This document shows, in pieces, positions 1 to 36,279 of a DNA stretch of 36,279 nt (within the stretch, counting starts at the first letter, position 1; each line of letters starts with the position of its first letter). The notes under the pieces were generated by a model. It was not told the DNA's origin. It saw only the letters and a program-made list of their open reading frames with translations, and searched no databases. The stretch is taken from NCBI GenBank assembly GCA_964364745.1, contig CAYINJ010000002.1:1-36279 (forward strand). Reading direction: 5' to 3'. This stretch comes from an uncultured Gammaproteobacteria bacterium. GTDB taxonomy: Bacteria; Patescibacteriota; Patescibacteriia; JACRDY01. Made by a program: the position numbers and the translations under genes.

Positions 1-211
1 GTTTGGGACGAGGTTTTCCCCGCGGTTCCACCCAATTTCCCTCAGCCGTTGGCTGGGGCGCTTCTTTGTGGTTTGTTTAGTCCCGCTTGCCCCGCCAGCG
101 GCGAGGTGAACAGAGAGATGCAGCCATCTAAGCCACACCGGACGGGTGGTGTCCGTCCCAATCACTCACCTAGCTAGTGTACTTCGGCTTAGATCAGCTG
201 TCAATCCTAGT

Positions 212-1408
212 TTATTCCAAACCCTCAACCCGAATGTTGATGTGATCCAGTAGTTGCGGCACCCGCTTTACCCAGAACGGGAAGAAATCAACCTTGATCG
301 ACTGAATCAACTGCTGCGATTTAAAGTAGTTGTCTAGCTCTTGTTTGGTCAAACCCTTGAGTCGATCTTTGGCCAAGATATCGCTATTGAGTCGAATCAC
401 GGCCACCCCAGGCAAAGTGACCTTCACGGTCGCCGTTTTGGCCGCCACATCAATCTGCTCGATGGCATAGGACAACTGATCATAACTGGCGGTCAACAGC
501 TGCTGATCAGCCGGCAAGCTCTGGCGCAATTTCTTTTCGGCTAATCGCACCAGCGTTTCGCGGTCGAAGAACACGCCGCTGATAGTCGCCTTGATCTTCA
601 TGGAAAATTGGGAAGTCGCTTCATCGGCCACGGCACTGGGCGTCACTGCTTGGGGCACGACGGTGACGGCTTTGGCTACTTTCGTATCCACCCCCAAGTC
701 CCGCATGGTTTGGTCTTCCAACTGCTGCAGTAAACTACTTTGAGCGTTGGTCAAGTCATCAGCCGACACCACCATGATCTTCTGCTCCCCGACCGCGATC
801 GGGGTAATACTAGTGGCATAGATTTTATCTTGGATCGCTACCCACAGCGCCGGCAAGGTCAGCTTAGTGCCGGCCGGTAGTGGCTGGCCACTTAACGCCG
901 CCGGATCATCAGCATAGACATTAACCTCAACTGAACCACCGACCGGCAGATCAACGCGATCCGTCGTGTGGAGCAGAATGCCATTATCGGCTAACAGTCG
1001 CGTCGTGGCCAAGAGGGGCTGCGGTCGTCGGTAGTCATTGGTCAGTTTGACCCGACCAACGATCTCTGACGGCGCGGCCTGACTGCCAGTGGCCGGAAAT
1101 TGTTTTTCACCTTCGATTGCCCGTTGGAAAAAGACGCCATTCATCTGTTCCGGGGCCGGCCCGTCCGTTCCCTCGACGACTGGCACGGTAAACTCGACCA
1201 CCACGTCTTGCGGCTTTGGAATCACGGAGATCGTCGCCGAGACAAACGAAGCGTAGCCAATAATCACGACTAGCAGCGCGGCTAAGACCACAAAACTCAT
1301 CACCACCCGGCGATAGACGTGCAGCGACGGAGCGGCTTTGCCCGTTAGTTTGGCTGGCGTTTTCTTGGCCGTCACGGCCTTGGTCGAGCTGGTTTTCTTG
1401 GTAGGCAT
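212..1408 (-). CDS. Hypothetical membrane-anchored protein (basic N-terminal tail, one TM helix, large extracytoplasmic domain)
   Basis: 398-aa ORF. The MPTKKTSSTKAVTAKKTPAK tail is followed by the hydrophobic helix VVMSFVVLAALLVVIIGYASFV. No family recognised by eye. Same strand as dnaE and 45 nt downstream of it. Confidence 0.75.
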   Translation of the reverse strand: MPTKKTSSTKAVTAKKTPAKLTGKAAPSLHVYRRVVMSFVVLAALLVVIIGYASFVSATISVIPKPQDVVVEFTVPVVEGTDGPAPEQMNGVFFQRAIEGEKQFPATGSQAAPSEIVGRVKLTNDYRRPQPLLATTRLLADNGILLHTTDRVDLPVGGSVEVNVYADDPAALSGQPLPAGTKLTLPALWVAIQDKIYATSITPIAVGEQKIMVVSADDLTNAQSSLLQQLEDQTMRDLGVDTKVAKAVTVVPQAVTPSAVADEATSQFSMKIKATISGVFFDRETLVRLAEKKLRQSLPADQQLLTASYDQLSYAIEQIDVAAKTATVKVTLPGVAVIRLNSDILAKDRLKGLTKQELDNYFKSQQLIQSIKVDFFPFWVKRVPQLLDHINIRVEGLE

Positions 1409-1453
1409 AAGTCAAAAATATAGTTGCTATTGTCCAGTATACTGACTTCTGGG

Positions 1454-3343
1454 CTATCTGTCCACCAAAACGCTACCGGGGCCGATCAGGGTTTCCAGCT
1501 CGCGGCCGACGTCGGGGTTGTCATTGACACTAAACGGGGTCTTAATCCGCTGCCATTTTCCCTGGTGCTGAATTAACAACCAGACCGGGCGCGGGCCGGG
1601 ATAGCGACCAATCACCGTCTTGATTTGTTCCGCGACCGGCGGCTCGGGTGGGGCCAAGAGCCGCAAGGTCATCAGCGGACCGGTCGGCTCGGGTGAGGCC
1701 GAGAGCCGCGCCGGCGGCGGAGTTGATGGGCTGGTGCTACTCTCGCTGCGGTGGTAGCCGTTACGCAGCCGAATCGGTCCGCGATAATTTTGCATAATGG
1801 TTTCCAACTGCTCCGTCCTAACCACTTCGCCTCGCTCGACCACGACTTTCATTTCGCCGTCTTTATCCGACAATCGCCCTTCGACCAGGACAAGAGTGTC
1901 TTCGAGCCAGCGCTCCCCCACCGACTGGACAATCGACGGGAAGAGAATTAACTCCGCCGATCCACTGCCGTCTTCGATCCGGATAAAGAGCATCGCGTCC
2001 CCTTTCCGGGTAAAAATTTTTTTCCGCGCCGTGATGACTCCCGCCACCCGCACGCCCTCATGGCCTTGCTTCAACAATTCCCCTAATTGACTGCAGCGCG
2101 CCGTGATGGCCGATAATTCTTGGGCAAATTCTTTATAGGGGTGTTCGGTGACGTACAGGCCGAGGTATTCTTTTTCCCACAATCCCCGCTCCCGCTTGGT
2201 GGCTGACGGCACTGGATCAAGTTGGAGTGTTAACGCCGGCCCAACACTGGTCGCCGAAAACAAACTGACTTGGGCGGAGTCGCTGGCGGCTTGCGCTTCT
2301 TTGGAAAACCGCAAAATCTTTTCCAGGTTATAAAGCACGGCGTTGCGCTCGATCAAGCCATCCAACGCGCCGGCCTTGGCTAAACTTTCCAGGGCTTTTT
2401 TATTCAAATCCTTGGGGCTCATCCGCAGGAGAAAGTCCTCGAAATCCCGATATGGGCCATTGGCTTTGCGGTCATGAATGACGGCTTTGGCCGCCGATTC
2501 ACCGAAATTTTTAATCGCCGACAAGCCAAACCGAATGCGGGGCTGTTTGGTCCCCAAGCTTTCGGCCACGGCGGTGAAGGTGGTGAAACTTTCGTTGATA
2601 TCCGGGGGCAGGACTTCGATGCCCATCTGTTTGCAATCATCGACTTCGATCGTCACTCGATCCAGGTCGTGTTGATCAGATGTTAGCAGTGAGGCCATAA
2701 ACTCCACCGGGTAATTGGCTTTGAAATAAGCGGTCTGATAGGCAATAATCGCGTAGCAAGCCGCGTGTGACCGGTTGAAGCCGTATTTAGCAAATGGCGG
2801 GAAGAGTTCCCAAATCTCTTTGGCCACGCGGTGATCAATGCCATTCTTGATCATCCCGCTAATTAGCTTCTCCTCTTGGGCATTAAGCAGTTCTTGGATT
2901 TTTTTGCCGATGGCTTTGCGCAAGGTGTCAGCTTCCGCCAGCGTAAACCCGGCTAAATCTTGAGCAATGCGCATCATTTGCTCTTGGTAGACGCCAATGC
3001 CATAGGTCTGCCCCAAGACCGGCTCAAGTTTGGGGTGAATATACTCAATCTTTTTTTGACCGTGTTTACGAGCGATGAAGTCCGGAATCAGTTCCATTGG
3101 CCCCGGTCGATACAGCGCGACCATGGCGATGATGTCTTCTAAGATCGAGGGTTTAAGTTGTTTCAAATACCGCTTCATGCCGGCGGACTCCAACTGAAAG
3201 ACACCGGTCGTGTCACCTCGCTGGAGGAGCTTAAAAGTCGTCAGGTCAGCCATCGGTAAAGTGTCGAGATCATACTTTTTGCCGTGGATTTTTTCGATCA
3301 CTTCAATCGTGTTTTCCAAAATCGTCAGGTTCTTCAATCCCAA
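1454..3343 (-). CDS. dnaE: DNA polymerase III alpha subunit, C-terminal fragment of an interrupted dnaE
   Basis: 629-aa ORF with DnaE motifs (TTGVFQLES, YRPGPM, FNRSHAACYA) and a C-terminal OB-like region. The listed start is a TTG inside the conserved DFLGLKNL motif. The same frame stays open upstream to about 3415 and encodes GDETIICQYSLGPIEALGLLKIDF. Confidence 0.85.
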   Translation of the reverse strand: MGLKNLTILENTIEVIEKIHGKKYDLDTLPMADLTTFKLLQRGDTTGVFQLESAGMKRYLKQLKPSILEDIIAMVALYRPGPMELIPDFIARKHGQKKIEYIHPKLEPVLGQTYGIGVYQEQMMRIAQDLAGFTLAEADTLRKAIGKKIQELLNAQEEKLISGMIKNGIDHRVAKEIWELFPPFAKYGFNRSHAACYAIIAYQTAYFKANYPVEFMASLLTSDQHDLDRVTIEVDDCKQMGIEVLPPDINESFTTFTAVAESLGTKQPRIRFGLSAIKNFGESAAKAVIHDRKANGPYRDFEDFLLRMSPKDLNKKALESLAKAGALDGLIERNAVLYNLEKILRFSKEAQAASDSAQVSLFSATSVGPALTLQLDPVPSATKRERGLWEKEYLGLYVTEHPYKEFAQELSAITARCSQLGELLKQGHEGVRVAGVITARKKIFTRKGDAMLFIRIEDGSGSAELILFPSIVQSVGERWLEDTLVLVEGRLSDKDGEMKVVVERGEVVRTEQLETIMQNYRGPIRLRNGYHRSESSTSPSTPPPARLSASPEPTGPLMTLRLLAPPEPPVAEQIKTVIGRYPGPRPVWLLIQHQGKWQRIKTPFSVNDNPDVGRELETLIGPGSVLVDR

Positions 3344-3354
3344 GAAGTCAATTT

Positions 3355-4962
3355 TTAATAGTCCCAGGGCTTCGATTGGCCCCAGGGAGTATTGGCAAAT
3401 AATTGTCTCATCACCGGAGCTGGGGTAATCAGCACGCCGCAGGCGTGCGTGGAAGTATGTCGGCAGTTATCTTCGATCCGCTTGGCGGTATCAATCAAGG
3501 TCTTGGCGTCGGCTTCAGTGTCATACATTTTTTTCAATTCCGGCTCGCGCTCGAGCGCTTCATCCAGCGACGCGAAGGTCGGAATCAGCTTGGAGATTTT
3601 GTCGCCGTAGGCGTAGGGTAAACCCAACACCCGGCCGGTATCGCGGATCGCCGCTCGGGCGGCCATCGTCCCAAAGGTAATAATCTGGGCGACGTGATCA
3701 TGACCATACTTGGCTTCGACGTAGCGAATAACTTCATCGCGCCGGGTATCAGCAAAGTCCAAATCAATATCCGGCATAGAAATCCGCTCCGGGTTGAGAA
3801 ACCGTTCAAACAGTAGTTCAAACTTGATCGGATCGACGTTGGTGATGTTGGTCAGATACGAGACGATCGATCCAGCCGCCGAACCACGCCCCGGACCGAC
3901 GACAATGCCATTATCTTTGGCCCAGTTCACAAAATCAGACACGATCAAGAAATATGACGCGTAGCCGGTCTTTTTAATCACTCCTAACTCATAAGTCAAC
4001 CGGTCGAGGACCACCTGACTGGGAGTGGCGCCATAGCGGCGAGGCAGACCTTGCTGACAGAGGTCGGCCAGATATTCATCGGCGGTCTGACTGGCTGGCA
4101 CCGCAAAAGTCGGCAGTTTAATTTCGCCGAGTTTCAATTCAAAGTTACACTGCTCGGCAATTCGGACCGTATTCGTCACCGCTGCCGGCACATCGGCGAA
4201 GTCAGCGGCCATCTGCTCCGGGCTCTTGAATGAGGCATCGATGTCGAGCAAGCACAGCCGGTTCGGGTCGCTTTTGAGCTTCTTCATCTGCAGACAAAGC
4301 AAAACGTCTTGGGCTTCGGCGTCAGCTGGCTCAATATAGTGCGTGTCAGCCGTAGCGACCAGCGCCACGTTTAATTTTTTACCCCACTCTTTGAGCGCGG
4401 CGTTAACTATGGTCTGCTCCGGCATGGTCGGGTGGTGCTGAAGCTCCAAATAAAAATTGTCCGGACCGAACACGCGCTGAAATCGCTTGATCAGTTCCTC
4501 GGTCTTGGCGGCGTCGCCGGCCAAAATCGATTGGGGAATCTCGCCTTGGACGCAAGCCGACAAGGCGATCAGGCCTTCGTGGTATTCCTCCAATAATTCC
4601 CAATCGATCCGCGGTTTGTAGTAAAAACCCTCTAAGTGCGCCCGCGAAGTTAGTTTCAGTAAATTCTGATACCCGGTGGCATTTTTGACCAACAGGACTA
4701 GGTGATAGCGGACTTCATCAATCCGCGGCCGTTTGTTCAATCGGCCGTTCGGCGCCACGTAGGCCTCCACCCCGATGATCGGTTTGATCCCGGCTTTGGT
4801 GCATTTTTGATAAAACTCAACCACCCCATACATGGCCCCGTGATCGGTCAGGGCGATGGCGGACATCCCATACTCTTTGGCCTTGGCCACTAACTGCGGC
4901 ACTTTTGACAAGCCATCGAGCAAACTGTAATGCGAGTGGGTGTGGAGATGGACAAAACTCAT
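3355..4962 (-). CDS. dnaE: DNA polymerase III alpha subunit, N-terminal fragment (PHP domain and polymerase core)
   Basis: ATG at 4962 gives MSFVHLHTHSHYSLLDG (PHP motif); the ORF-track TTG at 4980 adds only 6 aa. Further motifs: GRGSAAGS, PDIDLDF, RHTSTHACGVLI. After ...ITPAP the frame reads the non-homologous VMRQLFANTPWGQSKPWDY and stops. Confidence 0.85.
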   Translation of the reverse strand: MSFVHLHTHSHYSLLDGLSKVPQLVAKAKEYGMSAIALTDHGAMYGVVEFYQKCTKAGIKPIIGVEAYVAPNGRLNKRPRIDEVRYHLVLLVKNATGYQNLLKLTSRAHLEGFYYKPRIDWELLEEYHEGLIALSACVQGEIPQSILAGDAAKTEELIKRFQRVFGPDNFYLELQHHPTMPEQTIVNAALKEWGKKLNVALVATADTHYIEPADAEAQDVLLCLQMKKLKSDPNRLCLLDIDASFKSPEQMAADFADVPAAVTNTVRIAEQCNFELKLGEIKLPTFAVPASQTADEYLADLCQQGLPRRYGATPSQVVLDRLTYELGVIKKTGYASYFLIVSDFVNWAKDNGIVVGPGRGSAAGSIVSYLTNITNVDPIKFELLFERFLNPERISMPDIDLDFADTRRDEVIRYVEAKYGHDHVAQIITFGTMAARAAIRDTGRVLGLPYAYGDKISKLIPTFASLDEALEREPELKKMYDTEADAKTLIDTAKRIEDNCRHTSTHACGVLITPAPVMRQLFANTPWGQSKPWDY

Positions 4963-4988
4963 AGGGGGAGAAAACGACAAAGGGAAAA

Positions 4989-5040
4989 GGAGTCAGGGGG
5001 ATGACGGCTCAACGATGAGAACCGGCATGCCCCCGACTCC
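4989..5040 (-). terminator. Hairpin followed by a T-rich tract between the small membrane-protein gene and dnaE (terminator or attenuator-like)
   Basis: ggagtc(a)ggggg at 4989-5000 pairs with cccccgactcc at 5030-5040. On the minus strand the hairpin is followed by ttttcccttt. The loop is long (29 nt), so this is not a textbook intrinsic terminator. Confidence 0.35.
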
Positions 5041-5066
5041 TCGGGGTTTGATGAAGAGCTCCGACT

Positions 5067-5375
5067 TTATTTTTTGCGTTTAGTTTTGACTGGTTCGGTT
5101 CCGGTCGCGGCGGAGCGAGCGATAAAAAATTTGACTAGCTGGCCAACACTGTCGGCCAGCAGGCCGAGATGGCTGGTTGATTTTTCAAACTTCCCCTTGG
5201 CGGCGTCAATCACACTATTCACTTTCCCGATCACGGTTTGCAGGCCGCGAGTCAGCTCGTAGCCCTGCTTGAGCAACATGGCCACATAGTACAACATCCA
5301 ACACAAAAACACCGTCAGCCACAAGACACAAAAGGACAAGACAACAAAAAAGAGGTCTTTGGATGTTTCGAGCAT
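5067..5375 (-). CDS. Small hypothetical membrane protein
   Basis: 102-aa ORF with ATG at 5375. Hydrophobic segment LFFVVLSFCVLWLTVFLCWMLYYVAML and a Lys-rich C-terminus. Confidence 0.6.
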   Translation of the reverse strand: MLETSKDLFFVVLSFCVLWLTVFLCWMLYYVAMLLKQGYELTRGLQTVIGKVNSVIDAAKGKFEKSTSHLGLLADSVGQLVKFFIARSAATGTEPVKTKRKK

Positions 5376-5392
5376 AGAGAGCGATTAGGTTT

Positions 5393-7831
5393 TTATTTTC
5401 GTAAGGTCGCGCCAAATTCTTCGGTCAAGGCGGCTAGGATTTTGGCTTCCACCATGTCAACTTCGACGCTGGTCAGTGTCCGATCGGCTTGATAGGTCAC
5501 GTGCCAGGCCAAGCTCCGTTGACCTGCCGGTATTGTACCACCAACGTACTCGTCAAACAACTCGATCTCCGCGACCAACGGCTGGCCGGCGGTTCGGATC
5601 GCTTGACGCAGTTCTTCCCAGGGCACGGTGGTGGCCAAGATCATGGCCATATCGCGGACCACGGCCGGATGTTTGGCTAATGGCCGGTAGATTTTAGTTG
5701 CCCCAGCGGCCGCGACTAGAGGCGGCAGCGAGAGCTCAAAGACACCAACTAACGGCCCAACATCATGAGCGACAGCCACTGACTGGCGCAGCTCACCCAC
5801 GAAACCCACGCTCTGTCCTCGGACAAAGACGACTAAGCTGCGGGCTGGTTCATAATACGGCGGCACGTCGCCGGTCGATTCCAGATAAAAATCGGCGCCC
5901 AGATGTTCTAACAGCGCCTCCACCATCCCTTTAACCACATAAAACGGCGACCGCTGGCCCGCTGCTACCACCGCGCCAGCGACTCGTCGCTCTTGGTCGG
6001 GCAACGTCTGATCACTGCCCGGCCGTTGCAATTCAGTGCCCGCGGCTGGACTAAATACTCGCCCCACTTCGATCAGTCGCATCGTGGAGTAAAATCGGAG
6101 ATTGGCCGCCACATTCTGGACCAGATTCATCAGCAGCGTACTGCGGAGCAATCCTTGGTCGGCGGACAAAGCATTCTTCAAGGCCAAGTGATCAGCCGGG
6201 TTTAAGCCAAACGCGACCACTTGGGTCGGACTGACAAAGGAATAGTTAAGCGTCTCGGTCGCGGCGATGCTACCGGTCAGGAAATGTTTAATCGTGCTGG
6301 CCAAGGCCAACTCCGGATCAGCGACTGGCACGGTCAAACTAGCGGTCGGCAACGCGGTGGGTAGCGCATCATAGCCGTAAAGCCGCGCCACTTCTTCAAC
6401 CAGATCTTCAGCGATCCGTAAATCACCATGGCGCCAAAACGGCACGGTGACGGTCCACGGTCCTTTCTTGGTTTCTTTGATCACCAAGCCGAGGCGAGAC
6501 AAAGTGTCACGGATCCACTCCGCGGTGATGTCGGCGCCGATCCGCTCCGCGATCCAGGCCGGGGTACAGTCGATGGTCACCGGCGGCTGGTCAGTCACAT
6601 TAACATCAATCACTTTACTGGCCACGACCGCCCCGGGAATCAGCTCTTGGGTCAGCGCTACTGCCCGCTGCAGGGCCAGCTCGGCCAGCACCGGGTCGAT
6701 ATTTTTTTCAAACCGAGCGCTGGATTCGCTGCGGAGGTTTAAGCGCAAGGAGGTTTGGCGCACCGCGCCGGCGGCAAAGTTGGCGGATTCAAAGACGATG
6801 GTTTTAGTCGAATCGGTAATGCCGCTGGCTTCGCCCCCCATGATCCCGGCGATGGCCAGTGGTCTGGCTCCATCCCGAATCATCAGCATGTCAGCGCTCA
6901 TAGTTCGTTCCTGGCCATCGAGCGTCATGAAGGTCTCGCCGTCCGTTGCTGGGCCGACGACGATCTGGCCGTCCGTCACTTGCCGATAATCAAAAGCGTG
7001 CAGGGGTTGCCCCAACTCCAACATGACATAGTTGGTAATATCAACAATCACATTGATCGGGCGGATGCCGGCCGCCTCCAGCCGGCTCGTCATCCACGCC
7101 GGCGACGGCGCGACTGTCACTTTATCTATCACGACCGCCAGATACCGCCGACACTTTTGTTTGTCGGCCACGGTGACCACTAGGGGCTTATGTTTGCTGC
7201 GGCTGGGTTTTATTTTAACTGGCGCCGGTGTGGTAAACGGCACTTTCAGGGCGGCGGCCAGTTCGCGCGCCAAACCCCAATGTCCCCACAAATCCGCCCG
7301 ATGGGTCATTGATTTATTATCAATGTCTAACACGGCATCATCTAAGCCGAGCGCGGCGGCTAGCGGCGTGCCGCTGGTGACGTTTAAGGCCGACAAATCA
7401 GCAATCTCTCGCTCGCCGCCGGGAAAGAGGTGACTCAAACCCAGTTCGCTGCTGGCACAAACCATGCCGTCACTGTTGACCCCGCGGATCTTGGCCGGTT
7501 TGATTTCAGCTAACTCGCCACCGGGCCACTGAACAGTCGCGCCGACCTTGGCTAAGGCGACTAACATCCCGGCGGCCACGTTGGTGCCGCCACAGACCAC
7601 TTCAACGGTCCGACTGCCGGTATCGACTTCGAGGACTGACAACTTATCAGCGTTGGGATGGGGTTTAACGGTCAAGATTTTGGCGACGACAATCTGATCA
7701 AGGTTGGCGGCCAGCCGCTGGACGGATTCGACTTCCACGGTGGTCAGCGTCAGCTTGGCCGCCACGTCTTCGGCCGTAAAGCCCTTGGGCAGCTCGACAA
7801 ATTGTTTCAGCCAGTTGAATGAAACGCGCAT
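5393..7831 (-). CDS. pheT: Phenylalanine--tRNA ligase beta subunit
   Basis: Canonical N-terminus MRVSFNWLKQFV at ATG 7831, one nt after the pheS stop (TAG at 7833-7835). Length and domain order are typical of PheT. The ORF-track start at 7888 adds 19 implausible residues overlapping pheS. Confidence 0.93.
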   Translation of the reverse strand: MRVSFNWLKQFVELPKGFTAEDVAAKLTLTTVEVESVQRLAANLDQIVVAKILTVKPHPNADKLSVLEVDTGSRTVEVVCGGTNVAAGMLVALAKVGATVQWPGGELAEIKPAKIRGVNSDGMVCASSELGLSHLFPGGEREIADLSALNVTSGTPLAAALGLDDAVLDIDNKSMTHRADLWGHWGLARELAAALKVPFTTPAPVKIKPSRSKHKPLVVTVADKQKCRRYLAVVIDKVTVAPSPAWMTSRLEAAGIRPINVIVDITNYVMLELGQPLHAFDYRQVTDGQIVVGPATDGETFMTLDGQERTMSADMLMIRDGARPLAIAGIMGGEASGITDSTKTIVFESANFAAGAVRQTSLRLNLRSESSARFEKNIDPVLAELALQRAVALTQELIPGAVVASKVIDVNVTDQPPVTIDCTPAWIAERIGADITAEWIRDTLSRLGLVIKETKKGPWTVTVPFWRHGDLRIAEDLVEEVARLYGYDALPTALPTASLTVPVADPELALASTIKHFLTGSIAATETLNYSFVSPTQVVAFGLNPADHLALKNALSADQGLLRSTLLMNLVQNVAANLRFYSTMRLIEVGRVFSPAAGTELQRPGSDQTLPDQERRVAGAVVAAGQRSPFYVVKGMVEALLEHLGADFYLESTGDVPPYYEPARSLVVFVRGQSVGFVGELRQSVAVAHDVGPLVGVFELSLPPLVAAAGATKIYRPLAKHPAVVRDMAMILATTVPWEELRQAIRTAGQPLVAEIELFDEYVGGTIPAGQRSLAWHVTYQADRTLTSVEVDMVEAKILAALTEEFGATLRK

Positions 7832-7832
7832 A

Positions 7833-8861
7833 CTAAAATTGTTCCAAGAAGCGTAAGTCGCCGGATTGCAGCAAACGCACATCATCAATGTTGTACTGGA
7901 GCATGGTCAGCCGATCCCAGCCGAAACCAAAAGCAAAGGCGGAGTAGGCCGTGGGGTCAATGCCGCCAGCCTGCAACACTTTTGGATGGACTAGACCGGC
8001 GCCGAACACTTCCAGCCAGCCGGTTTGCTTGCAGACCCGACAGCCCTGGCCGCGGCACAAGAAACAGGTCACTTCGCCGTTGACGCCCGGCTCGACGAAC
8101 GGATAAAACTTCGGCCGGAGACGGACTTTGGTCCCTTCACCATAGAGCTTGACCGCCACTAGCTGAAGCACCGCCTTAAGATGAGCCATGGTGATGTTGG
8201 TATCCACCATTAGTCCTTCCAGTTGATAGAAAGTGTGTTCATGCCTGGCGTCAGTGGCCTCATGGCGAAAGACGCGACCGCGGGCTACCAGCCGCAGTGG
8301 CGCGCCATATTGCCGCATCGCCCGCACTTGCATGGCCGAGGTGTGGGTCCGCAACAGCCGGCGATTCTGCGGATCGCCCGTGCTACCCTCGTCGAGGAAA
8401 AAGGTGTCTTGCATATCCCGCGCCGGGTGATCAGCCGGAATGTTGAGGGCTTCAAAATTGAAATACTCCGACTCGACTTCCGGTCCGTCAGTGATCATAA
8501 AACCCAGCGACGAGAAGAGTTGCTCCAGCCGTTCTTGGACTTGAGTTAACGGATGGAGGTGGCCCACCGGCATGGCCGTACCCGGCAAAGTGGTATCGAT
8601 CGCTGACTGGGTGGCCAACCCTGATAACTGCTGGCGGACTTTGGCCACCTCTTTGGTGACCGCCGTTTTGATGTCGTTGGCCAGCTGGCCCAAATTAGCT
8701 TTCTCTTCTGCCGAGAGGTCTTTTAACTGCCGCAAAACGGCCGTCAGCTCCCCTTTGCGGCCGAGGTATTTGACTTCAAAATCACGCAAGGCCTCGCGAT
8801 TAGCAATCGTCTTGAGCTCGGCAGTAATTTGTTGTTGAAGTTTTTTTAATTGCTCAAGCAT
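7833..8861 (-). CDS. pheS: Phenylalanine--tRNA ligase alpha subunit
   Basis: 342 aa with class II aaRS motifs: FRHEATDARHEHTFYQLEG and GFGWDRLTML. Lies immediately upstream of pheT. Confidence 0.95.
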   Translation of the reverse strand: MLEQLKKLQQQITAELKTIANREALRDFEVKYLGRKGELTAVLRQLKDLSAEEKANLGQLANDIKTAVTKEVAKVRQQLSGLATQSAIDTTLPGTAMPVGHLHPLTQVQERLEQLFSSLGFMITDGPEVESEYFNFEALNIPADHPARDMQDTFFLDEGSTGDPQNRRLLRTHTSAMQVRAMRQYGAPLRLVARGRVFRHEATDARHEHTFYQLEGLMVDTNITMAHLKAVLQLVAVKLYGEGTKVRLRPKFYPFVEPGVNGEVTCFLCRGQGCRVCKQTGWLEVFGAGLVHPKVLQAGGIDPTAYSAFAFGFGWDRLTMLQYNIDDVRLLQSGDLRFLEQF

Positions 8862-8864
8862 ATT

Positions 8865-9980
8865 CTAGCCAAACACCTTTTGCCAAACACTGCCCCCGAA
8901 GTGGATAATGTCGCGGTAAGTGACGACGAGGATCAGCAACATCAGTAAGAGAAAGCCAAGGTTGTGGACCAGCGCTTCGAGTTTCTGATCTAGCGGTCGA
9001 CGGCGAAGTTTCTCCACGATCAAGAAGAGCACGCGGCCGCCATCGAGGGCCGGAAACGGCAAGATGTTGATAATCGCCAAGTTGACTGACAACAGCGCGA
9101 CAAACTGCAGTAAATGCGCCCAGCCCAGCCGGAGCACTTGCCCGGTCATGACCGCAATCCCCACCGGGCCAGAAACCTCTACCCCGGCCGGCAGACCGAC
9201 GATTAGGTTGCGGATGATAGTATAAAATGCCAAGACGATGGCGGCCATCAGATTACCAGTGGCGGTGATGCCTTTGATGATCGCCCAGTACCACGGATAA
9301 GACACCACGCCAGTAGTCATCAGCCCCACGCCTATACTCACCCGACCAACACTGGCTTGGTAACTCGGCGTCACGGTCAGATTAAGGTTGGCGCCACCGC
9401 GCTCTAACGCGAGGATGATCGGTTGCTGGTCATGCGCGGCGACATATTCTTGAATCGCGGTAATGTTCGCCAAGACCTGACCGTCAATACTGGTGACCGT
9501 GTCACCGGGCAAAATCCCGGCGGTGGCCGCTGGACTATCAGGGAGCACCTGGTAAATCGCGGTGGCAACATCGCGGACTTGAGCATGAGCTAGCAACGGC
9601 GGATCGTCCGGCAGCGCGGTCGGTAACCCAACGCCGAAGCCAATCATCAGCAAGACCGCCGCTAAAATCACGTTCATGGTCACGCCCGCAATCAAAATAA
9701 TCGCCCGCTGCCAAGCCGGTTTGGCGCCAAAGCTGGTCGGATCGGCTCGATCAGCGCCGTCTTCGCCTTTGATTTTGACAAACCCGCCCAGCGGAATGGC
9801 GTTGATCGAATAGACAATGTTGGTCTTGGCACTCTTGAAGCCATACAGTCGCGGCGGAAAACCCAAGCCCAACTCTTCCACGCCGCAGCCAAACCAGCGG
9901 GCGGTCACAAAATGACCGATCTCATGCACCAGCACCAAGACGGCCAAAACGGCGATAAAAATTATAATTGTCGTAATCAT
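8865..9980 (-). CDS. rseP: RseP-like site-2 (M50) membrane metalloprotease with PDZ domain
   Basis: HEIGH zinc motif (LVHEIGHF) in the first TM helix, PDZ-like GILPGDTVTSIDGQ, and C-terminal NLAIINILPFPALDGG. Confidence 0.9.
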   Translation of the reverse strand: MITTIIIFIAVLAVLVLVHEIGHFVTARWFGCGVEELGLGFPPRLYGFKSAKTNIVYSINAIPLGGFVKIKGEDGADRADPTSFGAKPAWQRAIILIAGVTMNVILAAVLLMIGFGVGLPTALPDDPPLLAHAQVRDVATAIYQVLPDSPAATAGILPGDTVTSIDGQVLANITAIQEYVAAHDQQPIILALERGGANLNLTVTPSYQASVGRVSIGVGLMTTGVVSYPWYWAIIKGITATGNLMAAIVLAFYTIIRNLIVGLPAGVEVSGPVGIAVMTGQVLRLGWAHLLQFVALLSVNLAIINILPFPALDGGRVLFLIVEKLRRRPLDQKLEALVHNLGFLLLMLLILVVTYRDIIHFGGSVWQKVFG

Positions 9981-9997
9981 CAGGCGTGAGGGTACCC

Positions 9998-10780
9998 TTA
10001 CTTATCTCCCACTATCGCTTCCTGCCAATTAACATCCTGACCGAGCCAGCGCATCGCGATCTGCTTCGTTGCCGGGCTTAAATCACTGACAAAAAATTGA
10101 TGCTCGGTCGTGTGATTCCACTCTTGTTTGGCTAGGGTCTGGGCGACAAAAGCCGTCACCTCACTAGCGGGATCAACCAAGGTCACCCGTAGCCCCATTG
10201 TATCGGAAATCAAGGGGGCTAACAAGGGATAATGGGTGCAACCCAAAATCAGGGTATCGACCCGCTGCTCTTTCAGCGGTCGGAGGTAGCGGCGCAAAAT
10301 CATCTTGGTTTCTGGCCGCTTCAGCCAATTCTCTTCTACCAGCGGCACTAGTAATGGACACGCTTGAGCAAATAATTGTAATCCGGCGTCATGATCGGCA
10401 ATTAATCGCTGATAAGCCCCCGAATTAACCGTGCTCCGCGTGCCAATCAGTCCAATCCGACCATTTTTTGTCGCGGCAATCGCGGCCGTCACGGCTGGGG
10501 TGATACAATCAAAAATTGGCAGATTGGGGTGGGCGGCTTTGATCTCGGCAGTCGCTTCGGCCGACGCGGTGTTACATCCAATGATAATGGCCGCCGCTCC
10601 TCGATCCACCAAAAATTGGGTGTCTTCCAAGGCGTAGCGGACCACGGTCTTTTTGCTCTTGTTGCCATAGGGTGTCCGAGCGGTGTCGCCGAAGTATAAA
10701 ATCCGCGCGGTCGGCAGGTGCTTCATCACTTCCCGGGCGACGGTCAGCCCGCCAACGCCAGAATCAAAAATACCGATCAT
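9998..10780 (-). CDS. murI: Glutamate racemase
   Basis: N-terminus MIGIFDSGVGGLTV, plus the two catalytic Cys motifs GCNTAS and GCTHYP. Confidence 0.92.
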   Translation of the reverse strand: MIGIFDSGVGGLTVAREVMKHLPTARILYFGDTARTPYGNKSKKTVVRYALEDTQFLVDRGAAAIIIGCNTASAEATAEIKAAHPNLPIFDCITPAVTAAIAATKNGRIGLIGTRSTVNSGAYQRLIADHDAGLQLFAQACPLLVPLVEENWLKRPETKMILRRYLRPLKEQRVDTLILGCTHYPLLAPLISDTMGLRVTLVDPASEVTAFVAQTLAKQEWNHTTEHQFFVSDLSPATKQIAMRWLGQDVNWQEAIVGDK

Positions 10781-10809
10781 ATGATCGGTAGTATAGCAGG
10801 GATTATCAC

Positions 10810-10930
10810 GTCATTGCGAGGGCCGTTGCGGCCCGCGGCAATCCCAGCGCATATCCCACTAACCGGTTGATGCGCTCAACCTGGGATTGCCGCCCTTCGC
10901 TCCGCTCAGGGTAAACTTCCTCGCAATGAC
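10810..10930. repeat. Palindromic GC-rich repeat element (about 120-bp imperfect hairpin)
   Basis: gtcattgcgagg (10810-10821) is the exact reverse complement of cctcgcaatgac (10919-10930). ggcaatcccag (10837-10847) is the reverse complement of ctgggattgcc (10881-10891). Right-arm segments 10881-10899 and 10903-10924 recur at 11892-11910 and 11915-11936. Confidence 0.7.
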
Positions 10931-10944
10931 AGACATAAAACGGC

Positions 10945-10970
10945 AAAAGGAGCTCTTGCGAGCTCCTTTT
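10945..10970 (-). terminator. Intrinsic terminator downstream of the 10992-11495 ORF
   Basis: Perfect 11-bp stem, aaaaggagctc / gagctcctttt, with a 4-nt loop. It has flanking A/T runs and lies 21 nt after the ORF stop. Confidence 0.65.
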
Positions 10971-10991
10971 GGTGTATGTGACTGGGGGGGG

Positions 10992-11495
10992 TTACGAACC
11001 GGTGGCTGCACCGGCTGCGTCTTCGTCGTCTTCGTCGTCCTCGTCGTCGGTCGCGGCGTCTTCGTCGTCGACAGCGCCATCGTCGGCGGCCGCCTGGCTC
11101 TTCTCCCACTGCTCACCGATCAGGCGGAGGACCGTCAAGGCCAGAATCTGATAGACCCGACCGGCGCGCAAACGCTTGGTCAGATGTTCGAACGTTCCGA
11201 GGGCGGCCTCGAAGATGTCCTCGAGGCGGAACGGGCTCCCCTCAACGATCATCCGCAGCTCGATCGAGGTCAGCGTACCGCGCTGCCAGCGGCCGCGCCC
11301 GTCGAAATACCCGACGTTCTTGGCGACAACGTGTTGCAGCCAATCGTCTTCGTCTTTTTCCAAGGCCTTGATATACCCGGCCTTGATTTCCTGGAATCTC
11401 GCGCGCGCTTGGTCCTGATACGACGGCTTTCCGTCGTGTTGCTTCGGACGGCTGGGGGGGCCGCCTTTTCCGTCTCCCCGCTGGCGCTGCGTCAT
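10992..11495 (-). CDS. Hypothetical protein with basic disordered N-terminus and poly-acidic C-terminal tail
   Basis: 167-aa ORF with AGGAGG 5 nt upstream of the ATG (taggaggtttcaATG), its own promoter and its own terminator. The C-terminus is DDGAVDDEDAATDDEDDEDDEDAAG. GC-rich relative to its neighbours. No family recognised. Confidence 0.7.
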   Translation of the reverse strand: MTQRQRGDGKGGPPSRPKQHDGKPSYQDQARARFQEIKAGYIKALEKDEDDWLQHVVAKNVGYFDGRGRWQRGTLTSIELRMIVEGSPFRLEDIFEAALGTFEHLTKRLRAGRVYQILALTVLRLIGEQWEKSQAAADDGAVDDEDAATDDEDDEDDEDAAGAATGS

Positions 11496-11614
11496 TGAAA
11501 CCTCCTAAAGGTCGACGCTAGATCAACGAACAACTTTGCCGTGCAACCCGCAACCACCCCTGATGGAGTGTCGCCGCTTTCGAGTTTATCCCGAGCGGTG
11601 CAGCAAATTAGTTT

Positions 11615-11643
11615 ATAATAGCATAGATAAAAGTTTTTGTCAA
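11615..11643 (-). promoter_or_regulatory. Sigma70-type promoter for the 10992-11495 cassette
   Basis: The minus strand reads TTGACA, a 17-nt spacer (aaaacttttatctatgc) and TATTAT. This leaves a leader of about 110 nt before the ATG at 11495. Confidence 0.6.
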
Positions 11644-11651
11644 TAATAACC

Positions 11652-11674
11652 AAAACCCAATAAAATTGGGTTTT
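11652..11674. terminator. Bidirectional terminator-like hairpin
   Basis: Perfect 10-bp stem, aaaacccaat / attgggtttt, with a 3-nt loop. It lies just upstream (minus-strand sense) of the promoter above and downstream of the mutase gene. Confidence 0.55.
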
Positions 11675-11694
11675 ACGGGACAAACATTCTCTCA

Positions 11695-11841
11695 TGTCTG
11701 TCATCCCGAGCGAACCCCGAGCGAAGCGCGGGGGTAGTCGAGGGATCTAGACGGATATCCACGGCAGGTCTGTCTCTTCTCTTGCAAACTAACTTCACGT
11801 AGATCCCTCGTCCCACAAAGCTGGACTCGGGACGACAGACA
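11695..11841. repeat. Palindromic GC-rich repeat element (nested inverted repeats)
   Basis: tgtctgtcatcccgag (11695-11710) pairs with ctcgggacgacagaca (11826-11841), with 1 mismatch. cgagggatcta (11739-11749) pairs exactly with tagatccctcg (11800-11810). Contains the gagcgaagcg motif also present at about 27688-27697. Confidence 0.65.
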
Positions 11842-11888
11842 AGAGAGGAAGGCAACCACACATATATAGTTGGCAGGGGGGGGCCATT

Positions 11889-11970
11889 ACCCTGGGATTG
11901 CCGCCCTTCGACTACGCTCAGGGTAAACTTCCTCGCCCCGCCTTCGGCGGGACTCCGCTCGGGATGACAC
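11889..11970. repeat. Second copy of the ctgggattgccgcccttcg...cgctcagggtaaacttcctcgc repeat, plus an inverted copy of the gtcatcccgagcg motif
   Basis: 11892-11910 and 11915-11936 are identical to 10881-10899 and 10903-10924. cgctcgggatgaca (11956-11969) is the exact reverse complement of 11699-11712. Confidence 0.65.
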
Positions 11971-11996
11971 CGTTAAAGAATGGCTCTGGAGACATG

Positions 11997-13391
11997 CTAC
12001 TCCCCGACCACCAGCTTCATCACCTCGGCTTTTTTCTCCGCCACGATCACCGCGCTCGTTCCCTCGACATTGCAACGCACCAGCGGCTCGGTGTTGGACG
12101 TGCGGACATTCACTCGCCAGTCGGGATATTCAATTGTCACACCATCAAGTTCGTTGATCTGGGCATCGGCGTATTTGACTTTGAGGCGGCCAAACACGGC
12201 CGGGGTATCAGCCACGGTAACGTTCTGCTCGCCAGAGACGAAGAAACGACCGGTGTATGGCGCCAAAATTTCCGATAAACTCTGGGCGGTCTCCGACAGC
12301 GCTTCCCACATCAGGAGGAATGGAATCATACCATTGTCGGCGTACCAGTTATCGGCAAAATAATAATGCCCGCTGGACTCACCGCAAAACAGCGCGCGCT
12401 GCCGACGCATTTGATCTTTGATGTAAGAGTGCCCCACCCGACCCATCATGGCCGTGCCACCATGTTCAGTGACCGCCGCAGTAATAGCGCGAGCATACCG
12501 CACGTCATAGATAATGGTTGCTCCTGGATGAGTGGCTAATAGCCGCTCGGCAAATAACGCCGTCGGATAACACGGTTCATAAAACACCCCTTGATTATCA
12601 CAAAAGAAACAGCGGTCGCCATCGCCATCCCAGGCCACGCCGAAATCGGCCTGCTCGGACTTGGTTAAGGTCACCAACTCCTGCCGATTAGCAATGATCA
12701 TCGGGTCGGGGCGACCTTTCGGGAAAGTACCGTCCGGATCGTAGTTTAGAGGCACAATAGTCAATAGGCCTCCTAGTTTTTCGTTTAATTTACTTAACAG
12801 CCCGCCGTTAGCGCCAAAATTGGCATTGGCAACGATCTTGGTCGGCTTTAACTTAGCAACATCGACAAAGGATAAAATAAAATCCAGATAGTCGGCCGTA
12901 ACATCTTGGACGGTAATACTGCCCTGTTGGCCCGGTGAGGCCAGCGGTCCGGCCGCAATGGTATCGCGGATATCGAGCAGTCCATTGTCGGCAAACAGCG
13001 GCTCGGCGTTGGCCAAAGTTAATTTAATCCCGGCATAACCGGGTGGATTGTGCGACGCTGACGCGATCATGCCCCCATCAAACCCGTAGTGGCCGACGGT
13101 AAAATAGAGCACGTCCGTCGGCGTGGTGCCGATATCGGTCACGGCGACACCGGACTCGGTCAAACCGCGAATAATGGCCGCTTTGACCTCGGCACTGGCT
13201 GGACGGACGTCTTGGGCGACGGCGACTTTTTGGGGCTGAAACTTAGCGGCGTAAGCCAAGGCCACTTGATAAGCCGTTGCGGCATCAAATTGCTCCGGGT
13301 AACGGCCGCGCACATCGTAGCCACGGAAAATAGCGGGATCAAACATACGTTGACGAAACGGCTTATTTTTCTTATAATCTAGATACTTCAT
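11997..13391 (-). CDS. Phosphomannomutase/phosphoglucomutase (alpha-D-phosphohexomutase family)
   Basis: ASASHNPPGYAGIK phosphoserine loop, AWDGDGDRCFF metal site and GESSGHYYF loop. Start set at ATG 13391 (MKYLDYKK...). ATG 13415 is an alternative, and the ORF-track TTG at 13439 would overlap the divergent lemA start. Confidence 0.88.
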   Translation of the reverse strand: MKYLDYKKNKPFRQRMFDPAIFRGYDVRGRYPEQFDAATAYQVALAYAAKFQPQKVAVAQDVRPASAEVKAAIIRGLTESGVAVTDIGTTPTDVLYFTVGHYGFDGGMIASASHNPPGYAGIKLTLANAEPLFADNGLLDIRDTIAAGPLASPGQQGSITVQDVTADYLDFILSFVDVAKLKPTKIVANANFGANGGLLSKLNEKLGGLLTIVPLNYDPDGTFPKGRPDPMIIANRQELVTLTKSEQADFGVAWDGDGDRCFFCDNQGVFYEPCYPTALFAERLLATHPGATIIYDVRYARAITAAVTEHGGTAMMGRVGHSYIKDQMRRQRALFCGESSGHYYFADNWYADNGMIPFLLMWEALSETAQSLSEILAPYTGRFFVSGEQNVTVADTPAVFGRLKVKYADAQINELDGVTIEYPDWRVNVRTSNTEPLVRCNVEGTSAVIVAEKKAEVMKLVVGE

Positions 13392-13429
13392 TATAGCACG
13401 GCGGATATTATTCATAAAACTTGCGACGT

Positions 13430-13999
13430 ATGGATTCAAGTACTCTGCTTTGGATAATTCTCGGGCTAGCGGTGATTATCGGTTTGTGGCTAATCGGGGT
13501 GTTTAATGGCCTGATTCGGCTGAAAAACCGCACCGATGAGGCCTGGGCCGATATTGACGTCCAGCTCAAACGCCGTCATGACTTGATTCCGAATCTGGTC
13601 GAAACGGTCAAGGGCTACGCCACTCATGAACAGGCCACGTTTGAAAAGGTCATTCAAGCGCGCAACATGGCCATGCAAGCCCAAGGCCAGGGCGCAGCCG
13701 CCGCGGCCGGAGCCGAAAACATGCTGACCGACACGCTGAAAAGCATTTTCGCGCTATCCGAAAGCTACCCCGACCTGAAGGCCAATCAAAACTTCCTGAA
13801 ACTGCAAGACGAATTGTCGGACACCGAAAATAAGGTTCAGGCATCGAGACGCTTCTACAACGGCAATGTGCGGGACTTTAACATCAAGTTCGAAACCTTC
13901 CCGGCGAACATGTTCGTCAAGTCACTCGGCTTTGCCAAGAAAGAATTCTTCGAGATTACCGAGACGGTCGAGCGGCAAAACGTCGCCGTGAAGTTCTAG
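13430..13999 (+). CDS. lemA: LemA family membrane protein
   Basis: ATG at 13430 (MDSSTLLWIILGLAVIIG, a TM helix), followed by the LemA-type sequence NGLIRLKNRTDEAWADIDVQLKRRHDLIPNLV...SRRFYNGNVRDFN. Confidence 0.9.
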   Translation: MDSSTLLWIILGLAVIIGLWLIGVFNGLIRLKNRTDEAWADIDVQLKRRHDLIPNLVETVKGYATHEQATFEKVIQARNMAMQAQGQGAAAAAGAENMLTDTLKSIFALSESYPDLKANQNFLKLQDELSDTENKVQASRRFYNGNVRDFNIKFETFPANMFVKSLGFAKKEFFEITETVERQNVAVKF

Positions 14000-14005
14000 T
14001 GCCCC

Positions 14006-14884
14006 ATGTACTCCCAAATCGACAGCAACAAAAGAAAGTCCGTCCTGCTAATCGGCGTTTTTATCGTTTTTGTCCTCTTTTTGGGCTGGTTCTTCGGGCA
14101 GCTCTATGATTATGGCTACGGCGGTCTAGTGATTGCTTTGGTTATTTCCACCGGCCTGGCCTTGGTCAGCTATTACCAGGGTGACAAAGTCGCTTTGTTG
14201 ACCGCTGGCGCCCGGTCAATCGCCAAAGAGGATAACCCTTATGTTTATCGACTGGTCGAAAACCTGGCCATGACCGCCGGGATTCCGACGCCAAAAGTTC
14301 ACCTGATGGCTGATCCAGCCATTAATGCCTTTGCCACCGGCCGTGATCCGGCGCACGCTTCGATTGCCATTACCACCGGCGCCGTGGAAAAATTAGAGAA
14401 CGAAGAGCTTGAGGGGGTGATTGCTCATGAGCTGTCGCACGTTAAAAACTACGACATTCGCCTGATGACTATTGTCATTGTCCTGGTCGGCTTGATCGCT
14501 CTGTTAAGTGATTTCTTTTTCCGCGCTCGCTTCTTTGGCGGCGGTCGGCGGGACAATAATAACTCCGGCGGTGTGCTGTTGATCATCGGCGTACTCTTGA
14601 TGATCCTCTCTCCTTTGATTGCTAAACTGATTCAACTGGCCGTCTCGCGGAAACGAGAGTTTTTGGCGGACGCGTCCGGCGCGCTGTTGACGCGTTATCC
14701 GGAAGGTCTGGCTCGCGCTTTAGAAAAAATCGCCCAAGAACACTTGCCGACAGCTCGAGCCACCACTGCCACGGCCCATCTCTATTTTGCTAATCCCCTC
14801 TCACCCAAACTCTCCCTGGCCAAACTATTTGCCACTCATCCGCCAATTTCGGAACGCGTCACCGCGTTGCGGAGTATGGCTTAA
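14006..14884 (+). CDS. htpX: HtpX-like M48 zinc metalloprotease
   Basis: HELSHVKNYD (HExxH) motif, multiple TM helices, and the classic lemA-htpX gene pairing. Confidence 0.92.
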   Translation: MYSQIDSNKRKSVLLIGVFIVFVLFLGWFFGQLYDYGYGGLVIALVISTGLALVSYYQGDKVALLTAGARSIAKEDNPYVYRLVENLAMTAGIPTPKVHLMADPAINAFATGRDPAHASIAITTGAVEKLENEELEGVIAHELSHVKNYDIRLMTIVIVLVGLIALLSDFFFRARFFGGGRRDNNNSGGVLLIIGVLLMILSPLIAKLIQLAVSRKREFLADASGALLTRYPEGLARALEKIAQEHLPTARATTATAHLYFANPLSPKLSLAKLFATHPPISERVTALRSMA

Positions 14885-14908
14885 ACTTATTTATTTTTTC
14901 ATGATTGT

Positions 14909-15766
14909 ATGGACCAAGCTCTGCCCCAGTCAACTCCGTCTGGCATCCTACCAGTTGGCGCCTTACTCCGCCACGCCTGGGAGACCTTCAGTGGTCACCT
15001 GAAACAGTATCTGCCATTGTCGATTGTGGTCATAATTTTCCCGGTTATTATCTCGGCCTTGACCGCCAATTGGCTGACTGACTTACCCCAAAACCCCACC
15101 GCGGCTGATTGGACGGCCCTGACTAACCAACTGTCGACCAACGGGCCCCTCATTGGGTTAATCTTCTTCGTCGCCGTGATCGCTGCCGCCGTCTTAGGTG
15201 TCTTAGGCGCGCTGGCCATGATCCACGTAGCCAAGGACTCGAGCCGGTCGGCTGGTCAAGCCCTGAAAGCGTCGCTGGGGCAATTTTGGTCGTATCTGTG
15301 GATCGCCGTCCTGATCTTTTTGTTTGTGGTTGGCGTCATGCTTAGCGCGGGTATTATCTTGGCTGTCTTAGTGAAATTAGCTAACTTACTTGGGAGCGCC
15401 TCGGTCGTCTTTGGCGCCATCTTAGGCGGCCTCGCTTTAGTCGCCGCGGCGGTGTATGTGGTCTACCAAACTGTCCGCTGGACCTTTGCCTATTACATTT
15501 TGGTTGATGAGGGTCTGACCGGCCGCACCGCCTTGCGCCGCAGCGCGGCAGTGGTGACCAATCGCTGGTGGGCCGTGGTGGGACGTTTCATTGTTTTGGG
15601 TTTGATCGTGATGGTGGCTCAAATGATCATCGGCGCCGTGTTGTCGGCGGCCGGCGGCGCTCTTGGCACCATGGTGGCTCAATTTTTGATCAACATTGTC
15701 GTCGCGCCAATTAGCATCATCTACGCCTACACGATTTACCACAACCTGCGTGCCAATCAGCACTAA
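14909..15766 (+). CDS. Polytopic hypothetical membrane protein
   Basis: 285-aa ORF with about 6 long hydrophobic segments. No family recognised. Confidence 0.75.
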   Translation: MDQALPQSTPSGILPVGALLRHAWETFSGHLKQYLPLSIVVIIFPVIISALTANWLTDLPQNPTAADWTALTNQLSTNGPLIGLIFFVAVIAAAVLGVLGALAMIHVAKDSSRSAGQALKASLGQFWSYLWIAVLIFLFVVGVMLSAGIILAVLVKLANLLGSASVVFGAILGGLALVAAAVYVVYQTVRWTFAYYILVDEGLTGRTALRRSAAVVTNRWWAVVGRFIVLGLIVMVAQMIIGAVLSAAGGALGTMVAQFLINIVVAPISIIYAYTIYHNLRANQH

Positions 15767-15777
15767 TTTCCATCCTC

Positions 15778-18261
15778 ATGAATCAGTTCGGCTCCACCAA
15801 TTCATTGACTGATCACCTCAAACAATCCTTGACCGCGGCTCACCAGCTGGCTGAAGAGTTGCGCCAAGACACTGTCCAGGCCGAACATTTGCTGTACGGC
15901 TTGTTAATGGTCCGCGGCAGTTTGAGCGGTGAGCTGCTTCACCGACTGACGATCAGTCCCGATCGCGTCAAGGCCTTCATCGTCAGTACCTATGGCCAGT
16001 ACACGACGACCCACGTCCCGCGCCTGTCCGCCACCGCCAAGGGTTTGCTCCAGCACGCCGTCTTATTGGCTGGCACTGCCGGTCATCGGTATGTCGGTAC
16101 CGAGCACCTGCTGACCGCGCTAGTGACTAAACCACTGCTGGGTGTGCGCGACATTTTCCTAATGCACCAGATCTCGCTCCCCCAGCTCGGACAACAACTC
16201 CAGCTGATTTTGCGTAGTACCGGTCGCTTCGCGGACATCCTGTCCGCCGCCAATAGTGACGGGGCTGATCGCGAAGAGGCAGGCCTCTTTGGTAATAGTT
16301 CGGCTAATAATGCTTCTGCCCTTGAACTATTTACGGTTGACTTGACGACTGACACTATTCAGCAAACGATTGATCCGGTCATCGGCCGGGAAGCCGAAAT
16401 CGAACGAGTGACACAGATCCTCTGTCGTCGGACCAAAAATAATCCGATCCTGCTCGGTGACCCGGGCGTGGGCAAAACCGCCATCGTCGAAGGGTTGGCC
16501 AAGAAGATCATGGTCGGCACTGTCCCCGAGGTTCTGACCAACAAAAGAATTTTAATGCTCGATTTGGGACTGCTGCTCGCCGGCACCATGTACCGTGGCG
16601 AGTTTGAGCAGCGACTCAAAAACGTCATCGCGGAAATCAACAAAGACGATTCAATCATCCTCTTCATCGACGAGATTCATACCCTGACTGGCGCTGGCGC
16701 CGCGCCGGGCTCCATGGACGCGGCCAACATCTTAAAGCCCGCTTTGGCTCGTGGTCAGATTCGTTGCATCGGCGCCACGACCCTGGATGAATACCGCAAA
16801 CACATCGAGTCCGATCCCGCTTTGGAGCGGCGCTTCCAGCCAGTCATCGTGGCCGAGCCCACGCCCGATAAGGCGCTCCAGATCCTCCGGGGCATCAAGG
16901 AAAACTATGAGCGCTATCATCACGTGACAATTACTCCGGCGGCGTTGGAGTCGTCGGTGCGGCTCTCCACTCGCTATTTGCCGGAGCGCCGCTTGCCGGA
17001 CAAAGCGATTGATGTAATCGATGAGGCCGCCGCCCGGTATCGCGTCACCCAACCCGGTAGTGGCCTGCCGAAAAAAATTCACGAGATTGAGCACGGCATC
17101 ACTTTGCTGCAGAAAAAAAAGCGCGGCGCGATTACGGCCGAGCGCTACCCCGAGGCCTTGGACTACAAATCACAAGAAGCTATCGCCCAACGTCAGCTCG
17201 CCGCCGTTCAGGCCGAGTGGGCGATCCATCAACAACGGATCATCGGCACCGTGACCGAGCGGGACGTGGCCGAGTTAGTCGCCAAGATGACCGGCGTGCC
17301 GCTGGCTGAACTGGCCACTGATGACCAGGCGAAATTAAAACATCTCGCCCAACGCCTCCAGGAGCATGTCATCGGCCAAACTGAAGCGATCGCCGAACTG
17401 ACCCGGGCCATTCGCCGTTCCCGGGCGGGATTGGCCACGGCCAAACGGCCGATTGGTTCCTTTATTTTCATCGGGCCGTCGGGGGTGGGCAAAACCGAAC
17501 TGGCCAAAGCGCTGGCCAAAGAACTATTCGAAGACGAACAGGCCTTGGTTAAAATTGACATGTCCGAGTTTAAAGAGGGCTTCAATGTCTCCAAACTGAT
17601 TGGCTCTCCGCCCGGCTATGTCGGCTACAAAGAAAGCGGCCAGCTGACCGAAGCCGTCCGCCGCAAGCCCTACAGCGTGGTGCTGTTTGATGAAATTGAA
17701 AAAGCCCACCCGGAGATTTTCAACATTTTGCTCCAGGTAATGGAAGATGGTGAGTTGACTGACGCGACGGGCAAGAAAATCAACTTCCGCAACACCATTA
17801 TCATCATGACCTCCAACGTCGGCCTGAAAGAGTTTATCGGCTCTAAGCACATCGGCTTTGGCGCCAGTGCTAGCCGGCCAGAGATTACCACCGACCTGAA
17901 GCGTCACCTCTTAAAGAGTTTGGGGGACTGGTTCCGGCCGGAATTCCTTAACCGCGTCGATGGTGTCTTGTTCTTCAATCCGCTCGGATTGACCGAACTG
18001 AAGAAAATCACCATCCTGCAATTACAAGAACTAAACCAGCAGTTGGCGAGTCAAGGGTTGAAACTCCGCGCCAACCCGGCGGCGATTCAATTCCTCGCCA
18101 CCCAGGGGGCCGACCAAGAGCAAGGCGCGCGCTTGATCCGGAAAAACGTCCAAGAACTAGTGGCTACACCGCTGGCGGATAAAATCCTGGCCCAAGAAGT
18201 GACAAAAGGTGATATAATAGAGATAACTACGCATGACGGTCAGCTCGTGTTACAGCCGTAA
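15778..18261 (+). CDS. clpC: ClpC-type AAA+ chaperone/unfoldase (two nucleotide-binding domains, short middle domain)
   Basis: Two Clp_N repeats (AEHLLYGLL, GTEHLLTALV). Walker A GDPGVGKT in NBD1 and GPSGVGKT in NBD2. The short coiled-coil linker is ClpC-like rather than ClpB-like. Confidence 0.9.
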   Translation: MNQFGSTNSLTDHLKQSLTAAHQLAEELRQDTVQAEHLLYGLLMVRGSLSGELLHRLTISPDRVKAFIVSTYGQYTTTHVPRLSATAKGLLQHAVLLAGTAGHRYVGTEHLLTALVTKPLLGVRDIFLMHQISLPQLGQQLQLILRSTGRFADILSAANSDGADREEAGLFGNSSANNASALELFTVDLTTDTIQQTIDPVIGREAEIERVTQILCRRTKNNPILLGDPGVGKTAIVEGLAKKIMVGTVPEVLTNKRILMLDLGLLLAGTMYRGEFEQRLKNVIAEINKDDSIILFIDEIHTLTGAGAAPGSMDAANILKPALARGQIRCIGATTLDEYRKHIESDPALERRFQPVIVAEPTPDKALQILRGIKENYERYHHVTITPAALESSVRLSTRYLPERRLPDKAIDVIDEAAARYRVTQPGSGLPKKIHEIEHGITLLQKKKRGAITAERYPEALDYKSQEAIAQRQLAAVQAEWAIHQQRIIGTVTERDVAELVAKMTGVPLAELATDDQAKLKHLAQRLQEHVIGQTEAIAELTRAIRRSRAGLATAKRPIGSFIFIGPSGVGKTELAKALAKELFEDEQALVKIDMSEFKEGFNVSKLIGSPPGYVGYKESGQLTEAVRRKPYSVVLFDEIEKAHPEIFNILLQVMEDGELTDATGKKINFRNTIIIMTSNVGLKEFIGSKHIGFGASASRPEITTDLKRHLLKSLGDWFRPEFLNRVDGVLFFNPLGLTELKKITILQLQELNQQLASQGLKLRANPAAIQFLATQGADQEQGARLIRKNVQELVATPLADKILAQEVTKGDIIEITTHDGQLVLQP

Positions 18262-18296
18262 ATCTTTCATTACTTTTGTTGTCATGATTTCGTTGT

Positions 18297-19109
18297 ATGC
18301 CCCAATCGTTTTCTGACCCGACGACTGGCGGCAGCCAGGGGGAACTGCGGCGGAGTCAGCAGGCCGCTCGGCGACAACGAGCCACTGAACCGCTGACCGC
18401 GCCGGCCTACCAACCAGGTGAGGCCAAGACCTCCGCTGATGGCTTAGGCATCACTCGGCGTCAGTTGACCGCCGCCGGGCAGGAGCGACTCCAGGCCAGC
18501 CAAGGATTATCCGGCGGTCTGGACGCCCGCCGACAATTGATTGATGAGCAACGAGCTGACCGCCAAACCGAGGCAAGTGCCGGTAAACTATTTCAAGAAC
18601 ATCGACAAGCCCGCCGAGCGGCCCGCGGATCAGAAAAATCAAGGGGTCCGTTGGGGCAAGCGATTGGTGAGACCGCCCGCAAAACCGCGTCAGCTGAATT
18701 ACTAAAACAGGCCTGGTTAAACTTAATCGACAGTATTGGTTTGACTTTTCTATACATCTTCTTCCATTTTTGCGCTCGTTACATCGCCGGTAGTCAATCC
18801 TTTTGCGCCTTTGGTGAAGAGTGGTTTATCGCTCCCAGTTCGGGAATGAAAAGTGCCGCCAAAGCTGGGACTACTGGCTCGGCCAAAGCGGCCGCTAAAA
18901 ACCGGGCTAAAGATAGCGTCTCGTCAAGCCAGGGCGGTGGCGATGATAGCGCCACCTTACTGGAACTCGCTAGCAAACCGGTGGAAGTGGCGGAATTGGT
19001 GGTCTTCGGACTGTTGGCCATCTTACTAATGATCGCCCTGGCCGCGCCATTGGTCGGCCTCTTATCAATCGGGTGGTTCTGGCTGGAAGTGGCCAGCGTC
19101 ATATCCTAA
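18297..19109 (+). CDS. Hypothetical membrane protein (disordered Arg/Gln/Ala-rich N-terminus, C-terminal TM helices)
   Basis: 270-aa ORF with ATG at 18297. TM-like segments GLTFLYIFFHFCARYIAG and VVFGLLAILLMIALAAPLVGLLSIGWFWL. First gene of the pilin-module cluster. Confidence 0.65.
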   Translation: MPQSFSDPTTGGSQGELRRSQQAARRQRATEPLTAPAYQPGEAKTSADGLGITRRQLTAAGQERLQASQGLSGGLDARRQLIDEQRADRQTEASAGKLFQEHRQARRAARGSEKSRGPLGQAIGETARKTASAELLKQAWLNLIDSIGLTFLYIFFHFCARYIAGSQSFCAFGEEWFIAPSSGMKSAAKAGTTGSAKAAAKNRAKDSVSSSQGGGDDSATLLELASKPVEVAELVVFGLLAILLMIALAAPLVGLLSIGWFWLEVASVIS

Positions 19110-19137
19110 CAAAAACTTTTCATCTCACCTTTTACAT

Positions 19138-20370
19138 ATGAGCGATCGTTTGAAAAAAATTCTCTTCATTGTTGGTTTCATCGTCATCACGGTGCTGTTG
19201 GGTTACGCGCTGTATGTCCTATTTTTACGGCAAGCGCCAGCGCCAACCGCACCGCCAACCAATGAACTACCGACCGGCGGTCTGCCGACAGCCGGGCTCC
19301 AGGGTGAGCCAACCTACATCAATGTCAACGGCCAGCTCGTCCCAGCCGCCAACGTCAATGGCACTCCCCCATCGACCATTGATTCCTTTGCTCGCGGTGG
19401 CGTCACGGCGGTGACTGAAGTTAGCAACACTAAGATTCGCGCTATGCAGTTTGGTCCGGACGGCAAGTCGTTAGTCGGCTACGATCCCACCAACGGTAAA
19501 TTTTTACGTTACAACCCTGACGGCACGACTACCGCCATGACCGATGCCGCCTTCCCCAACGCCCGCGATATCGTCTGGGCGCCGGACAGCAATAAAGTGA
19601 TCGTCACTTTTCCGGACAACACCAACGTCTATTATAACTTTAAGACCAAAAAACAGATCACTTTCCCCAGCCACTGGAAAGAATTCGAGTTTTCCTCCGA
19701 CAGTAATAAGTTGGCGTTCAAGAACATGCAACTTGATCGGGAAAACCGCTGGGTGACGGTGACTAATGACGACGGTTCGGCCGGTCGGACCATTGCTCCC
19801 ATTGGCGACAACTCGGATAACATCTCCATCATGTGGTCGCCAGACAGCCGGGTGGTCGGCAATTACCGCGAAAGCATCGACTTCGATCGACAGTACCTGA
19901 TCTTCATCGGTCAAAACCAAGAAAATCTTCCCAGTACCATTATTGAAGGTCGGGGATTTGACGGGAAATACACGCCGGACGGCAGCAACTTGCTCTACAG
20001 CGTCTACTCCTCGTTCACTGACCTCAAACCGAATTTGTGGTTTGTCACCGCCAGCGGTGATCAGACCGGTTTGTTGCGGGTGAACTTAGAGCTCAATACT
20101 TGGGTCGACAAGTGCGCCTTTGCCACTTCATCCACGGTGTACTGCGCGGTGCCTCAATCGCTACCGAAGGGCGCCGGACTGGTCCGCGACATTGCCGACA
20201 CCACCCCAGATAACTTTTATAAAGTGGATCTCCGGACCAGCACCAAGACCCTAGTGGCCGTGCCCGATGGATCATTCACCGCTGAAGATGTCACCGTTAG
20301 CGCGGATGGCAAAACCCTGTATTTTACTGATAAGTCCACCGGGACGGCCCATCAGTTGCGATTAAAATAA
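19138..20370 (+). CDS. Membrane-anchored TolB-like beta-propeller (PD40 repeat) protein
   Basis: N-terminal TM helix ILFIVGFIVITVLLGYALYVLF, followed by repeated PD40-like units: FGPDGKSLVGY, YNPDGTT, WAPDSNKVIVTF, WSPDSRVVG, YTPDGSNLLYS, VSADGKTLYFT. Confidence 0.8.
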   Translation: MSDRLKKILFIVGFIVITVLLGYALYVLFLRQAPAPTAPPTNELPTGGLPTAGLQGEPTYINVNGQLVPAANVNGTPPSTIDSFARGGVTAVTEVSNTKIRAMQFGPDGKSLVGYDPTNGKFLRYNPDGTTTAMTDAAFPNARDIVWAPDSNKVIVTFPDNTNVYYNFKTKKQITFPSHWKEFEFSSDSNKLAFKNMQLDRENRWVTVTNDDGSAGRTIAPIGDNSDNISIMWSPDSRVVGNYRESIDFDRQYLIFIGQNQENLPSTIIEGRGFDGKYTPDGSNLLYSVYSSFTDLKPNLWFVTASGDQTGLLRVNLELNTWVDKCAFATSSTVYCAVPQSLPKGAGLVRDIADTTPDNFYKVDLRTSTKTLVAVPDGSFTAEDVTVSADGKTLYFTDKSTGTAHQLRLK

Positions 20371-20376
20371 TTGCCT

Positions 20377-21495
20377 ATGCGGAGGGTATTATTAGTGACA
20401 ATTCTCGCCCTCTTGAGTTGGCAGTTTTTGCTGTTAGCGCCGGTCGCTTTAGCGGAAGCCCCCCAATCACTGCTTTTTGAAAAACCCACCCTCCAGGTTC
20501 AGTTTCCTTCCCTCCAATTTACTGATTCTGAAAACATCATTGCTAAGGGCCAAGGCAAGATTAAGTATTTTGCGATCCCCTGGATTGCCGAGTATATCAC
20601 CGCCGCTTACCGCTTTGGCGTGGCCATCGCCGGGGTGTTGGCCGTGATTATGATTATCGCTGGCGGATTTGTCTGGATGACCGCCGGCGGCAATTCTAGC
20701 CAAGTCGACACGGCCAAAACCTACATCATTGGCGCCCTGGCTGGTTTAGTGTTGGCGCTGGGCAGCTATACCCTCTTGTGGCTGATTAATCCCAACCTCA
20801 CGCAACTGCCTTTCCTGCGGGTGCCGGTAATTCAGCGGGTTGGTTTGGGGGACTTTTGTCCGCTAGTGGTGTCAAGTCAACAAAAAATATTTACTCTTAA
20901 AGAAGATGGTACGGCCGACAAAGAGGTTCCGATCGGCACAACTATACCATGTGGAAAGCGGCTATTTTTGTCCGACGGAGCTGACAACCAATGTATGGGG
21001 TTAGGAGATTGCTCGGGCAGTCAATTGTGCTTGCCAGACTTCAGTAAGGATATTGTGGCGACCGGTCAAGGTAGTCTAAAATTCGAATTTGATTGTTTCT
21101 CTTCTGCTCAAGACCAGTGTAAAAAGTTAAATGACAATCAGGCCGATAAGGTAGGTTTACCGCACCAGCAATCAACCTGTAACCTAATCAACAGCACGCT
21201 CGCCTATCAATCACCGAACACTGAAAATCAAGGTCGGTGCGTGTGGGTGGATAAGAGTATCATTACAGAAATTATTACTGGCGGCTGGTCTGACGACGGC
21301 TGTTACTGGTGTCCGGATGATCGTTACCAAGATATGCTAACAACATTTAAAGAATACAAAATCAACCCGATTGATGATTGTGCCAACGGACTGGGTAAAA
21401 TTTACGGCCAACTTACGGGGATTGAGGCGCTCGGAGAGCTGTTAAGCAGCGAAGATAAAGAGGCCTGCCTAGCACGGTGGTGCGGTGGCCAGTAA
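20377..21495 (+). CDS. Secreted pilin-module protein 1: signal peptide + VirB2/TrbC-like two-helix module + C-terminal 14-Cys domain
   Basis: ATG at 20377 (MRRVLLVTILALL...ALAEA signal). Conserved block IPWIAEYITAAYRFGVAIAGVLAVIMIIAGGFVWMTAGGNSSQVDTAKTYIIGALAGLVLALGSYTLLWLINP. The C-terminal domain of about 210 aa has 14 Cys and no recognised family. Confidence 0.8.
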   Translation: MRRVLLVTILALLSWQFLLLAPVALAEAPQSLLFEKPTLQVQFPSLQFTDSENIIAKGQGKIKYFAIPWIAEYITAAYRFGVAIAGVLAVIMIIAGGFVWMTAGGNSSQVDTAKTYIIGALAGLVLALGSYTLLWLINPNLTQLPFLRVPVIQRVGLGDFCPLVVSSQQKIFTLKEDGTADKEVPIGTTIPCGKRLFLSDGADNQCMGLGDCSGSQLCLPDFSKDIVATGQGSLKFEFDCFSSAQDQCKKLNDNQADKVGLPHQQSTCNLINSTLAYQSPNTENQGRCVWVDKSIITEIITGGWSDDGCYWCPDDRYQDMLTTFKEYKINPIDDCANGLGKIYGQLTGIEALGELLSSEDKEACLARWCGGQ

Positions 21496-21499
21496 TTAT

Positions 21500-22651
21500 A
21501 TGACCCGTTCTTTCTTTTTTGCTTTAATCGCTAGCGCCATTATCTTAATCCCCCAGGTCAGCTTGGCCCTCCTGACTGGCCCTTCGGTTGGTTCGACCTG
21601 CTGTATCTGTGTGAAAGATGGCGTATATGTGGCGGAAGGGGCGGCGTTTCAGTCCCCCGATGGCTTTGGAGCCAAGTGTGCTTCAGAAAGTTGTCAGGTT
21701 GAATATTCGGCTTGTACCGATCAGGCCGTAAAAGACAAGATTAATGGATTGAACACCACGGTCAACTCGGTTACGCCCCTGGTCACGCCCACCACCCAAG
21801 TCGTCATTCCCGGACTGACCTTCACCAAAACACTTGACCTCAAAGACGGGGCCAATGGCTTGAGGTTTTATGAAATACCGTGGATTGCTGAATATATCAG
21901 CGCCGTCTATCGCTGGGGTGTCGGTATCGCCGGCGTGTTGGCGGTGGTGATGATTATCATCGGTGGCTTCACTTGGCTGACCGCCGGGGGTAACTCGAGC
22001 CAAGTTGAAACGGGCAAGAAATATATCATCGGCGCCTTGGCTGGTTTGGTCTTTGTCATGAGTAGTTATACTATTTTGTGGTTGATTAACCCCGAGTTGG
22101 TCAAACTGAAGTCGATTGCTATTCCGTATGTTGAACGATTATCACTGGAGATTCCCGAGTCAGAGCCCGAAAACATTGCCGCCGAAAAAACTGGTAATTT
22201 GACTGCCGTGGGCGAGCGGAAAACAACCGAATTCATCGTCATTCATACTGCCGCTGGACTGCAGAGTCGCAACGAAGTCGACGCTTTCCATCGTACTAAG
22301 GGTTGGGCTGGTATTGGCTATAATTTCTACATTGAACGCAACGGCCAGTGGGTTGAAGGCCGAGGTGAAAGCAAAGTTGGCGCTCACGCGGTGGGCTACA
22401 ATGCTAAAAGCATTGGCATTTCTTATGCCGGCTGCGTTAATTTTCAAGTCGCCAATCAACCTTTGGCGACCGCTCTAGCCAAAGAAACTATCACTCAAAC
22501 CCAACTCGATACTTTAATCGAACACATTAAACAACTACAGCAAAAATATAATATCCCGCGCAATAAAGTACTGGACCACCGTGAAACTGGTGCGCCTAAG
22601 GCCTGCTCTTGCCTGAATATGGACGAGATTAGAGCCAAAATTAATCCGTGA
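21500..22651 (+). CDS. Secreted pilin-module protein 2: signal peptide + 6-Cys module + two-helix pilin-like module + N-acetylmuramoyl-L-alanine amidase (Amidase_2/PGRP type)
   Basis: ATG at 21500. Conserved block IPWIAEYISAVYRWGVGIAGVLAVVMIIIGGFTWLTAGGNSSQVETGKKYIIGALAGLV...SYTILWLINP. C-terminal amidase motifs: EFIVIHTAAG, GWAGIGYNFYIERNG, GAHAVGYNAKSIGISYAG, LDHRE. Confidence 0.85.
   Translation: MTRSFFFALIASAIILIPQVSLALLTGPSVGSTCCICVKDGVYVAEGAAFQSPDGFGAKCASESCQVEYSACTDQAVKDKINGLNTTVNSVTPLVTPTTQVVIPGLTFTKTLDLKDGANGLRFYEIPWIAEYISAVYRWGVGIAGVLAVVMIIIGGFTWLTAGGNSSQVETGKKYIIGALAGLVFVMSSYTILWLINPELVKLKSIAIPYVERLSLEIPESEPENIAAEKTGNLTAVGERKTTEFIVIHTAAGLQSRNEVDAFHRTKGWAGIGYNFYIERNGQWVEGRGESKVGAHAVGYNAKSIGISYAGCVNFQVANQPLATALAKETITQTQLDTLIEHIKQLQQKYNIPRNKVLDHRETGAPKACSCLNMDEIRAKINP
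21573..21753 (+). repeat. 181-bp direct repeat, copy 1 (encodes the 6-Cys N-terminal module of paralog 2)
   Basis: Identical to 22742-22922 except for one base (gtaaaagacaag versus gtaaaggacaag). The protein segment LTGPSVGSTCCICVKDGVYVAEGAAFQSPDGFGAKCASESCQVEYSACTDQAVKDKINGLN is identical in both. Confidence 0.9.
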
Positions 22652-22653
22652 TT

Positions 22654-23931
22654 ATGCGACTCTTTTATTTTCTTCTCCGATTAACTGTCAGCGTTGCCAT
22701 GGTGGTTTTGGTTTTGCTTCCACAAGCTGGGGTAGCCTTATTGACTGGCCCTTCGGTTGGTTCGACCTGCTGTATCTGTGTGAAAGATGGCGTATATGTG
22801 GCGGAAGGGGCGGCGTTTCAGTCCCCCGATGGCTTTGGAGCCAAGTGTGCTTCAGAAAGTTGTCAGGTTGAATATTCGGCTTGTACCGATCAGGCCGTAA
22901 AGGACAAGATTAATGGATTGAATACTAAGATTGAACTTCTCCCCCTGACCCCGCCCGATCTCCAAGTCGACATCCCTGGTTTTCCTAAATTCAGTACCGA
23001 GCTGGAGTTAGACGAGCAAAAGACCTTTTACAATATTCCTTGGATCGCCGAGTATATCAACGCCGTCTACCGTTGGGGGGTGAGCATTGCCGCTGTTTTG
23101 GCGGTGATCATGATTATCGCCGGCGGCCTGACCTGGCTGACGGCCGGCGGCAACAGCAAACAGGTGGAGACCGCCAAGACCTACATCATCGGCGCTTTGA
23201 CCGGTCTGGTGTTGGCCTTGGGCAGCTACACTATTTTGTGGCTGATCAATCCGCAACTAACACTCCTCAAGCCGTTGCGGATTCCCTACGTGCAAAATGT
23301 GGCGCTTGAAGTCGGGCCGCGTATTTCTTCATACTTGATTGCTAATCCCGGCCAAGAAGGCAAAAAAGAACAGTTTAACAACGCTGCTTGTCCAACCAAA
23401 GAAGAGGCCCAGGCCGGTTTTGATGGGTTTATTACTTCTTACTACGCGCCAGCTTATGGTGAAAAAGGCAACTACAGTAGTTTTGAGTGCAACGTAGCGA
23501 TGCAGTGTTCTTGTCCTGGTCCGGGTGGCAATAAATATCATAAAGACGAGTCAAAAACCTGTCGCTTCCCGGCTAAAGTCCTCGGTAAGGGTTTCAGTGA
23601 TAACCCCTGCATGCCCATTCCGGCCGGCAGTATTCCTGGCCAGAGTTATTGTAATAAAAGTGCTTCGGGCACCGCACCAGTTGCTTTCAAAACCGCGGCC
23701 GCTGATATTGCGGGAGACAAGATCGGGGTCAATTGCTGGAGCGTTGGTGACCAGTTTACGATTGAAGGCATTGGTGGCCAAGCGGCTGGTCCCTGGACGG
23801 TCCAAGATAGCGGGTCGGATATTAAGAGTCGCCATTTCGATCTCTTTGTCGGTACTAATTTCCAAGCCACAAAATCAATGGGTGGCGTCTACAAGATTAA
23901 GTTCACCAAGTGTCAAAAATGTGGCTTCTAA
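22654..23931 (+). CDS. Secreted pilin-module protein 3: signal peptide + 6-Cys module + two-helix pilin-like module + C-terminal 3D (MltA-like) domain
   Basis: ATG at 22654. Conserved block IPWIAEYINAVYRWGVSIAAVLAVIMIIAGGLTWLTAGGNSKQVETAKTYIIGALTGLV...SYTILWLINP. C-terminal GFITSYYAP...AADIAGDKIGV...WTVQDSGSDIKSRHFDLFVG matches the 3D-domain pattern DtGgaIkg.riDlf. Confidence 0.85.
   Translation: MRLFYFLLRLTVSVAMVVLVLLPQAGVALLTGPSVGSTCCICVKDGVYVAEGAAFQSPDGFGAKCASESCQVEYSACTDQAVKDKINGLNTKIELLPLTPPDLQVDIPGFPKFSTELELDEQKTFYNIPWIAEYINAVYRWGVSIAAVLAVIMIIAGGLTWLTAGGNSKQVETAKTYIIGALTGLVLALGSYTILWLINPQLTLLKPLRIPYVQNVALEVGPRISSYLIANPGQEGKKEQFNNAACPTKEEAQAGFDGFITSYYAPAYGEKGNYSSFECNVAMQCSCPGPGGNKYHKDESKTCRFPAKVLGKGFSDNPCMPIPAGSIPGQSYCNKSASGTAPVAFKTAAADIAGDKIGVNCWSVGDQFTIEGIGGQAAGPWTVQDSGSDIKSRHFDLFVGTNFQATKSMGGVYKIKFTKCQKCGF
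22742..22922 (+). repeat. 181-bp direct repeat, copy 2 (encodes the 6-Cys N-terminal module of paralog 3)
   Basis: See copy 1. The offset between copies is 1169 bp. Confidence 0.9.
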
Positions 23932-24508
23932 ACTGACCACTTTGCCCCCTTCGTGGTTTGATCGACCGACCCGCCGTGTCGCCCAGGATCTCCTGGGCGG
24001 TGTTTTAGTGCGACGCTGGCGCGGCCGGCTTTATTGCGGTCTGATCACTGAAACTGAGGCCTACTGTGGCCCGCGAGATTTGGCTAATCACGCCAGTCGC
24101 GGCCGAACCGCGCGAACGGAAATTATGTTCGGCCAGCCCGGCCGGGCCTATATTTACTTGATCTACGGCATGTACCACTGTTTTAATATCGTGACCGAAC
24201 CAGAACATTACCCGGCGGCCGTGTTGCTCCGCGGCGTGACCGCCTATGCGCCAATTCCAGCCGGCCAGTCAATTAACCTCACTACCTTAACCCCTTTACC
24301 GATCACCGCTGCCAACGGTCCCGGCAAACTCTGCCGCCAGTTTCACCTGGACCGCTCACTGAACGGCCAGCCGCTGACGACGGCCAGCGGCCTCTGGGTT
24401 CTGCCCCGCCAGCAGCCACCGCGCCGGATCAAAAAACTCCCCCGCGTGGGCATTGACTACGCGGGAGCATATCGAGACAAACCCTGGCGCTACGTCGCCG
24501 AGTGGTAA
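23921..24508 (+). CDS. mpg: 3-methyladenine DNA glycosylase (MPG/AAG family)
   Basis: ITETEAYCGPRDLANHASRGRTARTEIMFGQPGRAYIYLIYGMYHCFNIV is the family signature. The probable GTG start at 23921 overlaps the preceding gene by 11 nt; TTG at 23942 is an alternative. The upstream part of the 327-aa ORF-track entry is out-of-frame overlap with paralog 3. Confidence 0.85.
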   Translation: MASKLTTLPPSWFDRPTRRVAQDLLGGVLVRRWRGRLYCGLITETEAYCGPRDLANHASRGRTARTEIMFGQPGRAYIYLIYGMYHCFNIVTEPEHYPAAVLLRGVTAYAPIPAGQSINLTTLTPLPITAANGPGKLCRQFHLDRSLNGQPLTTASGLWVLPRQQPPRRIKKLPRVGIDYAGAYRDKPWRYVAEW

Positions 24509-24509
24509 G

Positions 24510-26588
24510 TTATTCCCAGTGCACCCGATCCCACTTCCCCACCCGTTGGCGCAACAGCGGGTGGTGATTTAATTGCGGATCAGCGGCCAAAACCGCCAGC
24601 GCCGCCATTTTAGCTCGTTTGATGTTTTTGACATCAAACAGCGTGGCAAATTTAAGCTCGGGGAAACCGCTCTGGTTGCTGCCCAAAACATCGCCCGGCC
24701 CCCGGAGCTTAAGGTCTTGTTCGGCTAAACTAAATCCGTCTTGACTCTTGACCACGGCCGCCAGGCGCTGACCACTCTCCGCCCCGGCCGCGTCAGTCAA
24801 CAGCCAACAATATGACTGGTGTGCTCCCCGCCCCACTCGGCCGCGAAATTGGTGCAGTTGGGCCAGACCAAAACGTTCGGCTCCTTCGATTAACATCATC
24901 GTGGCGTTGGGTACGTCAACCCCCACTTCGATGACTGACGTGGCTACCAGCACGTCAATTTCGCCGGCCACAAACGCGGCCATGACGCGATCTTTCTCGC
25001 TGCTGGTTAGTTTTCCGTGCAGCAGCCCTAACCGCCGATGAGGAAAAACCTCTCGCCCCAGCCGCTCATATTCGGTCTTGACTGCGGCCGACGCGACAGT
25101 CGGTGAGGGATCAATTAGCGGGCAAATGATAAAGGCCTGGCGGCCGGCCGCCAATTCGGCATCAACGGTTCGATATAACTCCGCTCGCTGACTCGGTAAC
25201 ACCACGGCCGTCTTAATCGGCTGCCGGCCGGCCGGTAATTCATCCAGCAGCGAAATGTCTAAGTCGCCATAGAGGGTTAGGGCTAGTGACCGTGGGATTG
25301 GCGTGGCCGTCATCGAGAGAAAGTGTGGGATCAGACCGCTGGGCGACATTTGCTGCAGGGCCTGGCGTTGTTCCACCCCAAAGCGATGTTGCTCATCGAC
25401 AATCGCTAAACCCAGCCGCTGAAACACGACCGCCTCCTGGATCACGGCGTGGGTGCCGATCAGAATTTGGATCGCGCCGCGCCGTAACTGTGACAATAAC
25501 AGCGCTTTAGTGATGGGTTCCGTCCGAGTGGTAATGTGGCGATAAGTGCGGGTATAGACCCCCACCGTCACGCCAGTGTCCACAAATAAACGGCTAAAGC
25601 TCTGGTAGTGTTGCCAAGCCAGGATCTCGGTTGGGGCCATGATCACGGTTTGCTGGCCGGCCGACGCGACTTGGCGGGCGGCGGCGGCGGCCACGATGGT
25701 TTTACCACTGCCGACATCCCCGTCCAGCAGCCGACTCATCGGATGAGCCCGGCCGAGGTCTTGGATTATTTCCCAGGCACTGCGCCGCTGGCATTGAGTT
25801 AATTGATACGGCAGTCGGCCCAAGAAGTCCTTCATCAGGTCAGCGGCAAAGGGAATGGCCGACGCCGCGGCCGCGGCTAGCTCCTGCCGCGACATTTGAT
25901 TGCGGAGCTGGATAAAGAAAAACTCGTCAAAGCGGAGACGTTCTTGAGCGCGGGCTAACGTGGCGGAAGAATCAGGAAAATGTATCTGACTGATGGCCTC
26001 GGTCAAGGAAACAAACCCGTGCTGGTGGATCAATTCAGCCGGCAGATATTCGGCTAGCTGACCGACAGCCGTCAACGCCTGCTTCATTAAAAATCTTAAT
26101 TGCTTGGGAGTAATTCCCTTGGTCACGCTATAAATTGGTACTAGCCGGCCAGTATGGGTCGGGCCGTTGATGGCAGTTCGTGGGTTGATTTTTTCATAAC
26201 TAGCGGCGGCGATCGCCGCCCCACTCGGGTCTGACTTGCCGGAAACACCGAGCGTATCCCCGACTTTGATCGTCCGGGTGACGAATGGCTGATTAAACCA
26301 CCGCACCGTGATGGTGTGCTGACCGTCAGTGATCGCCGCTTCCGTAATCAATAAGTGCCGCTTCCACGAACGGTAGCTTTTGATTCTGGCGACCTGGCCT
26401 TGAATTGTGACCACCTCCCCAGCCGTAATCTGATCCAGCGGTACGAGGTGGCTGAAATCAGCATACCGAAAAGGATAATACTCAACTAGGTCAGCCACGG
26501 TTGCAATGCCGAGCTTTTTCAGCGGCCCACTTAATTGCCGGGCGACATGGTGGAAAGTGGTGACTGGTTGTTGGATCTTAATCCTCAT
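24510..26588 (-). CDS. recG: ATP-dependent DNA helicase RecG
   Basis: Helicase motifs DVGSGKT, DEQHRFG, TATPIPR and QLHQFRGRVGRG, with an N-terminal wedge/OB region. Start set at ATG 26588 (MRIKIQQPV...) because the longer ORF runs through tRNA-Arg. Confidence 0.93.
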   Translation of the reverse strand: MRIKIQQPVTTFHHVARQLSGPLKKLGIATVADLVEYYPFRYADFSHLVPLDQITAGEVVTIQGQVARIKSYRSWKRHLLITEAAITDGQHTITVRWFNQPFVTRTIKVGDTLGVSGKSDPSGAAIAAASYEKINPRTAINGPTHTGRLVPIYSVTKGITPKQLRFLMKQALTAVGQLAEYLPAELIHQHGFVSLTEAISQIHFPDSSATLARAQERLRFDEFFFIQLRNQMSRQELAAAAASAIPFAADLMKDFLGRLPYQLTQCQRRSAWEIIQDLGRAHPMSRLLDGDVGSGKTIVAAAAARQVASAGQQTVIMAPTEILAWQHYQSFSRLFVDTGVTVGVYTRTYRHITTRTEPITKALLLSQLRRGAIQILIGTHAVIQEAVVFQRLGLAIVDEQHRFGVEQRQALQQMSPSGLIPHFLSMTATPIPRSLALTLYGDLDISLLDELPAGRQPIKTAVVLPSQRAELYRTVDAELAAGRQAFIICPLIDPSPTVASAAVKTEYERLGREVFPHRRLGLLHGKLTSSEKDRVMAAFVAGEIDVLVATSVIEVGVDVPNATMMLIEGAERFGLAQLHQFRGRVGRGAHQSYCWLLTDAAGAESGQRLAAVVKSQDGFSLAEQDLKLRGPGDVLGSNQSGFPELKFATLFDVKNIKRAKMAALAVLAADPQLNHHPLLRQRVGKWDRVHWE

Positions 26589-26661
26589 ATAACAAAAAAT
26601 CAGCGGTGACCCCAACTGGGCGGACGGCTGACTTGCTCTGGAATCTTTCAAGATAATGCCT

Positions 26662-26735
26662 CGCGCTTGGCAGGGCTCGAACCTGCGACCTTCAGCTCCG
26701 CAAGCTGACGCTCTATCCATCTGAGCTACAAGCGC
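26662..26735 (-). tRNA. tRNA-Arg (anticodon GCG)
   Basis: Folded by hand into a 74-nt cloverleaf: GCGCTTG TA GCTC AGATGGATA GAGC G TCAGC TTGCGGA GCTGA AGGTC GCAGG TTCGAGC CCTGC CAAGCGC G. CCA is not encoded. Confidence 0.9.
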
Positions 26736-26806
26736 GGACGTATTATCTCGAGGAAACGCTCGTACTCTATCACACCATCTACCGATTGTCTAGCCAGCCC
26801 GCGTGA

Positions 26807-27292
26807 TTATAACTTAAAGAGCCGCTCGACTGCGTGCGAAACCGGCTCGTCAGTCCGGTCCAGGTCTTCATCGATGTAGTCCAGGAGTAACTGCCGAACC
26901 GCCACTGGGTCTTGGCCTTGCAGCGGTATATGGAGTCGGGGTTGCCAAAAACTCTTAGGGTTGATCAGTAAGAGTTCAACCTCTGGCGGATCATAGACCA
27001 CCGAAAAGTCAGTTAGTTCGGCGAAGGGATAAAACCAACTCCCCAGCCGCACCCCGGTTTCATAGACCCCAAAGGTCAGCTCGGTCGGCACCGTGGTGTG
27101 GCGCAAGAACAATACTACCGCCGTCAAAATTATAATGATGGCAAACAGGAAATTCGTCACTACCACGGAGTAGATCAGGAGTGACAATGCCACCAGACCA
27201 GCGACGGCATACCACCCCTGGTTTCGTTGATGTTGGAGGAATTCCGGGAAATGCCAAGTGATCAGTTTTTTGCCGTATGATTTGTCAGTCAT
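26807..27292 (-). CDS. Hypothetical membrane protein (two TM helices plus a soluble C-terminal domain)
   Basis: ATG at 27292 (MTDKSYGKKLITWHFPEF...). The longer ORF-track start at 27352 would overlap the tRNA promoter. Hydrophobic segments WYAVAGLVALSLLIYSVVV and FLFAIIIILTAVVLFL. Confidence 0.7.
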   Translation of the reverse strand: MTDKSYGKKLITWHFPEFLQHQRNQGWYAVAGLVALSLLIYSVVVTNFLFAIIIILTAVVLFLRHTTVPTELTFGVYETGVRLGSWFYPFAELTDFSVVYDPPEVELLLINPKSFWQPRLHIPLQGQDPVAVRQLLLDYIDEDLDRTDEPVSHAVERLFKL

Positions 27293-27302
27293 AGCTATTT
27301 CA

Positions 27303-27331
27303 TTGACATTACTCGATAAAAACCGTATACT
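27303..27331 (+). promoter_or_regulatory. Sigma70-type promoter for the tRNA-Ser pair
   Basis: TTGACA (27303-27308), a 17-nt spacer and TATACT (27326-27331), about 60 nt upstream of tRNA-Ser(UGA). Confidence 0.6.
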
Positions 27332-27399
27332 ACCACCGTTCTTTTGCCTCACCTGGAGAGATGGCTTGCGCCCTCATTAGATTAGATCCATGAACATTT

Positions 27400-27488
27400 G
27401 GAGAGATGGCTGAGTGGTTGAAGGCGGCGGTCTTGAAAACCGTTATCCCGTGCAAACGGGGTCGTGGGTTCGAATCCCACTCTCTCCG
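27400..27488 (+). tRNA. tRNA-Ser (anticodon TGA)
   Basis: Class II tRNA. Acceptor stem GGAGAGA/TCTCTCC, anticodon loop CTTGAAA, long variable arm TATCCCGTGCAAACGGGGTC, and T-arm GTGGG TTCGAAT CCCAC. Confidence 0.93.
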
Positions 27489-27509
27489 AATCTCTCTGGG
27501 AAAATTTAG

Positions 27510-27600
27510 GGAAAGGTGGCCGAGTGGCTGAAGGCGGCGGTTTGCTAAACCGCTATAGGGTGTTAAAGCCCTATCGAGGGTTCGAATCCCTCCCTTTCCG
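27510..27600 (+). tRNA. tRNA-Ser (anticodon GCT)
   Basis: Class II tRNA. Acceptor stem GGAAAGG/CCTTTCC, anticodon loop TTGCTAA, long variable arm, and T-arm GAGGG TTCGAAT CCCTC. Confidence 0.93.
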
Positions 27601-27608
27601 ATGAAAGA

Positions 27609-27635
27609 CGCTTCTCAAGATTGAGGGGCGTTTTT
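27609..27635 (+). terminator. Intrinsic terminator after tRNA-Ser(GCU)
   Basis: cgcttctcaa (27609-27618) pairs with ttgaggggcg (27621-27630), including two G-U pairs. It is followed by ttttt (27631-27635). Confidence 0.6.
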
Positions 27636-27758
27636 CATTATTACTCCCATTTAAAGGTGCCGGGATTCGAAAGGCAGAAGCGAACAACGAGCGAAGCGAG
27701 GCAGTGAGCGATCGGCCTGAAGCGAGCAGGCGCGAGCTTCAGGCCGCTGCCCCGGACC

Positions 27759-27780
27759 CGAATCCCTCCCTTTCCGATGA
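27759..27780 (+). repeat. 22-bp exact duplicate of the 3' end of tRNA-Ser(GCU) plus 4 flanking nt
   Basis: cgaatccctccctttccgatga at 27759-27780 is identical to 27583-27604. Confidence 0.85.
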
Positions 27781-27783
27781 TAG

Positions 27784-27810
27784 GAGCTCCTCCTGGCGAG
27801 GAGCTTTTAT
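27784..27810 (+). terminator. Plus-strand terminator-like hairpin directly after the duplicated tRNA 3' end
   Basis: agctcctc / gaggagct stem with loop ctggc, followed by tttt. The T-run is on the plus strand even though the adjacent gene (sodA) is on the minus strand. Confidence 0.5.
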
Positions 27811-27822
27811 CATTATCCGCCA

Positions 27823-28404
27823 CTAGATCAATTTTACCACATTCCACCACGCGGCGACATAGTCCGCTCGCGCGCTCTGGTATTTCAGATAATAAGCGTG
27901 TTCCCAGACATCCAGCCCCAAGACCGGGGTGTGGCCTTGGAGGTAGGGGGAATCCTGGTTGGGCAAGCCATAGACCTGGAGTTTGCCGGCCGCGTCCCGC
28001 GCCAGCCAGGCCCAACCACTGCCGAAGAGATTGACCGCCGTTTGGCTAAACTGCTCCTTAAACGTGGCGACACTGCCAAACGTCTTAACCAACTCGGCCT
28101 GGAGTCCCGCGTCAGGGACATTGCTCGGGTTCATCCATTGCCAAAACAGCGAGTGATTTAAGTGTCCTCCACCGTGATTCTGAAGCGGTTTCTTCTCCGC
28201 TGGATCAATGGCTAGCGTCGGTAGTTGCCGCAACAGGTCTGGCAGAGTCAGCGCCCCTAATTCCAGATGTTTTTCCAGGGCCGCGTTCAGCTTAGTGACG
28301 TAGGCCTGATGATGCTTGGTATGATGAATTTCCATCGTCGGAGCGTCGATAAACGGCTCCAGCGCGTCGTAAGCGTAAGATAGCTTTGGTAGTTCGTGAG
28401 GCAT
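27823..28404 (-). CDS. sodA: Fe/Mn superoxide dismutase
   Basis: MPHELPKLSYAYDALEPFIDAPTMEIHHTKHHQAYV...DVWEHAYYLKYQ, with the canonical metal-ligand motifs. Confidence 0.95.
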   Translation of the reverse strand: MPHELPKLSYAYDALEPFIDAPTMEIHHTKHHQAYVTKLNAALEKHLELGALTLPDLLRQLPTLAIDPAEKKPLQNHGGGHLNHSLFWQWMNPSNVPDAGLQAELVKTFGSVATFKEQFSQTAVNLFGSGWAWLARDAAGKLQVYGLPNQDSPYLQGHTPVLGLDVWEHAYYLKYQSARADYVAAWWNVVKLI

Positions 28405-28416
28405 ATCTGGTGAGGA

Positions 28417-29058
28417 TTATGAATCGGTCGTGGATCCGTGAGCAATCGCCGCGACGCCGATCCAGTGAGCGCCGCGGGCGCGAAGTGTTTGAGTTACTGC
28501 CGTCATGGTCGCGCCAGTGGTGACCACATCATCAACTAACAGAATTCGGTCCGGTGGCGGGGCGGTAATTGTAAAGGCATCAGCGACATTGGCGAAACGA
28601 CGGTCGCGGTCCAACGTCGTTTGGCTGCTGGTGAAGCGCTGACGGCGGACCAGCCGATCTTGATATGGCCAATGATGGCGACGAGCCAATTCTTGAGCAA
28701 TCGCCCCGGCTTGATTGTAGCCCCGCCAACGGTGTCGCCGGCGATGGAGCGGTATCGGCACGACAGTTGTCACTGGCCGATCCGGAATTATTTCGGCCAA
28801 GAGTCCACCTAGTGAGCGGGCGGCCGCCGAGATGAACTGATACTTGGCGGCGCGGATCAGTGTGGCTAACAGCGGGTCGGCATATTGGCCCAGTAGATAA
28901 ACGGCGTCAACGCCCGCCAATTCAATCCCCGGTGCCGGCCGGTTGGTCGCCTGCCACCGCTCGTGACACCGCGGACAAACCACTCCTTGGTCCCAAGCCC
29001 CACAGCCAAAACAGCTGACCGGAAAGATAAGCTGGCTGATTGATGATCCTAGTGACAT
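28417..29058 (-). CDS. comF: ComF family protein (phosphoribosyltransferase-like competence protein)
   Basis: N-terminal Cys4 zinc finger (CFGCGAW...CPRCH) and PRTase motif ILLVDDVVTTGATM. Confidence 0.85.
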   Translation of the reverse strand: MSLGSSISQLIFPVSCFGCGAWDQGVVCPRCHERWQATNRPAPGIELAGVDAVYLLGQYADPLLATLIRAAKYQFISAAARSLGGLLAEIIPDRPVTTVVPIPLHRRRHRWRGYNQAGAIAQELARRHHWPYQDRLVRRQRFTSSQTTLDRDRRFANVADAFTITAPPPDRILLVDDVVTTGATMTAVTQTLRARGAHWIGVAAIAHGSTTDS

Positions 29059-29115
29059 ACTGCCTTTCAGTATGCCACCAGCCAGCTAAAAAATTTCTAA
29101 AGTGCCAAAGAGACG

Positions 29116-29700
29116 CTATTGCCAATAGGCCCCGTCCACCAGCCATGACTGGCCGGCCGTTACGAAATCAAGCCGTAAATCCTGATTAATCACCTGGTCT
29201 GGTTGGCCATTCTGGCTGGTTCGTCGCTGGGTGTGGACCAAAATCGTCGCTGCCGTCCCACTCATCGTCACCGCTTCGGTCGCCAGCGCCCGTGTTGACA
29301 CGACGATGTTTTGATCGGCGGTTTTGGCGATCTGGGTTTGGATATAACCGTCTGACCACTGCCGCATCGACTCGGTCATCATCGGTTGCACTTCACGGAT
29401 ATTCCGAAAATTGGCGGTACTAGCATAGCTGCCGAAGCGTTCGGCGAAAGTCATCGCTAGACGCTCAACGCTGATTTGCTGCTGCTGGCTTTCCGTTAGC
29501 GTCGGCGTGTTCGCCGTGGTGACGATGTCTTCCCCGCTGCGACCATCAATTACCAATCGGTTGGCCGCCGTGACGGTGTTTTGGGTGGTGGTGGCCAACT
29601 CGGGAGTAGCGGCCCGTTGCCACCAGAAAATCACGCCGACCACGATCACCAAGATCACGACCACACCACCGAGAATCAACATTAATTTTTGACGGTCCAT
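29116..29700 (-). CDS. Membrane-anchored hypothetical protein, possible VirB8/ConB-like (NTF2-like) T4SS component
   Basis: N-terminal TM helix LMLILGGVVVILVIVVGVIFWW, then a domain of about 150 aa with a helix-then-beta pattern. It lies 12 nt downstream of the virB4-like gene. The fold assignment is a guess from position and size. Confidence 0.6.
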   Translation of the reverse strand: MDRQKLMLILGGVVVILVIVVGVIFWWQRAATPELATTTQNTVTAANRLVIDGRSGEDIVTTANTPTLTESQQQQISVERLAMTFAERFGSYASTANFRNIREVQPMMTESMRQWSDGYIQTQIAKTADQNIVVSTRALATEAVTMSGTAATILVHTQRRTSQNGQPDQVINQDLRLDFVTAGQSWLVDGAYWQ

Positions 29701-29712
29701 AAATTATGATGG

Positions 29713-31575
29713 TTAAATGGCGGCGTCCGGAATCGCTCCCGGCGCGGCCGGCTGTCCTTGCTCGGCGGCAAATTGTTCTTTGGCCGCTTGGATTTCCAAT
29801 AATTGTTGGGGGTTGGTAGTGATCAGTTGATCTTCGTTCGGTGAAGCCACCACTTCGATGGCCGCGTGTTTATTGCCAGCGAAGAAAATCCCCTGCCCGA
29901 CGGCCGACTCCAGCAATAGATACTTTTCCCCTTCGGTTAACAAAAATGTTTTTTGGACTCGATCAATCGACGCCGGTGACTGCTTCATCAACAGCTGTAG
30001 CGCCGAGTTGTTGACGATCGCTTGGCCGTAGGGCGAAAGTAAAAAGTCATTGACATCTTGGGTGATAGTGGTGACGCCGAGATAGTACTTGCGGCAGCGT
30101 TTGACCAAGGCATAGATAAACTTGGCCGAGTCCTCTTGTTGCATCAACCACCAGGCCTCATCGATGATCAACAGTCGCTTTTTGCTCTGGGACCGAACGA
30201 CGTTCCAAATGTAGTTGACGAGGTTATAGATCGCCAGCGGCCGGAGCTCGTCTTCGAGATCGCGGACCGAAAAACAAACCAACTGGTTGTCCATGTCAAC
30301 GTTAGTCGGCCGATTCAGCAGCCCGGCAAAGGTGCCTTCGGTATGCTTTTTCAGTCGCAGCGCGACGTTGGCGCCGCCCTCCATCCCCTCCAAAATATCA
30401 ACTAAATCCTGCATAATTGGCGGCTCGACCGTCGCCAAATCCGACTCGGGAGTGATATCTTTTTTGGCGTAGGTCTCCAGCAGCGCCCGGTCCACGATCG
30501 AGTCCTCTTCGGCCGTCAGCGAACCGACCATCAGTCGCACCAACCCCTTGACGGTGATGACGGCGCTGCGAATAATATCTTCGACCGTGAAATCCTTGTC
30601 CACCGGCCGCGGCAGGTCAAAGGGGTTGACTTTACTGTCGGAGGCCAGCGAAATGTTGATGTAAGTACCACCGACGGCCTCACACAGCCGCTGGTATTCT
30701 TTTTCCGGATCAATCACGATAATGTCAGTCCCCAGCATCAAGCTGCGCAAGATCTCCAGTTTAACCGTGTAGCTCTTGCCGGCGCCGGCCGTGGCAAAGA
30801 CCACCATGTTGGCGTTTTGGAGTGAGAAGCGGTCGAACAGAATTAAGCTGTTATTGTGGCGGTTGATGCCGTATAAAATACCGTTATTTGATGACAATTC
30901 AAAGGAGATAAAGGGAAATGACGAGGCAGCCGGTGATGTATTCATGTTGAAAACGACAGTGAGTTCATCTCGGCCGAGCGGCAAAGTGGAAGTAAACCCT
31001 TGTTCGGCCTGATAGAGCACATTGCGCGAGTAGACCAGCTTCGAGCCAAAAATGTCTTCAAGGTTGCGGGTGCGATCTTCAAGTTGTTCGAGGGTGTCGG
31101 CGTACAGCGTGACGTACAAAGCATACTGAAAGAAGTGCTCGATACCTTGGGTCAAGTCATCGCGCAGTTTTTCGATGTCTTGTAGCGCCGTTTCCCGCAA
31201 GGGATCGCGCGGCGCGCCTTTTTCCCGGTCGGCACTCAATTCGGCTTCTAAATTCCCGGCTCGTTTCTTGAGATCTTTTAAGATCGCGCCGGCCTTGACC
31301 GGATAGAAATGCATGGCAATATCAATCGGCGTCGGGAAGTTGATGATCGGCACGAACCAACCGACGGCAATATAGCGCGGATAGGTAATGACAAACGCCG
31401 TCCGGACATATTTGTTGCCCAGCCGGACATAAGTCGACTGAATATCCATCGCCGATGGCGCGATCAGGTCAATGATCGAGATCGTGCCGGCGCGATAGCG
31501 CTGCTCTTCGATCAGCGCTTCTTTACCGATCGCGACCGTGGCGTCGACAGCGGGTTTTTTAGTAAATAAGGCCAT
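29713..31575 (-). CDS. virB4: VirB4-family type IV secretion ATPase (Gram-positive/TrsE-like type)
   Basis: 620 aa. Walker A VVFATAGAGKSYTV, Walker B RLLIIDEAWW, and the N-terminal VirB4 domain pattern (YVRTAFVITYPRYIAVGWFVPII). Confidence 0.9.
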   Translation of the reverse strand: MALFTKKPAVDATVAIGKEALIEEQRYRAGTISIIDLIAPSAMDIQSTYVRLGNKYVRTAFVITYPRYIAVGWFVPIINFPTPIDIAMHFYPVKAGAILKDLKKRAGNLEAELSADREKGAPRDPLRETALQDIEKLRDDLTQGIEHFFQYALYVTLYADTLEQLEDRTRNLEDIFGSKLVYSRNVLYQAEQGFTSTLPLGRDELTVVFNMNTSPAASSFPFISFELSSNNGILYGINRHNNSLILFDRFSLQNANMVVFATAGAGKSYTVKLEILRSLMLGTDIIVIDPEKEYQRLCEAVGGTYINISLASDSKVNPFDLPRPVDKDFTVEDIIRSAVITVKGLVRLMVGSLTAEEDSIVDRALLETYAKKDITPESDLATVEPPIMQDLVDILEGMEGGANVALRLKKHTEGTFAGLLNRPTNVDMDNQLVCFSVRDLEDELRPLAIYNLVNYIWNVVRSQSKKRLLIIDEAWWLMQQEDSAKFIYALVKRCRKYYLGVTTITQDVNDFLLSPYGQAIVNNSALQLLMKQSPASIDRVQKTFLLTEGEKYLLLESAVGQGIFFAGNKHAAIEVVASPNEDQLITTNPQQLLEIQAAKEQFAAEQGQPAAPGAIPDAAI

Positions 31576-31578
31576 AGA

Positions 31579-32277
31579 TTAACCACTAAGCTGAATCTTG
31601 CCCACGGCCGCTAACGGTTCTTGTTCGGAAGTGTCGGGGTTGTATGAGTTGTAGTACAGCTCAATCAGCCCTTGGGTGTCGAGTCGGGTGGCCGATAACC
31701 CCACTGATCCCAGCCCATTAGCTGTCTGCCCCACTCGCTGTTCTAGTTCTTTCATCCGTTGCTCAAACTTTTTGGCACTTAATTTTACCAGCGACGCCGG
31801 CGTAAATAACTCTTGGAGTCGGGACCAAAAACTCCGCTGTTTATCGGAGAGCGGATCGTACGGCACGACAACATAGAACCGCTTGGTCATGATGTCGCCT
31901 AAGCTGATCAGCTCACCGACGTACTGGCGGTAGTCGCTGATTTGATTGCGCAACAATTCATTGCTTTGTTCCTTTTCTATTTTTTCCAAATTTTGCAAAT
32001 AGGGAGTGATGTCGGTTTTCCGTGACTGGACGACAATTTGCAGCGGGTAATTCAAGGAGTTCAAAAACCCCATGTAAGCGCTAATGATCGCCTCTTGTTC
32101 ACCGGTCGACTTCAGCGCGAAGTTGATACTAGACACCATCAGTACGCCCCGCAGAGTGCCGTCGCGCATGACGACCGTACTGTTGCGAATTTCCGCGATC
32201 GGCAAGCTGCGTTGGGTCGCGGGGTATTTACTTTTTGGTTTTGACGCCATAATTGTTTGATTGGTCGTCGAGCTCAT
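31579..32277 (-). CDS. Hypothetical soluble protein resembling a stand-alone VirB4 N-terminal domain (no ATPase motifs)
   Basis: 232 aa. IAEIRNSTVVMRDGTLRGVLMVSSINFALKSTGEQEAIISAYMGFLNSLNYPLQIVVQSRK follows the N-domain pattern of VirB4/TrbE proteins, with no Walker A. The stop is 3 nt before the virB4 start. An alternative ATG lies at 32250. Confidence 0.7.
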   Translation of the reverse strand: MSSTTNQTIMASKPKSKYPATQRSLPIAEIRNSTVVMRDGTLRGVLMVSSINFALKSTGEQEAIISAYMGFLNSLNYPLQIVVQSRKTDITPYLQNLEKIEKEQSNELLRNQISDYRQYVGELISLGDIMTKRFYVVVPYDPLSDKQRSFWSRLQELFTPASLVKLSAKKFEQRMKELEQRVGQTANGLGSVGLSATRLDTQGLIELYYNSYNPDTSEQEPLAAVGKIQLSG

Positions 32278-32707
32278 GCGACGAGTAGGCCCCGCCAGTG
32301 TTGACTACCAGCGCCAGCTCGTCTAGCCGAGAGCGGGCGGCAAAATGTTTGACCGGGACCACCAGTTCTTTCGTTTCCTCAATCGCCGGGGCCAGCAATT
32401 CTTTAACTTCCACTGCCGTCAGTTGTTTATTCCACAGCCGGCGGCGGGAGCGCTTCAGGGTCTCCATGACATTGAGGAAAAAATAATGGAACGGGCGGCC
32501 GTTGACCTTGAGAAACGCCACGATGCCAAAAATACCAAAGGTCAGTACGCCGAAGATCACGAAGGCCCAAAAATCAAACAGCTTATACTCGGCGGCGATT
32601 AAGAGCATGCCGACTAACATAATAATAAACTGCCGGACCGTGATCGGCCCGATGATTTTCGGTTCGACATCAATGAATTGCGGGACTAGAAAATGATCAA
32701 GGGCCAT
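32228..32707 (-). CDS. PrgI-family (VirB3-like) small membrane protein
   Basis: FLVPQFIDVEPKIIGPITVRQFIIMLVGMLLIAAEY followed by a second TM helix FVIFGVLTFGIFGIVAFL. Typical PrgI architecture and typical position upstream of virB4. Confidence 0.75.
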   Translation of the reverse strand: MALDHFLVPQFIDVEPKIIGPITVRQFIIMLVGMLLIAAEYKLFDFWAFVIFGVLTFGIFGIVAFLKVNGRPFHYFFLNVMETLKRSRRRLWNKQLTAVEVKELLAPAIEETKELVVPVKHFAARSRLDELALVVNTGGAYSSHELDDQSNNYGVKTKK

Positions 32708-32717
32708 AGCCGTGTCT

Positions 32718-33803
32718 CTATTCTAACACGTTATTCAACTTCGCTAAAGCGGCAAATTCAGCGGCGGTCAGGGTTGGCTGCCTTGCGGCGGCTCGCGTCG
32801 CCAACACGGCTGGCAGCGGCTGACCCGTCTCGACGCTATCTTTACCAACCGCCAAATACAGGCGGTGGACTTCACTGGCCTGCCAAGCGGCAATAGCCGC
32901 GACCCGCTTCGGCCAGCCCTCACGTTCCAGTAGGTCAATTTTTCCTTTAATTTTTTCAGCGGCCCGAGCCGGATTGGCGTCCAGCGCGTGCCAATCGACC
33001 AGTCGAAATTGTCGTAACTCCTCAATTGGCCCGACCAACCGAACCCCCGGGCGAATATCAGTAAATTTGTCAGCCCGCGGCGCCAGCGGTCGACTCGGCC
33101 CTGGTGATGCCGTGGTCGGCGACATTGCTTTAGCCGGTCGTTGGAATCGCTTCGTCAGGCGGCCGAGCCAATTGGCTGCTTTGGCCGCCCCGGCGGTCGG
33201 TAGCGGTTGACTAATAAATGGCTGGCTCGTCGCTGGTGGCTGCGGCCTCAAACTAGCCACCGGCGGACTGACGGGCTGGCTGGTCGGCCGGGGCGGCCGA
33301 GCCGGTGGTCGACTGGTTAAAATCTGCACGGTGCGATCGACGGCGGCTGGCCGAACAGCGGGTGGTGGCGGCATCAATTCGTGCGCTAGTTCGGTCGGGG
33401 TAAACCGCGGTAACGGCCGAGGTGGTGTGGACGGTCCTGGCGCGTCGGTCGCTGACGATTCAGTTTTATCAATCAAAGTTAATATGGCTCCGGCCGCCGA
33501 CTCGGACAACCCCACTCCACCACTGACGGTCTCACGAACTAACAACTCCTTGGTTTGCCAACTAGTGCGAATCCCCTTCCAGTCAGCCAGCACCGCGTTT
33601 TTGAGCCGGCGATTCAGCAACTCATCCGTGATTGGCAACGACAGTTTCTTGATGGCTGACTCAAGTTCTTGCCAACGCTGCTCGTCCGCCGACCATCCCC
33701 CGGCTGGCTGACTGGCCGGCGGGGTTGGGTCCAAAAGCGAAAAATGTCCGCGAGGATCGCGGATTGGAATAGCGTCAAGATTATTCAAAATATCGTCGGC
33801 CAT
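32718..33803 (-). CDS. Hypothetical protein with central proline-rich linker
   Basis: ATG at 33803 (MADDILNNLDAIP...); the ORF-track TTG at 33854 would overlap the upstream gene. Contains a central PPRPLPRF...RPPARPPRPTSQPVSPP segment. No TM helix, no NTPase motif. Confidence 0.7.
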   Translation of the reverse strand: MADDILNNLDAIPIRDPRGHFSLLDPTPPASQPAGGWSADEQRWQELESAIKKLSLPITDELLNRRLKNAVLADWKGIRTSWQTKELLVRETVSGGVGLSESAAGAILTLIDKTESSATDAPGPSTPPRPLPRFTPTELAHELMPPPPAVRPAAVDRTVQILTSRPPARPPRPTSQPVSPPVASLRPQPPATSQPFISQPLPTAGAAKAANWLGRLTKRFQRPAKAMSPTTASPGPSRPLAPRADKFTDIRPGVRLVGPIEELRQFRLVDWHALDANPARAAEKIKGKIDLLEREGWPKRVAAIAAWQASEVHRLYLAVGKDSVETGQPLPAVLATRAAARQPTLTAAEFAALAKLNNVLE

Positions 33804-33816
33804 GGTTAGATGCGCT

Positions 33817-35235
33817 TTAGGCCTGCCACCGGAATTGATTTTTGGCCATGTCAAAGTAAGCCAGCTGTCGATACTGTTCCCGGCCGGCTCGGGCCAAACT
33901 ATTAGCCACTTTCAGGCCCAGCCGAGCCGCCTCGTCTTCGGCTAAGTGTAATTGCCCTTCGAAGATAGCTTCAAGAAATAGTCGTAACCAGCGCGGCGCG
34001 GTGGGATTGAGCCGGAATTGGCGAATATCTTCTGGCCGGTTTTGTTGGGTCAGGCCGGCCTCAATCACTAGGCCTAGGCCGGTGGGCTGGGCCACCGCAT
34101 CGCCGAGCGTGCCGAGTTCGGCGAGGGCCATAATTGCCGCCACCACTTCAATTTTGTCAGGGGATTTGCTTTTGGCTAATAAACCCAACTGCTCGGTTAG
34201 CTTGGCGCTGTCCCGTTGATTGGTGGCCAAGAGCTGCTGCTGGCGCTCGGCGATGGTCTGACTTTCAGTGGGGTCACCTTGATATCGCCGCATGATTTCC
34301 TCTCGGGGGATGATGGCTGGTGCTGGTGCTGCTCTGGGCGACAGCGGCACCGGGGCTGGCGGTCGGGTGACGACTGACCTAACCGCCGTAGCCGGTGACG
34401 GCGCAATCACCAACGGCGCTGGCGCCGCTAGCTGGCTAGTCGGAACTGATGGCTGGACTGGCGTTTGCATCCGGGTCATTTCTTCATCAACCAAGCGAGC
34501 AATTTTGCCGTCGGGGTCAACTTTTTCCAGGCCGCCTTCTCGATATTCATAAAGATTGCCTTCGACATCAGAGGTAAACAGCACGTCTTCGTTGCCGGCC
34601 GGGGTCAAGGAAGAAAACTTTAACTCTTCATAAAGGTTAAATAGCCCTTCGACCATGGTGCGTTCGGCGGCAGGCAGTTTATTGAAAGTCAGGTGTTTGG
34701 TCAGCCAATCACGGTAAGCCAGCTCATCAGCCGGTTTGGCGCCAAAGGTCTCGACGTATTCTTCCAGCCAATGCTTGACCGTCGGCGTAACCGTTTGGTT
34801 ATCAACGTGTTGGATCGCCAGCGTGGTTAACACTTCATTATTATTCAGCAGCGCGTCGCGCAATTGACCACGATATCGGTCACGTTCCTCGATGAACAAT
34901 TCGCTTCGCAGGCGGTTTTTCATTTTGTCGGCCACGGTAAACCCGCCATCCGCTTCCGCCCGCAAACCGGCGACCAGCTGCTCTTTGAACAACGCCAACA
35001 CTTCATTCCACGGGATGGCTGTCAGCGCCACCCACTTCACTGGCGGCAGGAGTGCCTGGTATTGGGCATAGACATCTGGCGCTTGCTCCGCGACCCGCTG
35101 CAGGCGCAGCAACTGACCGAGATATTTCAATAAATCAACCGCTTGGCTGACATCGTCAGCCGCGACAATATCCGCCGCCATTTTTTGAACGCGGTCTTGA
35201 TTGGTTTGATCAGTTAAAATAAATGGCGTAACCAT
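33817..35235 (-). CDS. Hypothetical protein with Pro/Ala-rich linker
   Basis: 472-aa ORF with ATG at 35235 and a tight operon junction on both sides. No recognisable motifs and no TM helix. Confidence 0.75.
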   Translation of the reverse strand: MVTPFILTDQTNQDRVQKMAADIVAADDVSQAVDLLKYLGQLLRLQRVAEQAPDVYAQYQALLPPVKWVALTAIPWNEVLALFKEQLVAGLRAEADGGFTVADKMKNRLRSELFIEERDRYRGQLRDALLNNNEVLTTLAIQHVDNQTVTPTVKHWLEEYVETFGAKPADELAYRDWLTKHLTFNKLPAAERTMVEGLFNLYEELKFSSLTPAGNEDVLFTSDVEGNLYEYREGGLEKVDPDGKIARLVDEEMTRMQTPVQPSVPTSQLAAPAPLVIAPSPATAVRSVVTRPPAPVPLSPRAAPAPAIIPREEIMRRYQGDPTESQTIAERQQQLLATNQRDSAKLTEQLGLLAKSKSPDKIEVVAAIMALAELGTLGDAVAQPTGLGLVIEAGLTQQNRPEDIRQFRLNPTAPRWLRLFLEAIFEGQLHLAEDEAARLGLKVANSLARAGREQYRQLAYFDMAKNQFRWQA

Positions 35236-35243
35236 ACGTCAGC

Positions 35244-36279
35244 TTAGGTGGTTTTGGCTCGAGCGGCGACCTTTTTTATCTCGTCCTCTACTTCGGCCTT
35301 AATCGCGTTCATTGAGCTTTCCCCAATCTTAACGCCTTTCTCGCCAGCTACTCGCTTCATCATACTGACAATCTGTGATCCTAACACTTCCGTAATTTCC
35401 TGTTCATTAGAGAGGAGGTCAGCTAACGTGTCCGGCCGCAAATAACCAATATTCTTCTTGGCGTCATTACCCGTAAAGTTATTCTTCTGCATTTTCAGCC
35501 AAACCCGACCCTGGAGCTCAAGGTGGCGGGTGTTTTCGTCACCCACGGACATGATTTGAGTTGATTTGACCTGCCGCAGCTGGTTGGCCACCGTTCCGCC
35601 TTGGCCGACTAACTTGTTCAACGCCATGCGAGCGTTAATCTCCGGCGGGTGCTTGGTGAATGCCCCATCGGAGTATTTATAACCGGCCACAAAGTTGCTG
35701 TCGCCGTTTTGGTGGGCAACATAGGCCACGTTTTTCAGTAACGACATGCTGGCTTGATCGCCCATGCTGCCGCGCGCCACCATCTGCTCTTGGCGGAACG
35801 CCTCCAACCCTTTGACGTTGCCTTCATATCCCTGCATCGACAGCACTTCGCCTAATTTGCCGGTTTTGGCCGCTAGTTGCATCAAAATCCTGACTTCATT
35901 TTTGTTGGCGGACGCGATCGCCGATCCGAGCGCTTCAGTCATTTCATCCAAATCCAAACTTTGTTCTTCGAGCTGCTTCATCCGCTCACTGCTTCCTTCT
36001 CGGCCAGCCGCAGTGGCCATATCGGCCGAAGCTCCTGCCCATTTCCTGCGGCGTTCGGCAGCGGTACCGGCCTGTTCACTAAGCACCTGATCACGCCGCG
36101 CTGCTTGTTCATATTGCCGCTTCAGCGCGTCTTTATCCGCCCCGGGCTGCGTGGCGGCCAACTGCGCGGCGATGATTTGTCGTTCTTGATCTTTTTTGTT
36201 GTAAGCATCAATTGCGTTGATTCGCTGGGTCAAATCGTCCTCTCGTTTTTTAGCCGCCGGTCGTTGTTCTGTGACATCA
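35244..36279 (-). CDS. Hypothetical protein, 5'-truncated by the window edge
   Basis: The ORF-track start at 36233 is a TTG. The frame remains open (..DVTEQRPAAKKREDDL..) up to base 36279, so the gene probably starts outside the window. The visible N-terminal part is charged and coiled-coil-like. Confidence 0.7.
   Translation of the reverse strand, partial: DVTEQRPAAKKREDDLTQRINAIDAYNKKDQERQIIAAQLAATQPGADKDALKRQYEQAARRDQVLSEQAGTAAERRRKWAGASADMATAAGREGSSERMKQLEEQSLDLDEMTEALGSAIASANKNEVRILMQLAAKTGKLGEVLSMQGYEGNVKGLEAFRQEQMVARGSMGDQASMSLLKNVAYVAHQNGDSNFVAGYKYSDGAFTKHPPEINARMALNKLVGQGGTVANQLRQVKSTQIMSVGDENTRHLELQGRVWLKMQKNNFTGNDAKKNIGYLRPDTLADLLSNEQEITEVLGSQIVSMMKRVAGEKGVKIGESSMNAIKAEVEDEIKKVAARAKTT

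Follow-up and report, generated by a model that had tools for sequence, protein, structure and literature searches.

Patescibacteria have tiny genomes in which a large share of the genes is without known function. Several described systems resemble, in one respect or another, the Patescibacteria gene that is the subject of this analysis. In T7 Ocr and ArdA, negative charge on a folded surface imitates the DNA backbone. The Firmicutes RNA polymerase delta subunit (RpoE) joins a folded N-terminal domain to a polyanionic C-terminal tail, and on the polymerase this tail competes with nucleic acids; bacterial SSB, T7 gp2.5, and HMGB1 combine a basic nucleic-acid-binding part with an autoinhibitory acidic tail. 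At the DNA level, an integron cassette is a promoterless ORF followed by attC, carried in an array next to the intI integrase, and MITE/REP repeats are short noncoding sequences that are bounded by terminal inverted repeats and occur many times in a genome.

The window, the whole 36,279-nt stretch of DNA that was analyzed (positions are 1-based), contains the gene ORF167 on its minus strand, which NCBI annotates as hypothetical (AAB817_00710). Like the orphan genes of CPR/Patescibacteria, ORF167 is small, belongs to no database family, and is found in a narrow lineage, and its family evolves fast, with 27–33% identity where MurI keeps ∼56%. Unlike them, the family has expression signals that are unusually complete and conserved, its codon bias has been maintained, and its UTRs are more conserved than the coding sequence; such features suggest an abundant product of some importance rather than a marginal ORF. 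The explanation that we favor, with moderate confidence, is that ORF167 is a taxonomically restricted, vertically inherited Patescibacteria gene that has been kept as an insulated, probably strongly expressed unit. The gene and its signals are as follows.

10992..11495, minus strand: coding sequence of ORF167 (167 aa, 18.6 kDa, pI 4.7), supported by the ORF list, homologues, and dN/dS.
11615..11643, minus strand: promoter TTGACA-17-(TG)c-TATTAT, with an extended −10, a perfect −35, and 11/12 consensus positions.
11496..11608, minus strand: 5′ leader of ∼112 nt, with a predicted fold in which a hairpin partly pairs the Shine-Dalgarno (SD) sequence and the AUG.
11501..11506, minus strand: SD sequence AGGAGG, 5 nt before the ATG, from direct sequence reading.
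10977..10984, minus strand: CAGTCACA motif in the 3′UTR, just 5′ of the terminator, kept in 3/3 family members in the alignment.
10944..10971, minus strand: intrinsic terminator of ORF167, with a 12-bp stem and a 4-nt loop (−20 kcal/mol, z = −7.3).
11651..11675, minus strand: A/T-flanked hairpin upstream of the ORF167 promoter, with an 11-bp stem.

ORF167 is a real gene and forms a monocistronic unit by itself: it has a promoter of its own and is flanked on both sides by terminators. The hairpin upstream of the promoter probably stops PMM transcription and would thus insulate ORF167. The original prediction had read most of this correctly: the TTGACA-17-TATTAT promoter is present, with a TG that makes it an extended −10 promoter, as are the leader (predicted at ∼110 nt and measured at ∼112 nt), the perfect AGGAGG (11506..11501), the terminator (predicted with an 11-bp stem, which measures 12 bp), and the insulating hairpin, which was placed at 11652-11674 and lies at 11675..11651 with an 11-bp stem. 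The N and C termini given for the 167-aa ORF match exactly. That no neighbor carries signals this strong stands only in part; the ORF167 signals are real, but a second 11/12 promoter match precedes lemA (13350-13378, plus strand), so that the ORF167 promoter is not unique in strength within its neighborhood. High expression, also predicted, is plausible given a promoter that is near consensus and conserved and a C-ending codon fraction (NNC/NNY) of 0.81 versus 0.48, and from these sequence features ORF167 is probably strongly expressed.

The product is predicted to be a small cytoplasmic protein with a basic disordered arm, a core, and a fast-evolving tail. Its two ends are encoded as follows.

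11421..11495, minus strand: N-terminal head MTQ..KGG..GKPSY, in which MTQ, KGG, and GKPSY are invariant across the family alignment.
10995..11090, minus strand: acidic Asp/Glu/Ala tail, residues 136–167, encoded by imperfect 9-nt GAC/GAA repeats with spacings of 9, 9, 12, and 18.

Residues 1–25 form a disordered basic Gly/Pro/Lys head (pLDDT < 50 at residues 1–11), and residues 26 to ∼140 form a mildly basic folded core (pI 8.2) of ∼110 residues, with five helices and one β-hairpin in the AF2 model. The tail contains 16 D+E and 0 K/R in 32 residues. The AF2 model from the three-sequence alignment has a pLDDT of 71.7 overall, with the core at 77–90 and the ends disordered; the model from the ORF167 sequence alone was poor (pLDDT 56), and its Foldseek matches were meaningless. 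Structure prediction, proposed earlier as a check on the gene, gives a confident core, yet one that matches nothing in the PDB or BFVD. In Foldseek searches of BFVD and the PDB with the three-sequence model, the best E values were 0.19 and 1.7, respectively, with TM < 0.35. Searches of Pfam, NCBIfam, PHROGs, PADLOC, and PDB sequences with ORF167, the three members, or a profile returned nothing significant, and weak matches to Sigma70_ner (E = 0.027), SepL/TyeA (E = 0.08), and methionine aminopeptidase (E = 0.08) were set aside as composition or chance. With ORF167 as the single query, a word-indexed search of 5.8 billion proteins recovered only ORF167 itself, and phmmer over 1.84 billion representatives recovered itself and the spurious P0002, a 2,435-aa repetitive translation that was rejected as a homologue because its score comes from six repeated stretches. 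In these searches and as modeled, the core is without a detectable relative by sequence or predicted fold outside its own family.

That family is small. Two diverged homologues, P0123 and P0124 (191 and 205 aa, 27–33% identity), are present in a related group of Patescibacteria, clade A. P0123 matches ORF167 over 147 residues (BLASTP E = 7e-11), and P0124, which is 67–74% identical to P0123, matches a profile of ORF167 and P0123 (E = 1.6e-62). The original prediction had proposed a BLAST search; no housekeeping family emerged from it, while the finding of two same-locus homologues means that the gene is not an orphan. The sequences indicate that ORF167, P0123, and P0124 constitute a new family, found so far only in a narrow Patescibacteria group. 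In all three, the N-terminal arm reads MTQ-x5/6-KGG-x8/9-GKPSY and the helical core contains a D-x-RG hairpin and an ALTV helix; each gene sits just upstream of murI, with a promoter and terminators of its own. Synteny thus gave a family to a protein that a search of 1.8 billion proteins with its sequence alone had missed.

The three genes are all chromosomal and lie between PMM (or an M20 peptidase) and murI in the syntenic backbone htpX-lemA-PMM...murI-rseP-pheS-pheT; in clade A, the gene is carried at this site in loci L014, L015, L019, and L018. The order of parts at the P0123 and P0124 loci is that of the window: a terminator, then promoter, leader, and ORF, then a second terminator. In L014 and L018, as in the window, the promoter is preceded by an A-run/hairpin/T-run terminator, and both loci have a terminator at the equivalent 3′ position. 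The promoter core is homologous between the window and clade-A genes, with a shared TATTGACAAA...TATGCTA, and the SD and ATG are conserved across the family genes. When metagenome and viral contigs were scanned with profile guidance, the only addition was a further copy of the L014 contig.

As the original prediction held, ORF167 is wedged between housekeeping genes, where it interrupts an otherwise conserved PMM–murI junction. PMM directly adjoins murI in seven related loci that lack the gene, and, judging from the loci compared, this adjacency is the ancestral state. Examination of the junction, another check proposed earlier, reveals the gene to be present and kept in clade A and absent in clade B and the outgroups, a distribution that fits an old gain. 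Under the favored explanation, the gene would have inserted long ago into the ancestral junction and been kept since. Bootstrap support for the window plus clade A in the MurI+RseP(+PheS) tree is 13–21%, such that the pattern may stem from one gain, from a gain with later loss, or from an ancient lateral transfer to this site. Between the window and clade A, MurI is ∼56% identical, and MurI+RseP is ∼42% diverged. Within clade A (L014 versus L018), the family gene has a dS of 0.85, compared with 0.80 for murI and 0.84 for rseP, and a dN/dS of 0.23, versus 0.09–0.10 for murI/rseP, indicating purifying selection.

The original prediction proposed a different history, in which ORF167 is an accessory gene that arrived by recent horizontal transfer and, on account of its acidic tail, might act as a DNA mimic or in anti-restriction, in the manner of Ocr/ArdA. 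Base composition was one of its grounds. ORF167 has a GC content of 0.635 and a GC3 of 0.774, compared with 0.541 ± 0.028 and 0.625 ± 0.046 in the 28 other window ORFs, placing it ∼3 sd above them in both measures, and the G+C counts made by hand at the time (44/60, 40/60, and 35/60 for a murI line) were exact. ORF167 thus has the atypical composition expected of a recently acquired islet; the gene is also missing from the junction in clade B and more distant relatives and has repeat elements on both flanks. However, GC3 is 0.774, 0.755, and 0.782 in the three family members (0.47–0.69 in their neighbors) and has stayed high in every member despite near-saturated synonymous sites. Likewise, NNC/NNY is 0.81 for ORF167 versus 0.48 for the other genes of the window (Fisher 2e-5), none of which encodes a ribosomal protein, and 0.80 for the family gene versus 0.41 for the other genes of L014 (Fisher 6e-8). 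As the clade-A homologues share the GC and GC3 excess, atypical composition is not diagnostic of recent transfer here; and as high GC3 and the preference for C-ending codons recur in both lineages, they represent a maintained trait and not a mark of recent transfer. A preference for C- or G-ending codons is the usual sign of selection on translation, and the maintained bias is consistent with high expression. High GC3 would then reflect this maintained codon preference and not a foreign origin.

The locus itself also argues against a recent arrival. An islet of that kind should be absent from its relatives' locus or diverge out of step with its flanks, and neither is seen in clade A: same-locus homologues with a homologous promoter and 3′UTR exist in a clade with only ∼56% MurI identity, and in clade A the dS of the gene equals that of murI and rseP, so that gene and neighbors have diverged together. 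Relatives of ORF167 were absent from the viral contigs of IMG/VR, and the Pfam-annotated genes of the window include no integrase, transposase, or restriction gene. The atypical GC3 and flanking repeats thus mimicked horizontal transfer, where comparison shows a trait that has been maintained, probably in connection with expression.

The proposed function of the tail fares similarly. ORF167 resembles Ocr and ArdA in its high local Asp/Glu density (16 D/E in 32 tail residues), but its charge lies in a low-complexity tail attached to a core that is mildly basic (pI 8.2), and the protein has neither sequence nor fold similarity to them, no mobile-element context, and a vertical inheritance. P0123 and P0124 end in tails rich in Ala/Val/Pro, with nearly balanced charge and no poly-Asp/Glu tract. 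From this comparison, the poly-Asp/Glu tail is specific to the window lineage and not a family trait, and this speaks against DNA mimicry as the role of the family. The prediction of a DNA-mimic, anti-restriction, or chromatin-type protein was built on that tail, and Pfam, PHROGs, PADLOC, and Foldseek searches, the last against BFVD and the PDB, reveal no similarity to a known mimic or defense family, nor was the gene found on a phage, plasmid, or mobile element among the contigs searched. The reading as a recently transferred DNA mimic is therefore already largely refuted, and we consider it highly improbable. In the favored explanation of an old, vertically inherited gene, the C-terminal tail would be fast evolving and, in the window lineage, would have expanded into poly-Asp/Glu, probably by slippage of the 9-nt GAC/GAA repeats.

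In clade A, the untranslated regions are more conserved than the coding sequence. There, the segment from the −35 hexamer to the ATG shows 5 differences in 145 nt, versus 25 expected at the overall murI rate (P = 2e-7); the 5′ leader is ∼97% identical, far above the coding-sequence conservation, and the 3′UTR and terminator show 1 difference in 49 nt. This conservation, along with a long antisense ORF, could be taken to mean that ORF167 is incidental and that the functional product is an RNA (leader/3′UTR) or the opposite-strand 203-aa ORF (10887-11498, plus strand). That reading is barely credible, given the sense-frame dN/dS of 0.23, the protein-level homology across lineages, the conserved SD and ATG, the sense-frame periodicity of ORF167 (GC1 0.70, GC2 0.43, GC3 0.77), and the confident AF2 core; in addition, the antisense ORF begins inside a repeat element and lacks start signals.

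The minimum free energy (MFE) folds of the window and clade-A leaders look alike: in each, a UUUGCU/GGCAA stem encloses three hairpins, and an SD/AUG hairpin comes next. However, the folding z-scores are only −0.9 (window) to −1.2, the MAFFT/RNAalifold consensus is poor, and a clade-A leader covariance model gave negative bit scores and no match on the window leader. We therefore claim no leader structure common to both lineages. A conserved leader uORF was also rejected, as the 10-codon uORF of L014 loses its stop in L018, and the window has no equivalent. Rfam 15 identified only tRNAs at or above the gathering score in the window, and permissive Rfam scans of the window and L014 cassettes gave only subthreshold, terminator-driven matches.

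How the protein might act can be suggested tentatively. An abundant protein would use its basic arm and core to bind RNA, DNA, a ribonucleoprotein, or a similar polyanion, a suggestion drawn solely from charge and disorder; in the window lineage, the acidic tail would compete with that partner intramolecularly or modulate its binding, and the long leader, able to pair the SD and AUG, would tune synthesis posttranscriptionally. Taken as a whole, this scheme is possible but doubtful, and because of the covariance nonmatch and the window leader z of −0.9, leader-mediated control is here a conjecture. The basis of the suggested binding mode is the charge segregation of SSB, T7 gp2.5, and HMGB1, which ORF167 shares in its basic region and acidic C-terminal tail; the likeness is one of analogy only, as no OB fold or HMG box was predicted or detected in ORF167. 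Just as doubtful is a bolder version, in which ORF167 would be a previously unrecognized, abundant, Patescibacteria-specific protein of new fold, associated with the nucleoid, ribosome, or RNA, under the control of a new structured leader RNA. Such an RNA would be autoregulatory or sense a ligand or temperature, and it would explain why the clade-A leader and 3′UTR are ∼97–98% identical despite near-saturated synonymous sites.

The delta subunit offers another comparison. An accessory factor of the transcription machinery analogous to RpoE would fit the length of ORF167 (167 aa, similar to delta), its monocistronic and probably abundant expression, its layout of a folded part followed by a disordered acidic tail, and the weak, composition-driven Sigma70_ner matches. 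Yet ORF167 has a basic N-terminal arm that delta lacks, and its homologues are without the acidic tail, which is thus not a family trait. By Pfam hmmscan, HARE-HTH (PF05066) was not found in ORF167 at E ≤ 1, all three members were without a match to it or another Pfam model at E ≤ 5, and Foldseek against the PDB recovered no delta-subunit structure and no match at E < 1. A delta-like role is consequently improbable. With its near-consensus promoter, flanking terminators, selected codon usage, and strongly conserved UTRs, this lineage-specific protein is a good candidate for a component, structural or regulatory, that is abundant in these organisms and confined to them.

The cassette is bracketed by palindromic elements (10810-10930 and 11699-11969) on both sides, as originally predicted.

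10810..10930, no strand assigned: downstream palindromic (MITE/REP-like) element with GTCATTGCGAGG termini and an inner inverted repeat, GCGGCAATCCCAG/CTGGGATTGCCGC (−68.8 kcal/mol, z = −5.4).
11699..11969, no strand assigned: upstream composite palindromic element with GTCATCCCGAGCG termini, from inverted repeat and alignment.
10880..10924, plus strand: 45-nt direct repeat, copy 1; the 36-kb window holds two copies only, with 0 expected by chance.
11891..11936, no strand assigned: 45-nt direct repeat, copy 2, inside the upstream element.

Terminal inverted repeats and a stable fold were confirmed for the flanking elements, with two copies in the 36-kb contig examined. Like REP/MITE repeats, they are imperfect palindromes of 120–270 nt with conserved termini (GTCATTGCGAGG or GTCATCCYGAGCG) that adjoin terminators in intergenic DNA; unlike them, the two subtypes hold fixed sides of the gene in two diverged lineages, as the L014 homologue has the GTCATTGCGAGG subtype downstream and the GTCATCCYGAGCG subtype upstream, the same sides as in the window. 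The repeat terminus was also looked for in the literature, where only unrelated primer sequences came up. The cassette of promoter, ORF, and terminator might be regarded as the passenger of a mobilizable composite element, with the palindromic elements as its ends, which brought it into the PMM–murI junction, possibly more than once. These elements are the only ones of their kind in the 36-kb window, the 45-nt repeat occurs solely within them, the L014 homologue is bracketed with the matching subtype on each side, and the PMM–murI junction is, from the locus comparison, an insertion hot spot. We nevertheless judge a composite element unlikely, as there is no transposase or integrase nearby, each element is a full palindrome with its own two termini, like ordinary MITE/REP intergenic insertions, and no copy of the cassette was found elsewhere in any genome searched. 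ORF167 also differs from an integron gene cassette in its expression signals, with a near-consensus promoter of its own between flanking terminators, in its neighbors, which are single housekeeping genes, and in the lack of an integrase domain in the scanned window ORFs. Moreover, L018 carries the gene without a downstream element, indicating that the elements come and go independently of the gene. Related element copies are present in L014, L018, and L020.

Our analyses show that ORF167, a gene at the junction between PMM and murI that NCBI annotates as "hypothetical protein AAB817_00710," is an insulated, monocistronic and vertically inherited gene for a small protein under selection, whose core is folded and whose ends are charged and disordered. 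The window is one complete 36,279-bp contig from a Patescibacteria MAG, and the unit contains the following features, in order of transcription:

11675-11651, minus strand: hairpin, 11-bp, A/T-flanked
11643-11615, minus strand: promoter TTGACA-17-TATTAT with an upstream TG, matching 11/12 consensus positions
about 112 nt, minus strand: 5' leader of ORF167
11506-11501, minus strand: AGGAGG (Shine-Dalgarno), 5 nt 5' of the ATG
11495-10992, minus strand: ORF167, 167 codons
10971-10944, minus strand: terminator of ORF167, 12-bp stem, -20 kcal/mol, z = -7.3
10810-10930 and 11699-11969: two imperfect palindromic elements bracketing the unit

The promoter, leader, Shine-Dalgarno sequence, ORF, terminators and flanking palindromes of the original prediction are thus all present, and its hand counts of G+C were exact on recount; however, a promoter match of equal strength precedes lemA.

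ORF167 gave nothing significant against Pfam, NCBIfam, PHROGs, PADLOC or PDB sequences. ORF167 itself was the sole hit of a word-indexed search across 5.8 billion proteins, and a full phmmer scan across 1.84 billion representatives found, besides ORF167, just one artefactual repetitive protein. Homologues missed by sequence search were recovered through synteny, using the neighboring MurI as the query to gather related loci. One of these, L014 (a 98-kb JGI contig with a MurI 56% identical), shares the backbone htpX-lemA-PMM...murI-rseP-pheS-pheT with the window and contains, directly upstream of murI, an unannotated 191-aa protein, P0123. Its N terminus, MTQTRGSNNKGG...GGKPSYFDEAKA, corresponds to MTQRQRGDGKGG...DGKPSYQDQARA in ORF167, and the two proteins align over 147 residues with 27% identity (BLASTP E = 7e-11). 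A profile search with both sequences revealed a third member, P0124 (205 aa), located immediately upstream of murI in locus L018. The dN/dS between the two orthologues of clade A, the related Patescibacteria clade that carries the gene, is 0.23, which places the reading frame under purifying selection and shows the protein to be real. Metagenomic and viral contigs, scanned further with the profile as a guide, yielded no new family members; this is weak negative evidence on distant relatives, because the single-sequence scan missed even P0123.

Homology is not confined to the protein: the promoter cores can be aligned as TATTGACAAA...TATGCTA..AT, and 3/3 family members carry a CAGTCACA motif 5' of the terminator and, immediately before the promoter, another terminator hairpin. 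The palindromic elements of the window and L014 also agree, with GTCATCCYGAGCG termini on the upstream side of the gene and GTCATTGCGAGG termini on the downstream side. Such elements could bound a mobilisable unit with ORF167 as its cargo; indeed, the two in the window share a 45-nt direct repeat absent from the rest of the contig, which has no further elements of this kind. L020, a truncated clade-A contig, ends in such elements right before murI. L018 lacks the downstream element, and we regard the cargo explanation as unlikely.

PMM directly abuts murI in seven related loci (L003, L005, L006, L008, L016, L025 and L026). This is the ancestral order, into which the ORF167 cassette has been inserted. 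Other relatives contain varied inserts at this junction:

L017: HicAB toxin-antitoxin pair
L001: NUDIX hydrolase and unknown proteins of 211 aa and 89 aa
L022: HAD hydrolase and creatininase
L014: M20 peptidase and the family gene

In this order of bacteria, the junction is therefore a hot spot for insertions. The original prediction of horizontal acquisition, taken as a recent event, was not supported: the family occupies the same locus in lineages ~42% diverged in MurI+RseP, its dS within clade A (0.85) is in step with that of murI (0.80) and rseP (0.84), and its composition bias is maintained, all of which indicates that the insertion is old. The gene may have been gained once in the ancestor of the window lineage and clade A, or earlier, with loss in clade B, a related clade without it.

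A second GC-rich, self-contained unit lies right before murI in L001 (5590-5990, plus strand) and consists of TTGACA-17-TATTGT, a Shine-Dalgarno-like GGAGGGAG, either an ORF of 85 codons or a structured RNA, and finally a terminator. It has no sequence kinship with ORF167 and no Rfam match.

The composition of ORF167 (GC 0.635, GC3 0.774) sets it apart from the other 28 window ORFs (GC 0.541 +/- 0.028, GC3 0.625 +/- 0.046), and GC3 is 0.755-0.782 in all family members compared with 0.47-0.69 in their neighbors. In two-fold pyrimidine-ending codons, ORF167 prefers C over T at 0.81 versus 0.48 in the window (Fisher 2e-5), whose other genes all stay at or below 0.63; the L014 homologue shows 0.80 versus 0.41 (6e-8). 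Because the bias persists through near-saturated synonymous change, it is a maintained property. Translational selection in highly expressed bacterial genes usually shows as a preference for C-ending codons, and reading the bias in this way agrees with the conserved near-consensus promoter. We infer, with moderate confidence, that ORF167 is highly expressed.

In the clade-A homologues (L014 3944-4087 and L018 109-251, both plus strand), promoter and 5' leader are ~97% identical, compared with 82-83% nucleotide identity and dS ~0.8 for the flanking housekeeping genes. The 145-nt stretch that starts at the -35 hexamer and runs to the ATG has 5 differences, where 25 are expected at murI's overall rate (P = 2e-7) and 71 at the synonymous rate. 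The 49-nt 3'UTR plus terminator contains 1 difference, and conservation is much lower immediately 5' of the promoter. This is a clear sign that the noncoding parts of the transcript are constrained in clade A. Such conservation might suggest that the real product is noncoding; this reading, like that of an antisense product, is most improbable given the purifying selection on the reading frame. Each of the four changes within the transcribed leader either converts a G-U to an A-U pair or lies in a predicted loop or linker, and Rfam yielded no family matches; the clade-A leader is a candidate new cis-regulatory RNA. The clade-A and window leaders are predicted to fold alike, with a closing stem around three hairpins and then a hairpin in which part of the Shine-Dalgarno sequence and AUG is paired. 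This likeness did not stand up to testing: the folding z-scores are weak, the RNAalifold consensus is poor, and the window leader scores negatively against a covariance model built on clade A. Thus, the constraint evident in clade A is conjectural for the window leader.

AlphaFold2, run with the three-sequence alignment, predicts a confident ORF167 core (pLDDT 77-90 over residues ~21-130, pTM 0.58) with helices at 26-46, 50-60, 77-86, 91-107 and 111-144, a beta-hairpin at 62-72, and both ends disordered. A Foldseek search with the model found nothing similar (best E = 1.7 in PDB and 0.19 in BFVD, TM below 0.35). The head (residues 1-25) has a pI of 11 and the core 8.2, while the tail (residues 136-167), encoded by imperfect 9-nt GAC/GAA repeats, contains 16 Asp/Glu and zero Lys/Arg. 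The family retains the N-terminal arm (MTQ, KGG, GKPSY) and helical core; the homologues' tails are Ala/Val/Pro-rich and nearly neutral. As judged from these sequences, the poly-acidic tail is a lineage-specific low-complexity expansion and not family-defining. It had inspired the idea of a DNA mimic, which homologues without an acidic tail do not bear out, and a recently transferred mimic is very improbable. An acidic tail would also fit an RNA polymerase delta-subunit analogue, a quite improbable reading given the same homologues. We tentatively propose, as a possible though doubtful model, that the basic arm and core would bind a polyanionic partner (RNA, DNA or ribonucleoprotein), that in this lineage the acidic tail would act as an intramolecular competitor, by analogy with SSB, T7 gp2.5, HMGB1 and the RNA polymerase delta subunit, and that the leader would tune translation. 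ORF167 is a new addition to the large class of lineage-restricted Patescibacteria genes with unassigned function, within which it is singled out by expression signals that are complete and conserved, by a codon bias that has been maintained, and by UTRs that show greater conservation than the CDS. It would be more notable if it were an abundant factor associated with nucleic acids or ribosomes and had a new fold, and likewise if the leader were a new regulatory RNA.

Several other features of the contig were observed. The PMM ORF as listed (11997-13439, minus strand, with its TTG start codon at 13439) shares 19 nt with the beginning of the divergent lemA ORF (13421-13999, plus strand). Because its tblastn alignments with relatives begin at ~residue 24-37, the true start is probably further downstream, which would place the 11/12 promoter at 13350-13378 (plus strand) in the divergent intergenic region, serving lemA. 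A TATACT -10 box lies 6-13 nt 5' of the murI ATG in the window (10781-10800, minus strand), L014 (4985-5000) and L018 (1020-1040), with no Shine-Dalgarno sequence between them in any of the three; the murI mRNA seems to be leaderless or to have a very short leader. DnaE (DNA polymerase III alpha subunit; 1454-4980, minus strand) is encoded by two adjacent ORFs, 11 nt apart:

3355-4980, minus strand: part with PHP and NTPase domains
1454-3343, minus strand: part with finger, HHH and OB domains

The split could be a frameshift, an assembly error or a genuinely split dnaE. Within 27509-27800 (plus strand), the tRNA-Ser(GCT) 3' end and terminator start (27583-27616) are duplicated 176 nt downstream at 27759-27792 with 88% identity, and the duplicate has its own terminator hairpin; it looks like an att-type duplication from an integration, or a tRNA fragment. 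Three tandem paralogous genes at 20371-23931 (plus strand), with repeated segments of 190-230 nt at 73-97% identity, encode products carrying T4SS_pilin and Amidase_2 or 3D domains. Together with VirB4/TraG-like and PrgI genes at 29713-32707, they fit a surface apparatus of the type-IV-secretion or competence-like kind that Patescibacteria typically have.

Follow-up and report, generated by a model that had tools for sequence, protein, structure and literature searches.

Peptidoglycan hydrolases joined to a pilin-like membrane hairpin in a three-gene array of a groundwater Patescibacterium

What is a peptidoglycan hydrolase doing on the same polypeptide as a pilin-like membrane hairpin? The question is raised by three consecutive genes, belonging to a groundwater Patescibacterium, in the 36,279-nucleotide stretch of DNA that was analysed (the window). 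The features of the array are as follows.

20377..21495, + strand: gene 1, signal peptide, pilin-like hairpin and 14-Cys module (ORF; the ATG at 20377 is the start in database entry P0034; T4SS_pilin E 8e-4)
20575..20793, + strand: gene 1 pilin-like 73-aa block (aa 69-141; identity of 78% with the gene 2 block and of 84% with the gene 3 block)
20794..21492, + strand: gene 1 C-terminal 14-Cys module (233 aa; Cys conservation in relatives)
21500..22651, + strand: gene 2, signal peptide, 6-Cys N-module, pilin-like hairpin and Amidase_2 (ORF; database entry P0001 begins with the same ATG, at 21500; Pfam)
21569..21760, + strand: gene 2 N-terminal 6-Cys module (near-identical to the gene 3 counterpart)
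21875..22093, + strand: gene 2 pilin-like 73-aa block (aa 131-203; T4SS_pilin 35.0 bits)
22223..22600, + strand: gene 2 Amidase_2 domain (MurNAc-L-Ala amidase, T7-lysozyme/PGRP type; Pfam E 4e-16)
22654..23931, + strand: gene 3, signal peptide, 6-Cys N-module, pilin-like hairpin and 3D/MltA-like module (ORF; start as in P0002; Pfam)
22738..22929, + strand: gene 3 N-terminal 6-Cys module (comparison with the gene 2 counterpart)
23035..23253, + strand: gene 3 pilin-like 73-aa block (aa 130-202; Pfam; sequence comparison; two helices in AlphaFold)
23419..23928, + strand: gene 3 C-terminal module, a double-psi beta-barrel of the 3D/MltA-like lytic transglycosylase type containing a Cys-rich insert (Pfam, model, Foldseek)

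The three products were found to share a predicted signal peptide, a 73-aa two-helix block and a C-terminal module that differs from gene to gene. Hydropathy peaks marked a hydrophobic signal-like segment at each N-terminus and two more hydrophobic stretches, in agreement with the trio of same-build genes that had been predicted from the DNA. ORF calling placed all three reading frames on the + strand (20371/20377-21495, 21485/21500-22651 and 22648/22654-23931), where neighbours either abut or share a few bases. Protein lengths are 374-427 aa, of which 185-233 aa lie C-terminal to the block, and the similarity in a DNA self-comparison was far above chance (E = 8e-120 for genes 2 and 3, E = 2e-44 for genes 1 and 3). 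The segment ahead of the block had been described as short, which needed no correction for gene 1 but does not hold for genes 2 and 3, where a Cys-rich module of ~95 aa with six Cys in each gene occupies this position. No paper describing a fusion of a pilin-like hairpin with a wall hydrolase was found in the literature. None of the findings named in advance as contradicting the original reading turned up, although the murein-cutting surface organelle that it envisaged is a conjecture.

The block is exactly 73 aa long, agrees with the consensus of about 75 aa originally proposed and shows 78-84% pairwise identity. All three copies matched the Pfam T4SS pilin profile (T4SS_pilin, PF18895), gene 2 with 35.0 bits, above the gathering score of 26.6 bits, and genes 1 and 3 with 19.8 and 24.6 bits, below it; the two sub-threshold copies nevertheless match at E<=1e-3 and remain 78-84% identical to gene 2 across the whole block. 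These two low scores are the only point in favour of regarding the array as an artefact, namely a chance hydrophobic similarity, mis-called ORFs or an assembly chimera. The identity among the blocks and the presence of orthologous arrays in many genomes speak against such a reading, and it is refuted by independent contigs that carry the array, including an ENA contig with the same three genes, which leaves it a negligible probability. An AlphaFold model of gene 3 (425-aa sequence starting at 22654; ORF numbering is +2) predicted two long helices at aa 130-163 and 168-198, with pLDDT values of 81-92.

Across 27 proteins with differing outer modules, the block kept its length of 73 aa with zero indels; Tyr, Gly, Ile and Pro positions were invariant and a Lys in the loop was nearly so. 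Paralogues within a genome were 78-84% identical, whereas orthologues between genomes reached 66-67%, which indicates concerted evolution of the blocks. The fixed length, the invariant residues and this homogenisation therefore suggest that the hairpin is much more constrained than a plain anchor.

The block had originally been likened to VirB2/TrbC pilins on the grounds of its topology. The T4SS pilin profile bears out part of this claim, but direct homology to VirB2/TrbC was not established. Genes 1-3 gave no Pfam match to PF04956 (VirB2/TrbC) at E<=1, and alignment of the block profile with six genuine VirB2/TrbC proteins by hhalign placed the helix-loop-helix in register with a probability of 27% (P 6.7e-4). 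Neither a sequence profile search nor a fold search of the PDB returned a pilin resembling the block. The Southlakia PF18895 pilins 0018 and 0019 additionally match PF04956, and sequence comparison thus suggests a homology to the classical pilins that is only indirect, by way of these proteins.

The Southlakia pilins are the closest described counterparts. Southlakia has an essential T4SS locus that contains six small PF18895 pilins, two of them also matching TrbC/VirB2, together with wall hydrolases encoded separately as lysozyme/Cys-protease and M15B-like genes adjoining virB4 (PMC10633639); in the array these parts are fused. The array resembles SEML1_0014-0019 of Southlakia epibionticum in the PF18895 match, the signal peptide followed by a two-helix hairpin, the tandem arrangement of paralogues and the phylum. 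In contrast, the described patescibacterial pilins are small (~100-190 aa) and lack enzyme domains, whereas here C-terminal modules of 185-233 aa are attached, two of which are predicted peptidoglycan hydrolases; no small stand-alone pilin of the PF18895-type block family was detected in the window. A total of 441 VirB2-like pilin arrays have been reported (Quinonero-Coronel et al., 2025). In such patescibacterial arrays the mean identity is 25% and the maximum 54%, measured over whole proteins, as against ~80% for the hairpins alone in our array.

The 6-Cys N-modules of genes 2 and 3 are 96% identical in nucleotides and 98% in amino acids, compared with ~78% nucleotide identity for the block, which indicates a recent duplication or gene conversion. 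All 14 Cys counted in the original prediction lie inside the 233-aa C-terminal part of gene 1, and 14/14 are kept in three orthologues. Among six family members, only Cys, Gly, Asn, Trp, Leu and Arg residues were invariant and no catalytic residue pattern was found; the module also had no match in Pfam or the PDB. It is restricted to a syntenic sub-lineage, always in the first gene of the array, and its residue conservation suggests that it is probably a disulfide-knotted binding or structural module.

The C-terminal module of gene 2 was assigned to the Amidase_2 family with 60 bits against a Pfam cut-off of 26, and it matched 6SRT (2e-16) and T7 lysozyme (2e-13) in the PDB. His254, Tyr279, His365, Lys372 and Cys374 correspond in the alignment, where the second His is offset by one residue, to His17, Tyr46, His122, Lys128 and Cys130 of T7 lysozyme. 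The full catalytic set, comprising the two His and the Cys as Zn ligands together with the catalytic Tyr and Lys, is therefore intact, and the module is a predicted enzyme of the T7 lysozyme/PGRP amidase family, as had been claimed. Unlike the known members, it is joined to the C-terminal side of a two-helix membrane hairpin.

The gene 3 module exceeded the Pfam 3D cut-off (27.3 bits against 23.8) and was modelled with a pLDDT of 75. In a Foldseek search of the PDB with this model, the best eight matches were MltA, with probabilities of 0.5-0.85 and an E value of only ~0.03; GH45 enzymes, expansins, barwin and YuiC came next. The module profile matched YuiC at E 2.4e-5 with all three Asp aligned: Asp353, Asp387 and Asp398 correspond to the YuiC aspartates, and Asp398 also to Asp308 of MltA. 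Among 11 relatives, the second and third were invariant and the first variable. Alignment and model thus agree with the original assignment, and gene 3 carries a predicted enzyme of the YuiC/MltA family, a 3D/MltA-like barrel that retains the catalytic Asp. It differs from those enzymes in a Cys-rich insert, specific to its own family, that separates the barrel halves, and in the tether from its C-terminal position to the two-helix hairpin.

A search with the block profile returned ~64,000 protein clusters. The closest 96 representatives all matched PF18895 at E<=1e-3, and ~40% of them carried hydrolase domains (VanY/M15, Amidase_2, 3D, NlpC/P60, SLT, C39-like or Amidase_5). A survey of 79 loci from GTDB species representatives showed the fusions in tandem sets of one to four genes; among the 241 block ORFs, 124 had a C-terminal extension of at least 100 aa and 90 had almost none. 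In arrays elsewhere, too, a 3D enzyme that cuts glycan is accompanied by one that cuts peptide. The fusions recur widely in these ultra-small bacteria; they are a large family in the ABY1-type Patescibacteria and not a rarity.

The genes surrounding the array were mapped to identify possible partners.

18297..19109, + strand: 270-aa protein, function unassigned, with membrane helices in its C-terminal part; it heads the run of same-strand genes that leads up to the array (ORF)
19138..20370, + strand: membrane-anchored PD40/TolB-like beta-propeller gene (PD40 repeat E 5.8e-5 and weak propeller matches)
29116..29700, - strand: 194-aa protein, function unassigned, kept beside virB4 (homologues adjoin virB4 in L007, L014, L020, L021, L042, L069, L028 and L046)
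29713..31575, - strand: VirB4-type ATPase, C-terminal P-loop part (P-loop_TraG 2e-28, AAA_10, DUF87)
31579..32277, - strand: gene encoding the VirB4 N-terminal (TraC-like) domain on its own (weak TraC_F_IV match)
32228..32707, - strand: PrgI (VirB3-like) gene (PF12666 E 2.4e-6)

The propeller gene, whose last base directly precedes the gene 1 ORF, confirms the TolB-like propeller predicted upstream, and the association is broadly conserved. Fusion arrays are typically preceded by a propeller gene and/or a DsbA gene; propeller homologues occurred in 18 of the 39 long fusion loci used for this count (10 of them at <=300 nt on the same strand, nearly always upstream), and many loci have a DsbA gene directly adjoining the fusions, in keeping with modules that face outward and are disulfide-bonded. 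The 270-aa protein matched nothing in Pfam or NCBIfam; its homologues hold the equivalent position in the surveyed loci L001, L014, L020, L021, L028, L042 and L046.

A VirB4/PrgI operon had been placed about 5 kb away, and it is present 5.8 kb downstream of the array end, with DNA glycosylase, RecG, SOD and ComF-like genes between. VirB4 is also split into two genes in L007, where the N-terminal part matches the TraC-like family PF26593, and the combination of recG, comF and virB4 in the window is the neighbourhood of the ABY1-type T4SS. Closeness to virB4 is, however, a trait of this sub-lineage only: the distance is 5.7-7.8 kb in L007, L014, L020 and L021, but among the 45 long loci used for this count, virB4 lies within 10 kb in 6. 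There is therefore no general operon link between the fusions and the T4SS. The array enzymes are encoded outside the virB4 operon, whereas classical VirB2/TrbC genes lie in the T4SS operon by virB3/virB4, and the partners here are the propeller and/or DsbA rather than the virB4 of the described VirB2-like pilin arrays.

The array lies among housekeeping genes (ClpB, DNA glycosylase), and its own genes have no immunity-like gene between or beside them. Ordinary autolysins therefore also fit, in which case the enzymes would remodel the cell's own wall during growth and division independently of a T4SS, the pilin-derived hairpin would be a tether and perhaps an oligomerisation unit, and the propeller and DsbA would be helpers of envelope biogenesis. 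The 39 of 45 long loci with no virB4 nearby, the conserved synteny of ClpB, TM protein, propeller, array and DNA glycosylase, the absence of immunity genes and the resemblance of the family enzymes (amidase, lytic transglycosylase, DD/LD-peptidases, NlpC/P60) to a complete autolysin set all point in this direction. However, a simple tether would not be expected to hold its length at 73 aa, to conserve its cytoplasmic loop and to be homogenised within genomes, and the essential Southlakia T4SS pilins consist of the same domain. Close relatives also show a fast turnover of the array (the L001 array lacks the amidase gene, and the N-modules have undergone conversion), which is unusual for core division enzymes. 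We regard this explanation as a serious but less probable one.

The same turnover could indicate polymorphic effectors directed against hosts or competitors, with the hairpin serving for trafficking and the variable enzymes at the C-terminus being released or presented so as to lyse or open neighbouring cells, comparable to polymorphic toxins and evolved VgrG spikes. A single conserved N-terminal unit is combined with many alternative C-terminal enzymes, the tandem arrays show gain, loss and gene conversion, and cultivated Patescibacteria are epibionts (PMC10633639, PMC12102498). Such effectors are nonetheless improbable, given that the enzymes have no adjoining immunity genes, that no recognisable cleavage or release motif was found, that the producer's own wall would meet the enzymes first and that the first array gene appears non-catalytic.

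In the explanation that we favour, and to which we give an even chance, a pilin scaffold would carry the enzymes, and these would open the wall at the T4SS site, performing the job of VirB1 in cis. The covalent fusion of hairpin and hydrolase argues for a joint function (the gene-fusion, or 'Rosetta stone', argument). The products of genes 1-3, which we term 'evolved pilins', would be exported by their Sec signal peptides, and the T4SS-pilin-type hairpin would be seated in the cytoplasmic membrane with helix 1 running out-to-in, the short conserved loop inside and helix 2 running in-to-out. With this orientation, the N-terminal Cys-rich and C-terminal modules would face the cell wall in disulfide-bonded form. 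Gene 2 would cleave the MurNAc-L-Ala bond between stem peptide and glycan, gene 3 would cleave the glycan strand in the manner of MltA, and gene 1 would bring a non-catalytic, probably binding, module. We infer that the hairpin is recognised, and possibly polymerised, by the VirB4/VirB3-type machine encoded 5.8 kb away, which would position the enzymes where the T4SS must traverse the peptidoglycan. This would supply a VirB1-type wall opening, which appears to be missing from most Patescibacteria that have VirB2-like pilins. The target could be the wall of the cell itself, and also that of a host if the hairpins were extruded. On geometric grounds, subunits that each bear a globular module of 100-230 aa at either end would crowd a VirB2-like filament, and to our knowledge such a pilus has never been observed.

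Monoderm bacteria possess T4SS wall hydrolases (PrgK of pCF10, TraG of pIP501, CwlT of ICEBs1 and TcpG) that are membrane-tethered and outward-facing and attack more than one peptidoglycan bond, allowing the T4SS to pass a thick wall. The job proposed for the fusion proteins is the same as that of these hydrolases and of SEML1_0006/0007 of Southlakia; they would work like VirB1 and are not members of the VirB1 family. Each monoderm enzyme is a protein of its own that is held by an ordinary N-terminal anchor and carries SLT, glucosaminidase, CHAP or NlpC-P60 domains, whereas the array uses a pilin-type hairpin as anchor and places Amidase_2 and a 3D/MltA-type barrel on separate genes. SLT and NlpC/P60 domains do occur elsewhere in the fusion family.

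Structural subunits with a built-in wall hydrolase include evolved VgrG3 of the Vibrio cholerae T6SS, flagellar FlgJ and phage tail lysins such as T4 gp5 and phi29 gp13. The logic is the same, with the hydrolase held covalently on a subunit of the wall-crossing apparatus and cutting confined to the point of passage, but the likeness is one of analogy only: the folds and machines are unrelated. The fusion build of the Patescibacteria may explain how a secretion apparatus passes through the cell wall.

The ORF map of the window placed a trio of consecutive genes behind a beta-propeller gene, with neighbours within the trio abutting or overlapping by a few bases.

Genes of the array and the gene upstream of it
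19138-20370, upstream of the array, membrane-anchored PD40/TolB-like beta-propeller gene
20371/20377-21495, + strand, g1, ORF
21485/21500-22651, + strand, g2, ORF
22648/22654-23931, + strand, g3, ORF

The same build was found in all three, as the original prediction had stated: a signal-like segment, a common block and a different C-terminal module in each. The N-terminal segment is hydrophobic with an Ala-X-Ala-type site at its end, and two more hydrophobic stretches per protein both lie inside the block. This block is exactly 73 aa long and 78-84% identical among the three proteins, with DNA matches at E 8e-120 (g2/g3) and 2e-44 (g1/g3). A six-frame search of the window with the block profile detected neither a fourth copy nor a small stand-alone pilin of the family. 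Pfam reported T4SS_pilin (PF18895) in g1, g2 and g3, above the gathering score in g2 and just below it in g1 and g3, and the block covers the whole model. Across proteins with unrelated outer modules the block length is fixed, Tyr, Gly, Ile and Pro residues are invariant and a loop Lys is nearly so; moreover, paralogous blocks in one genome resemble each other more closely than orthologues from different genomes do. Such constraint argues for specific partners and not a plain anchor, and therefore weighs against the main rival explanation, in which a pilin-derived anchor carries ordinary autolysins.

The conserved unit exceeds the Pfam domain. A 'P-x-L-x-I-x-I-P-G-L' motif (e.g., window 22990-23034) precedes the block in all family members, and 'N-P-x-L-x-x-x-K-P-I' (e.g., window 23254-23300) starts at its last two residues and continues downstream. 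In the model these motifs are predicted as short strands that flank the hairpin and seem to clasp its outer end. The N-terminal 6-Cys modules of g2 (21569-21760) and g3 (22738-22929) share 96% DNA identity and the adjoining blocks about 78%; this sharp mosaic boundary indicates recent gene conversion or partial duplication of the 6-Cys module.

The block had been read as a VirB2/TrbC-like pilin. The PF18895 match supports the pilin assignment. For direct homology to VirB2/TrbC, hhalign of the block against genuine VirB2/TrbC was weak (27% probability), and no pilin among the PDB sequences was matched by the block profile or by fold search. NCBIfam returned weak matches only, to the 'pilin-like conjugal transfer protein' of Mollicutes ICEs (E 0.013 and 0.031). 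In the full-length AlphaFold model of g3 (mean pLDDT 52) the hairpin alone was confident, and Foldseek matched it to generic helical hairpins at E>1, so that the model is neutral on the relation to VirB2. The six essential T4SS pilins of the epibiont Southlakia epibionticum are PF18895 proteins, and two of the six match PF04956 too (PMC10633639). As judged from sequence, the relation of the block to classical VirB2/TrbC would be indirect, running via these Southlakia pilins.

The C-terminal modules were largely as anticipated. Amidase_2 was identified in g2 by Pfam (E 4e-16), and the module could be aligned to T7 lysozyme and 6SRT, with His254, Tyr279, His365, Lys372 and Cys374 filling the catalytic positions. 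The 3D domain of g3 scored 27.3 bits in Pfam, and no PDB match for this module was found by sequence alone. With eleven relatives gathered, the module was modelled at pLDDT 75, and its best fold matches were MltA lytic transglycosylases, then other double-psi beta-barrels, at an E of only about 0.03. Its profile matched YuiC at E 2.4e-5 with three of three '3D' aspartates aligned, and Asp398 aligned to the catalytic Asp of MltA at position 308, the residue altered in entry 2PIC; this bears out the proposed 3D/MltA-like character. All 14 Cys of g1 lie within its 233-aa C-terminal part, for which no recognised family had been named and no match was obtained in Pfam, NCBIfam or the PDB. One relative was found by word-indexed homologue search and three more by local iteration, all in the syntenic sub-lineage; the module is restricted to these syntenic relatives and is always encoded by the leading gene of the array. 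Hardly any of its residues other than Cys and Gly are invariant, which, together with the lack of a family match, suggests that it is probably a disulfide-knotted binding or structural module and not an enzyme.

A search with g2 retrieved pilin-amidase fusions of 39-51% identity from other Patescibacteria (e.g., Falkowbacteria QQS60166.1), and also fusions of this block to M23, M15 and C39-type peptidases. Representative clusters in an exhaustive block-profile search numbered 63,957 at E<=1e-3, of which 10,898 reached E<=1e-10; the best 150 were mostly 250-500 aa long with one full block. PF18895 was matched by 96 of 96 single-block representatives, about 40% of which carried VanY/M15, Amidase_2, 3D, NlpC/P60, SLT, C39-like or Amidase_5 domains. 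Scanning the GTDB species representatives revealed 79 loci in Falkow-, Uhr-, Magasanik-, Komeili- and Nomurabacteria and others, with 241 block ORFs; the C-terminal extension reaches 100 aa or more in 124 of them and is all but absent in 90, counts that are skewed towards the fused subfamily because the query was drawn from it. Two kinds of locus were seen: 1-4 tandem fusion genes, or long arrays whose pilins are small or extended at the N-terminus. The idea that hydrolase fusions occur as minor pilins inside the long mixed arrays was rejected; the larger members there are pilins with N-terminal extensions, and the block forms their C-terminal end; the two kinds of locus are therefore distinct. 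Arrays in other genomes follow the same theme, in which an unrecognised Cys-rich gene comes first and the set also includes a 3D glycan cutter and an enzyme that cuts peptides, and a near-identical array was present in a Hainich groundwater metagenome (0.2 um filter sample). The fusion family is large, and the window trio is typical of it.

The survey gave two further observations. Five database entries (P0045, 1147 aa; P0048, 1775 aa; P0040; P0039; P0053) consist of T4SS_pilin hairpins strung together, from 6 to at least 12 per protein, with a repeat of 80-100 aa; the linkers are short and contain Cys, and internal signal peptides are absent. Their sequences suggest 'polyproteins' in which pilin units are joined covalently, for a total of 12-24 membrane helices. 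Many third-party-annotated MAGs with typical Patescibacterial loci (L014, L016, L017, L026, L027 and others) are titled 'uncultured Gammaproteobacteria', which looks like a placeholder or a wrong taxonomic label in public records.

The window is chromosomal and housekeeping in character (DnaE, PheST, RseP, MurI, PGM, LemA, HtpX-like, ClpB, RecG, SOD), and the gene order ClpB, membrane protein, PD40 propeller, array and DNA glycosylase is kept in relatives. A mobile element or prophage origin of the array was rejected on account of these housekeeping flanks with conserved synteny. Both this setting and the absence of immunity genes from the array favour the autolysin explanation. A close relative, L001, has orthologues of g1 and g3 only, which makes the amidase gene a recent addition or loss. 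A promoter/terminator scan stayed at background level, the sole exception being a hairpin at 24539-24564, 3' of the last gene of the string. DnaE is frameshifted into two ORFs (1454-3343 and 3355-4980, - strand), with the junction read straight through in another frame (…GLLKIDFLGLKNL…), and its orthologue in the relative L007 is a single 1210-aa gene; the split may be either an assembly error or a pseudogene.

The propeller gene, predicted upstream of the array, recurs in 18 of 39 long fusion loci (homologues across L014-L080), often ending a few bases ahead of the first fusion gene or of an intervening DsbA gene. A DsbA-like gene was found in 23/39; either or both occurred in 32/39, with one within 300 nt in 25/39, and the order propeller, DsbA, fusion was seen in nine. 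DsbA/thioredoxin-like genes directly adjoin the fusions in many genomes, among them L004 (3214-3948), L005 (6188-6895), L006 (3410-4156) and L007 (9424-9999), and the window array has none. Such adjacency fits disulfide-bonded, outward-facing modules.

At 5.8 kb downstream of the array, near it as predicted, are genes for a VirB4 ATPase, a separately encoded VirB4 N-domain and PrgI, adjoined by recG and a comF-like gene; this is the recG/comF/virB4 layout reported for class ABY1. The survey proposed in the note found the fusions spread across Patescibacteria (79 loci) and their linkage to virB4 not general: of 45 long loci, only 6 have virB4 at <=10 kb, a weak linkage that again favours ordinary autolysins. 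VirB4 is encoded as a P-loop ATPase (29713-31575) and an N-terminal TraC-like domain (31579-32277), both on the - strand, and the same split is kept in L007 (16802-18655 and 18657-19349), so it is probably real. Upstream of PrgI, three large ORFs of the T4SS cluster (32718-33854, 33817-35235 and 35244-36233, - strand) lack a family match, and only the first has relatives next to PrgI (L007, L069); they are candidates for the otherwise missing VirB6- or VirB8-like parts.

Published tandem arrays of VirB2-like pilins in Patescibacteria (441 arrays) consist of small proteins throughout, whereas the window array carries hairpins fused to large C-terminal modules. No description of pilin-hydrolase fusions was found among open-access papers and bioRxiv. 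In Southlakia, the sole genetically studied Patescibacterium, the T4SS and pilin array are essential for epibiotic life, and separate genes beside virB4 encode a lysozyme/glucosaminidase/Cys-protease protein and an M15B-like peptidase (PMC10633639); Quinonero-Coronel et al. report that epibiotic growth requires the peptidase and lysozyme homologues. In the window, by contrast, pilin-like hairpin and hydrolase form one protein. Partners that are separate, co-located and essential in one lineage and fused in another argue for joint work, and this parallel speaks against the autolysin explanation. Our preferred model is that the hairpin would take the amidase, the lytic transglycosylase and the binding module to the site where the T4SS crosses peptidoglycan; the hairpins may stay in the membrane or be extruded, and the wall cut may be the producer's or the host's. 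In a bolder version, which we consider rather unlikely, VirB4 would pull the fused hairpins out of the membrane and polymerise them, either by themselves or mixed with small pilins from genes located elsewhere, giving a filament with all three modules on its surface or tip, a self-drilling T4SS pilus dissolving first the producer's own wall and then that of the host. If true, this would account for the missing VirB1 and for the route of epibionts to the host membrane. The initial interpretation of the trio is supported, with the caveats on VirB2/TrbC homology and virB4 linkage.

Current genome annotation names the fusion proteins after the enzyme domain only and misses the pilin part. The fusions lie in conserved operons with DsbA and the TolB-like propeller, and the family points to two unstudied partner genes; each set unites an enzyme that cuts glycan with one that cuts peptides. 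The pilin-hydrolase family provides a concrete, testable answer to how a VirB2-type structure is built across a monoderm wall when most genomes appear to lack VirB1, and its members are candidate enzymes for the breach of the host wall by these ultra-small bacteria.

Follow-up and report, generated by a model that had tools for sequence, protein, structure and literature searches.

A tandem array of VirB2-like fusion genes

The window, i.e., the whole stretch of DNA analyzed (36,279 nucleotides, from an uncultured, ultra-small bacterium of the Patescibacteria), contains three VirB2-like (T4SS_pilin) fusion genes arrayed in tandem on the forward strand, P1 (20371-21495), P2 (21500-22651), and P3 (22654-23931), the second and third of which bear a pair of near-identical repeats. 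The encoded proteins follow a common layout of cleavable signal peptide, optional small Cys-rich domain, linker, two-helix pilin hairpin, and variable C-terminal domain. Hydrophobic leaders with SLA or GVA ends are readable in the sequence, and behind the signal peptide, as in T4SS_pilin proteins, come two hydrophobic helices with a short polar loop between them. Amino acid identity among the three pilin modules is 74-80%.

P1 consists of a signal peptide, a pilin hairpin (approximately 20569-20808; T4SS_pilin E 8e-4, 19.8 bits, under the gathering score), and a Cys-rich C-terminal domain to which no known fold is assigned. It lacks the Cys-rich N-module, and its orthologs are P0015 in the related locus L020 and genes in L002, L021, and L023. 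P2 starts at ATG 21500 (alternative GTG 21485) and comprises a signal peptide, the Cys-rich N-module, a linker (21754-21868), a two-helix membrane hairpin (21869-22108, by HMM coordinates; PF18895, T4SS_pilin, 35.0 bits against a cut-off of 26.6), and an N-acetylmuramoyl-L-alanine amidase domain of the T7 lysozyme/PGRP type (22223-22600; residues 247-372 of the 388-aa ORF). The last of these matches PF01510 (Amidase_2; 60 bits, cut-off 26, E 4e-16) as well as the PDB entries for amidase 6srt (E 1.5e-15) and T7 lysozyme (E 1e-12), and putative zinc ligands can be read at His...His...Cys positions (VIHTAAG; DHRE...KACSC). A sequence-only reading of this stretch had called the hairpins pilin-like and placed an amidase on P2; the Pfam and PDB matches agree with it on both counts.

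The P3 ORF starts at ATG 22654 (alternative GTG 22648) and encodes, in order, a signal peptide, the same Cys-rich N-module as P2, a linker, a pilin hairpin (approximately 23029-23268; PF18895 at 24.6 bits, slightly under the cut-off), a Cys-rich region, and a 3D domain (approximately 23743-23889; PF06725, 27.3 bits against a cut-off of 23.8). Its orthologs are P0014 in L002 (55-58% identity) and P0033 in L021 (43%), and a PDB sequence search with P3 returned transmembrane-composition noise only. An AlphaFold2 model of P3 built from a 6-sequence alignment, of low confidence (mean pLDDT 43.9) and too poor for searching by fold, places helices at residues 129-162 and 168-198 on either side of a TAGGNS loop. 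Promoter and terminator sites between 18000 and 24700 were no commoner than in shuffled sequence, and the scan thus adds nothing on operon structure to the overlap of stop and start codons.

Approximately 6 kb from the array, on the opposite strand, lies a Patescibacteria type IV secretion cluster consisting of a VirB4/TraG-like ATPase gene (29713-31575, reverse strand; Pfam P-loop_TraG, E 2e-28), an adjoining N-terminal part of the same ATPase (31579-32277, reverse strand), and a PrgI/VirB3-like gene (32228-32707, reverse strand; PrgI, E 2.4e-6); a weak TraC_F_IV match was also obtained among these genes. With three tandem pilin genes and a VirB4-like gene on the same contig, the locus belongs to the Patescibacteria pilin arrays, for which at least two tandem pilin genes and a VirB4 in the genome are demanded. 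The closeness of the secretion genes hints that the hairpin proteins may assemble into a pilus or be needed for type IV secretion. The array is syntenic across related genomes, which are labeled Ca. Uhrbacteria or Patescibacteria and contain 1-5 detected pilin-fusion genes per locus; weak TrbC (PF04956) matches also occur in L015 and L023. The dnaE gene on the contig is frameshifted.

A near-identical module in two diverged paralogs

Module copy A (21573-21753, forward strand) encodes the mature N-terminal 6-Cys domain of P2, and module copy B (22742-22922, forward strand) that of P3. When the two are aligned with a 1169-bp offset, 180 of these 181 nucleotides agree, and the sole difference (21733 A/22902 G) is synonymous because it affects the third base of a Lys codon (AAA/AAG). 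The reading frame is kept in each copy, and the 64 encoded residues (ALLTGPSVGSTCCICVKDG...DQAVKDKINGLNT), six of them Cys, are the same in both, so that the sequence-only reading was accurate in reporting one differing base and one common 6-Cys module. An independent repeat search recovered the same pair as 21566-21756 and 22735-22925 at 97% identity, and in a match map identity falls to background directly beyond both ends of the 181-nt tract. At a background identity of 75%, at least 180 matches in 181 positions would be expected with P ~1.5e-21 (181 x 0.25 x 0.75^180). Self-BLAST of the whole window revealed neither a third module copy nor a silent donor cassette.

The remainder of the two genes is far less alike. 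In a codon alignment, P2 and P3 agree at 46% of nucleotides over the signal-peptide region, at 54% over the linker, and at 70% over the pilin module. A dN/dS and identity profile along the paralogs, which the sequence-only reading had named as a check, was obtained by the Nei-Gojobori method: dS is about 0.02-0.05 in the N-module (dN 0), about 1.8 in the linker, and about 2.0, i.e., saturated, in the pilin module (pS 0.70, dN 0.19). The pilin modules are indeed clearly diverged relative to the N-module, where pS does not exceed 0.05, and synonymous divergence in the tract lies far below that of its flanks in the same gene pair, as expected under gene conversion.

The same arrangement is found in a second assembly, L001 (ENA ERZ1292636), in which both copies and both junctions are reproduced in the same order and copies A and B are 100% identical to each other. 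L001 is a 3x-coverage contig with a cluster of eight probable errors; outside this error-like cluster it differs from the window at two positions, 22902 and 22923, and in both cases the P3 copy of L001 carries the P2 allele.

Comparison with related loci

The nearest other species is represented by L020, whose neighboring beta-propeller gene is 77% identical at the amino acid level. In the P2 ortholog of L020, the linker and the start of the pilin module match those of P2 in the window, whereas the N-module is Cys-rich but unrelated to the window module (local alignment z ~0). The two parts of P2 are thus phylogenetically incongruent: its module equals that of P3 in the window, whereas its linker groups with P2 of L020. 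Comparison with related genomes had been proposed alongside the sequence-only reading, and the presence in L020 of an orthologous linker beside an unrelated N-module supports the exchange suggested there.

In four lineages, among them L002, L021, and L023, the terminal array gene bears a CCxC-type module; the L002 and L021 copies are homologous to the window module by alignment score (z 5.5-6.9), and the L023 copy is assigned by motif. The penultimate and the last gene of L021 (L021_c and L021_d) both carry the module, and the two are mutual closest relatives (41% identity, z 19.5), so that module sharing between these positions recurs beyond the window. The second paralog of L023 carries a different Cys-rich module. 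The pilin modules, for their part, cluster by genome and not by orthology, and in L015 adjacent pilin modules share a 244-nt tract of 89.8% identity; nevertheless, as synonymous sites in the pilin modules are saturated, their genome-wise clustering could stem from co-adaptation among subunits that interact instead of from conversion.

A first scan of species-representative genomes with P3 as the query yielded no relatives, and the beta-propeller gene, used as an anchor in such genomes, led to distant relatives only (30-40% identity). In metagenomes, the same anchor gave three loci, namely a contig of the L002 organism, a relative at 39% identity, and a weak partial match at 27%, but no intermediate strains for a population-level test. 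Apart from two spurious repeat proteins, an exhaustive phmmer search of 1.84 billion representative proteins with the 69-residue module as query recovered nothing but that module; judged by sequence similarity, the Cys-rich N-module is a lineage-specific orphan, with no detectable homologs outside close relatives.

Probable gene conversion and alternative explanations

The tract is probably best explained by recent, module-limited gene conversion between P2 and P3, which has probably occurred repeatedly. The tract would represent non-reciprocal homologous recombination between adjacent genes, spanning exactly the mature N-terminal Cys-rich domain, and would mark the latest event in a recurrent homogenization (concerted evolution) of the module. 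With the module present in both genes, no stretch but the 181-bp island would be alike enough to allow RecA-type pairing; as conversion tracts end where homology ends, sharp and domain-precise boundaries would follow. P3 is the likely donor and P2 the recipient, given that modules of this type are borne by the terminal array gene in every related lineage examined and that P2 of L020 has an unrelated module, a direction assigned by parsimony over five lineages. Homogenization also seems to be still under way, because the two near-identical strains differ credibly only in, or at the edge of, the P3 copy; this polymorphism is suggestive only, in view of the 3x coverage and the eight-error cluster of L001.

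An unlikely alternative is that a single, very recent domain replacement took place, in which an unrelated Cys-rich module of P2, like that of L020, was swapped once for a copy of that of P3, with no earlier homogenization and by way of two illegitimate or microhomology junctions. Such a route would accommodate the unrelated N-module beside an orthologous linker in the L020 ortholog, the different Cys-rich module on the second paralog of L023, and the flanks of the tract, which at 46-54% nucleotide identity are too diverged for homologous pairing. It nevertheless demands that two illegitimate joints both kept the frame and fell precisely on the domain boundaries, and the penultimate and last modules of L021, now 41% identical, document an older shared state followed by divergence; the differences between L001 and the window within the tract likewise suggest more than one exchange. 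The view advanced in the sequence-only reading, that the N-terminal module recently underwent gene conversion or was exchanged as a cassette, is accordingly upheld by the dS contrast, by L020, and by the distribution of the module, with the amendment that a one-off swap gives way to what is probably the latest round of recurrent, module-limited homogenization. An initial non-homologous event may still belong to this history: if P2 ancestrally bore an unrelated module, as in L020, then its first acquisition of the present one cannot have been ordinary homologous conversion and requires an in-frame non-homologous step. Unequal crossing-over within the pilin modules was rejected as the source of the P2 module, as the P2 linker is, in a DNA alignment, orthologous to that of L020 P2 and not to that of P3.

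The remaining explanations dispense with recombination in the living cell. An assembly artefact, already considered in the sequence-only reading, would entail a collapsed or duplicated graph node or a two-strain chimera, with truly one copy, or two far more diverged ones, in the genome. The contig does come from a metagenome assembly, its consensus is not error-free (as the dnaE frameshift shows), and a 181-bp repeat exceeds common k-mer sizes, so that internal SNPs could be homogenized. Yet the copies are in frame within intact genes, each with its own leader and linker; the window retains one copy-specific SNP; identity over 181 bp could not be created by an assembler from sequence that is 70-75% identical; and L001, assembled from an ENA sample, repeats the order and the two junctions, a recurrence of the two-copy arrangement that makes an artefactual identity unlikely. 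On balance, an artefact is deemed very improbable. Selection at the nucleotide level without recombination, whether on an RNA structure within the tract, on a regulatory site, or on a template/variable pair resembling that of a diversity-generating retroelement (DGR), is scarcely credible. DGRs mutate template adenines, and the lone difference between the copies is indeed A versus G; however, no reverse transcriptase was found among the larger window ORFs scanned against Pfam, and both repeats are N-terminal coding sequence, not a non-coding template and its variable counterpart at a C-terminus. These features, together with the single difference, led to rejection of a DGR. An RNA structure was discarded on the fold of the tract (z -0.68, with 48 of 200 shuffles folding as well), no Rfam match occurs in the region, and the high divergence of the orthologous modules in L002 and L021 argues against any long-term nucleotide constraint.

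As a side effect of conversion, the direct repeats would furnish a substrate for deletion of the 1169-bp interval, which would drop the pilin and amidase parts of P2 and leave a fusion of the P2 leader to P3. Such a deletion, raised in the sequence-only reading, is sound in logic, and its predicted product resembles arrays in relatives (L002).

Relation to known systems

Gene conversion between tandem paralogs is a textbook mechanism; its setting here, in a poorly understood gene family, is new. Segmental gene conversion in surface-protein families is exemplified by Neisseria pilE/pilS, Mycoplasma genitalium MgPa/MgPar, and Anaplasma msp2. With these, the present case shares the non-reciprocal transfer of a short coding segment between paralogs, a sharply bounded tract, and a conserved reading frame. 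In those systems, however, silent promoterless donor cassettes diversify one expression site, whereas here both copies lie in complete, apparently co-transcribed genes, and the outcome is homogenization and not diversification.

Another parallel is offered by Bartonella and its Trw type IV secretion system, in which tandem trwL (virB2) and trwJ copies reportedly undergo concerted evolution, and in which the amplified pilin paralogs are said to be surface-exposed variants shaped by inter-copy recombination plus diversification. Common to both are tandem type IV secretion pilin paralogs that evolve via recombination between copies. The Bartonella pilins, however, are short canonical VirB2 proteins of a diderm alphaproteobacterium, whereas the array described herein belongs to a monoderm CPR bacterium and encodes multi-domain pilin-hydrolase fusions; moreover, the unit exchanged here is an accessory N-terminal domain, to which the tract is confined. 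The concerted evolution of these Trw copies was the subject of Nystedt et al. (2008, Mol Biol Evol 25:287), a study to which both PMC2610397 and PMC12102498 refer.

VirB2-like pilin arrays of Patescibacteria have been described as averaging 25% amino acid identity within arrays, with a maximum of 54% (Quinonero-Coronel et al., 2025; PMC12102498). The present locus shares with them tandem PF18895/VirB2-like hairpin genes in a CPR genome with VirB4 and PrgI/VirB3, yet its pilin modules are 74-80% identical and its 64-residue domain 100%. In text searches of PMC12102498, no description was found of pilin genes fused to cell-wall hydrolases or to swappable Cys-rich N-modules, nor any mention of gene conversion in these arrays.

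Functional implications

By analogy with VirB2/TrbC topology, the N-module and the C-terminal enzyme would both face outward; conversion would therefore provide the amidase-bearing and 3D-domain proteins with one identical surface or targeting domain. A speculative extension, to which little probability is attached, is that a pilus-like filament presents cell-wall hydrolases on a Patescibacteria epibiont and uses the N-modules as exchangeable cassettes for targeting or adhesion, with conversion under selection and the repeats doubling as a switch. Were this the case, conversion would keep the amidase- and 3D-bearing subunits matched to one host-surface ligand or would re-assort them upon a change of host, and the 181-bp repeats would serve as a recombinational switch deleting or restoring the amidase subunit.

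Type IV secretion genes and VirB2-like arrays of Patescibacteria are, as summarized in a later paper, essential to epibiotic growth in the single species in which this was tested; an essential pilin array is reported for Ca. Southlakia epibionticum (Wang et al., 2023, as cited in PMC12857230). The array described herein adds to this family members that are multi-domain proteins with cell-wall hydrolase domains and small Cys-rich N-terminal domains. Its features point to domains that are re-assorted between neighboring genes over very short time scales and to an array that evolves in concert within a genome. Domain-precise tracts, together with two hydrolases that share one surface domain, may thus offer a handle on which part of these proteins is under host-driven selection.

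Array architecture and genomic neighbourhood

Three VirB2-like fusion paralogs lie in tandem and in the same direction, with overlapping stop and start codons: P1 (20371-21495), whose Cys-rich C-terminal region has no family match; P2 (21500-22651), whose C-terminal Amidase_2 domain (E 4e-16) resembles solved N-acetylmuramoyl-L-alanine amidases and T7 lysozyme; and P3 (22654-23931), which ends in a 3D domain. All three contain an ~80-residue module (20569-20808, 21869-22108, and 23029-23268, respectively) matching Pfam T4SS_pilin (PF18895); P2 passes the gathering score, while P3 and P1 fall just under it, yet are 74-80% identical to P2. Genes for ClpC, a membrane protein, and a beta-propeller protein precede the array, a methylpurine-DNA glycosylase gene and recG follow it, and VirB4/TraG-like and PrgI/VirB3-like genes are found on the minus strand ~6 kb away. 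Syntenic loci belong to MAGs labelled Ca. Uhrbacteria or Patescibacteria; in L002, L021, L023, and L006, between one and five VirB2-like fusion genes were detected at each locus downstream of the beta-propeller gene. The domains, T4SS neighbours, and synteny therefore assign the array to the class of Patescibacteria VirB2-like pilin arrays (PMC12102498). That article gives identities within arrays of at most 54%; text searches of it found no mention of hydrolase fusions or of recombination between array members.

Several other features of the window merit description. The VirB4/TraG-like ATPase gene (29713-32277, minus strand) comprises two same-frame ORFs split by a TAA stop plus one codon (31579-31581), and the N-terminal 232-aa part of its product weakly matches TraC_F_IV. 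As a tRNA-Arg(GCG) gene (26661-26736, minus strand) lies within the longest recG ORF (24510-26720), at its 5' end, the true recG start must be further downstream; two tandem tRNA-Ser genes are located at 27399-27600. The dnaE gene (DNA polymerase III alpha; 1454-4980, minus strand) is divided between two ORFs in different frames (junction near 3355-3365), with the PHP and NTPase domains in one and the finger, HhH, and OB domains in the other; the conserved motif GLLKIDFLGLKNL spans the junction, and the split is a frameshift that stems from an assembly indel or from a genuine interruption. Lastly, a 46-nt direct repeat (95.7% identical; 10880-10924 and 11891-11936) brackets a ~1-kb segment, possibly a small inserted element, with several short palindromic motifs and a minus-strand ORF (10992-11495) that has no Pfam match and encodes an acidic, Asp-rich C-terminal tail (GAC/GAA-rich run, 11020-11075).

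A near-identical module in diverged paralogs

P2 and P3 share an identical 6-Cys segment (ALLTGPSVGSTCCICVKDG...DQAVKDKINGLNT), here termed the N-module, which follows the signal peptide, precedes the linker, and is absent from P1. At the DNA level, 180 of 181 positions are equal between 21573-21753 and 22742-22922 (offset 1169 bp throughout); as the sequence-only reading had claimed, a single base differs (21733 A / 22902 G), at a synonymous third position (AAA/AAG, Lys). The same pair was recovered independently by a repeat search of the window, self-BLAST of the whole window found no third copy of the tract, and beyond its ends the match map drops straight to background. At 75% background identity, the probability of at least 180/181 matches is ~1.5e-21 by our own arithmetic; the near-identity is real, not chance. 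It starts no more than a codon away from the predicted sites of leader cleavage (after SLA and GVA, each followed by LL) and stops just before the linker, and because of these edges the tract coincides with one mature N-terminal domain.

Nei-Gojobori estimates on the P2/P3 codon alignment gave saturated dS and a dN of 0.57 for the signal peptide, dS 0.05 (in a block including the boundary codon) and dN 0 for the N-module, dS 1.8 and dN 0.55 for the linker, and dS 2.0, dN 0.19, and pS 0.70 for the pilin module. The adjoining pilin modules are thus clearly diverged, as had also been noted from the sequence, and purifying selection on the protein keeps them similar. Since identity in the N-module extends to silent sites, its copies share a very recent common DNA ancestor.

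An assembler could have homogenised SNPs deep inside the repeat, but an assembly artefact is unlikely: the reading frames are unbroken, each copy has a leader and a linker of its own, one copy-specific SNP persists, and the arrangement recurs in a second assembly. This assembly, L001 (3784 bp at ~3x coverage, from Hainich groundwater; ENA ERZ1292636), gives a gap-free alignment to 20096-23879 (99.7% identity) that takes in both copies of the module and both junctions. Eight of its ten differences fall within 56 bp (23342-23397; L001 3247-3302), seven being C>A or G>T and one G>A, and create a premature stop that cuts P3 to 238 aa; this cluster probably reflects low-coverage sequencing errors, although it may be a real hypermutated or pseudogenised allele. 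The remaining two affect the P3 copy (positions 22902 and 22923), where L001 carries the P2 base, so its two copies are 100% identical over a tract a few bases longer. Were these mutations independent, the chance of both falling in one 184-bp tract of 3784 bp would be ~0.2% (own arithmetic); one further conversion event would account for both, which at the low coverage of L001 is suggestive of continuing exchange. RNA-level constraint on the tract is not supported (fold z -0.68; no Rfam match in the region). A DGR was rejected, as the repeats are wrongly placed within the genes and no reverse transcriptase match was found among the window's larger ORFs scanned against Pfam.

Related loci and a probable mechanism of exchange

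The nearest other species, L020 (Logan ERR15087771; beta-propeller neighbour 77% and P1 56% identical), has a P2 orthologue after P1 whose linker and pilin start match those of window P2 (TVTPLYTPTTQVIIPGLTFTKTFDL... vs SVTPLVTPTTQVVIPGLTFTKTLDL...); its N-module, also Cys-rich, differs and is no more similar to the window module than shuffled controls. L002 / P0014 (neighbour 61% identical) has P1 and P3 only, the latter bearing a diverged homologue of the N-module (z 5.8). Among the four paralogs of L021 (GCA_041650515.1), the last (3D domain) and penultimate (Peptidase_M15_4) both bear CCxC-type modules, each the closest relative of the other (41% identity, z 19.5), and in L023 (GCA_964550465.1) this type is found on the last paralog only, the second (Peptidase_M23) having another Cys-rich module. 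The CCxC type is a stable attribute of the array's last gene that has also come to lie on the gene beside it in both L021 and the window; given this constant place, the module was likely donated by P3 and received by P2. Separately, L002, without an amidase paralog, has the architecture expected from deletion between the two 181-bp repeats.

This module distribution, together with silent-site identity confined to the N-module, supports the gene conversion proposed from the sequence alone, best read as homologous recombination that was non-reciprocal, limited to the module, and most likely recurrent. Once both genes had the module, it would be the sole segment similar enough for strand invasion; conversion tracts would therefore stop at its edges, with sharp, domain-precise boundaries, while the flanks would go on diverging. 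First acquisition by P2 would have required a non-homologous in-frame step if the ancestral module was unrelated (as in L020), and ordinary conversion would have been enough if it was a diverged CCxC module (as in the L021 paralog L021_c). P2 retains a linker of its own, which excludes unequal crossing-over within the pilin modules.

Across arrays, pilin modules are 72-85% identical (aa) within a genome vs 57-68% between positional orthologues (window P1-P3; L002 4967-7278; L021 3633-8296; L023 7001-11977), and C-terminal domains follow orthology (window P3 vs L002 P3, 69%). With synonymous sites saturated, this within-genome likeness fits either older concerted evolution or subunit co-adaptation. 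In L015 (Patescibacteria MAG H43-bin053), adjacent pilin modules share a 244-nt tract (6630-6873 vs 7709-7952; 89.8% identity, 94% aa), the N- and C-terminal parts of the paralogs being unrelated; here the homogenised unit appears to be the pilin module, not the N-module. The mechanism is already well known. The closest evolutionary precedent is in Bartonella, where trwL and trwJ, tandem genes of the Trw system, reportedly undergo concerted evolution (Nystedt et al. 2008).

Functional implications

In the syntenic arrays and among homologues, the same pilin scaffold carries widely differing C-terminal cell-wall hydrolase domains: Amidase_2, 3D, M15_4, M23, SLT, VanY, and a C39-like peptidase. 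The predicted structure of the N-module is unreliable, and no homologues of it were detected beyond close relatives. The standard VirB2/TrbC topology places both termini outside the cytoplasm, so the Cys-rich module as well as the hydrolase domain would be exposed to the exterior. The proteins may be membrane-anchored wall-remodelling enzymes standing in for VirB1, or decorations of a pilus-like structure aimed at a host wall, and through conversion the amidase protein would share its surface domain with the 3D-domain protein.

Follow-up and report, generated by a model that had tools for sequence, protein, structure and literature searches.

A chromosomal locus that very probably encodes the inner-membrane core of a Patescibacteria-type T4SS, with comF as a conserved neighbor

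Introduction

The closest described relatives of the locus reported here are the type IV secretion systems (T4SSs) of Patescibacteria, which currently count among the most intriguing newcomers to that superfamily and are the sole T4SS on which a bearer is known to depend for life. In Southlakia epibionticum, a species with no recognizable relaxase or coupling protein, growth as an epibiont requires the genes of the T4SS (SEML1_0006-0019; Wang et al. 2023 Cell, PMC10633639). Across the phylum, VirB4, TrsD, PrgI, VirB6, and VirB2 are widespread and relaxases are rare (109 homologs in 103 of 3035 Patescibacteria genomes), and VirD4-like genes are common, usually lying far from virB4 (Quinonero-Coronel et al. 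2025, PMC12102498). The same survey reports comF, recG, and radA adjoining virB4 in the ABY1 class, counts about 50 VirB8 homologs phylum-wide, and found no structural VirB8 homolog in S. epibionticum (PMC12102498). A further study also treats the published Patescibacteria T4SS (PMC12857230).

Here we analyze an operon of this kind in a window of 36279 nt that makes up an entire deposited contig: cluster entries for two of the encoded proteins give 36279 nt as the longest contig, and the deposited data thus offer no way to extend it, as had first been suggested. Far from being an unrecognized oddity, the system corresponds to the published Patescibacteria T4SS (PMC10633639; PMC12102498; PMC12857230). 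The initial annotation's reading of a fixed, non-conjugative T4SS is right but not new, the locus being one copy of the described relaxase-free system.

Results

Seven ORFs occupy the minus strand from 29116 to 36279, all in one direction and spaced from -50 to +12 nt, so that the tightly packed or overlapping genes first described were found again at the same coordinates. The gene order is an extended VirB6-like gene (truncated), two soluble proteins, VirB3/PrgI, TrsD, VirB4, VirB8-like, and ComF. Elsewhere on the contig, dnaE is broken by a frameshift.

The VirB4 ATPase (29713-31575, minus strand; 620 aa), with a C-terminal two-thirds architecture, is as clear as first claimed: it scores 351 bits against the NCBIfam conju_CD1110 cutoff of 325, matches Pfam P-loop_TraG at 2e-28, and carries Walker A GAGKS at aa 264-268 (30772-30786) and Walker B IIDEAWW at aa 470-476 (30148-30168). 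The archaeal DNA importers CedB and CedD match it weakly. It is 69-81% identical to the VirB4 of 80 Patescibacteria MAGs; plasmid VirB4s reach at most 35%, the top ones coming from Streptomyces and Bacillales. No protein of the neighborhood is more conserved than VirB4, RecG being only 32-49% identical across the same genomes, a disparity that fits a resident gene under strong purifying selection.

Immediately upstream of virB4, a 232-aa ORF (31579-32277, minus strand) matches the NCBIfam TrsD/TraD model NF041427 at 6.8e-7, below the family cutoff, and aligns to positions 98-281 of VirB4_plasma and 20-97 of conju_CD1110; its ortholog in one related locus (L081) belongs to Pfam PF26593 (TraC-like). 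By these alignments the predicted product is TrsD-like, a free-standing homolog of the VirB4 N-domain, an identity that had been missed. The junction of the two genes consists of a TAA stop, a single codon, and the virB4 ATG, with both genes in the same frame; in 75 of the 80 related loci trsD stands as an ORF of its own, at varying spacing and frame. The next gene upstream (32228-32707, minus strand) encodes a 159-aa protein that passes the Pfam cutoff for PF12666 PrgI (28.4 bits vs. 27) and has hydrophobic segments at aa 18-36 and 48-66, as expected of the two-TM, PrgI/VirB3-like protein originally proposed.

The 194-aa protein encoded after virB4 (29116-29700, minus strand) had been called VirB8-like from its position, with structure prediction suggested as a check. 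Hydropathy gives a single N-terminal TM segment, and the AlphaFold2 model (pLDDT 88.9) consists of a TM helix, a linker, and an NTF2-like domain. Searched with Foldseek against the PDB, the model returns top matches that are mostly of the VirB8 family (CagV, IcmL-like, PrgL, TcpC, Brucella and Agrobacterium VirB8, DotI, TrwG, and TraH), with probability 1.00 and target-normalized TM scores up to 0.71, while the top PDB match of the family profile is PrgL (7AED, E = 0.006). Structure and profile thus back the positional guess, and we regard the product as a predicted bitopic VirB8-like protein with the NTF2 fold. Its gene directly follows virB4 in 60-71 of 80 loci.

Two soluble proteins lie between prgI and the VirB6-like gene. 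The 378-aa protein (32718-33854, minus strand; 361 aa in the NCBI annotation), a conserved and presumably accessory component, has homologs in 58 of 80 loci, immediately upstream of prgI in the loci listed. Its AlphaFold2 model has a mean pLDDT of 55.7, with helical blocks at 55-135 and 275-378, and would comprise two small helical domains with proline-rich disordered linkers; nothing in Pfam, the PDB, or Foldseek matched it. The 472-aa protein (33817-35235, minus strand) has no TM segment save one weak stretch just over the hydropathy threshold and found no match in Pfam, NCBIfam, or the PDB. By tblastn its homologs occupy the same position in 15 of 80 loci, being kept in a subset of relatives.

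The seventh ORF (35244-36279, minus strand) had been taken as a complete gene of 329 aa, in a minimal T4SS with no polytopic VirB6-like protein in view. However, the ORF (35244-36233 and beyond, at least 329 aa) runs without a stop codon up to base 36278, and is thus part of a gene that the sequence end has truncated. It aligns to residues 628-951 of a 957-aa ortholog (L001; phmmer 3e-21), and among 1.84 billion representative proteins the 897-1347-aa matches align over their C-terminal third, these long proteins having polytopic N-termini. In 57 of 80 loci the VirB6-like orthologs are 830-1832 aa long with at least five N-terminal TM segments. TrbL/VirB6 (PF04610) is matched, near threshold, by 18 of 57 and 4 of 9 family members, the best score being 26.0 bits against 25.9, and the closest ortholog (L001/P0101) has no Pfam match on its own. 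Since the ORF is open and matches the C-terminal third of TrbL/VirB6-like proteins, the apparent lack of VirB6 is most likely an artifact of truncation. The polytopic membrane domain, within some 600 N-terminal codons, most likely lies beyond the contig end, leaving in the window the hydrophilic C-terminal domain of an extended VirB6-like protein; judged from the orthologs, the source genome would encode the VirB6 membrane domain, and the description as "minimal" is not supported. A contig end can mimic a missing component.

On the other side of the operon, a ComF-like protein with a zinc ribbon and a phosphoribosyltransferase-like domain (Pfam DZR_2 and Pribosyltran) is encoded at 28417-29058, 57 nt downstream of the VirB8-like gene and on the same strand. 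Of 80 loci, 70 have a comF homolog next after the VirB8-like gene, at a median gap of 2 nt, and it is co-operonic (gap of at most 100 nt) in 53 of 57. Thus comF, which had not been counted as a member, appears from these gene orders to be a conserved part of the T4SS unit in this lineage. Neither comEC nor dprA is found in the window.

Three tandem plus-strand genes at 20371-23931, 5-9 kb from the core operon, form a VirB2-like pilin array and share a paralogous repeat (D1). The first (20371-21495, 374 aa) scores 19.8 bits with PF18895 T4SS_pilin, below the cutoff, and no domain is assigned to its C-terminal half. The second (21485-22651) is a fusion of a pilin (PF18895, 35 bits against a cutoff of 26.6, aa 133-198) to an N-acetylmuramoyl-L-alanine amidase (Amidase_2, 4e-16, aa 247-372), and the third (22648-23931) a fusion to a 3D (MltA/Rpf-type) domain, with PF18895 at 24.6 bits (below cutoff) and the 3D domain at 27.3 bits. 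Over 191 nt the 3D-fused gene is 97% identical to the amidase-fused gene (repeat D2). These Pfam matches to VirB2-like pilin and hydrolase domains uphold the link between operon and pilin-hydrolase array drawn at the outset.

Conservation across relatives, another check then suggested, points to a resident locus. Most of the 80 related Patescibacteria genomes (Magasanikbacteria, Uhrbacteria, and Buchananbacteria) arrange these genes in the order VirB6ext-(soluble proteins)-PrgI-TrsD-VirB4-VirB8-ComF, with trsD in 77, prgI in 74, comF in 70, the 194-aa gene in 60, and the 378-aa gene in 58. Where a related locus holds enough flanking DNA, synteny is seen in most cases. An independently annotated 215-kb JGI contig has the same gene order. 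Recurrent neighbors are RadA, RecG, ClpP, SufB, RsmB, a class II aminoacyl-tRNA synthetase, and MetK, the same kinds of housekeeping genes as had been seen to flank the operon here; recG lies within 10 kb of the related locus in 21 cases and radA in 15. Families of coupling proteins (T4CP), relaxases, and integrases were absent from the main non-overlapping ORFs scanned on the 36-kb contig and from the ±10 kb around orthologous loci; a T4CP or relaxase may still be encoded elsewhere in the genome, given that VirD4-like genes in this phylum usually sit at a distance from virB4. No att-like or flanking repeats surround the locus, which shows no GC anomaly. The first reading, of a chromosomally fixed and non-conjugative locus with no T4CP, relaxase, or mobile-element hallmark in the window, therefore stands, and fixation rather than residence in an ICE is supported at the level of gene content and order.

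Discussion

Taken together, the locus very probably represents the inner-membrane core operon of a Patescibacteria-type T4SS, derived from the monoderm (MPF_FATA) machinery of conjugation, chromosomally fixed and vertically inherited. It reveals no new principle and is a clean example of the ABY1-type arrangement, to which three refinements can be added: a VirB8-like gene that has structural support and comes right behind virB4 in the majority of related loci, a VirB6 whose form in this lineage is extended and includes a conserved C-terminal domain, and a comF that shares an operon with the T4SS core.

If the machine works as other T4SSs do, VirB6 and VirB8 would form a membrane platform to which PrgI and TrsD attach hexamers of VirB4, and ATP hydrolysis by VirB4 would power the extraction of VirB2-like pilins and their polymerization into a filament or channel at the surface. 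Local opening of the peptidoglycan may fall to the amidase and 3D domains fused to the pilins, and the resulting structure could act at host-bacterium contact, moving macromolecules without conjugation. If S. epibionticum is a guide, the T4SS is probably needed for a host-dependent lifestyle. We infer that the system forms a pilus or a channel where the cell meets its host, and it may import DNA; as to function, our expectation divides into three roughly equal shares, for import of DNA or other nucleic acid, for protein export, and for pilus-mediated adhesion or another role.

A possible though doubtful reading makes this a competence-type T4SS, which would import host or environmental DNA and hand single strands to ComF, with RecG and RadA nearby to process them. 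ComFC is needed for transformation in Helicobacter pylori, whose uptake uses a T4SS. The same direction is suggested by the close coupling of comF to the VirB8-like gene (70 of 80 loci, 2 nt in the median), by recG and radA within 10 kb in 21 and 15 loci, and by the weak resemblance of VirB4 to CedB and CedD, and the authors who noted the co-localization of comF, recG, and radA in ABY1 proposed import of DNA or macromolecules (PMC12102498). However, deletion of comEC in S. epibionticum ends competence and not viability, while the T4SS is essential there, and thus the essential role in that species is not ComEC-dependent uptake. The adjacency of comF is moreover class-specific rather than general to Patescibacteria T4SSs, the proximity of genes says little about function when a genome is small and densely packed, and ComEC and DprA are absent from the window. 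A bolder and quite speculative version, to which we attach a low probability, holds that an ABY1-like T4SS hard-wired to comF, with recG and radA near, is a pilus-bearing importer feeding host DNA into recombination or nucleotide salvage, the 378-aa and 472-aa proteins and the extended-VirB6 C-terminal domain serving as lineage-specific cytoplasmic adaptors in place of a coupling protein. Should DNA import be true, the system would be a monoderm counterpart of Helicobacter ComB and archaeal Ced.

We consider it very improbable that the operon is an ordinary ICE or a plasmid-derived conjugation module, with relaxase, coupling protein, and integrase lying off the contig. The NCBIfam assignment of its VirB4 to the CD1110 (ICE CTn2-like) family and the position of the contig end inside the operon leave some room for this, as does repeat D10, in which 34 nt from the 3' end of tRNA-Ser recur 176 nt downstream of that tRNA. 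This repeat, however, encloses only about 140 nt and not the locus. Dozens of species-level genomes keep the same order among the same kinds of housekeeping genes, presence at the same site in close relatives being already largely shown, and in related loci no relaxase, T4CP, or integrase appears either upstream of the VirB6-like gene or downstream. The lack of a compositional shift and the rarity of relaxases in the phylum argue likewise. Hardly credible is a decaying remnant, in which TrsD and VirB4 are halves of a split VirB4 and the "missing" parts were pseudogenized with an old conjugation system: the shared frame across one TAA stop and one codon, and the frameshifted dnaE elsewhere on the contig, speak for it, but TrsD is a separate ORF of varying spacing and frame in 75 of 80 relatives and normally a separate gene in Patescibacteria and pGO1-type systems, every ORF is intact, nothing else in the neighborhood is as well conserved as VirB4, and the homologs are essential in S. 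epibionticum.

The reading of a resident Patescibacteria-type T4SS is best appreciated against the known systems. With the published Patescibacteria T4SS in its ABY1 arrangement the locus shares VirB4, TrsD, PrgI/VirB3, a probable VirB6, and a VirB2-like pilin array, a chromosomal location, and the lack of relaxase and T4CP beside virB4; comF and recG in the neighborhood also agree with the ABY1 reports, and it is in ABY1 that VirB8-type matches are concentrated. It differs in the VirB8-like gene recognized by structure prediction directly after virB4 in most related loci, in the "extended" VirB6-like protein with its conserved C-terminal domain, and in the peptidoglycan-hydrolase domains fused to two of the three pilin genes. 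Compared with the monoderm conjugative T4SSs of the MPF_FATA class (pGO1/pSK41 Trs, pIP501 Tra, pCF10 Prg, and CTn2 CD1110-type), we find a CD1110-family VirB4 (351 bits), a PrgI-type VirB3, a separate TrsD as in pGO1, a bitopic VirB8-like protein of the PrgL, TraM, or TcpC type, a polytopic VirB6-like protein (as judged from orthologs), cell-wall hydrolase activity (as predicted domains), and no outer-membrane core. In contrast to those systems, the locus has no relaxase, T4CP, oriT, or adhesin, its VirB4 is only 30-35% identical to theirs, it is fixed among chromosomal housekeeping genes, and it is accompanied by VirB2-like pilins, which monoderm systems normally do without. Finally, the DNA-uptake systems of H. 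pylori (ComB) and archaea (Ced) resemble it as relaxase-free machines built on a VirB4-type ATPase, with an association with comF and a weak CedB/CedD similarity of the ATPase; the outer-membrane core of ComB (VirB7, VirB9, and VirB10) and the CedA-type channel proteins of Ced, which are absent here, set these two apart from the Patescibacteria-type arrangement.

A probable VirB6-like gene, open at the contig end

The T4SS operon at 29116-36279 comprises seven minus-strand ORFs, co-directional and separated by gaps of -50 to +12 nt, in agreement with the packed arrangement described in the initial annotation. That annotation had also called the system minimal, with no VirB6 in view, which is most likely an artefact of the contig end. 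The window spans the contig as deposited: cluster records give 36279 nt as the longest contig, and an exact-protein look-up of VirB4 gave no match by which to extend it. The seventh ORF (35244-36279, minus strand) is stop-free up to base 36278. Its visible 344 residues align to residues 628-951 of a 957-aa protein whose gene occupies the corresponding place in the nearest relative, L001 (phmmer, 3e-21). Among 1.84 billion representative proteins, 16 homologues were detected; in the long ones (897-1347 aa) the match always falls in the C-terminal third, and their N-termini are polytopic with conserved motifs in common (family motifs GW..VRD..NMFF, NFS and RIV.LW..V.SP). Furthermore, 57 of 80 related VirB4-bearing Patescibacteria loci contain, on the strand of virB4 and 2.7-6.2 kb upstream of it, an ORF of 830-1832 aa whose N-terminal part has five or more TM segments. 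Among the 23 loci without such an ORF, 20 reach less than 6.7 kb upstream, two have a shorter or split version, and the last shows only a 2017-aa ORF without a TM segment. The open seventh ORF thus corresponds to the C-terminal third of polytopic VirB6-like orthologues, and from this orthology we infer that an "extended VirB6" gene opens the operon, with a membrane domain that is not present in the window sequence and would lie past the contig end.

The only Pfam family recurrently matched by this membrane domain is TrbL/VirB6 (PF04610), found in 18 of the 57 locus members (best 2.3e-6) and in four of nine database members; among the latter, one scores 26.0 bits (cutoff 25.9), and three cover approximately profile positions 3-195 of 215. 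Searched against PDB sequences, the N-terminal profile gave no meaningful match and a 10-sequence profile of the C-terminal domain gave none. A different candidate for VirB6, the 285-aa protein with 6-7 TM segments at 14909-15766, was discarded: it has only a weak GPDPase_memb match and is never near virB4 in relatives.

VirB4, TrsD, PrgI and a VirB8-like protein

The VirB4 ATPase and the PrgI/VirB3-like two-TM protein of the initial annotation are both borne out. The 620-aa VirB4 matches NCBIfam conju_CD1110 (351 bits, cutoff 325) and Pfam P-loop_TraG (2e-28), with Walker A (GAGKS) at residues 264-268 and Walker B (IIDEAWW) at 470-476, while the 159-aa product scores 28.4 bits with Pfam PrgI, above the cutoff of 27, and has two hydrophobic segments. 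The 232-aa protein, to which the initial annotation gave no identity, matches NCBIfam TrsD/TraD (6.8e-7) and also the N-terminal parts of full-length VirB4 models (VirB4_plasma 98-281, CD1110 20-97); the alignment of the 620-aa VirB4 to the CD1110 model begins only at model position 179. Taken together, these matches indicate that TrsD is a free-standing homologue of the VirB4 N-domain. At the trsD/virB4 junction a TAA and one codon separate two ORFs in the same frame. Relatives have the two genes as separate ORFs with other spacings and in different frames, so the split is the native state and not a broken gene; the same observation rules out stop-codon recoding as an explanation of the in-frame junction. 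Promoter and terminator scans were uninformative, with counts not clearly above shuffled expectation.

The 194-aa protein, with a single N-terminal TM helix, had been considered VirB8-like from its position, and structure prediction had been suggested. A family profile (57 sequences from related loci) found PrgL of pCF10 as its best PDB match (7AED, E=0.006). The AlphaFold2 model, built from a 94-sequence alignment (mean pLDDT 88.9), predicts a TM helix that a linker joins to three helices and a curved four-stranded sheet. Its best Foldseek matches in the PDB (probability 1.00, target-normalised TM up to 0.71) are mostly VirB8-family proteins, namely CagV, IcmL-like lpg0120, PrgL, TcpC, Brucella and Agrobacterium VirB8, DotI, TrwG and TraH, mixed with other NTF2-like folds (ARC6/PARC6, CaMKII hub). 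The positional guess is thus upheld, and the protein, as modelled, is VirB8-like.

Soluble proteins of the operon

The 378-aa and 472-aa proteins are devoid of TM segments, save one weak stretch of the latter barely above the hydropathy threshold. Neither has a Pfam, NCBIfam or PDB sequence match, the former also when searched against the PDB as a 49-sequence profile. The 378-aa family occurs in 58 of the 80 loci, immediately upstream of prgI in those listed, and the 472-aa family in 15. Single-linkage BLAST clustering merged the two, a relationship rejected by hhalign (probability 8%). Searching a 5.8-billion-protein database with the 378-aa profile brought back only four proteins, as Pro-rich words saturated the candidate list, and as a consequence the AF2 model is poor overall (pLDDT 55.7), with two small helical domains and Pro-rich disorder between them; Foldseek gave nothing at E<0.1.

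Two further families recur upstream in relatives. A soluble protein of ~980-1220 aa without a Pfam match is encoded on the same strand directly upstream of the VirB6-like gene in 20 loci (L001:12-3227, L054:175-3108 and 18 others), and in 24 loci the gene of an unassigned ~340-aa family separates the VirB6-like gene from that of the 378-aa family. These may represent extra lineage-specific components or substrates of the T4SS.

The pilin array

The plus-strand genes at 20371-23931 code for a set of three paralogues, which share repeats D1 and D2. Each has a VirB2-like T4SS_pilin domain, which clears the Pfam cutoff in one protein and falls short of it in the other two. In array order, the second protein is fused to an Amidase_2 domain and the third to a 3D domain. 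Homologues are found less than 10 kb from virB4 in about 13 related loci. The array provides the VirB2-like function and plausibly covers the VirB1-like one too. A limited full-text literature search on PF18895/T4SS_pilin yielded, apart from the 2025 survey, a single paper, a structural atlas on another subject, and no description of pilin-hydrolase fusions was seen.

Genes two and three of the array (21485-23931) have in common a 191-nt stretch of 97% identity, which suggests recent gene conversion or duplication. Directly upstream (18297-20370) are genes for a 270-aa protein with a C-terminal TM segment and for a 410-aa protein whose N-terminus bears a TM or signal segment and whose beta-propeller (PD40) matches are weak. 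Homologues of the latter occur in 10 related loci, in several of them close to pilin genes, which makes it a possible part of the pilin module.

Synteny and origin of the locus

The initial annotation had proposed a synteny check in relatives, and the gene order does recur: (VirB6ext)-...-378aa-PrgI-TrsD-VirB4-VirB8like-ComF. By tblastn, trsD is present in 77 of the 80 loci, prgI in 74, comF in 70, the 194-aa gene in 60 and the 378-aa gene in 58; since many loci are cut, these counts are lower bounds. Across the loci, comF (28417-29058, minus strand in the window) comes after the VirB8-like gene at a median distance of 2 nt. On a 215-kb JGI contig with independent annotation the gene order is identical, and RecG lies downstream. 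This linkage of comF, recG and radA to the T4SS locus makes DNA import an attractive hypothesis in this lineage, though one less likely than not. Against it stands the T4SS of S. epibionticum, whose essential role does not depend on ComEC. Between comF and recG, 25 of the 80 loci retain the gene for a 181-aa protein (26807-27352 in the window) with one TM segment and no Pfam match.

The recurrent neighbour families across the 80 loci are housekeeping (RadA, RecG, VanW, Hsp20, ClpP, riboflavin synthase, SufB, RsmB, class II aminoacyl-tRNA synthetase, cysteine desulfurase, MetK), and besides the T4SS the window encodes DnaE, PheST, RseP, MurI, PGM, LemA, HtpX, Clp, RecG, SOD and three tRNAs. No GC shift or flanking repeats mark the locus in the window. 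VirB4 is 69-81% identical to its nearest relatives, all from Patescibacteria MAGs (labelled Magasanikbacteria, Uhrbacteria, Buchananbacteria and similar), and is far more conserved than the neighbours RecG (32-49%) and ComF (22-45%); the best plasmid VirB4s, of the CD1110 family from Streptomyces and Bacillales, reach only 30-35%. The conserved order, the housekeeping flanks, the absence of GC shift or repeats and the VirB4 identities argue for a system that is resident, passed on vertically and descended from monoderm conjugation machinery, and the fixed, non-conjugative T4SS of the initial annotation, already published as such, accords with them. An ordinary ICE with its relaxase and T4CP off the contig is unlikely: within ±10 kb on the 215-kb JGI contig there is no T4CP, relaxase or integrase. 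A decaying remnant of a conjugation system is very unlikely.

Many of the locus-bearing GTDB-representative MAGs are titled "uncultured Gammaproteobacteria bacterium" and one "Candidatus Methylomirabilis sp.", evidently generic or wrong labels. The 3' end of tRNA-Ser(GCT) (27583-27616) recurs 176 nt downstream (27759-27792; 34 nt, 88% identity), shortly before sod ends, and resembles either a scar of att type or a piece of tRNA; the pair encloses only ~140 nt and does not delimit the T4SS locus. Finally, dnaE (DNA polymerase III alpha, 1454-4980, minus strand) is split into ORFs of 541 aa (PHP and NTPase domains) and 629 aa (finger, HHH, OB). At the junction, near 3355-3430, the downstream frame is already open and codes the conserved '...ALGLLKIDFLGLKNLT...' upstream of the first ORF's stop, so the two ORFs are parted by a frameshift that lies inside an interval of about 75 nt. 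It is either an error of the assembly or genuine, and the gene is an essential one.

Proposed working and comparison with known systems

We envisage that PrgI and TrsD would hold VirB4 on a VirB6/VirB8 membrane platform, where VirB4 might power VirB2-like pilin extraction and polymerisation. Peptidoglycan would be cut by the hydrolase domains fused to the pilins, and the resulting filament or channel could act at host contact.

Wang et al. (2023, PMC10633639) described the T4SS of Southlakia epibionticum, a pilin-containing system that has neither a recognisable relaxase nor a recognisable coupling protein and is indispensable to epibiotic growth. VirB4 occurs in 2417 of 3035 Patescibacteria genomes, in a clade nested in MPF_FATA; TrsD, PrgI, VirB6 and VirB2-like genes are widespread and relaxases rare, and in class ABY1 comF, recG and radA lie near virB4, with the few detectable VirB8 homologues concentrated there (Quinonero-Coronel et al. 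2025, PMC12102498). According to a FEMS review from 2025 (PMC12857230), these systems make up a new subgroup of T4SSs. The feature is real and its initial interpretation largely correct, the missing VirB6 and minimal character excepted, and the locus represents the same, already described system as that of Wang et al. (2023). New here are the putative extended VirB6 of the lineage, whose C-terminal domain is conserved and has no PDB sequence match, the support from a predicted structure for a VirB8-like gene right after virB4 in most loci of the lineage, and the tight coupling of comF to the T4SS operon.
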